63,421 bases of DNA from Sphyrna mokarran (Eukaryota): assembly GCA_024679065.1 (NCBI GenBank), contig JAGIQG010000040.1:8928001-8991421 (forward strand), written 5' to 3'. Below the pieces are notes generated by a model. That model had not been told where the DNA came from, made no database searches, and worked only from the letters and a program-made list of their open reading frames with translations. A program made the translations under genes and the position numbers. Each line of letters starts with the position of its first letter. Position 1 is the stretch's first letter. Positions 1 to 63,421 of this stretch are shown here, piece after piece.

Positions 1-452
1 AGATTTAGTGAGTGAGGTTGAATGAGTGATGGTGTGTGAGTGTGGGTGGCTGAGTGACAGTGATTGATTGAGGGCGAGTGAGTGAGAGAGTGTGAGGGGG
101 AGTGAATGTGAATGAGTGATTGTGTGAGTGAGTGACTGGATGAGAGTGAGTGAATGGAGGTGAATGAGCAAATGTGTGAGTAAGTGAGGGTGGGAGGATA
201 AGTGAATCAGGTTGTGTGATTGATGTTGAACGAGTGAAGTTGAATGAGGGTGTGTGAGTGAGTGAGGTTAAGTGAGTGAGGATGAATGAGAGTGAGTGAC
301 CAAATATGAGTGAATGATTGTCACTGAGTGAGTGTGTGAGGATGAGTGAGGGAAATTGTCGTGTGTAAGTGAGGATTAGTAAGGGAAGTTCTTTGAGTGA
401 GGATGAGAGATTGAGGATGAGTAACTGTGGGTGAGGGTGAGAGAGTCAGTGA
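1..452. repeat. degenerate (TGAG)n/(GAGT)n microsatellite
   Basis: Continuous gtgagtgagt/gaatgagtga-type units. Confidence 0.9.
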
Positions 453-1019
453 GCTACTTCCTCCTCTTTCTCTCCATCGATCTTTTCCCGATTCTCTACA
501 TTGATCAGCTTTCAGTAACAGGGCTGTGTAAAGTCAGGAATCAGTGTAGATCACCGGGCATCTGCTTTAATGTCAGTGCCTTTCTTTAAGAAACACGGAT
601 CAGTGAACAAATAGACAGACTGAGGGAGCTGGAAGGGAAGCTTACAGCAAAACTAGTGTCACACAGGAATCAAACACCAAGTCTACTCCATTATTGGGGA
701 GCCAGACGGACTTTGTCCCAGCCAGATCTCTTCATATTTATTGCGTCTTTCTGTCCAGTGCAACGCATGGAAATTCCTACTTCTGATCTCATGTTGGATG
801 AAATGTGTCATTGATGAAGCAATAAAAGATTGTAGGTTCCAGAACAGTCCCCTGCCAAACTCCTTCAATGATATCTCAACTTAGACGTTTAACCTCCAAC
901 AACCATTACCATCTTGCCTTGTGCTATATATGCCTCCAATGAGAGAAGATTTTCCCGCCAGAACTTATTTGCTTAAGTTTTACTCAGGTTCCTCGATCTC
1001 ACTCTCATTCAAATGCTCC

Positions 1020-1215
1020 TGGTTCCTTCCACAGTCCACAAATGTTCAGGTTCAGTGGATTGGCCATGCTAAATTGCCCCTTAGTTTCAGAGGGACTAGT
1101 TAGAGTAAATATATTGGTTATGGGGAATGGGCTTTTGTGAGATTGTTGTCAATGCAGACTCGATGAGCTGAATGGCCTCCATCTGCATTGTAGGATCCTG
1201 TGATTCTATTCTATG
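1020..1215 (+). mobile_element. V-SINE/HE1-like SINE, 3' part
   Basis: ttccttccacagtccacaaatgttcaggttcagtggattggccatgctaaattgcccc...gaatggcctcc, ending in a (tgattct)-like tail; the same family recurs elsewhere in the window. Confidence 0.75.
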
Positions 1216-1239
1216 AAGTCAACGACATTTACTCTGGCG

Positions 1240-2050
1240 TATGTGAATGGAAAGTGTGTAAGAAGGTGTTTATGTGTGTGTGTGTGTCTGTCTGTGTTTC
1301 TGTGTGTGATACAGAAAGATGGTGAATGTGTGCATGTGGGGTACAACATGCCTATTGGAAAGCAAGATAATATGTTCATGAGTGTGTGAAAGTATGCATG
1401 GGATTGTGTGTGAGTGAGAAAGGTGTGTGGAATGTGTACAATGTGTTTGAGTTGTAAGAGTGAGTGAGAATGCATGTGCGAGTTTGGGCTTATGTGACAG
1501 ACTGGCTGTGTGGAAGAGTGTGTGTTCGAGAGTGCGCATGGGTCTAAGTTTGTGAAGAGTGTTTGTGAGCGAGCTAGTACGTGAGAGCAAAAAATGTGCG
1601 AGATAGTGTGTGCAAGAGAGAAATATATGCGTACGTGTGAAATAGAGAGAATGAGAGAGATGCATGTGCAAGAGGAATTGTGAGAGAGTGTGTGTGAATA
1701 AGTGTGAGACAACAGATTGTGACAGAGTGTGGGAGAGAGAATGTGTGTGCGAGAGCGCGAGACCGTGCTTGTGTGTGTGTGTGTGTGTGTGTGTGCATGT
1801 GTCTGCGTGTAAGAGAGAACGTGTTTGGGGGTATGTGCATGTGAGTGTTTTGTGTACGAAGGTCTGAAAGACTGACTAAGAGAGCGAGAGTATGTATGTA
1901 TCTGTATTTGAGAGAGTGTATACAGACTGTGAAAGAAAGAGAATGTTGTGAGAAATATAGAATGAAAAAGAAAGTAAGTGTGCGTACATATGTGTGCATG
2001 TGTGAGAGAATATGAGTGCATGTATCTGTGTATTTATGTGTGTGAAAGTG
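1240..2050. repeat. TG/GA-rich low-complexity tract
   Basis: Degenerate (TG)n/(GA)n; source of the His/Thr-rich spurious ORFs such as 1206..2021. Confidence 0.9.
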
Positions 2051-2459
2051 TATGAATTATATAAATTTCTATCTGGCTGATTTAGTCCAGTAAAGAACAC
2101 TCACTCCACAAATACTCACTCGCACAGTGAGTGGGAGTGACAAGTACTGCGGGCCAAGGGTTGGAAAAAACAGTTGAATCTTTCACAAGTCAGTTACAAT
2201 TAAATGATTTCCTTTTTCCTCAATGAGTGAAACCTGTAAAATCTCACGAAATTTGACACAATCCAGGGCAAAGCCATCCACAAGATTACCTGCCTCCTCA
2301 TTCACCCTATTCAGTCCTTCCATCACTCACAAGCAGTGTCAGCAGTGTGTATTAATTGCAACATGCACTGCAGCAATTCACCAAGACTCCATAGAAATAC
2401 TGCCCAAACCCGCTCCCTTTACATTGCAACAGGGCAAAGGCAGCAACCACATATGAACG

Positions 2460-2670
2460 CTATCACGTGTAAGCTCTCTCCAAAGCACACACTATCCTGA
2501 CTTGAAACAATATCTAAGTTCGTTCATAGTCGCTGGGTCAAAATCCTGGAATTTCCTGCCCAACAGCAAGGCGGATGCCTGCAGCATATGGACTGCAGTC
2601 ATTCGAGGATGTTTCATATCAACACTTTGTGAACGAAAAATTAGGGAATATTACAAATTCCAACAGAGCA
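2460..2670 (+). mobile_element. old LINE/SINE 3' tail (Deu-SINE/L2-CR1 type)
   Basis: ctgacttgaaacaatatc...gctgggtcaaaatcctggaatt...ggactgcag; homologous to 23280-23470, 24440-24650 and 62500-62625. Confidence 0.55.
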
Positions 2671-3315
2671 AATGATTCTAAAATGCTTCTAAAAATTAAA
2701 TTAAGGTGAATTTGACCCTTCAATTATCATACTAAACAAATCAGGGACTGCTGCAGTACGGAGGACAATATAATACACCTCACTTTGCATTTGTTCATCG
2801 AACATTCCCAAAGACATCACTGCTTAAATATGACCCAATTCTCCCTCTACAGCCTGATGTTTTGCTCTCTGATAGTCACAATACGCTTTCAGGATCCCAT
2901 TTCTGAGACACCGAGTCAAACTATCACATTTCTCACAGATACAGGTGTATTGAATAAATATATCTCACTCCTTGAAATGCAGGAGAAGGAACCAGAAAAT
3001 TTACAACCAGCCAGACAAATTCCTGGTTCCAACACAGTGAGCACGCGCACAGAAACAGAATAGACACAAAGGGTGCATCAGCCAAGTTCCCAGCAGGTTG
3101 AGCTGTTCCATCTGTTAATTTCATTCAAACTGTTGGATTCCAATTGATAATGGTCAAATTACAACAGCAGAACATCAATGACCTACTTTAAATTAAACTG
3201 ATCTTCATTTCAGAACTCTTTCCCATTTTTAATTATTTATCTGTCTCGTTTCTCGAAAACTATGTAAAATGTAATTTCGCTGAAAATGAGCATTCAAAAA
3301 CAACAGATTCAGGAC

Positions 3316-3543
3316 AGTTCAATGTCCCGCACAGAGATGCAGTTACACAGTAACAGTTCAATGCCCCTAACAGAGATGCAGTAACACTGTAACATTTCAA
3401 CGTCCCTACAGAGATGCAGGAACACTGTAACATTTCAATGTCCCTACAGAGATACAGTAACACTGTAACATTTCAATGTCCCTACAGAGATAAAGTAACA
3501 CTAACAATTCAATGTCTTTACAGCGATGCAGAGACTCTGTAAG
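3316..3543. repeat. ~38-bp minisatellite, about 6 copies
   Basis: Unit approx. atttcaatgtccctacagagatgcagtaacactgtaac repeated in tandem. Confidence 0.9.
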
Positions 3544-4220
3544 AAGTAGGACGATAGGACGAGGGGTCATGGCCTTAGGGTGAGGGGGGCTATGTATAAG
3601 ACGAATATTAGAGGGCAGTTTTTCACACAAAGGGTAGTGGGGGTGTGGAATGCACTGCCGAGTAAGGTGGTGGGAGCAGGCACGCTAGGGCTGTTTAAGG
3701 GCCTCTTGGACAGCCACATGAGCGTTATGCAGATAGAGGGATATAGTAGGACTGTTTAACTACGGCTTTTTTTTCCACAGGTAATTCGGTCCATACTTGA
3801 CCAACAAGGAGCATGCTTTCGGCAGGTGGTGCGAGGACAGCTCTTGGATGTTGATTCATAGGTTGCCTCGTGCTTCATGTCGTAAATGAGTGCTTTATCT
3901 GTACCATCTGATGGGCACCATGACAGCTCAGTGACTATCGCTGTAGCTGTGCAGACACTTGGAATTGGGCCGGTGTCTGCGGGAGTTTGCGCGTTCTCCC
4001 CGTGGTTGCGTGGGTTTTCTCCAGGCACTCCGGTTTCCTCCCACATCCCAAAAATTCGCTCTTAGGCTGATTGGGAAACAAATTGTCCCTACATTGAGAC
4101 TCTTCCATGTTAGGAATAACCTAAAATTAGAATAGGATAATGGAATTGTTCTAATATAGTTATGACGGCGGCACTGGCTCGTTGGGCCGAAGGGCCTGTT
4201 TCCCGTGCTGTGTTGCTCTA
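3544..4220 (+). mobile_element. CR1-type LINE 3' end with long 3' UTR containing a V-SINE-like core
   Basis: ORF2 C-terminus (RTRGHGLRVRG...FFTQRVVGVWNALP), then a shared UTR block, the gagtttgcgcgttctccccgtggttgcgtgggttt core and the gggccgaagggcctgt 3' motif. Confidence 0.85.
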
Positions 4221-7200
4221 AAAAAAAGTAAACAAACCAATAAATATTTACATTGAAAATCATTGCCTGATTCGATCTAATTTCTTAATTAAATGTAATT
4301 AAGAAAATCATCAAGACAAAACACTTTATTGAACTAAGTACAGCTGAATAAAGCAATGTTTTGCTTCTGAATTCATTTTGATACAATTAAATACTCTCTA
4401 TGACAGATTGCATTTTGCACGGCAGTACAATATTCATGGTCTTTTGTTTTAAATTAATCTGCATCAATATCATATTTTAAGTTACTGTTAATTGCCAGTT
4501 GATTTGTACTCTAATAAAATGAGTCTTTAATCATTCAAACGCCCTTCTGCCCCCAACATTGTTAAATAATTAGATTACAATTAAATCTTAAACAATTTAA
4601 ACAATAATTACAAATTACTGAATGGAGATATTCAGACCTCTGTCATTCATTTACTTAAATCTATTCACATTGCAATATTTCACTTTTACTACACTGTCTT
4701 CTTGTAACCTAGAAACATGTTAAAAATGCATACTACTGTGTTTGTATAGACTGTAACTGTCTGGCACTTTAAAATCAATAATACTACTTCCTAGATATAG
4801 TAATTTAGAGCATCCATATAGTTTAAATACTAAACACTCGTTTAATTAAAGAAAATCTGAATTAAACAGTGCAAACACAAATAAAATAATTGACTCAAAT
4901 CCTCCGTAATACTAAAACATGGTACAGAATATAAACCGAGAGCTTTTCTTCATGATTACATTTAATAAGAATTTAACATAAAGTTCAGATAGATTCAATA
5001 CTGTCATTTATTCTTTCTCTAATTCTATGCTGAGTTCAGCAGTAATGGGAGACATGATATTAAGTGCAGAACTAATGTTACTTGCATAATATTATGATAT
5101 TTTATATAAATTAATATTTTTGAATTTTAAGCATTTATTTGTCAAACCCGAACCAGTTTTTGTTGACAATTTACTACAACTCAAAAACAATCATGCCAGC
5201 AATTTTGATTGAGTGTCAGCGAATTCCATCTATCAGAAAACTCTGTTCACTCTGCCAAACTAAGCAAACTGTTTCATTCTAATTGATCAAAGGTCAAATT
5301 GCAACAGCAAAAAAAAAAAATAAAAAATTAAATTAATCTGATGTTCATTTTAAAACTGACTTTGCTTTTAACTATTTCTCCCTGTCTCTCTCAAATCCCC
5401 AAAACTGGGCAAAAATCTTTTTTTTCTGAAAATGAATACATAAAATATTAGAGATTCAAGGTAGTTAGTGTAATGTCCCTAACAAAGATACGATGAATTG
5501 TAATTCATGATTTATTTTAATATGTCAGCATCAGTTAACATGAATAAAATGTCCTAACATATATTTATTTTATTTTTTCCCGAAATCTTTTTTTTGTTTT
5601 AACCCTACAATAATATTCAAACGTACTTTTATTTCCATTTACCAAGAAACGCTCAGTATCACTGAGGTGAAACAGTCCAAAAACAATTGAAAAGCATTAA
5701 ACCATTTCACAAATTTTGAGATGAAATTAGTAATTAATTATCTGGATATCTAATTTAATCGAGGAAAAAAAATACTTGGAAGGAATAATCTGGTTGCAGC
5801 TGCCAAAAAATTGCCAAAAAGTAACGTCTTTTTCTGCAAAACTCGTATTTTAGTGAATGCAAACTTAATCTGGGATGTAACGATTAATGTAAAGTATCTT
5901 ATTCAACTGAGCGCGGCTGTGAAAACATCATGTTGTCATTGAAATAGCTTCTGAAATTGTCACAAAATATTTTTAGTTTTGAAATTTTTCTTCTCATGTT
6001 AATTGTGCGAAAAGCACAACAAAACCTTTAAAGGGAATTGTTAAATTATTAACTTAAAATAATCTTAGGTGAATCTGGAGTTATATTACTGATTAATAAT
6101 TGTTTGATTTATAATATTTTTAATATAAAACTTGTTCATTGGAAGCTTGTGATTGCAGCAAAGACTTAGTGTCCGAATGAGCGTTGTAAGTCATGATTTA
6201 CTTGAATTTGAGAGTGTTAGTTAAAATTTATAAAAATGCTGTGATATGTTTTTTTTTCAAACATGCTTGTTTTCTCCCTACAAGGATTTTCAAACTCAAA
6301 GATTGTTTGTGTTCAACCAGAAAACATTAAAACACTATTTAAACAACGCAGAAATAATGCCACAAAGCCAAACCATTTCACAAATTTTAAACATAGCCAG
6401 TGACTGCACCACATAATCTCGTCAGCAGAAACACAACAAAATGCATCAATGAGGGAATGTTTCACGGAAAAGCAGCTCAATATCCATTCAACAGAATCAA
6501 ATGTAATATTGCAAAAAATCTCAATATCGAATGGAGCAAACCAGCTCTTAACCAATTATTAAACTAAACAAAAATCTGGAATAATCGCAATGACACTGCG
6601 AGGAGGTGGGATATACCCAACAAATTGAAACTTTATTACATTTTATTCCTACTGGGTCATATTTCAAACATATTTAAACATTTGGATGGTAAAAGTTCCA
6701 GCCATGAAATGCCACCGAGATTAAACATTGCAGGTACCCCAAATCGTGAATGAAGTGACAAACTATGTTCTGAACGAGTGGCGTAAGCCGCTTCACTAAA
6801 AAATTTAAAAATACACATACAATAAAGCCTGCTTTATTTCTGTCTGCAGTTATGCATCAAGCAGTTGCAAACCACAGAATGTTCGCGTTCAATCACAAAA
6901 CGTGTAACGGCTCAGTCTCACTGAGTTCAAACAATGCAGAAACACCAAATTAATTCACAAATTTTACATATTTAAAATCACCCAAATACATAATCTCCTC
7001 ACCAGAAAAAAAGACGCATCGCTGAAATACTGAACACCATTTCATGCAGAAGCAGCACAATTCTACAAACACTTACAACAGAATCAAAAGTAACATTGAC
7101 AGAAATGCGTCATATAAATTCCAGCCAATTCGATCATCACCAAAGTAATTAATGTTTGCAATAACCAGAAAATATTGGATAGCAGCACCAGCATTGTGTG

Positions 7201-7625
7201 AATGGAACATTTTCACCAGATAAATTTAGAAATTTTAGAACGTTTTAAAAAATATTGTGTTAGATTTCAAACACTTGTGTATAGATAGTACAACTCGTAG
7301 CCACTAGATGTCACAGAGCTTAAACATTGCAGAAACGCTGCATTGTTTAACAGACGTTCGGCTTTTAAGGTAACCCAGCCACACAATAACCTCAACAGAT
7401 AAACACAAAATCACATCAACTTTTGGAATTGAATCTCCCAGCAGCATCTATTGTCAAGAAACAGTGGAATTCTAAAGCCTCTTTGAGGCAGAATCACAAG
7501 AAAAATTGAAAAATTCTCAATCGAAAATCCACCAAACCCATATTTATGTTACTAAATAGATTATTAGTATAGACAAATATATAAAGCAAAGGCGCATATA
7601 AACTCAATAAGTGCATGGTTCTTAC

Positions 7626-7673
7626 CTGTAGTCACCGTCACCATGGTGCCTTGTCCCCAGTAGTCGTAGTAGT
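7626..7673 (-). CDS. IGHJ: IgH joining (JH) segment
   Basis: Minus strand ACTACTACGACTACTGGGGACAAGGCACCATGGTGACGGTGACTACAG encodes YYDYWGQGTMVTVTT (WGxG motif), followed by a GTAAG donor (7625-7621). Confidence 0.97.
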
Positions 7674-7712
7674 CACAGTGTCACATTCCCTGAGCTGTGT
7701 CATACAACAACC
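7674..7712 (+). promoter_or_regulatory. JH 23-RSS
   Basis: Heptamer CACAGTG 7674-7680, 23-nt spacer, nonamer ACAACAACC 7704-7712. Confidence 0.95.
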
Positions 7713-8019
7713 GTCCCTGAAAAAAAAGACACAAAACCATCATTCTTTTAAATATCCACAAACCAGAAGAAAAGCAAAGTCAGTTAATGTTCATTAAATT
7801 ATAATTCCATTTCTGGACATCATTTACCATTCATAAGTGACACTAATGTTTTATATTTCATAGAATAACACATGAACATGTTGAAAACACCAACTACTAA
7901 TTGAGTAATTATCAAGATTTTCCATTTTCATTCTTGTCATGCGGTCAGTGCTGGACATAAATAACACTGTACTGAGATTCTACTTGGAATTTAAAAGTGA
8001 CAGTCAATCAGTGCTGAAG

Positions 8020-8047
8020 GATTTTTGTATTGACAGTAACTGCTGTG
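8020..8047 (-). promoter_or_regulatory. D2 J-side 12-RSS
   Basis: Minus strand heptamer CACAGCA (8047-8041), 12-nt spacer, nonamer ACAAAAATC (8028-8020). Confidence 0.92.
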
Positions 8048-8059
8048 CTATCCAGTTAT
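8048..8059 (-). CDS. IGHD: IgH diversity segment D2 (ATAACTGGATAG)
   Basis: 12 nt flanked by two 12-RSS, ~370 nt from J. Confidence 0.93.
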   Translation of the reverse strand: MTG

Positions 8060-8087
8060 CACAGTGAGACACAGCATGACAAATACT
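8060..8087 (+). promoter_or_regulatory. D2 V-side 12-RSS
   Basis: CACAGTG 8060-8066, 12-nt spacer, ACAAATACT 8079-8087. Confidence 0.92.
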
Positions 8088-8388
8088 GAGGCAGACTGTT
8101 AAATATAAAATTCAGATAATTAATTTCACTGATATTTCAAAAGTCTGTTTCCACCTCATTAAGAGTAGGTCAGTGAGATATTTCATTTCTTTTTAACAGT
8201 CATTGTATTCATAAAGGGGGTTAGAAACTTTTACACTCTCTGTGCACATTCAGCATGTAATCAATAACAATAAAGTTGAAGTATTTTACATCATAAATGC
8301 TGCTTCTACCTATTATTTTGTTGAACTCTCGTTAGTTTGGCATTCGGCAATGGCATTGATCATAAATTTAAGCAAACTCCGTCTCTGA

Positions 8389-8426
8389 GATTTTTGTATG
8401 AGGATGTTGCTTTGCTAAGCATTGTG
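8389..8426 (-). promoter_or_regulatory. D1 J-side 22-RSS
   Basis: Minus strand CACAATG (8426-8420), 22-nt spacer, ACAAAAATC (8397-8389). Confidence 0.92.
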
Positions 8427-8440
8427 GCCCCCGGTAATAT
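8427..8440 (-). CDS. IGHD: IgH diversity segment D1 (ATATTACCGGGGGC)
   Basis: 14 nt between a 12-RSS and a 22-RSS, the typical elasmobranch D1 configuration. Confidence 0.93.
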
Positions 8441-8468
8441 CACAGTGACACAGGCCCGGACAAAAACT
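8441..8468 (+). promoter_or_regulatory. D1 V-side 12-RSS
   Basis: CACAGTG 8441-8447, 12-nt spacer, ACAAAAACT 8460-8468. Confidence 0.94.
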
Positions 8469-8816
8469 GCACTCACTTTGTTCAGTACTGCCGCTCAATA
8501 TTCATTTCAAATGGAGCATTAATTCTGTTCTAATTTAAAATGTAGACAGCTGTTCATATAACACAATCTACGAGAAATGTTAAAACGGTTAATATATCCA
8601 GCGCTGTACTTGCTGAAACGACAATAAATATAAAGTCAGTGAAAAGCTCACCCCATTAATATCGGTAAGTTTGTTAAAGTGTTCTGTTAAATGCTTTCTT
8701 TGTTACTTTTTTAAAAAAAGATTATGGTTTGGTTCTGACCACTGTCGTTAATATTACATTTAAAACAGATATTTACCTTCAGATTATGTTGGAAGTTGCT
8801 GAATTCCCTCTCGAGT

Positions 8817-8855
8817 TGTTCTTGTTCGGGTGCAGCCCTGGATCCTCTCGCTGTG
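8817..8855 (-). promoter_or_regulatory. VH 23-RSS
   Basis: Minus strand CACAGCG (8855-8849), 23-nt spacer, ACAAGAACA (8825-8817). Confidence 0.92.
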
Positions 8856-9163
8856 GTGTCTTGCACAGTAATAGATGGCGGTGTCTTCGGTCTTCAGGCT
8901 CGTCATGTCCAAAGAGAAGATATTGTTTGAAGTGTCTTTGGACGCAGTAAATCGATCCTTAATTGATGGGGCATAGTAATTGCTGCTGGATGAACTTAAA
9001 TAGCTAACTTGCAACTCCAGCCCCTGTCCGGGAACCTGTCGGATCCAGCTCATCCAGTAGCTGCCAAGATCGGAGCCGCTGGTTTTACAGGTCAGTTTCA
9101 GGGAGCCTCCGGGATGCGCGGTCTCTGCCTCTGGCTGAGTCAACACAATCTCCGACTGGACAT
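8856..9163 (-). CDS. IGHV: IgM-type heavy-chain variable (VH) exon
   Basis: After a tttacag acceptor: (D)[101 protein letters not shown]. Both Cys, the core Trp and YYC are present and the frame is open. Confidence 0.97.
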
Positions 9164-9293
9164 CTGTAAAAAATATATCAAAAAGCCCAAGAATTAATCC
9201 TGATGAAATGATTGCTGTTTCTGAAACATTTCAGCGATAGACAAACAGGGAGACAGTGACAGTGAGAGATTTGGATAATAAAATAACACTGAC

Positions 9294-9339
9294 CAGATAA
9301 GATAGTCAGCAACAAACTGAGAGAAATCGCCGACCTCAT
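9294..9339 (-). CDS. IGHV: VH leader exon (MRSAISLSLLLTILS)
   Basis: ATG at 9339, hydrophobic 15 codons plus 1 nt, GT donor at 9293-9292; a 130-nt phase-1 intron splices in frame to the V exon. Confidence 0.93.
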
Positions 9340-9426
9340 CTTTCTGGTGATTTGGGTGAAATGATTGTGTTAGGAACTCAGTGAACAAACCAGCTCCCGG
9401 ACTGTTGGATTCCGGTCCCAGTGAGC

Positions 9427-9503
9427 GGTATTTAAATACCCGGCAGAAGGGGGCGGCTTTCCAGGCGCCGCCTGTTGATTCCCTGCTGGAGGCGGCGCCT
9501 GGA
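9427..9503 (-). promoter_or_regulatory. putative VH promoter (TATA-like palindrome and GC-rich inverted repeat)
   Basis: GGTATTTAAATACC ~90 nt upstream of the ATG; 14-bp inverted repeat at 9460-9473/9490-9503; no ATGCAAAT octamer nearby. Confidence 0.65.
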
Positions 9504-9837
9504 TCCACATCCCACCTTCCACACCCCCAACAGAATGGACTCCGAGATTTACAATAGGTTAATATTGAAATTGACATTTTATCTGTATCGAGATATTTGT
9601 TTGGCTGAATCAATTCATTGTAATGTCTCCACTATTTCTCATCATGATATTTCAATTTGTCATTTCTTTATTTAAAAAAAAACACTAATTGCATTGTAAA
9701 TATGGTTCTTTTCTTCCCACGCCCGTAATAAGAAATCAAATCTAAAAATGATGAAATTACACTTTCAGAAAGTAAAGGGGTCATCAGTCTATTTTACAAT
9801 AATTCTATCACATTACAATAATGAAGCATAATTTATC

Positions 9838-10016
9838 AGTCCAAACATGTGCGGGTTAGGTTGACTGGCAATGATAAATTGTCCCTTAATGTCAGGAGAC
9901 TTAGCAGGGTCAATATGTGGGGTTACGGGAATTAGGACAGGGCCTGCATGGGATTGTTATCACTGCAGGTTCGATGGGTCAAATGACCTCTTTCTGCACC
10001 GTAGCGATTCTATGAT
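9838..10016 (+). mobile_element. V-SINE/HE1-like SINE 3' fragment
   Basis: agtccaaacatgtgcgggttaggttgactggc...tcgatgggtcaaatgacctc...gattctatga. Confidence 0.75.
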
Positions 10017-10269
10017 AAGAGGAATTGTTATCGATTTCTGTAACTAAATGTGGCGGATGAACAAAGACATCCTACTTACAGTGTGGATGGCTATCATTGT
10101 ACATTTTGGCTTTGAAAATAACACGAGTTTCTTCGCATTATATAGTGTCTGCTGACATTTCTCAAAACGTCTCTGAGCGTAAGACAGCTCTGTGTAAATT
10201 AGGGATAAAACAAACCTGCCTGTTTGAAATTAAACAGTGAGCTGACAGAGAAACATAAAACTGACTGCG

Positions 10270-10935
10270 ACATTGACAGAGAATGTAATGAATTGGAACG
10301 CACAAGGCGATCAGTAAAGTTCTCCTTCAGCATCTAACGCATTACAGCTCATTATACTGGCCACCGGCTGTATAACATTCACTGGTATTGGGAACACAGG
10401 ATATCAGGGCTTTTTGGCACATTAAACATGATCACAAGAATAGGTGTTTTATCTTCAATTCAACCAGATTATGAACTGATCAATTATCCACTCATTGGCG
10501 ATTATGAGAGGGTTTGTTAAATAATCGAATTCAGGATACACTGTAAAAGAATACAGTGCTAATCAGGTATAAGAAACTCTGTCGCTTAAATGAGGTGTAA
10601 AATTTTCATTATATTTCAGCAGTCCCCGTTGTTCAAGGCAGTTTTATGATTTTTTAAAAAAATATATTTTTGCCATTACACTGATCTCATTAGATTGGGA
10701 GATTCTGACCATCAACATCTCTCTCTTTCGCACTTTGTGAAGTTTTTCACACAGTTTTTAATTGTTGGAATGGCATTTACTCGAAAGTTATACAAATGAA
10801 ACAGCATCTGATCAGTTTATGGTTTTCCGATAGTATTAATTCACACAATGAACAGAGCATTAAAGAAAATATTTGTTTAGAATCATTACGATTTAAAATG
10901 TGTTTTTATTGTAGGAATAAAACAATTATTGTTTA
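10270..10935. repeat. upstream homology block of VH (copy 1; copy 2 at ~17570-18225)
   Basis: Collinear matches, e.g. gttctccttcagc...cattacagctcatt, cactcattggc, gttaaataatcgaa, tcaggtataag, aatgaacag.gcatt, ggaataaaaca.ttattgt. Confidence 0.85.
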
Positions 10936-11363
10936 AATGGCTGCCTACATTAAACTCGCATGTGATTCTGTCTGTGTTACATCATACTGAGCTTGGATTA
11001 CAATCCAGGAGGTCGTATCTAAGTTTTTCCCGCATTCGGCTGAATATCACGTGTTCATATACGAGGCACAGGCCCTACTTGTTTTCTAATTTCTAAATTA
11101 TAGTTGTACTGACCATGTATCTACTTATTTGACAAGAGGCCTTGTCTCAATTATTACTGTCTCAGAAATTTTCCCACTGTAAACTAAATTGGACCAACTG
11201 CCTTCATACATTATAGATGTAACAGTTATTATGCTAATAGTTTATTATATTTTGATAAGCTAGCACCAGTTAACGCTGCACCAGTCCATGTATTTGTCTA
11301 TTTAAGACGGTGCCACTTTTCAGTTATTATTGCATTTTGCAATACCTTTAAATTGCTGCATTG

Positions 11364-11650
11364 TCTGTACCTCAGTGTATATCAGTTTAGGTCCAATATC
11401 AGTAACTATTACAAATAAACTGAATTCTGTTTCTGTCTACATCAGTCTAGACACTATATCAGTAATCATTGCAAATACACTAGGCTTTGTCTCAGTTTAT
11501 ATCTGTTTTTGTCCTGTATCAGTTGTCATTGCAAATACAATGGAATTTGTCTCAGTTTATATCTCTTTCTGTCCTGTATTAGTAATTATTACTAATGAAC
11601 TTCTCTCTGTCTCAGTCTAAAGAAGTCTAGGTCCAGTATCATTAATTACT
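11364..11650. repeat. degenerate 60-bp minisatellite, about 5 copies
   Basis: Unit approx. gtctcagtttatatc...gtcc.gtatcagtaat.attgcaaatacac recurs every 60 nt; explains ORF 11330..11620. Confidence 0.8.
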
Positions 11651-13889
11651 GGGCTCTGTTTCATTTTATATCTTCCAATCATTATATCCAGTAAAACTGC
11701 ACAAGACATAGTCTCAGTTCTCCTGACAGCGTCATAAATATTTGAAATATTTCTTGCATGGTATGTGGGTGTCACTGAAAACATCAGCTTTGACCTTTCA
11801 CCGTCCCCACGTGACACTCGGGGCTAAGCCATTTCAATTTTGTTTGACCAGAGCCCCAATTATGTTAAAATAGAGTCTGCCCCTGTTAATAATGTCAGTT
11901 TATATTGCTCTAGGCACTCTTTCTAGTTGTGTAATATTTGATCCTGACGCTGTATCTATTTCATTAGACAGTGTCAGTGTTATTCCTGCACTTGACTGTG
12001 CCTCTGATTGTACTATGCCTGCATTACCTCGCGGTTCTACAAGAAGAAGAGATAATATATTTGACTAGAAACACTGGCATTTGGCAAGATTCTGAAACGG
12101 GCAAATTGGACTGATAATATTTGGTCAGTGCAAGGTTGAAGACCCTGTTCCTCTGCTGTAACTTTCTTTGTCCTTTGTTCTGTGTTGACAGTGCATGATA
12201 TACAGGCCTTGGTATCCATTTTCAATTAGCAGATGTAGATTTCAGATAGCACTGTTTCTTTTCCAGGTGTCCAAGAATCGTATTTAGGAGGATGCAGAGA
12301 ATAATATCCCCCAAACACTTTCCTCAATACTGACATTGTCCAGTGCAGTAAAACCAGAAACCATGTCCAATGAAATATAAACGTGGATAGGGTCAAGTGC
12401 AGAAATAAGACTCCATTTAGTTTAATAAAACAGATACAGGCTAAAGTGATATAAATGGATATAGCATCTAGTTGAATATAAACTGAAACATGTTGATGTA
12501 TAAAATAAACTGGGACTAGTCTAAATTTGTACAATCAGAGAAAGCATCTCATTTAATATCTGTAGAGATAGGGTCTAGTGCAACATAAACGAAGGCATTA
12601 CCTTATATAATAGCAGCTGACACGGAGTAAAATTACTGTCTAATAAAGAGACCAGTTCAGTCCCCATGAAATTTCGAGAAACGGCCTACTGCCACATCAA
12701 AGATTATAGGGTAGGAGTAACATGGGGTAAAATAACACCTGCATTGCCAAATATAGCACTCCCAAGGCAGGGATAGCATGAGTTAGATACAAAGTGAATC
12801 TACCTCTCATTTTCAAAATCAAACATTCCTGGAAAACATTCACTCTGCTTCTCGACTTTCTAGAAGCAAAGCAAAACCCCATGTGCAGAGTCTGGTCAAA
12901 CACAATGAAGGCATACAGGCGAGGAATTATCTTTTAGGTAAAACTACTTCTGCATTTTCCCTTCAGAGATTTAGGAGACAAGTTTGAATTGGTGTTCAGT
13001 AGAGGGGAAGAGCTCTTCAGACAGTCCCATAAAATATACTAGTTCAGATACAGCAGAGATTAGATACGGATTAAACATTCAAAGGGCAGACACGTCAGTT
13101 TAGATGCAGAGTAAACATTCCCCCACACTGTCCGGTCAAACAGCGAAAGGGCAGGGATAAATAAGGGATTTTTTTTTTGGTAGGCCACATCGAATCCTTG
13201 TTATGAATTACAACACAGATTAGATGTAGAGGAAAATGTATAAAATATCCTAAGATTTTAGAATCCTCAAGATATATTTTTTTGAGTAAATCCCCCTCGT
13301 GGATTCTAATTCTTTACATTGCATTCCTTCTAACTCTGGCTGAGAGAATACATTGGACAACATTGAATTCAGGTTGTGGAGTGAAGACGATGAACTATCG
13401 TGAAGAGACAAACAGCAGAACCAGACAGGAGAAAGGCACAGAGAGAGAAATTAAAGACAGGAAATTTCCACAAAGACATTTGCCGTCTTATTATATTTGG
13501 CGATCAGAGTGATTTTTGTCCTAATTCTGGACATAGATATTATCATGATTTTTTTCTTCACATAATTGATGAATGAATAATATAGATATAACTATCATTT
13601 CTGGAATCCGTTAATTGATTTGCATGGGGGCTGTTTATTTCTGTGCTGTGTCGGTGGGGAAATATTAGTTGCGTTTTTGTCAGTCAACAATCTAATCTGA
13701 GATTTCTATTTCTGCATTTATTTACATAAACACTTCACTGTTTACAATGAAATGTTCATGACAGCAAAACCAGATAAACTGTCACTTATTGATCAGTTTC
13801 AACACAAAATAATAGTTTATTTTCAGACTATCATGGCTTGATTCAAAATTAATAGAAACCTATTTTAACATGCATTACTCCACTGACTT

Positions 13890-14781
13890 ATGACACCAAA
13901 GTCGGTGGAGTGGTAGATAGTGAAGAGGGGTGTTATAGTTTGCAGAGAGACTTGGACAAGTTGAAGAGCTGGGCCGAGAGGTGGCAAATGGAGTTTAATG
14001 TGGAAAAGTGTGAGGTAATGCACTTTGGCAGGAATAATAAATATGTAGAGTATAGGGCTAATGGTAGGATTCTTAATAGTGTTGATGAACAGAGGGATCT
14101 TGGTGTATTTGTGCATAGATCCCTGAAAGTTGGCAATCAAGTCGATAAGGTTGTTAAGAAGCATACGGAGTCTTAGCTTTTATTGGTAGGGGGATTGAAT
14201 TTCGGAGCCGCAACGTCATGTTGCAACTGTACAAAACTCTAGTGCGCCCGCACTTGGAGTATTGTGTGCAGTTCTGGTCCCCACATTATAGAAAGATGTG
14301 GAGGCATTGGAGAGGGTACAGAGGAGGTTTACCAGGATGTTGCCTGGTATGGAGGGCAGGTCTTATGAAGAGAGGCTGAGGGATTTGAGGTTGTTTTTGT
14401 TAGAAAGAAGGCGGCTAAGTGGAGACCTTATTGAAACATATAAGATGATTAGAGGTTTAGATAGGGTGGACAGTGATAGCCTTTTTCCTAGGACGGAGAA
14501 AGCTAGCACGAGGGGACACAGCTTTAAATTAAGGGGTGATAGTTATAGGACGGATATCAGAGGTAGGTTCTTTACCCAGAGGGCGGTTAGGGAGTGGAAT
14601 GCCCTGCCTGCGGCAGTTGTAGATGCGCCAAGTTTGGTGGCATTTAAGAGGTTAATTGATAAGTTTATGGAAGAGAAGGGAATGGTTTAGTTTGGAGAGT
14701 CATTGCTTTTTTTTTCATAATTGGTCAGCGCAACATCGAAGGCCGAAGGGCCTTTTCTGCGCTGTAATGTTCTATGTTCTA
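13890..14781 (+). mobile_element. 5'-truncated CR1 LINE (ORF2 RT C-terminus, short 3' UTR)
   Basis: DTK...LQRDLDKL..WAERWQMEFNVEKCEVMHFG...ERVQRRFTRMLPG...TRGH...WNALP with frameshifts; (ttctatg) tail. Confidence 0.95.
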
Positions 14782-15049
14782 TAGATGTTACTTAATTAAA
14801 TAGATAAATATATTCTATTTAAGAATCTGCTCTGGAAGTTCTGATGTCACAATAAATAAAGTATTTGTGAACAGGCTGGTATTCCACTGAATGTTAAATT
14901 GATCGATAATCCAATTTTCTTCAACTAGACAAGTTAAAACAAAGAGAAGTGATGTGTGAAATATTCCTGTTACAAATAGTAATTAAACTCACATGAGGGA
15001 AGAATAAAAAAAAAACATTGTGCTTATCACTGACAGATATAATTAGCAT

Positions 15050-15522
15050 AGCAGCGTCACAGTCACAGGGAAATGGGTTCGATTCCAACCTTGAGTGACT
15101 GTCTGTGTGTGGTTTTCACATTCTATCATGTCCACGTGAGTTTCCTCAGGGTGACCCGATTTTCTTCCACAGACGAAGAATGTGCAGGTTAGGTGTATTG
15201 GTCTGATAAGTTGCTCCTTTCAGTCCAAGTATGAGTAACGTAGAATCACAGAATCCCGACAGTGCTGATGAAGACCATTCGGTCCATCAAATCTGCATCA
15301 GTTGTCCAGCAAGGCATTATTGCCAGGCCCAAGGTGGATTGGCGATTTTAAATTGCCCCTTAGTGCCCAACGATGTGTAGGTTAGGGATATTAGGGTCTG
15401 AATATGTGAGATTGTCGGGATGAGGTGAAAGCTGAGCCTGGATCGGATGCTCTGCTGGAGAGCAGCTGCAGACATCTTGGACAGAATGGCTTCCTACTGC
15501 ACTGTACTGGATTCTATGATTC
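15050..15522 (+). mobile_element. V-SINE/HE1-like SINE fragments (nested)
   Basis: gggttcgattcc...gactgtctgtgtgtggttttcacattct...gtgcaggttaggtgtattgg; gaatggcttcct...gattctatgattct tail. Confidence 0.65.
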
Positions 15523-16289
15523 TGTGCTGATATGATCAGGCAGAGGAATGAATATATTCGCATCTCAGCACTTCCAACATATTAGAAGTTTCATTTCGGT
15601 AGAGCTTACATTTATCAAACACTTTAACGAATTCATGTTCTTAAAACTTCCTGATGTACCTTTGAAGTTTTTAGTCACTGATGTTATGAAGCAATTACTG
15701 CAGGTAATTTGCGAACAGCAAACTCCCACAAACCGAGAAGTGATAAATTGTCAGTAAATGTGTGATTTTGTTTGAAGAATCCGTATTAAGATAGGATATT
15801 GGGGAGTCCAGCCTTGCTCTTTAGAATTATATCAATGAGATTTCGCATCCCGGCATCGATCTTCAATGTGAATCTGGTTCTCTATCTGCTGGTGCTCACT
15901 GACCAGCTGAGTAGCAATTGTGTTGTTTGAGTTTTAGATTTCCACAATCGGCAGCACTTTACCCTGTTATATTGATTATATTGTTATTGATTACCCTGTT
16001 GTCACTGAGAAAGCTAACATTTCGTTGTCCGTGCTGAGAAGGCGGTTGTGAACCACCTTGTTGAAACCTGCCTTCTGGAGACGGGGTTTTATTGTTTGAT
16101 TTTCTACAGCAGCTTTAATACAAATGAGTGGCCTGCTCGGCAATTTCAGTAATTGCTGAGAGTCATTTTCATCACAGTGGAACTGGAGTCTATGTCGGAC
16201 AGACAGGATAAAGACAGGAATCTTTGGTTTCTAGTTATTTTCAAAGAGAAATATAAAAATAAATCACTACGAATTCTGGAATTGAAATC

Positions 16290-16484
16290 TAAAGAGAAAA
16301 ATACTGGAAAATCTCAGAAGGCCTGGTAATATCTGTGAGGAGAGAAAATAGCTGACATTTCGAATCCAGATAACCTTCTGACAAAGTTTTGACAAAGGGT
16401 CACCTGGAATCGAAAAGTCAGCTTTTCTTTCTCCCGTTACAGATGCTGCCAGACTTGCTGAGATTTTCCAGCATTTTCTCTTTA
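16290..16484. mobile_element. Penelope-like fold-back (palindromic) element abutting the pseudo-VH
   Basis: aaagagaaaaatactggaaaatctcag... versus ...ctgagattttccagcattttctcttt form ~95-bp inverted arms with a decayed tgacaaagggtcacctggaatcgaaa core. Confidence 0.7.
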
Positions 16485-16710
16485 CGTTGTTTGAAGTGTC
16501 TTTGGGCGGAGTAAATAGATTCTGGGTCCCTGAGGGAAGGAATTGTAGGTTGAACCAAGGCAATCGAACTGAAAAAAACACTGTAAACACTGTTCAGGAC
16601 ATGTCGGATCCTGACCATCCAATTACTGCCAATATTGATCGCTTTGGCTTTGCAGGTCAGTTTCAAAGAGTCTGAGGGGCGCAGAGTCAACACAACCTCC
16701 GATTCGACAC
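16485..16710 (-). pseudogene. decayed, 3'-truncated VH segment
   Basis: VESEVVLTLRPSDSLKLTCKAKAINIGSNWMVRIR then frameshift to ...LFTPPKDTSNN. Acceptor AG is changed to AA, FR1 has a 6-codon deletion, the core Trp is Arg, and the YYC/RSS end is missing at the fold-back element. Confidence 0.85.
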
Positions 16711-17569
16711 TTGTAAAAATATCTAAAATCCTATGTAAAAAAAATGGCATGATCTCTGGACATATACTCTCAGTCATTTTCTCCATCGGGAACAAGATAC
16801 AAAAGTCTGAGGAAACTTTCAATCAGACTCAAAAATAATTTATTTCATGCTTCAATCAGACGTTTGAATGGCCCTACGTCGCATTAAGTTGATCTTTCCC
16901 TACACTCCAGCTCTGACTGCAAAATTACATTATTCATTCTCTCCCATGCTTCCCTATATACGTTCTGCTCTGACAATACAGTACGCAAGAAACAATAATA
17001 TGAGATAATAAGTCAAATGAAATCAAATAAAATATAAGAAACACTTCAAGGATTATTCCCAGCGAGTTGATTGCTGACAATGCGACATTCCAGAAACAGA
17101 CTAACACCGAGGCAGTAACAATGAAATCCATTGTCATGGCTCTGCTAATGTAAGAGGTGAAACTGCATTTGAGCATCTGTTATAGAAAAGAAGCAATTTC
17201 ATTGTAAATTAAGTGCTTTTACTTCTGCACCCCCTCACAAAGGAATGGGCATTATCAGATGACATTGTCAGGGTTAAGACGTCAGTCTGATTTGCAATAA
17301 TGCGGTTTCTCTAACACATCACAGCAAAAATATAACTCATTAGAGAAATTATTCTCGATTTATGTAACTTAATGCTGCGTTGATTGTATTTCAGATGTGG
17401 ATACCTATCACTGTAATTTGGGACTGGCTATAAGAAGAAGGGAAGCAATGGCCTAGCGTTATTATCAGTAGGCAATTAATCCACAAACTCAACTGAAATT
17501 CTCAGGACCCAGATTCGAATCCCCTACATTTAAGCATTGAGTTGACAATGAAACATTAAAATGATATTG

Positions 17570-18225
17570 AATTTGACAAAGAAATTATTGAATCAGAACA
17601 GACACGGCAATCAGGAGAGTTCTCCTTCAGCCTCCAAATCATTACAGCTCATTTTATTGGCCAGCAGCTAGTATTAGGAGCACTGGGTATCAAGACTTTG
17701 TGGCGTAATGCACAATGTCACTAGAATAAATGTTTGATCTGCCACTGAATCAGATTATGGATTGGTCATTATTTCACTCATTGGCAGTCATAAGAAGGAC
17801 TGTTAAATAATCGAAATCAGATAATGCTAGACATATAACATGTTGTACATCAGGTATAAGTTTTTAATTAGGTGCAGAACATTGAGGATATTCCAGTGTA
17901 CCGGCTGTTCAAGGCAGATATGTGATTTTTATTTATTTTTAATTATTTTCATTTTTGTGCCTTTACGCTGATCTCTTGGGACTGAGGGATTGGGGGCATC
18001 AACATATTTTTTCTTGCTCTTCATGAAGTTGTTCATAAAAAGACTTTAACTGTTGGAAAAGAATTTGTTTGGAAGTTATCCAAATGAAAGATCATCAAGT
18101 CAATTGACTAATTTCCGATACATTTTAATTACATAATGAACAGTGCATTCACTAAAATATTTGCTTAGAAGAAATACCATGTAAAACGTGTCTTTCTTTA
18201 GGGAATAAAACATTTATTGTATAAC
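17570..18225. repeat. upstream homology block, copy 2 (upstream of pseudo-VH)
   Basis: Direct-orientation homology to 10270-10935. Confidence 0.85.
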
Positions 18226-19207
18226 TGATGAAGTCCCATTTTATCCTTATAGGTTCACGTTAATCTGTCCTACGCAGTATTTGGCAACAGTCCAATCTGC
18301 TATCAAATGCTCAAAAATATTTACAGGAAGCATCTGAGGGCGTTTGTTCAGTAAAACTAAAATCTGTTTCCTCAGTACTGAACACTTGGCTGCAAGCCAA
18401 CTTCAAACACTCAGCATTGTCAATGTGTCCATTTATAAACAAATCTACCCAGCAACAGTTCAGGAGGCAATTTAATTATTTTAAATTTGCAGACAAGTAT
18501 GAATGTTTCCCATTTCTTCGGAAAGGAAAGTGTACAGTTCTCTGGCATCTTGTTAGCAACAATGATGATCTCCCCATCAAAACATTGATGGATGGGCATA
18601 AAATAGGCAGATTGTGAGAGCTGATTCAGAGGGGTGATATAATTTATACGACATAAACATGTGTGATTCTGTTTCCTTTCACTTTTTTTTCACGAGACGT
18701 GGGAACATTTATTCCCTTTGCCTAATTTCTCTTGAACTGAGTGGTATGCTAGGGCATCAGAGAAGGCATTGCCCAGTTAGTTATATTGCTGCCTGTCTGC
18801 AGTCATGTTCTGGTGAGACTAGGTAGGGATGGTAGATTTCCTTCACTGGGGAATCAGAGAGATTTATCTGATCGCTGTCAGTATGTATTCCAGATTTATT
18901 GATTGAATTCAAATTCCAACAGGTGTCAGTGTCGGATTTAGTCCTATGTCTACACATTATTGGCCTGGGCTTCTAGATTGCTGGTACACTGGCATTAATA
19001 TTACGCCACCATCTATCCAAAAATAAAGGGATGCTTGCGTTAATGCATGGATGAATGATAGCTGAATGCCTGAATGTTGTGATTCAGGAATCAGTGAGCG
19101 GACGGAGGGATGTGAAAATAACATTTTCTATTCTGCATTCGGATATTTGTGATTTACTACTTCAAGGATCGAAGCAGGTCCTTTATTCCAATTGTGTCAG
19201 CATGCAA

Positions 19208-21190
19208 GACCATAAGACCATAAGACATAGAAATAGGAGCAGAATTAGACCACTCGGTCCATCGAGTCTGCTCCGCCATTCAATCATGGCTGATATTTTT
19301 CTCATCCCCATTCTCCTGCCTTTTCCTTGTAAGCCCTGATCCCGTTATGAATCAAGAACCTCTCCATTTCTGTATTTAACAATTCCTAATGACCTGGCCT
19401 CCACAGTCTTCTGTGACGAGAGATCCACAAATTCACCACACTCTGGCTGAAGAAAATCCTCCTCATCTCCATTTTAAAAAGGATCGTCTCTTTAGTGGGA
19501 GGTTGGGCCCTCTGCTATTTTTTTTTCTCTCTCTTTCAGTGGAAACATCTTCTCCACACCAACTCTATCCAGGCCTCGCAGTATCCTGAAAATTTCAATA
19601 AGATCCCCCTCACCTTTCAAAACTCCAACGAGTACAGGTCCAGAGGATTCAACCGTTCCTCATACAGCGAGATCTTTATTCCAGGAATCGTTTTTGTGAA
19701 CTTCGACTGGACACTATCCAAGGCCAACACATCCTTTCTTAGGTAAGGGGCTCAAAACTGCTCACAATACTCCAATTGCTTCTGACCAGAGCCTTATACA
19801 GCTTCAGAATTACATCACTGCCCATGTTCTTTTAACCCTCTCGACATGAATGCTAACATTGCATTTGCCTTCCTGAACCTTAAGAGAATCTTGACTAATG
19901 ACTCCCAAGTCCCTACGTGTTTTTGATTTTCTCAGCATTTTCCTATTCAGAAAATAGTTTATGCCTACATTCCTCCTACCTAGCGAATACCCTCATAGTT
20001 TTCTACTTGTATTCCAGCTGACATATATTTCCTCACTCTCTAACCTATCCAAGTCCTTCTGCAGCCCCCTGCTTCTTCAATACTACCTGTTCCCTCAACA
20101 TATTTTTGTATTATCTGCAAAATTACAGTGGTGCATTTCGTTACTTCCTCCAAACCGTTAATGCATACTGTGAAAAGTTGTGTTCCCAGCACTGACCCCT
20201 GAGGCACATCACTAAGCACTGTCTGCCATCCTAAGAAAGACACCATTTGTCTCCACTCTCTGCCTTCTGCCAATCAACCAATCCTCTATCCATGCCAGGA
20301 TCTTATCCTTAACACCATGTGCACTTAACTGATTTAACAGTCTCCTATTCGGCATCTTGTCAAATGCTGTTGGAATCCTGAATATACCATATCCACTGGC
20401 TCTCACTTATCTAATTTCTTTGTTACCTCCTCAAAGAGTTTGCCACGTATTACCTCGCCTTATTAAAACAGTGCTGTCTCAGTTCTACATTATCATGCAA
20501 TTCCACATACTCTGCAATCTATTTTTTAATAATGGAATTTTTAAGTCTGCCAATGACCGAAGTCAGGCCAACGGACCTATAATTTCTCATCTGCTGCCTC
20601 CCTCTCTTCTTAAACAGTGGTGTTACATTTGCTGCTTCCCAGTCATGTGGTATACTCCCTGCTTTCGGTGATTTCTGAAAGATTACCAGCAATACCTCCA
20701 TACTTTCCTCAGTTACCTCTTTTAGAATACTATGGTGTAGTCCTTCCGGTTCAGGTAATTGATCCACCTTCTTACCTTTCAATTTCCCCAGAACCTTCTC
20801 CTTAGTGATGACTGCAGTTACCTTGTCCCTGGAATCTCCTGGAGATCTCACATTTCACTGGTGTCTTCCACCGTGAAGACTAATGCTAAGTAACTATTCA
20901 GTTCCTTTGCCATTGCTTTGTTTCCTATTATTACTTCTCCAGTCCAATTTTCCTGTGGCCCAATGACAATTCTTGCATTTTTTTGTTTTTTACTATATTG
21001 AAAAAATCGCTATGTCTGATTTTATATGACTAGCTAGATTACACTCATATTTCATCTTCTCCATCCTTTTTTTAGATGTCTTCTGCTTGCGTTTAAATAC
21101 GTCTAAATCCTCTGCCTTCTCAATAATCTTTGCTGTTTTGTATGATTTAACTTTTGCTTTAGTGCTGTGCTTGACCTTTATGGTGCGCTG
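19208..21190 (-). mobile_element. decayed CR1 LINE (RT domain and 3' end)
   Basis: Minus-strand fragments DWEAANVTPLFKKRGRQQMRNYRSVGLTS, AFDKMPNRRLL, DVPQGSVLG; (cataaga)n tail at ~19210. Confidence 0.9.
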
Positions 21191-21289
21191 CAACCATGAG
21201 CTCTTCCAGATTTTCTTGGTGAATTCAATTCCCGAGCCACCAGGAACAAGTGAACATAGCTAAGTCTTTTCTTTCTTCTTCTTCTGTCG

Positions 21290-21850
21290 CAGAGTCATAG
21301 TTGTTTAAACATGGACACAAGCATTTCGGCCTAACTTGCCCATGCCGCCTTTTTATTAATCACTAAGCTTATCCCAATTTCCCATATTTGGACTATATAC
21401 CTCTCTACGGATCCCTATCTTTGTAACTGCCAAAACTCTTTATAAAAGACAAAATTGTACCCGCCTCTAACAGTAATTCTGGCAGCCTGTTCCAGACACT
21501 TCTGTGTGAAACAATATCCCCTCCGAACCATTTTGTATCACTCCACTCTCATATTAAATCTATGCCTTCTAGATTTAAACTCCTCTACCACTGGACAAAG
21601 ATATTCACTACCTATCTGATCTCTGCACCTCATTAATGTACAGACATCTATAAGAATCCCCCAAGCCTCCTATTCTCCGGAGAAAAATAAGTCTATCCCA
21701 GTCTATCCAGTCTCTCCTTACAACTCAAATTATCGAGCCCTTGTAGCATTCTCGTAAATCTTTTTGGCACTCTTTCTAGTTTAATAATATCCGTTCTATA
21801 ATAGGGTGACCAGAACTGTGCACAACATTCCAAGTGTAGCCTCACCGATG
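21290..21850 (-). mobile_element. old CR1 LINE 3' fragment
   Basis: gggtgaccagaactgtgcacaacattccaagtgtagcctcac is the reverse complement of the RPHLEYCVQFWSP region. Confidence 0.75.
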
Positions 21851-22057
21851 TCTTCAAAATTTTCCAATCCAGTGGAGATTCGGTTGAGGGAGGTGGATTG
21901 TAATGTTTGGAACACGTGACCCTTTTTAGTGCAACAAATCAATCATCATCCGAATTAGTGGAAGTAACAGGTTAAAGAAAAACGACTGATACATTGCGAA
22001 ATTCACTAGACAACGTCAAGTGATAAATTACTTTCCAGTGCTCTGCACATGTGCAAG

Positions 22058-22380
22058 GGCAGTACAGTGTTACAGTGGTTAATCCTGCTGCCTCACAACG
22101 CCAGGGACCCGAGTTCAATTCCATCCTCGGTCACTGTCTGTGTGGAGTTTGCAGTTTCTCTCCGTGTCTGTATGGATTTTCTCCGGTTTATTCTAGTTTT
22201 CTCCTGCAGTCCGAACAATTGCAGGCCAGATTGATTGGCCACGCTGAATTAACCCTTGTATCAGGAGTATTAGTAGGGTTAGCATGAGGGGTAACGGGAA
22301 TAGGGCCTGACTGGCATTGAGTCGGTCCAGGCTCGATGGGCCAATGGTTTTATTCTCCACTATAGATTGTTTGTTCTATG
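22058..22380 (+). mobile_element. near full-length V-SINE/HE1-like SINE
   Basis: tRNA-derived head (cagtggttaatcctgctgcctcacaacgccagggacccgagttcaattcc), V-domain and CR1-like tail. Confidence 0.85.
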
Positions 22381-22759
22381 AGTTACTAATCTGGATTTTA
22401 AGGCTCTATAACGTCACATTAGATATTATAGATGAAATTTAACATTGGTTATTGATACTTTCAGTCATGCAGTCATTTTAAAAATGACTCCAGTTATTGT
22501 ATCAGAGAATTATGTGTGGTGATGAGGTGATTACTTGTCAATAAACCACAACGGCTGCTGGGTAGCTTCTCCTGATCCCCAGTCTGATTCAATTCAATTC
22601 CCCGCTGAATTCTGGGACAGATTTGATCCTTTGGTGACAGAAAGACCAAAGTGATTACAATAAATTTGAATTTCAGTAAGCTACATTAATAAATAAAATG
22701 CTGAAAAGAATATGTGAAATACTTTTTTGTGATTTGGAGATTATTAGTAATATTAGCGC

Positions 22760-23480
22760 CAAACAATGACCATCTCCAAAAGGAGAGAATCTATCCATTG
22801 CTCCCCGCCACTCAATAATATTGCGATATTGAATCACGCACTATAAACATCGTCGGGGTTACCACTGGCTAATTGCTGAATTAACTAGGTATATAAATGT
22901 TCCGGATGGAATAGCAGGTTAGCTTGCTGTGAGTAATCCATCTCCAAACTCCCTAAACCTGTCCACTATCTACAAGCCACAACTCAGGATGAAAGAGGGT
23001 TCCTTCCACTTGCTTGAATGAGTGCAGCTCAAAGAACATTCAAGAATCTTTAACGTATTTCGGACAGAGCAGCCGGCTTGATTGGCACAGCATTTCCAAA
23101 TGCTCACTCTCTCCATCATCCACAAACAACAGCAACATTATACACCGTATTCAAGTTTCACTTCAGAAACTGACCAAGAATCCTCAGGCAAAACCTTCCA
23201 AACACACGACTGTTACCATTTGGAAGGATGGGGTAAGATTTACCTGGGAATGTCACATGTAAATTCCGCTCCAAGTCAGTCATATACCTGACTTGGAAAA
23301 ATATCGTCCTTCCTTCATTGCCGTTTCAATGAAATTCCAGAACCTCCTCTGTAACAGCACTGTGTGAGTACATGCACCACAGATTTCGCAGGAATTCTCA
23401 TCACCATCTTAATAGGGGCAATTAATGATAGGCAGCAAATGCTGACCTAGCCAGCAGTGACCACATTCCTCAAATTAAAA
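22760..23480 (+). mobile_element. old LINE 3' fragment (L2/CR1 group)
   Basis: caaacaatgaccatctcc...cctgtccactatctacaag...gacttggaaaaatatcgtccttcc...ggggcaattaatgataggcagcaaatgctg. Confidence 0.65.
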
Positions 23481-24429
23481 CATAAATATATTAATGTTTA
23501 TGAATTGTTGATAACAGGTGAGTAAAATTATGCAACTTTGTGAATGGATATCAACTGGTCAAAATAAATACCAACTTCATGAACATTGATGATCTTCTCC
23601 TTCTTGATGGAAGATAGGATGCGCTCCACAAGAGATCCGAGAAAAAAAGCCGCGAGAGGACACCGTAACAACTACAGGTATGTGTACATCATTGCCAGTG
23701 ATACATCTGAAAGCATTCATCTGTTTGAAGATCCGGATTACCTGAAGCTCTTTGCTGTGTTTATAACGAAAAACAATGAGTCTAGAAAAATATCTGCTCC
23801 ATGTGCCCTATGTGCTTATCTTTACCTTCGTCAATCTCATGAAGATATTCCATACTGGTAGCAGAGCAGGGACTGCCATATTCTGGGAAAAAGTCGCCCT
23901 CCATCAACACTCCTCAGTCTCATTCACGACACTGAAAACAACAACTTATAACCACAATTGGTAGCTTCATGGGCAGCAGTTGTAACAGAGTCAACTTCTC
24001 AAAAATGTTCCTCCTCGGTCATCAATAAAGGTAGCATGTGATAAAGAAAACATTTTAAAATTAATGTGTTTACACTGTGACTATTTTTTTTGTTATTATT
24101 TTAAATGGAAGGACGCCAGTTATCATTGTGAAATTGATTTGTAAACAACATGGCATTGTTCACACACACACACACATTTTCCTTCAGCTTAAGATTCCAT
24201 CTTGGCTTCCTGGGGCTTAAGAAACAATCACTCCAACTATATTTCAGATGGAATTGTGAACAAAATAAAAATCCCAATCACCATGTTTGTGGAGCTGAAC
24301 ATTAAAGGTCCCATTGTCTCCAAGAGCTCCCTGGTCAGCAATCCTTCTAAACAAAATGAACAAACACGCATTACCATGGATTGAGGTATTATGCTCTGAT
24401 GCTGAACTGGCAACGTAGGAACATAGGAA

Positions 24430-24652
24430 CAGAAGTTCCCCTCCAAGCCGCTCACCATTCTCACTTGGAAATATATCGCCGTTCCTTCAGAATCGCTGAG
24501 TCAAAATCCTTCAATTTTTTTCCCTAATGACATTGTGGGTCTACCCGCAGAACACGGACTGCTGCGATTCAAGAAGGCAGATCACCACCACCTTCTCAAG
24601 GGTAACTAGGTATCGGGAATAAATGCTGGCCAGCCGGCGACGCCCATGTCCC
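24430..24652 (+). mobile_element. LINE/Deu-SINE-type 3' tail
   Basis: acttggaaatatatcgccgttccttc...caagaaggcagatcaccaccaccttctcaagggtaactagg...aataaatgctggcc. Confidence 0.7.
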
Positions 24653-25370
24653 AAGCAGAAGTAGGCCATTCAGCTTCTAGGTCTTGCCCCACCATTCAGT
24701 TAGACCATGGTTGATCTGGGCCAAATTATATGTGCCTATCCTTGGCCCACATTTCTTGATACCCCTGTTAGTAAAAGTGGATGATAGATATGAGTCTAAT
24801 AATTGAACCAACACCGAATCGCCTTTGAGGGAGAGAGTCCCAGAAGTCCATCACCACTCGCTTTATGTGGAAATGCTTTCGATCAACTCTTCTGAACGGC
24901 TTGGTCCGATTTTTTAAATAATGGTCCTTTTTATCTTAGAACGTTAAACTTTTGAAAAAATAAATCTTTATCCGTCCTGTCCTACCCCGTAAATATTCTG
25001 TAGATTTATGTCAGAGCACCCCTCATTTTTCGAATTCGAAAGAAAACGTCCCAATTTGTCTAATTTCTCCTCGCAACTTAAAACCTGAAGACAAGGTATA
25101 ATTCTTCTGAACCTGCGTTCAACTCGTTCTATTGCTAAAATGTTCCCAAAGGTTTGGTGTCCATACCTACACACAGTTCGCTAGGTGGCTCTAACCGGGA
25201 TTTTGTGCAATTGCAGCATGGCATCTACATCCCTACACTCCAGTCCTTTAGATACGAAGGCCAGAATTCCGTTGGCCTCCTTGACTATTTCCTGCATCAG
25301 TTCGTGGCATTATTAGAAGCTATGTACCTGAACCCCCAAATCTCGCTGGCTATCCATTAAATTTAACTTT
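24653..25370 (-). mobile_element. old CR1 LINE 3' fragment
   Basis: Minus ORF 24968..25174 contains AIERVERRFRRIIPCLQVLSCEEKLDKLG. Confidence 0.75.
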
Positions 25371-26189
25371 GTGCGTTGTAAAAATATCTTAATCTATCAT
25401 TTGGATATTTGAATTTTTGTGCCATTATCTAAGCCGTTATGAATAATGTAAATAATTGAGATCCCCAAAGATAGATTCTTGCACGACACCACTTAACTTG
25501 CATTATTCAGCAACATTTACAGTTCGTTGCACCTTAGATTCGTGCTCCTTCCACAGTTGGGGATGTGATGTTATATTTATAGGTGTGAATTCTTGATGTA
25601 TTAATGTCATAGATCATAGCTGACTGCGACCTTTTTTTGCAGTAACTGCAACAGATGGAATTAAAATCTTTATTTTTTATATTGCATGAAGAAGGCAATG
25701 TCTCAATGAATGCTACATTGCACCATGTGCTTATATACACATATAAAATAATGTACGCTGAGTGTGATTAGAATATATTATATTATACGCCATCCTGTTT
25801 AAACACATACTGCACCAGTGCATGTCAATGTATACATCACACAATCACTCGGATTCGTATTTTTACAGTTAGGGTCCAACTTTGCAGTTCTGCCACATGC
25901 AGTCCTGAATGGTGCTATATAGTTGAAAAAAAACTGCAGTAAGAGCCTCAAATAAAACCCCCATTCTTAATGATGGGGGATCCCAGCAAAAGGGAAAAGA
26001 AACAAGACCGAAACAATTGCTGCCATCTTCAGCCAGAAGGTTCAAGAGGATATATCATCTTGGTCTCCTGTGATGCTTCAAGCATGGAGCATAAGAACAG
26101 GAGTGGACCAATCAGCCCCTGGAGCCCATTCCGCCATGCAATCTGATCATAACTGATCTGTGGCCTAATCCTGTACTGAAGTCGTTGGG

Positions 26190-27600
26190 CAGTGCAAAGA
26201 TTAAGGGTCCTGACAGTATTTCAGGAATGATAATAATGATTTGTGCTGTGGAGCCAGCTATTCCCCAGCAATCTATTCAAGTATAGCTACATCACATCCC
26301 CAAACAGAATATTGTGGAAATTGGCAGACATGCCCTGTTGCAAAAGGCAGGACAAATCCAACCCGACCACCTGTCACCTAATGATTCCAGACTCCATCAA
26401 TGTAATTGGAAGTATGAAGGATGATCCAAAAAAGTAATAATAACATAATAATAATAACAATACTGCTACAACTACAACTAAAAACAATTGTTCAATGATG
26501 CTCTGTTTTGATCCCACTAGGAGTAGCAGGAGGATTTAATCTTAGTCCAAATATAGTGGAAATAGCTGATTTAATGATGTGTGTTGAGGGTGTCTATACT
26601 CGACACAACACTTTGACGGGTTGTGGCATCACGAAGTCGAGCAAAGTCGCAGCCAATGGGGATCTGTGAAAAAAAAAATCCATCAGTTTCAGTCACACCA
26701 GGTTCAGTGTAAGATAGCTGTGGTTATTGAAAGACAATCATCTCAGTTACAGGACATTGCTGAAGGAACTCCTCAGGATTGAGTCCTCGGCCTAATGTTC
26801 TCACTTTAATATGAGCTCAGAAGTGGGATGTTCACTGATGATTGCGCAATATTCAGCATATTTACAACTCCTCAGGTACTGAAGCAGCCCGTGCCCATAA
26901 GCAGCAAGAATTAGAAAGCGTTCAGACTTTGGCTGTAAAATGCCAAGTGACATTCACGCCGCCCAAATGGCTGGCGATGACCTTTTCAAGTAAGAGAGAT
27001 CCCCAACATCTCCGCCTGTCATTAAATAGAATGACTACATTCTAAAACATCCACTATCATGATTTTGGGAATTACAATTGATTAAAAAGTGAACTGGGAC
27101 AACCATGTAAATAATATTGCTACAAGAGCAGGTCAGAGATTGGGAAATGTGTGTGGAGTAACTCACCTCCTGACTTCCCAAACCCTATCCCCCATATTCA
27201 GGGCAAAAGTCAGCATTGTGAGTTAATATTGTCCACTTTACTGAAGTATGGCCCTGCGACAACACACAAGTTCGACACCACCAAGTAAAAAGCAGCCGGT
27301 TCAATTAATACCCAACACCACATTAAACATACACTCTCTGTGTCACAGATGTGCAAATCTGGCCTGTGAGCGGCATACAACTGGTATAGCAGCAACATAA
27401 TCTTTCAAATGCAGCTTCGAAACACATTAACCTTGATACTTAAAAGGACAGGGGCAATAGCTGCATAAGAACACAATTACCCTGCAGGTCTGCATAAAAC
27501 CCACACTTGACTGGGATCTATATCACTGTATTTCAATGTCCATAGATGAAAATTCTGTAATTCCCTTCTTAACTACACTGTGAGTATATTTACTTACACC
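26190..27600 (+). mobile_element. decayed LINE RT fragment
   Basis: ggaactcctcaggattgagtcctcggcc (GVPQGSVLGP-like), gatgttcactgatgattgc (MFADD-like), aagagcaggtcagagattggg. Confidence 0.7.
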
Positions 27601-28506
27601 ACATATTTAACCGACACATGCTGGGACACTAAGGATAGTTTAGTTTGGTCAGCTTATCTTACTCACACATCATTGGACTGTGGGAGGAAACTGGAGCAAC
27701 ACAAGAGAATCCATACAGACATTTAGAGAATTTGAACTTCTGGCTCCGGAACATTACTTCAAGCTTCTGGAATATTATCTTGATAACGATAATGTTGCTG
27801 TATTACTCCTTAGACTGAAATATCACCACACCTAATAATGGAATAAATGAACATTTAGCACTGGTTCACATGTTCGATCATAAAGTCAATCATCTGTTGT
27901 GGGAATTGAACACATTACCATTTGACTCGAAACTGATGTTGATTCCACTGAGAAAAGGCTGTTAATTGATCACACTTTGAGTTTTGCCATTATGACATTT
28001 AGTGCAGTGCATCTAAATTCTGAAATCTGTGTCCAATATTACACTGGTGCATTTAATTGTCAGAAACAAGTCTTCTCCTGGCCTTGATTCTTACACTGAC
28101 ACGATGGAAATGATTAATGTGAATTCTTTTAAAATTCTATCAATTCCTACAATGTCATCGAGAAACATACGAGGCAGAAGCTCTTACACAGCTTCATGTT
28201 AATCATGCATGAACTGCACTATCAGAACAACTGAACCTGAGTTTTTTTTTTTTCCCCCCTTGGAACGGAGTAGCTTATGGGAGATTTAGTATAACATTTC
28301 AACGCTATGAACGGGAATGTGTTACTCATTAAGAAAAACATATTATCACTGGCAAGCGGGCCAGTTTACAGAAGACACTGCTTTATTAATTGTGAATTAA
28401 CTGAATCATCCCTCTGATTACATTACACCAGTCCATACTTGTATTTATTCTGTACAAGATCCAATATTTATTTATATGACAATAGACGCTATCTGGAAAT
28501 GTTATT

Positions 28507-29345
28507 ACAAAGAACAAAGAACAACAAAGAGCAACACAGCACGGGAAACAGGCCCTTCGGCCCAACGAGCCTGCGCAGCCGTCCTAACGTCTTAATGACA
28601 TAACCATGACTTTTAGGCTATGCCTATTGTGGAAGATTCCCATATAGGGACCAATATAGGGACAATTTATTATCCAATCAGCCTAAGAGCACATTTTTGG
28701 GATGTGGGAGGAAACCGGAGCACCCGGAGAAAACACACGCAACCACGGGGAGAACACGCAAACTCCCGCAGACACAGGCCCAAATCCATGCGTCTGCACA
28801 GCATCAGCGATAGTCTCTGAGCTGTCAGGTTGCCCATCAGATGGTCCAGTTTAAGCATACACGAACGACGTAAAGCACTAGGCAACTCCTGAAGCAACAT
28901 CCAAGAGCAGCCCTCGCACGACCTGCCGAATGCATGCACCTTGTTGGTCAACAAGGTGGACCGAATAGCCTGTGGAAACAAATAAGACAGTATTAAACAT
29001 GCGAAAAACTCAGGGATAGACATCCCTGAGACAAAACTAAAAGATATTCTAATACTATTTGGTCGTCTCAAAGCTCCCGATATTTAGACAGTCCTCTATC
29101 TGCAGACCGCTCATGTGGCTGTCCAAGAGACCCTTAAACAACCCTAGCGTGCCTGCTCCCACCACCTTACTCGGCAGTGCATTCCACACCCCCACTATCC
29201 TTTGTATGAAAAACTGCCCTCTAATATTCGTCTTATACATAGCCCCCCTCACCCTAAGCCCGTGACCCCTCGTTCTATCCATTTCTAATGGTGGAAAAAG
29301 CTTACCACCATTTACTCTATCTATACCCGTCTTAATCTTGCACTT
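28507..29345 (-). mobile_element. CR1 LINE 3' end with long SINE-core-containing 3' UTR
   Basis: Minus ORF 29055..29378 (GIDRVNGGKLFP...TRGHGLRVRG...WNALP); UTR homologous to 3775-4220 and 42402-42860; (acaaaga)n tail. Confidence 0.9.
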
Positions 29346-30379
29346 ATTCAATTCTCTCTTTTTCTCTCTCTCTTTCATTCTCCTTTCTCAGTCAACATCG
29401 CAGTTCATCCTCCCTGATTCATAACATTAGATCATATATCGTTACTATTGAACTAGGTTATGATTTTTTGGAAGAAATGGTTGACCTTTTCTAATTGGTT
29501 TCCAGAATGGGCAATGCATATGTGTATATTTTACTAAGTCCTGACTTCAGATTTATCACACTGTACCTCCTTCAGTTATTACTGCATTTTACCATGTTAA
29601 TACTTCATCTTGCACAGGAGTTGTCTCAGTAATGTACGAGGCCATGTCTCTTTTTTTTTCTTTCTTAAAGCACTGTATTTGTGTGGACCACACAATTGAA
29701 GTTTAATTTATTAATGCACTGGACCTTGTTTCTATAAGGGCTACAATTAATCCGATCTCAGTTGTTACTGTACTTGACAATATTCAGTGCAATAACACAT
29801 TTGGTGCATTCTTGTACAGTAATGCACTCGGCTATGTCTCTTTATATACCGCATTTATTTCATTTGAATTTACATTATTGCAATAAACCTTGAATCTGTA
29901 GACACTAAATTATGCGCCACTTCATTTATGAATACATGAACACATGCCGTGATAAATGCTGCAAATCATCACTTCTGAGCTGTTGTTGCATAGTCGAGAG
30001 TCCACTTACGTTATATGAAATTGTATCTCGGATATTATTGTGCTCGGCTCTATGAACGCATCCGTGCGTTACTTTGTATCACACTGAGTCCTCATAATAA
30101 AGCAGGCACTATTTCAATAATTGTTTTTCTATAAAATGCGTCTGATGGATGGAATGAAAGAAAGAGTGAGTGAGAAGAATAGATGTATATTAACGTAAAA
30201 ATCAATATAATTATGTGGATGAAAGGAGCTCATTAGTTATTGTTACTAACTAATAAGTGTCGCGTATGATACCTAATTGCTCTCATATTGTGTGTAATAT
30301 TTTCTTGAAAACTTGCGATGAATCGTGAAACATGTTTTTGTTTAAAGGGGATTGAGGAACAGATCAACCTTATGCCACG

Positions 30380-30570
30380 TTGCATTAAGAGGCAATTCAG
30401 CGTGGCCACTCCAATTAACCTTTACATCTTTGAACTGTAGGGGGAAAGTGGTAAACCTGGAGGAAACCCACACACACACGGGGTGAATATGAACACATCA
30501 CACAGTTACTCGTGCCGACATGGAACCTGGGTCAGTAACAGTGTAAAGTGCCAGTGCTAACCACTGTGTA
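30380..30570 (-). mobile_element. V-SINE/HE1-like SINE
   Basis: Reverse complement of head and V-domain (aacctggaggaaacccac...ccagtgctaaccactgtg). Confidence 0.7.
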
Positions 30571-33500
30571 AATAACTACAGTTACGTTTAAACATGCTAT
30601 GGGTAACTTATTCAGTATTTAGTTACACATTTCATGTCTCAGTCAATACCCAATGTTAATGAATTGTCCTGGACGCTCCTGAATGTGATGTACAGCTGGC
30701 CATTCCACTGTCAAGGCAATGCAGCTTTCAAATGACTCACTGATCTTTTCTCCTCTCTCTGTTTCAGACTGCAACTAAATTACATAACTTCTGCTGCTCT
30801 GTCAGTCTCCATTAATTCACTTCTACAAATGCACAGAAACCGATCTGGCTACTAGTTGGTGGGGGAAAAGTTCTTCTTTGTTGTTTAAGGCGCCTTGTGA
30901 CTGAAAAGATGAAGCAAAAAGTCTCATCAGAGGAAAATTCAGTGCCAGAAACAGGCCCGTTCACTCGCTTAATGTCTCTCCTCTATTTCTGTCACACTAC
31001 AAATAAAACACTGTAAGTTTCTACTTTAGAACACCTCCGACGGGAATAAATGGCTTTAATTTTCCCTCTTTTGTATTAGTGATAACCTTCAGTCCATTTT
31101 CCCTTCAATCAATATATGTAAACCCCAAATATGATAATTTTCTTGATACATTAAAATGGGAATGGTGGTGAATGTAATGCTGAGACCGGCAGCAATCTGT
31201 GTTTTCAGATCTTGGTGTTTTCAGAGTGAGTTCACCCTCACAGGCAGGAAGACTGTTCACGGTGATAACAACAAACGGGCCCCGGTTGTTTCATTCTCAG
31301 ATAACACAACTTCCTGTTTCATGCTGCCGCTTCCAAACCGCACATCTCACTTCTGAGCAGAAAATAAATCCAGGGACCACAATCTGGTGAGAACATCTGT
31401 CAGTGCGGCCTATATCTGTCCACAGAGTCAGGGCAGAATCACACAGATCACATTGCGGTGACATTTACAGATGAGTCTGGTGTGATCTGTTCAGAGTTTC
31501 CATTCCTGGACATAACTGGATGGATCACTGAGTTACCCCGGGTTCTGTGAAGAAAGGGAATGATAGTTATTATCTTTCATTGTTTGATCATTTTCTCTCC
31601 ATCTGCTATTTATTTTTTGTTCCCAAGCATTTATCTTTCAGTACTCCATTTTTCTTTCTCCGAACTCTCGGTGTCGTTCTCCACTCCTTGTCAGTCTTTT
31701 GAACACTTTTATTAGTATTTAAAATCGCGAAGCTGCGAGTGGGTTAAATAAAGAGAGAATATTTCAATTGGGAGGATGGTCAGCAACCCGTGGGCACAGG
31801 TTTATTTTATTGAGCAGAGAGACAGAAACGGGACTGTTTATTTTACACAAGTGTTGTTATGAACTAGAATGAACAGCTTGAAAGATTGATCGAGCTGATT
31901 TCACAGAAGCTTTGGAAAATAAATTAGATATGTTCTTCATGAGGCTAAAATTTGAGAATGGGACCAGTTTGATGATTCGTCTGTATAACTGTCCTGGCAT
32001 TCGCTTTGTGTCTCTCCCTATCATTCATTAAGACTGAATAAAATACATTTTTTTAACAGCTATTGTCTTTTCTTATATCTTTTGACAACAATTGTGTGTG
32101 TGTGTGTGTATGTGTGTGTGTGTGTAATTGCCAGGAACCATTCCGAAATTCAATTCTATTTACAAGCCATCACTTTGAACAAATGAGCATTGGATCGAAG
32201 TTGCCTACGAAAAACGCAGTTGCCCTTAACATTTATTGCACTGTTTTTTTTTCATCGGATGAAGAGTCTCATATTAGGTCCTAATTCTGTCTATAAATGT
32301 GAAACTGCCTGCAAGAATGAGAAGGAGCAGATTATTTTCTGTTCCTCTGATAGATTCGCTTTTGTTATCTCAGATAACAAAACTTTATGGAGTCCACCAT
32401 GATTAACACCCTTCCTCCAACCGCCCCACTCCTTGGGACTAACTGCTCTTAGTCTGGTGGAGTCAGTCACTCCTGCGATTGTCATATGATTTCCAGACCG
32501 TGCTTGGCACACAAATCCCTGCAAGGCCAACTCGACTAATACTATGTATCCTAAGATAAACGAGGGATGGGTTGTGTGCACTAATACAGAGACAGAGCCA
32601 AATGCAACAGATATCGATACACCTGTACTAATATGAGTGCAGTTCAGTCATTACTGAGAGAATGTATGCAGTATATTACTAAACAGTATGGTGTTTTCTC
32701 ATATAAACAGAGACATGTCATACTCAGTTTTGACAAAAGACATGGTCTATTTAGTACACGCAGAGACAAAGTGCGTTCTAATTTAAACTGAAACTGGTTC
32801 CAGCATGTCAGCGTTATCAGAAAATAGGGACATGATCTAGTGTGATATAATCAGAGATGGAGTCCAGCGGAATAAAAAGCGAGGCAACGCAGAGTAAAGC
32901 AATAATTGAGAAAGGATAGTGTGTAAAATGAACAGAGGTATGCTTTGGCTCATTAATAAAGGAGAAAGCATCTAGCGCAATAAAACTGTCACCGGGCCCA
33001 GTGTAATTTTGACTGATTCTGGCCATTGTGCAATATAAACTGAGACAAAGCCGATGCAGTAATTCCAAACCAAGCCTTTTGATTGATATATGCTTTGACA
33101 GGGACAATTGCAGCAATAAATAAATCATGAAATAGAATAATAATTACAGACAGGTTATTATTCGGTATAAATAGGGAGGTGGGCTAGTGCAGCTGTGATT
33201 GAGATATTGTCAATGTTTCTTTATACCAGGCAGTTCCAGCAATGTAATAACTGAGTTTGAGCCTCGTATAATGCAAACAGTAACATGTCCTGGTTCATTA
33301 TCAGGAGAGAGAGGGTCTAGTGAAGTAACAGCGGAGATAAGGAGTTTCATGTCATTAGACGAGAATGAATTCCGTGCTGTCATAACTGCCAGACTGAACG
33401 GTGTAATGTCAAATGAGGCTTGGTGCAGTATATAACAACTGGGGTTTTGCTGAGTACAGAATCAACTAAGAATTAATGTCAAATAATCTGAAATACGATT

Positions 33501-35231
33501 TTTTGTCATATAATCTGGGTCACGTTTAGGATGGACAAAGACTGAGTCTGTTATAGAAATGACCGAGATGATCATCTGGATCGCGTCGTGCTTAAAAAAA
33601 ACACTGTTTTACTGCCATCTCCTGGACTAGTTGTGCCATTGCAGGTGTTGCGAAATGCTGATTTCAGTTGCTGCTTCTTATTCTTTTATGAGACGTCTCC
33701 CAGCTGGTGAAGGCCGGCATATATTGGCAATTGGTAATACACTGAATTTACTGGTTTTCTAGAGCATAATAGAAGGCACATAATCGCCAAGCGCGTGTAC
33801 CCCTAGAGTTACCTCTGGGCTAAACTGGGGAATGTTGGAAGGTTTCATTTTCTGCAGGGCATTAGAGAATCTGATACATTTCTTGTCATGGTCGCAATTA
33901 CAGAAACGACCTTTAAATTCAAAATTGTAATTGCATTTTAAAACTTGTTGTAGTTGGATTTGAATATTTATCTTGAGAAATTTGACGACCCTCGGAATTA
34001 CTCTCGCAGAGATATTACCACTATGCCACTGTCTCCCTTTCAACATTGATGGACTATTTACAGCAGAGAAGGCCATTTTGAATCGTCATGTTATGTATTG
34101 GCCCTATAAAGGGTCAATTCATCCAATAACAATCTGTACCCCACAGACCAGTATTTTGTTCGTTTTCAGACAACAATTCAATCCCAATTTGAAACCATTA
34201 ATTGGCGCTGCCTACACGACACTTAAAGAGCACATTCCAGATCAGGATCACTCACTGTCCGAAAATGTTTTTCGTGATGTCTCCATGCTCCTTTCACCAA
34301 ATTATTTCAAACCACGCCCTGTGTGTCAAGATCTTTCTGCCATTGAACAGTTTCTCTCTATCTACTCTGTCAAGAACCCTCTTGATTTTGAATGCCTCAT
34401 TAAAGTCACATCAGCAATTTCCTGTCAAGGAAATTAGTCCGGAATGCTCCAAAGTATTTTGGTCACTGGAGTTTTTGATCTCTGGAATTTTTCTCTTGTT
34501 TTTCTTCCCCCTGCACCCAGCCTATCGACTTTACATTCTGCCTTTCGTTTGGTTGTCTATTTTCCAAATGTTATCTACAAATTTAACACAATTACCTTGC
34601 GTCTGTACTTTCCCCTCTAGATGAGTCACTTTTTATTTTACCCGCTGTCTCAACCTGCCTTGCACCATGAATGATTTGTGCACATCTTCACTCATGTCCC
34701 TCAGCGTCTATATTCAATTTCATAGCGTTTTCATTATATCCATTTGTCTCTTCACATTCTGTTTAACAAAACCAGTCATGTAACTTTTCTCTGCAATAAG
34801 TTAAATATCCAAATTACTCGTCCATTCCACCAATTAGTCACTTAGTTCATGGTTCCCCTCTCTTCCATTGGGAATCAGTATCCGTTAACTCTATTTCTCT
34901 TTATCTCTGGCTATTTTCCTCTGTCTCACTTTCTGCCTCCCATTTCCCCTTCATCTTCCTTTCAATACCGTATTTCAACCTCAAAACTTTCTTCTCTGTC
35001 TCCCTTTTTCATTCCCTGTACATCACCCTCGCCATTTCCTCTACCCGCTATTCCTGTCTCCTCTCGCTCTGCGAGAGTCTCTCTCTGTCTCTGTTATCTC
35101 TCTGTCTGCACCTGTTAGAAAATATTTCAAACTTTGTTGTTCTCCATGTCTTTGTGCCTTTCCCTCTGCCAATCTCTCTCTCTCTATCACTCTCACTGTT
35201 GCTAACACTGCCATCTCTCCCTCTCTCTCGC

Positions 35232-35274
<43 letters not shown>

Positions 35275-36419
35275 GTGTGTATGTAATTATTTCTGTTGCT
35301 GTGATGCTGTATTGTTGTTTACAATGAATATTAACAGGAAGAGTCAGGTACCTTCAGGTTGCAGTTTCAAGTCAGAATGTATTGAGATGAAGAATTGCAG
35401 TAAAGGGGTATTTCAGAAGGTCTTTTAGCTGCTTTCTAAAGTGAGTCTGTGTCACAGCATAAATGGCAGTGTTTGTGTAGCAACTTGTGAGTTGCAGCAT
35501 AAACCCCAATTCCATAACATAGAGATGTAACATCATCGACTGATAGCCCAAGCTATATATCCGACTCCATATTGAATAAAGCATTAATGTCCACCATAAG
35601 ACGATGAAATTCGCTGAGATGGCAAAGAGTAAAATGATGGATTTCCTTCGACTCTCCATTTCTGGGTCACTATGATTCTCCCCACTGCTCTGAGCCCGGA
35701 GTATCCTGCGGGCTCTGCTGCTCACTAAAATGTGCCTGACGGTGAGAGGAATTGAGCAGCAGAGTCAGAACAAATGGGACACACGGTGTTATAATGTTGT
35801 GGAGAAACTCGATTGTTGCCCAGACTGGAGAATTCACAACATCCCATGTGAAATCACAAAACCAGGGGTTGTTCACCAGCGCATATCTCTTTAATAACAT
35901 AAAATACCAGAAAATGTTCTTTAAAAAGCTCAGCACCATCACTGTTTCCAGAACCACAGCCGCTGATTTCTCAGTGCAATATTTATTTTTCAGCTTGGGG
36001 CAGCAAATTGCCATAAATCGATCAAAGGTGAAAGTGACGGTGAACCAGACAGAACAGTCAGTGGCTGCGTAAAGTAGGGCTGCGTGGATGTTACACACGG
36101 GGACTGAGAGCAGGAAAGAAAACCTTCCCCAATAAACAATGGGAATCTTTCAGAATATCAGGTCGAGGATAATAACCAGCAGATCCCCCACTGACATGGC
36201 CACCAGGTACCGAGTGACACATTTGGACAGACCACAGTTTCTGCTCATCAGTGTCACAATTGTGATTATGTTCACTGTCAGGAAGGGAAATACAGAATAA
36301 AATTAGATATGATTCACGGAGATTTTACTATTCAAAATGCAGATGGATCAAAATTTTAAAAGAGTTTGCACAAACACTGTATTGAAAAAATCTCCTTTTG
36401 ATGAACCAGCACGTCTTTT

Positions 36420-36570
36420 GGAGTCCGAGAGAATGTGGAACATCTGGAGGAAACCCACGCAGACAGGGGGAGGAAGTCCAAACTGGACACAGACAGTGAT
36501 CGAATCCTGGGATTGAAGCCAGGTCCCTGATGTTGTGAATCAGCAGTGCCAACCACCGTGCCACCATGCT
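36420..36570 (-). mobile_element. V-SINE/HE1-like SINE 5' part (mirror of 57620-57775)
   Basis: Reverse complement of ggtggcacggtggttggcactgctgattcacaac..cagggacctggcttcaatccc. Confidence 0.75.
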
Positions 36571-38227
36571 GCTCTATGGTCCGTTCGAAATGATATTCAT
36601 TTCGGAAAGACTTTTCTGTGGATTCCTCAACATTGACCCTCACTCAGCTGCAGGTAAATAGTCTCTCTACCCTCTTGGGATTTGGAGAGTGAGAAGGCTG
36701 TGGAGGTAATCATGAGAGAAAATTCAGAGTGGAGTCCTGTGGGTAGCAATCTGTGAACTTTCAGACAGCTTACTGACAACCCCTGCAGCAGAGCTGGTAC
36801 CAAAGAGTGCTGGTTTCAGCCTTTCCTCTGGAAACTGCCAGCAGTTGGCAGTGAAACATTCTAATGCCTCGACAGCTCAGAATCTCTGTTATATTTACAA
36901 AAGACTATATCCTGGAGAGGAGACCACAGCATTGTGGTCACCGTTTACACAACACAAGAAGAAATAGTAACCCCACACTCAAATGACACAGAACACTATT
37001 ACCAGGGTTTGCTTTCAAAGCTTCAGGTTTCAGTGTATAGCTACTGTCAATTGTTCCCAGTGTATTTGCAGCTGGCCCACTATGACTTACTGGACCAGTG
37101 AAGCTCAGTAAGTCCTCTTTCAGTAGGAAAGTTGCCGATCTGTGCACCAGATAAAAAAAAAACTCCAACCAAGGCCATTACCAAAGAAAAATCAAGCAGC
37201 ATGCCTTAATGACTATTGTCCAGTGACACATATAAGAACACAGGAAGAAGTCATTATCTCATACTCGAATGACACAGAACACAGCCACCAGGGTTTGCTT
37301 TCAAAGCTTCAGGGTTCAGTATATAGCTATCATCCATTGTGCCCAGTGCATTTGCTGTTGCCCCCTATGACCTACTGGAGCAATGATTCATGCCATACCT
37401 AATCTTAATCATACCAGCTGACCAGGTGGCTAGGATAAGTAAGAAGCTTCTGGAGTTTGTGGGAGCTTGGAATGGCCCAGGGTGAGGCCTCGAGTGTTGG
37501 AGTAATGAAGTTTCTTTATTAAAGCTTTTTGTTTGCTTTACAAGTTGGAGTAAAATTTGTTTCATTTTATTGCCAAGAACTAAAGAATCCCTTCCAGAGC
37601 GAATGGGGCTGTCCCATAGGGGCACCGTCTGCACCTTTAAAAAAATCCAAAGTTACAAGAGCTTTTCGCCTCTATTTTGTTTTCAGTGAATCTATGACCT
37701 GATGTAAGTTGGCCAGATGGTAGCAGGCACAGCACAATTCTCCAGTGGAATAGGCCTTCTGGATAATTGGCAAGTGAATCCTTAACTATCAGGAGCACAA
37801 CAAATATGATACTACGCAGCCCCCTTCCCTCTTCCCATTACCTCCTGTACGAGCTGCATCCCCAGCCCATGCTCTAACCCATTACTATTCAAAACTCTGC
37901 CTGTCTCCTCAAGTTAATCATTTGCTAACATCCACCACATTCTCAGGTAATGAATTCAACAGATTCATCACTCATTGAGAGAAGTGATTTTTCCCCATGT
38001 CTGTCTTAAATCTAACTGCTTCAGGTGATCGAGCCCTGCTTCTGGTTGTACTCAAGAACTGGTGGATCTGCCCTAAATGTAGTTGTGTTTTTTTTATATA
38101 ACCCTAATGATTAATCAACAACCCTGTACTCAGATTGGCTTGAGGTTGGCAACAATAATAACTAGAAATAGGTCCCTTTTAGCTGTGTGTTTTATTTAAA
38201 TTCATGGGCTGGCACAATGCAAAACCA

Positions 38228-60110: not shown

Positions 60111-63100
60111 TAAATACTCCATCAATGTTGAAAGGGAGACAGTGGCATAGTGGTAATATCTCTGCGAGAGTAATTCCGAGGGTCGTCAAATTTCTCAAGA
60201 TAAATATTCAAATCCAACTACAACAGGTTTTAAAATGCAATTACAGCATTCTGTTGCTGTGATGCAGTTACAATTTTGAATTTAAAGGTCGTTTCTGTAA
60301 TTGAGACCATGACCAGAAATGTATCAGATTCTCTCATGCCCTGCAGAAAAGGAAACCTTCCAACATTCCCCACTTTAGCCCAGAAGTAACTCTAGGGGTA
60401 CACGCGCTTGGCGATTATGTGCCTTCTATTATGGTCTAGAAAACCAGTAAATTCGGTGTATTACGGATTGCCAATATATGCCGGCCTTTACCAGCTGAGG
60501 CATCTCATAAAAGAATAAGAAGCAGCAACTGAAATCAGCATTTCGCAACACCTGCAATAGCAAAACTAGTCCAGGAGATGGCAGTAAAACAGTGTTTCTT
60601 TTAAGCACGATGCGATCCAGATGATCATCTCGGTCATTTCTATAATAGACTCAGTCTTTGTCCATCCTAAACGTGACCCAGTTTATATGACAGAAAATCA
60701 TATTTCAGATTATTTGACATTAATTCTTAGTTGATTCTGTACTCAGCAAAACCCCAGTTGTTATATACTGCACCAAGCTTCATTTGACATTACACCGTTC
60801 AGTCTGGCGGTTATGACAGCAAGGAATTCATTCTCGTCTAATGACATGAAAGTCTTTATCTCCGCTGTTACTGCACTAGACCTTCTCTCTCCTGATAATG
60901 AACCAGGACATGTTACTGTTTGCATTACACGAGGCTCAAACTCAGTTATTAATTACTAAAACTGCCTGGTATAAAGAAACATTGACAATATCTCAATCAC
61001 AGCTGCACTAGTCCACCTCCCTTTTTATACCGAATAATAACATGCCTGTTATTATTATTCTATTTCATGATTTATTTATTGCTGCAATGTTCCCTGTCAA
61101 AGCACATATCAATCAAAATCTTGGTTTCGAATTACTGCATCGGCTTTGTCTCAGTTTATATTGCACAATGGCCAGAATCCGACAAAATTACACTGGGCCC
61201 GGTGACAGTTTTATTGCGCTAGATGCTTTCTCCTTTATTAATGCGCCAAACCATACCTCTGTTCATTTTACACACTATCCTTTCTCAATTATTGCTTTAC
61301 TCTGCGTTGCCTCGCTTTTTATTCCGCTGGGCTACATCTCTGATTACATCACACTAGATCATGTCCTTATTTTCTGAAAACGCTGAAATGCTGGAACCAG
61401 TTTCAGTTTAAATTAGAACGCACTTTGTCTCTGCATGTACTAAAAAGACCATGTCTTTTGTCAAAACTGAGTATGACATGTCTCTGTTTATGTGAGAAAA
61501 CACCATACTGTTTAGTAATATACTGCATACATTCTCTCAGTAATGACTGAACTGCATTCATATTAGTACAGGTGTATCGATATCTGATGCATTTGGCTCT
61601 CTCTCTGTATTAGTGCACACAACCCATTCCTCGTTTATCTTAGGATAGATAGTATTAGTTGGGTTGGCCTTGCAAAATCGTAAGTCATTTTTCCCTTAGA
61701 GTATGTGGATTAGCCATCGTAAATGCTTGGAGCTAACGGAGGTAAGGAGAGGGGAAGACCTGGGTGGGATGCAGACTAGGTGGCCTTTCTTCTGAACTGT
61801 AGTAATTCTATAGTTCTATGTCTAAGAAATATCAAAGACATTTGTGTGCTTATTTATTTTAACTATTCTACTTTCTTATAACCTCCTTTGGAGAAATGAT
61901 CTCTTTTAGCAATTCCCCTTCAGTTTTCTAGTGATAATCTTCAGTCCATCCCTGCCTTCCACGAATGCATGAAAACACCAAATAGTAAATTTGTTTCAAA
62001 AGAAGAGCATTTAGCATATAAATATCAATTGACAACCATTCTGTTGTATGCTCTCGCGTACAAAATGATTTCAGCCTCACTATTTTGTTCCCGGTGTTGT
62101 CTTATTTGTGTTTAGAGATCTGTTGGAAAATGAATAAATCACATCTCCAATGACGAGGAGATTACGGAAATTGATCTTCTCAGTGTCTCACTAAAGTTCC
62201 TGATGTAGGACTCAATTGTGTGCTGGTTTGTGAACATGATGGCGAAAATGACCCTGCATATATTGCCGACAGGAGATAGTTACACCTGTAATTCTCAAAC
62301 TTCTTGTATCTATTGATGCAAAGGATTGTAACATCTGCCATTCTCCAGAAAAGGAGCAGCATTCCTCTTTAACCATTATGTTCACCATTTCCATGGTAGC
62401 CATCGTAAGTATTTTCTACGGTGTATGGGTTGTACAATCTCGGTAATACGATGAGTCATGATCAGGTGTATCATAAGGATGGCCAGACCTTATGTGATAT
62501 AAACAGTGATATTGCCTGGTGGGCATGGACTGCAGCGATTCAAGATAGCAGCTCATCACCACATTGTCAGGGGCAATTAGAGAAGGGCAATATATGTCAC
62601 TGCTGCCCATATCCTATAAATGATTAATAATTATGCAGTAACGACAGAGACAGAATCTAATCTAATGTAGACAGATGTGCCAGTGCAATAAACATAAACT
62701 GGCTGGGAGAGTCATGTCAAGCAATGTGTGAAATCCCTAGAGTAAGAGAGACTGTGATGTATTTAAATAAACAGTTTTTGCGCGTGTGATAATTCTAGAA
62801 AAACGTACTTCATCCAATAATAACCGGCAAGTGTCAAGTCAAGCAAAATTATAAACAGATTCTTATTCACAACAGTTTGGGTAACGGTTTACAAAACTAA
62901 TCATAGAGGGTTGGAATATTATAATTTGAATGATTGGTTCCAGTGTATCACTGACAGAGACAGCTGGGCCTGGAATGAGACTGGGACCTGATATAAAGAC
63001 CATTCCTGGGGTCTTGACGCAGGTTTCTTTGTCATGACGAGTGATACAGGGATTTGTGTGCCAAACACCGTCTGGAAATCCTATGACAATCGCAGGAGTG

Positions 63101-63421
63101 ACTGACTCCACCAGACTAAGAGCAGTTAGTCCCAAGGAGTGGGGCGGTTGGAGGAAGGGAGGGGGGTGTCAATCATGGTGGACTCCATAAAGTTTTGTTA
63201 TCTGAGACAACAAAAGTGAATCTATCAGAGGAACAGAAAACAATCTGCTCCTTCTCATTCTTGCAGGCAGTTCCACATTCATAGACAGAATTAGGACCTA
63301 ATGTGAGACACATCATCCGATGAAAAAAAGACAGTGCAACAAGTGTTAAGGGCACTTTCCTAGGCAACTTCGATCCAATGCTCATTTGTTCAAAGTGATG
63401 GCTTGTAAATAGAATTGAATT

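Follow-up and report, generated by a model that had tools for sequence, protein, structure and literature searches.

Segmental duplications are copies of at least 1 kb with at least 90% identity. Mosaics of such duplications consist of blocks more than 90% alike, lie in both orientations, have a mosaic ancestry, contain hybrid genes and pseudogenes, and involve family clusters that are often found at scaffold ends. The human subtelomeric olfactory-receptor blocks are a known example, and hybrids of the red/green opsin genes and of the KIR genes are formed by unequal crossover. In a palindromic amplicon that is maintained by arm-to-arm conversion, the arms are nearly identical and mutually closest throughout. 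In elasmobranchs, the passages of the antigen receptor complex (AgRC) study considered here describe a single chromosome on which IgH miniclusters are found together with TCR alpha/delta and NAR-TCR, the TCR being a translocon (PMC12227049). Linkage of PSMB5 and UrIg2 is a further mark of the complex. The shark IgM minicluster possesses one V, two D, one J and one set of C exons, as outlined in part of PMC6795676. The human extended MHC contains tRNA, histone and olfactory-receptor clusters, for which hitch-hiking is suggested in a section of PMC2776167. Among receptors, the GPR139/GPR142 group includes GPR210A/B (PMC6504862), and an 'Orphan 139-like' category is in use (PMC5207463); the passages of these two sources that concern the group do not mention an expansion in sharks.

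We analyzed a window of 63,421 nt of Sphyrna mokarran (JAGIQG010000040.1, a scaffold called C994 below). Positions above 63421 or below 1 are given in window numbering and lie on the same scaffold beyond the window. The locus is a recombining segmental-duplication mosaic. With the mosaics outlined above it shares blocks of more than 90% identity, both orientations, mosaic ancestry, hybrids and pseudogenes, whereas in the shark an orphan GPCR exchanges its promoter together with the N-terminal exon, and tRNA genes are joined to this unit. On C994 there are NAR-type V segments, IgM clusters and two TCR-delta-like constant regions with multiple J; in the joint presence of IgM, TCR-delta and NAR-TCR it agrees with the AgRC depicted in the passages of PMC12227049. 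Unlike that account, receptors and tRNA arrays are interleaved and co-duplicated with the clusters, and distal C994 contains 11 further delta-like constant exons. The terms 'GPR', 'G protein' and 'tRNA' have no match in the main text of that paper. The human extended MHC likewise has immune genes with tRNA arrays and a large GPCR family in their midst (sections of PMC2776167). However, the GPCR family and the immune genes are different ones, and in the shark the three parts are contained in a single duplicated stretch of tens of kb, in which the tRNA copies decay.

Self-BLAST of the window gave inverted blocks at 32147-32521/63421-63047 (91.9% identity), 32520-37386/61674-56813 (94.2%) and 37415-41411/56012-52009 (93.3%), with indels inside the blocks and zero N letters within the window. 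This confirms the inverted duplication of the preliminary description, with arms of at least 9.3 kb and 11.4 kb in the window and a 10.6-kb spacer, and its real extent is larger (Table 1). The full arms measure about 37 kb (41411 to 4229) and about 44 kb (52009 to 95897). Their collinear blocks are 89-95% identical over 35.4 kb aligned; thus, the arms are a segmental duplication.

Table 1. Coordinates of the features in window numbering
Feature	Position	Strand	Basis or remark
Left arm of inverted segmental duplication	4229..41411	-	Collinear blocks 89-95% identical to 52009-95897
IgM minicluster leader-V-D1-D2-J	7626..9340	-	V-RSS23, 12-D1-22, 12-D2, 23-J
VH relic	16598..16717	-	Mirrored in right arm and third copy
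Left GPCR exon 2, pseudogene	35372..36274	-	Stop at codon 114 (36152), one-base insertion near 35751
Left GPCR exon 1	39446..39662	-	Splice donor AT rather than GT
tRNA-Gln(TTG)-like, left cassette, stem-breaking changes	40972..41044	+	ARAGORN; Rfam 42 bits
Spacer of reshuffled tRNA-gene-array pieces and LINE fragments	41412..52008	.	Pieces recur beside other scaffold copies
tRNA-Arg(ACG)-like	42022..42096	-	ARAGORN
tRNA-like gene with insertion	44784..44875	-	ARAGORN Lys, under default score
tRNA-Phe-like, internal deletion	45494..45554	-	Rfam
tRNA-Val(AAC)-like	46531..46605	-	ARAGORN and Rfam
tRNA-Thr(TGT)	47423..47495	+	ARAGORN and Rfam; top-scoring tRNA of window, 75.6 bits
tRNA-Gln(CTG)	49275..49346	-	ARAGORN and Rfam
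tRNA-Asn-like, anticodon ATT	51346..51419	-	ARAGORN; homologous units elsewhere have GTT
tRNA-Val(CAC)-like	51774..51846	-	Rfam
Inner junction of right arm	52006..52012	.	Comparison of tRNA-Gln copies
Right arm, in-window part	52009..63421	+	Runs on to about 95900-98300 past window end
tRNA-Gln(TTG)-like, right cassette, stem-breaking changes	52383..52455	-	ARAGORN; Rfam 52 bits
Right GPCR exon 1	53761..53977	+	217 nt; encodes N-terminus plus outer half of helix 1; donor GT
Right GPCR exon 2	57913..58814	+	372-aa class A 7TM protein after splicing

Both arms contain a tRNA-Gln gene, an orphan GPCR of two exons, an IgM V-D-D-J and a VH relic; in the left arm the GPCR is a pseudogene. The outward-pointing module of tRNA-Gln, 1.3 kb and a two-exon GPCR was found in both arms as described before. 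The two GPCR copies stand in that each arm has a two-exon receptor, but the left one is broken. An IgH minilocus had been described next to the structure, but since the full arms include the IgM V-D-D-J, this IgH minilocus belongs to the duplication and is not merely adjacent. The C-mu1-4 exons of the left-arm cluster are located outside the window, 3-7.5 kb to the left of its start. With these exons the cluster shows the shark IgM minicluster pattern (V-D-D-J, 23/12/22/12/23 RSS, C-mu1-4), although the scan did not recover the RSS on the inner side of D2, and agrees with the passages of PMC6795676. The right arm possesses a mirrored IgM V-D-D-J past the window end. Unlike the minicluster outlined there, no C-mu exon was found for this copy, which falls short of a full IgM minicluster, and the clusters are copied together with receptors and tRNAs.

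A third copy of the block lies 150 kb away, at about 212950-263400. When the arms were compared, the closest relative alternated along the arm among the three big copies. Over 17.4-9.4 kb the two arms are mutually nearest; across the receptor, the distance of the left arm is 2-4% to the third copy and 4-6% to the right arm. The longest identical run is 227 bp. The arms are neither mutually closest copies nor homogenised. A 463-kb map contains 13 receptor exon-2 loci, 6 VH and 16 tRNA calls, with numerous direct and inverted duplications. The in-window pair is one among many duplicated blocks and has no special structure; taken merely as an inverted repeat, it is ordinary.

Five tRNA genes of the spacer were called by ARAGORN, two more by Rfam and one more at a relaxed ARAGORN score. 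The tRNA-like gene with an insertion presumably resembles tRNA-Pro. In most copies of the cassette (tRNA-Gln, promoter and exon 1), the tRNA-Arg(ACG)-like gene and tRNA-Gln are 1.05 kb apart; the right arm lacks this Arg gene. Its inner junction is marked by homology with 22 of the 22 other tRNA-Gln copies examined, which begins at 52009, and by the end of a 406-bp tRNA-Val unit at 52005/6. In four public contig sets most copies leave the stretch at 52009, and no listed piece bridges this junction.

Each tRNA-Gln(TTG) gene is located 1.3 kb from the receptor ATG, head to head with the receptor. Promoter and exon 1 were found in 19 copies at 93% identity or more (next best, 83%), which are 15 distinct copies at 99.5%. 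A Gln-type tRNA gene is present in 19 of these 19 and the spacing is fixed. The cassette is co-amplified, as the window alone had suggested. All 19 cassettes sit on distal C994 or on small contigs, and 14 have an IgM or NAR-TCR-delta-like minicluster at a distance of at most 40 kb; the expected neighbourhood to antigen-receptor clusters was therefore observed. Four of the 23 Gln copies examined run instead into Phe/Val/Asn/Tyr genes. No selection on the cassette tRNA-Gln was seen: its divergence is 5.5% (median flank, 4.8%) and its body is variable at 16 of 73 columns versus 112 of 650 in the flanks (p=0.33). The cassette tRNA genes are likely to be decaying passengers. Locus L164, which is outside the cassette clade, also has a Gln gene in a decayed state, 1.5 kb ahead of its exon 1; the junction of tRNA and receptor may therefore be older or may have arisen twice.

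In the tree of promoter and exon 1, the 19 cassette copies group together with a UFBoot of 99, as a single clade in which the mean distance is 4.2%. In the exon 2 tree, 16 cassette copies are split over four clades (UFBoot 99-100), with a mean distance of 7.0% although this part is coding. These four clades intermix with cassette-less genes and are up to 11% apart, and monophyly of the cassette exon 2s was rejected (delta lnL 90, AU p=9.6e-7). What is new is that the cassette is a single young clade while its exon 2s belong to four older clades. This difference argues for front ends that were exchanged through the intron, and recombination between gene copies is likely, judged from these sequences, to have exchanged the promoter and exon 1 within the family. 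Single loci agree. L108, whose intron switch point is at about 10.957 Mb of C994, is 0-2.4% from L106 in the first 5 kb and then 0.6-2.6% from L102. L163, with its switch point at about 12.2597 Mb, resembles L167 at 96.5-98.3% as far as base 5765 and L115 at 98.1% from 5762 onwards; its exon 1 differs (45% aa).

The right receptor is intact (372 aa) and the left receptor is a pseudogene, whose splice-donor lesion in exon 1 is shared by copy L114. The receptors are class A (rhodopsin) GPCRs (Pfam 7tm_1, 70 bits with a cut-off of 30.5) and are named 'probable GPR139' in databases. The family, which takes 128, 132 and 130 places among the matches listed, is spread over more than 20 scaffolds. GPR139 is activated by aromatic amino acids and is expressed in brain. 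In a search with the family profile, human GPR139 was the best match of solved structure (E=3e-15), whereas a single receptor protein matched it weakly (E=2e-4). Profile and database name thus agree with the GPR139/GPR142 group; with the weak single-protein match and hundreds of shark copies, orthology is not supported, and GPR139 is the nearest characterised relative. Among copies with both exons, 13 of 17 are intact, and dN/dS is 0.39 (0.29-0.54) across 10 distinct intact genes. Intact copies under purifying selection thus stand alongside pseudogenes, and the birth-and-death evolution proposed earlier for the receptors is borne out. For the extracellular parts, dN/dS is 0.58 (0.37-0.95), versus 0.30 elsewhere; the value of 5.1 for the N-terminus alone comes from very few synonymous changes and was given no weight. 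Positive selection on the extracellular parts was rejected.

The tRNA-GPCR cassette of the preliminary description was examined as a candidate for a general tRNA-GPCR-Ig system. ARAGORN detected no tRNA within 10 kb upstream of exon 2 in 40 receptors on other scaffolds or in 12 on proximal C994, in a scan that would overlook tRNAs separated from exon 2 by a long intron, exon 1 being seen in part of the loci. A partial tRNA BLAST hit lay upstream of 1 of the 40 receptors off C994. VH genes of at least 60% identity occur on C994, C1082 and C969 only, a narrower range than that of the receptors, and no receptor exon was found in four tRNA-array tiles of C446. This co-occurrence check, named beforehand as one that could refute the proposal, gave no link elsewhere. 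Since the tRNA counts are zero, VH is restricted and the cassette tRNA is no more conserved than its flanks, the general system is unsupported, and a family-wide tRNA-GPCR cassette was likewise rejected. Within distal C994, the link of tRNA and receptor is stronger than pure regional overlap. Among its 10-kb tiles, which are not independent, a tRNA is present in 14 of 28 receptor-bearing ones and in 3 of 38 others (p=1.6e-4); in the evenly spaced tiles alone, the numbers are 6 of 10 and 2 of 10 (p=0.17). Eight extra C994 tiles, one picked for known tRNA hits, were left out, and one of these eight has a tRNA. Unrelated receptor subfamilies of distal C994 have different tRNA types upstream. Both observations weigh against the explanation given next.

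We consider it likely that the two arms are members of one recurring duplicated block, which multiplies and is reshuffled by non-allelic crossing-over, that the tRNAs are decaying passengers, and that the young cassette spread to several older receptor bodies via crossovers in the intron. The block comprises a tRNA-array piece, a two-exon orphan GPCR and an antigen-receptor minicluster on a shark Ig/TCR scaffold. In the distal 4 Mb of C994, receptors, tRNA arrays and Ig/TCR miniclusters are seen to interleave. As the remaining four Gln copies are followed by a tRNA array, one rearrangement would have fused such an array, at its Arg-Gln end, with the promoter of a receptor. The resulting cassette is present in the 19 copies of the shallow clade. 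Unequal crossover or long-tract conversion would then have mixed the exon 2s among cassette-less genes, consistent with the changes of nearest relative inside the intron. The right arm would be a derived, inverted copy with a break at 52009. Most receptor copies stay intact under purifying selection, and some, such as the left one, die.

Alternatively, the cassette may be regulatory, with the tRNA A/B boxes, which TFIIIC would bind, as an insulator or open-chromatin anchor of the receptor promoter; the cassette would have spread because the expression it confers, possibly in lymphocytes of the antigen-receptor complex, is useful. That a single young cassette occurs on four exon-2 lineages may need selection, since drift explains it poorly, and the constant spacing in 19 copies, the local co-occurrence of tRNA and receptor, and a similar hitch-hiking idea in part of PMC2776167 also point this way. 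The boxes vary at 2 of 23 columns and the remainder of the tRNA at 14 of 50, but this is not significant in a test of low power (p=0.40). Moreover, most family members have open reading frames and yet no nearby tRNA, and copies with a dead splice donor travelled along with the cassette. We regard a regulatory role as unlikely. Equally doubtful is the wider proposal that germline exon exchange diversifies the receptors, that a tRNA-anchored cassette swept the AgRC receptors via lymphocyte-type control, and that receptor, tRNA and minicluster are one evolving unit.

False duplication or misjoins among similar repeats, producing the pair and the apparent chimeras, seem very improbable. The near-identical copies (L102-104, L106/107, L111/112) and the youngest chimeras, L108 and L163, which no reads bridge, could be assembly errors. 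Near-identical blocks lie at 10.4-10.55 and 11.9-12.3 Mb of C994. An N gap lies near 101140, just beyond the right arm, and the unbridged junction at 52009 fits as well. However, the arms are 5-11% apart with separate insertions and lesions, and the four old exon-2 clades would demand many repeated misjoins. The least probable alternative, a single locus-specific palindrome centred on the tRNA cluster and kept by arm-to-arm conversion, has in its favour symmetric arms (about 37 kb aligned span) that flank a tRNA-rich spacer and are mutually nearest over one stretch, but is largely refuted by the switching nearest relative, an identity of 93-94%, the short identical runs and the numerous other inverted pairs of the region.

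In the openly accessible literature, mostly at the abstract level, we found no shark GPR139-like expansion, tRNA-GPCR-Ig block or such an exchanged unit, and a term search of PMC10620051 and PMC11979771 gave no passage on the expansion or the block. The recombining mosaic of C994 shows how cluster-type shark antibody and TCR genes multiply, namely within blocks that also bear tRNA genes and orphan receptors. It also offers a concrete route to receptor diversity, in which promoter and N-terminal exon are exchanged through an intron, and trees from exon 2 alone mislead for this receptor family. The 19 cassette-bearing genes and the many cassette-less ones are a ready test set for tRNA-insulator and expression ideas. 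As leads only, the atlas look-alikes of P0003 are GPR139-like and FMRFamide-receptor-like clusters.

The preliminary description had proposed an inverted duplication, and this structure was recovered: positions 32147-41411 of the window pair with 63421-52009 in three blocks of 91.9-94.2% identity. The two arms differ by indels as well, and no N occurs in the window. After 200 kb of flank was added on each side (window numbering continues below 1 and above 63421), the full arms were mapped from 41411 to 4229 (left) and from 52009 to 95897 (right), with 35.4 kb aligned. A third copy of the block lies at about 212950-263400. The resulting 463 kb of C994, the 12.33-Mb scaffold that carries the window, contains 13 receptor exon-2 loci from several subfamilies, six full VH genes, 16 tRNA calls and many further duplications, both direct and inverted. 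An older inverted pair (about 85%; -28563 to -14470 and 184387-196415) carries another receptor subfamily, pointing outward from tRNA-Phe and tRNA-Val genes in the same layout as the arms.

In both arms, a tRNA-Gln(TTG) gene stands head to head with a two-exon GPCR gene, the ATG of which is 1.3 kb away. The right gene, with GT-AG splicing, encodes 372 aa and contains a 7tm_1 domain (Pfam). Judging from the Pfam start, the intron would divide helix 1, whose outer half would be encoded by exon 1 together with the N-terminus. In the left gene the splice donor is gone, one base has been inserted and codon 114 is a stop. Thirteen of the 17 receptor copies with both exons are intact, and dN/dS is 0.39 (0.29-0.54) for 10 distinct genes; the receptors are under purifying selection. 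The N-terminal 57 codons (window 53761-53931; dN 0.073 vs dS 0.014 in the intact cassette copies) are a candidate for diversifying selection that rests on few changes. A 290-bp inverted repeat (80%) is present in the receptor intron (window 54365-55167 and 38257-39058), close to several homology switch points.

Most of the 801-bp tRNA-Gln region was matched at 92% or more in 24 places, 23 of which were examined. Receptor exon 1 follows the tRNA-Gln at constant spacing in 19 copies (the cassette: tRNA-Gln, promoter and exon 1). Further tRNA genes (Phe, Val, Asn, Tyr) follow it in four, which probably represent the older array context. Matches of at least 93% to the promoter and exon 1 were found at exactly the 19 cassette places, the next best reaching 83%. 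In all 22 other tRNA-Gln copies, the match to the right arm starts at 52009, the point at which a 406-bp tRNA-Val unit stops. Thus, the right arm has a private junction. At the cassette-less locus L164, a degenerate Gln gene whose flank is of another type lies 1.5 kb upstream of exon 1; this is evidence against all tRNA-receptor junctions having arisen once and recently.

The cassette tRNA looks neutral. Its body diverges by 5.5%, vs a median of 4.8% in non-coding windows (15 distinct copies). Variable columns number 16 of 73 in the tRNA-Gln body vs 112 of 650 in the flank (p = 0.33), and 2 of 23 in the boxes (p = 0.40); the anticodon is altered in one copy. A selected regulatory or insulator cassette is an alternative that we consider unlikely.

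In a tree with six other paralogues, the promoter and exon 1 of the 19 copies group as a single shallow clade (UFBoot 99), at a mean distance of 4.2%. In the exon-2 tree, 16 cassette copies are spread over four clades (UFBoot 99-100) amid 23 cassette-less paralogues, and their mean distance is 7.0%, although exon 2 is coding; two copies without exon 2 within 10 kb and one that was too short were left out of this tree. Constraining exon 2 of the cassette copies to be monophyletic lowers the log-likelihood by 90 units (AU p = 9.6e-7).

Individual loci were also compared. The first 5 kb of the chimeric locus L108 are 0-2.4% from L106, and the sequence thereafter is 0.6-2.6% from L102. The chimeric locus L163 is L167-like up to base 5765 and resembles the cassette copy L115 from base 5762. 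Thus, nearly the same exon 2 (0.9%) stands behind two different exon 1s (45% identity). Loci L095, L096 and L164 have one common exon-1 protein and differing exon-2 clades. Around exon 1, the left copy of the window clusters with L114, with which it has the dead donor in common; in exon 2 it clusters with the right arm. The 3' intron and the flank downstream diverge in step with exon 2, a pattern better explained by crossover than by short conversion. Misjoins could account for the youngest chimeras but hardly for the four-clade exon-2 pattern, and assembly error as an overall explanation is improbable. Near-identical copies (>99.5%) at 10.43-10.55 Mb and 11.9-12.3 Mb of C994 and on the small contigs C47, C180, C1058 and C1271 may be very young duplications or assembly haplotype duplicates.

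The nearest relative changes along the arm. The left arm is closest to the third copy at 41-33 kb and to the right arm at 17-10 kb; the right arm is closest to the third copy at about 31-19 kb and again in the Ig segment. Left and right share no identical run longer than 227 bp. These results show a mosaic of duplicated blocks and rule out a homogenised palindrome; a palindrome kept as such is the least probable explanation, and the inverted repeat is not a palindromic amplicon.

The locus combines a block mosaic, a 19-copy cassette and discordant exon trees. Non-allelic crossing-over is probably the cause; it would have produced both the mosaic and the exon discordance, with the tRNA genes as passengers of the duplicated blocks. 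In its mode of operation the locus is comparable to segmental-duplication mosaics that carry hybrid paralogues. The setting is like that of the human extended MHC (PMC2776167). No description of shark tRNA-GPCR-Ig blocks or of this receptor exon exchange was found in the literature searched.

A general tRNA-receptor association, also suggested earlier, was not borne out genome-wide. ARAGORN, which called seven tRNA genes at 40972-52455 (Rfam, nine), was applied to the 10 kb upstream of receptor exon 2. None of 40 receptors located on other scaffolds had a tRNA call there (BLAST added one partial hit), nor did any of 12 at 2.6-8.6 Mb on C994. At 9.5-11.7 Mb on C994, four of eight receptors had an upstream tRNA (six counting partial hits), as did five of a further 10 C994 loci. 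In distal C994 tiles, which are not independent, tRNA was present in 14 of 28 receptor-bearing vs 3 of 38 other tiles (p = 1.6e-4); evenly spaced tiles alone gave 6/10 vs 2/10 (p = 0.17). The link is local, not general. A tRNA-Val motif has 193 exact genome matches; among 100 listed, many lie in arrays on scaffold C446, and four C446 tRNA-array tiles contained no receptor exon. Dense arrays of Lys(TTT), Val(TAC) and Thr(AGT) genes, 6-9 per 10 kb, occur at C446:130000-150000 and 1880000-1900000.

The receptor matched 2291 database proteins. Among 120 listed, 117 were named from elasmobranchs, nearly all as 'probable G-protein coupled receptor 139', and three had no name. With the family profile, the top solved structure was human GPR139 (E = 3e-15), although a single receptor protein matched it weakly (E = 2e-4). 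The receptor thus ranks as a relative, and orthology is not supported. Genome searches with three subfamilies gave at least 128, 132 and 130 places, each from about 2500 candidates, without overlap on inspection; 39, 9 and 59 of the matches listed are on C994. Thirteen of 17 other sampled scaffolds of at least 16 Mb have a copy no more than 0.5 Mb from an end, and from this sample the family appears largely subtelomeric.

An IgM V-D-D-J is present in both arms, and its signals are canonical. C-mu1-4 accompany the left cluster; no C-mu exon was found in the right cluster, which ends close to an assembly gap. The VH genes at 8856-9165 (-) and its mirror, 90863-91195, read ELQ and ECL, vs EWL in the other four; the usual tryptophan after GLE is missing, and both are possibly impaired. 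A full C-mu1-4 set at 202125-209102 (loci L018-L020), with no VH found upstream within the region, is an orphan constant region.

An IgM VH is present at 40 kb or less from three of the 19 cassettes, and a TCR-delta-like constant exon at 30 kb or less from 11. Complete reading of four blocks showed, tail to tail with the receptor, a minicluster made up of a NAR-type V, a leaderless V with a CDR1 cysteine, a single J, and one constant and one transmembrane exon. V-D-J signals were found in three of the five NAR-type V that were looked at by sequence or hit. From their features, we take these segments to be NAR-TCR and supporting V. Each minicluster has a single J, no evident D, and its own constant and transmembrane exon. 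With 11 constant exons in the distal region, the miniclusters differ from the TCR translocon of reviews; they resemble marsupial TCR-mu clusters. Two more delta-like constant exons, with five J each, lie at 3.87 and 5.36 Mb on C994.

Coordinates of TCR-delta-like regions and scaffolds with end-located receptors
Feature	Location	Strand	Content
NAR-TCR-delta-like minicluster	C47:21724-36361	-	V/J/constant/transmembrane exons
NAR-TCR-delta-like minicluster	L121:826-6860		V/J/constant/transmembrane exons
NAR-TCR-delta-like minicluster	C994:10973068-10988828	-	V/J/constant/transmembrane exons
NAR-TCR-delta-like minicluster	C994:10432807-10455224	+	V/J/constant/transmembrane exons
NAR-TCR-delta-like minicluster	C994:10511443-10533183	+	V/J/constant/transmembrane exons
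Multi-J TCR-delta-like constant region	C994:3852108-3869050		
Multi-J TCR-delta-like constant region	C994:5359603-5391218		IgH-like V upstream and inverted V
End-located receptor scaffolds (13)	C738, C783, C805, C749, C838, C849, C971, C938, C927, C794, C894, C960, C446		

The antigen-receptor content of C994 is consistent with the antigen receptor complex described in PMC12227049, the main text of which mentions neither GPCR receptors nor tRNAs. VH genes of at least 60% identity were found only on C994, C1082 and C969. Scaffold C1082 (11298-420769) carries eight at about 50-kb spacing, several with identical score, and is a second tandem IgH array.
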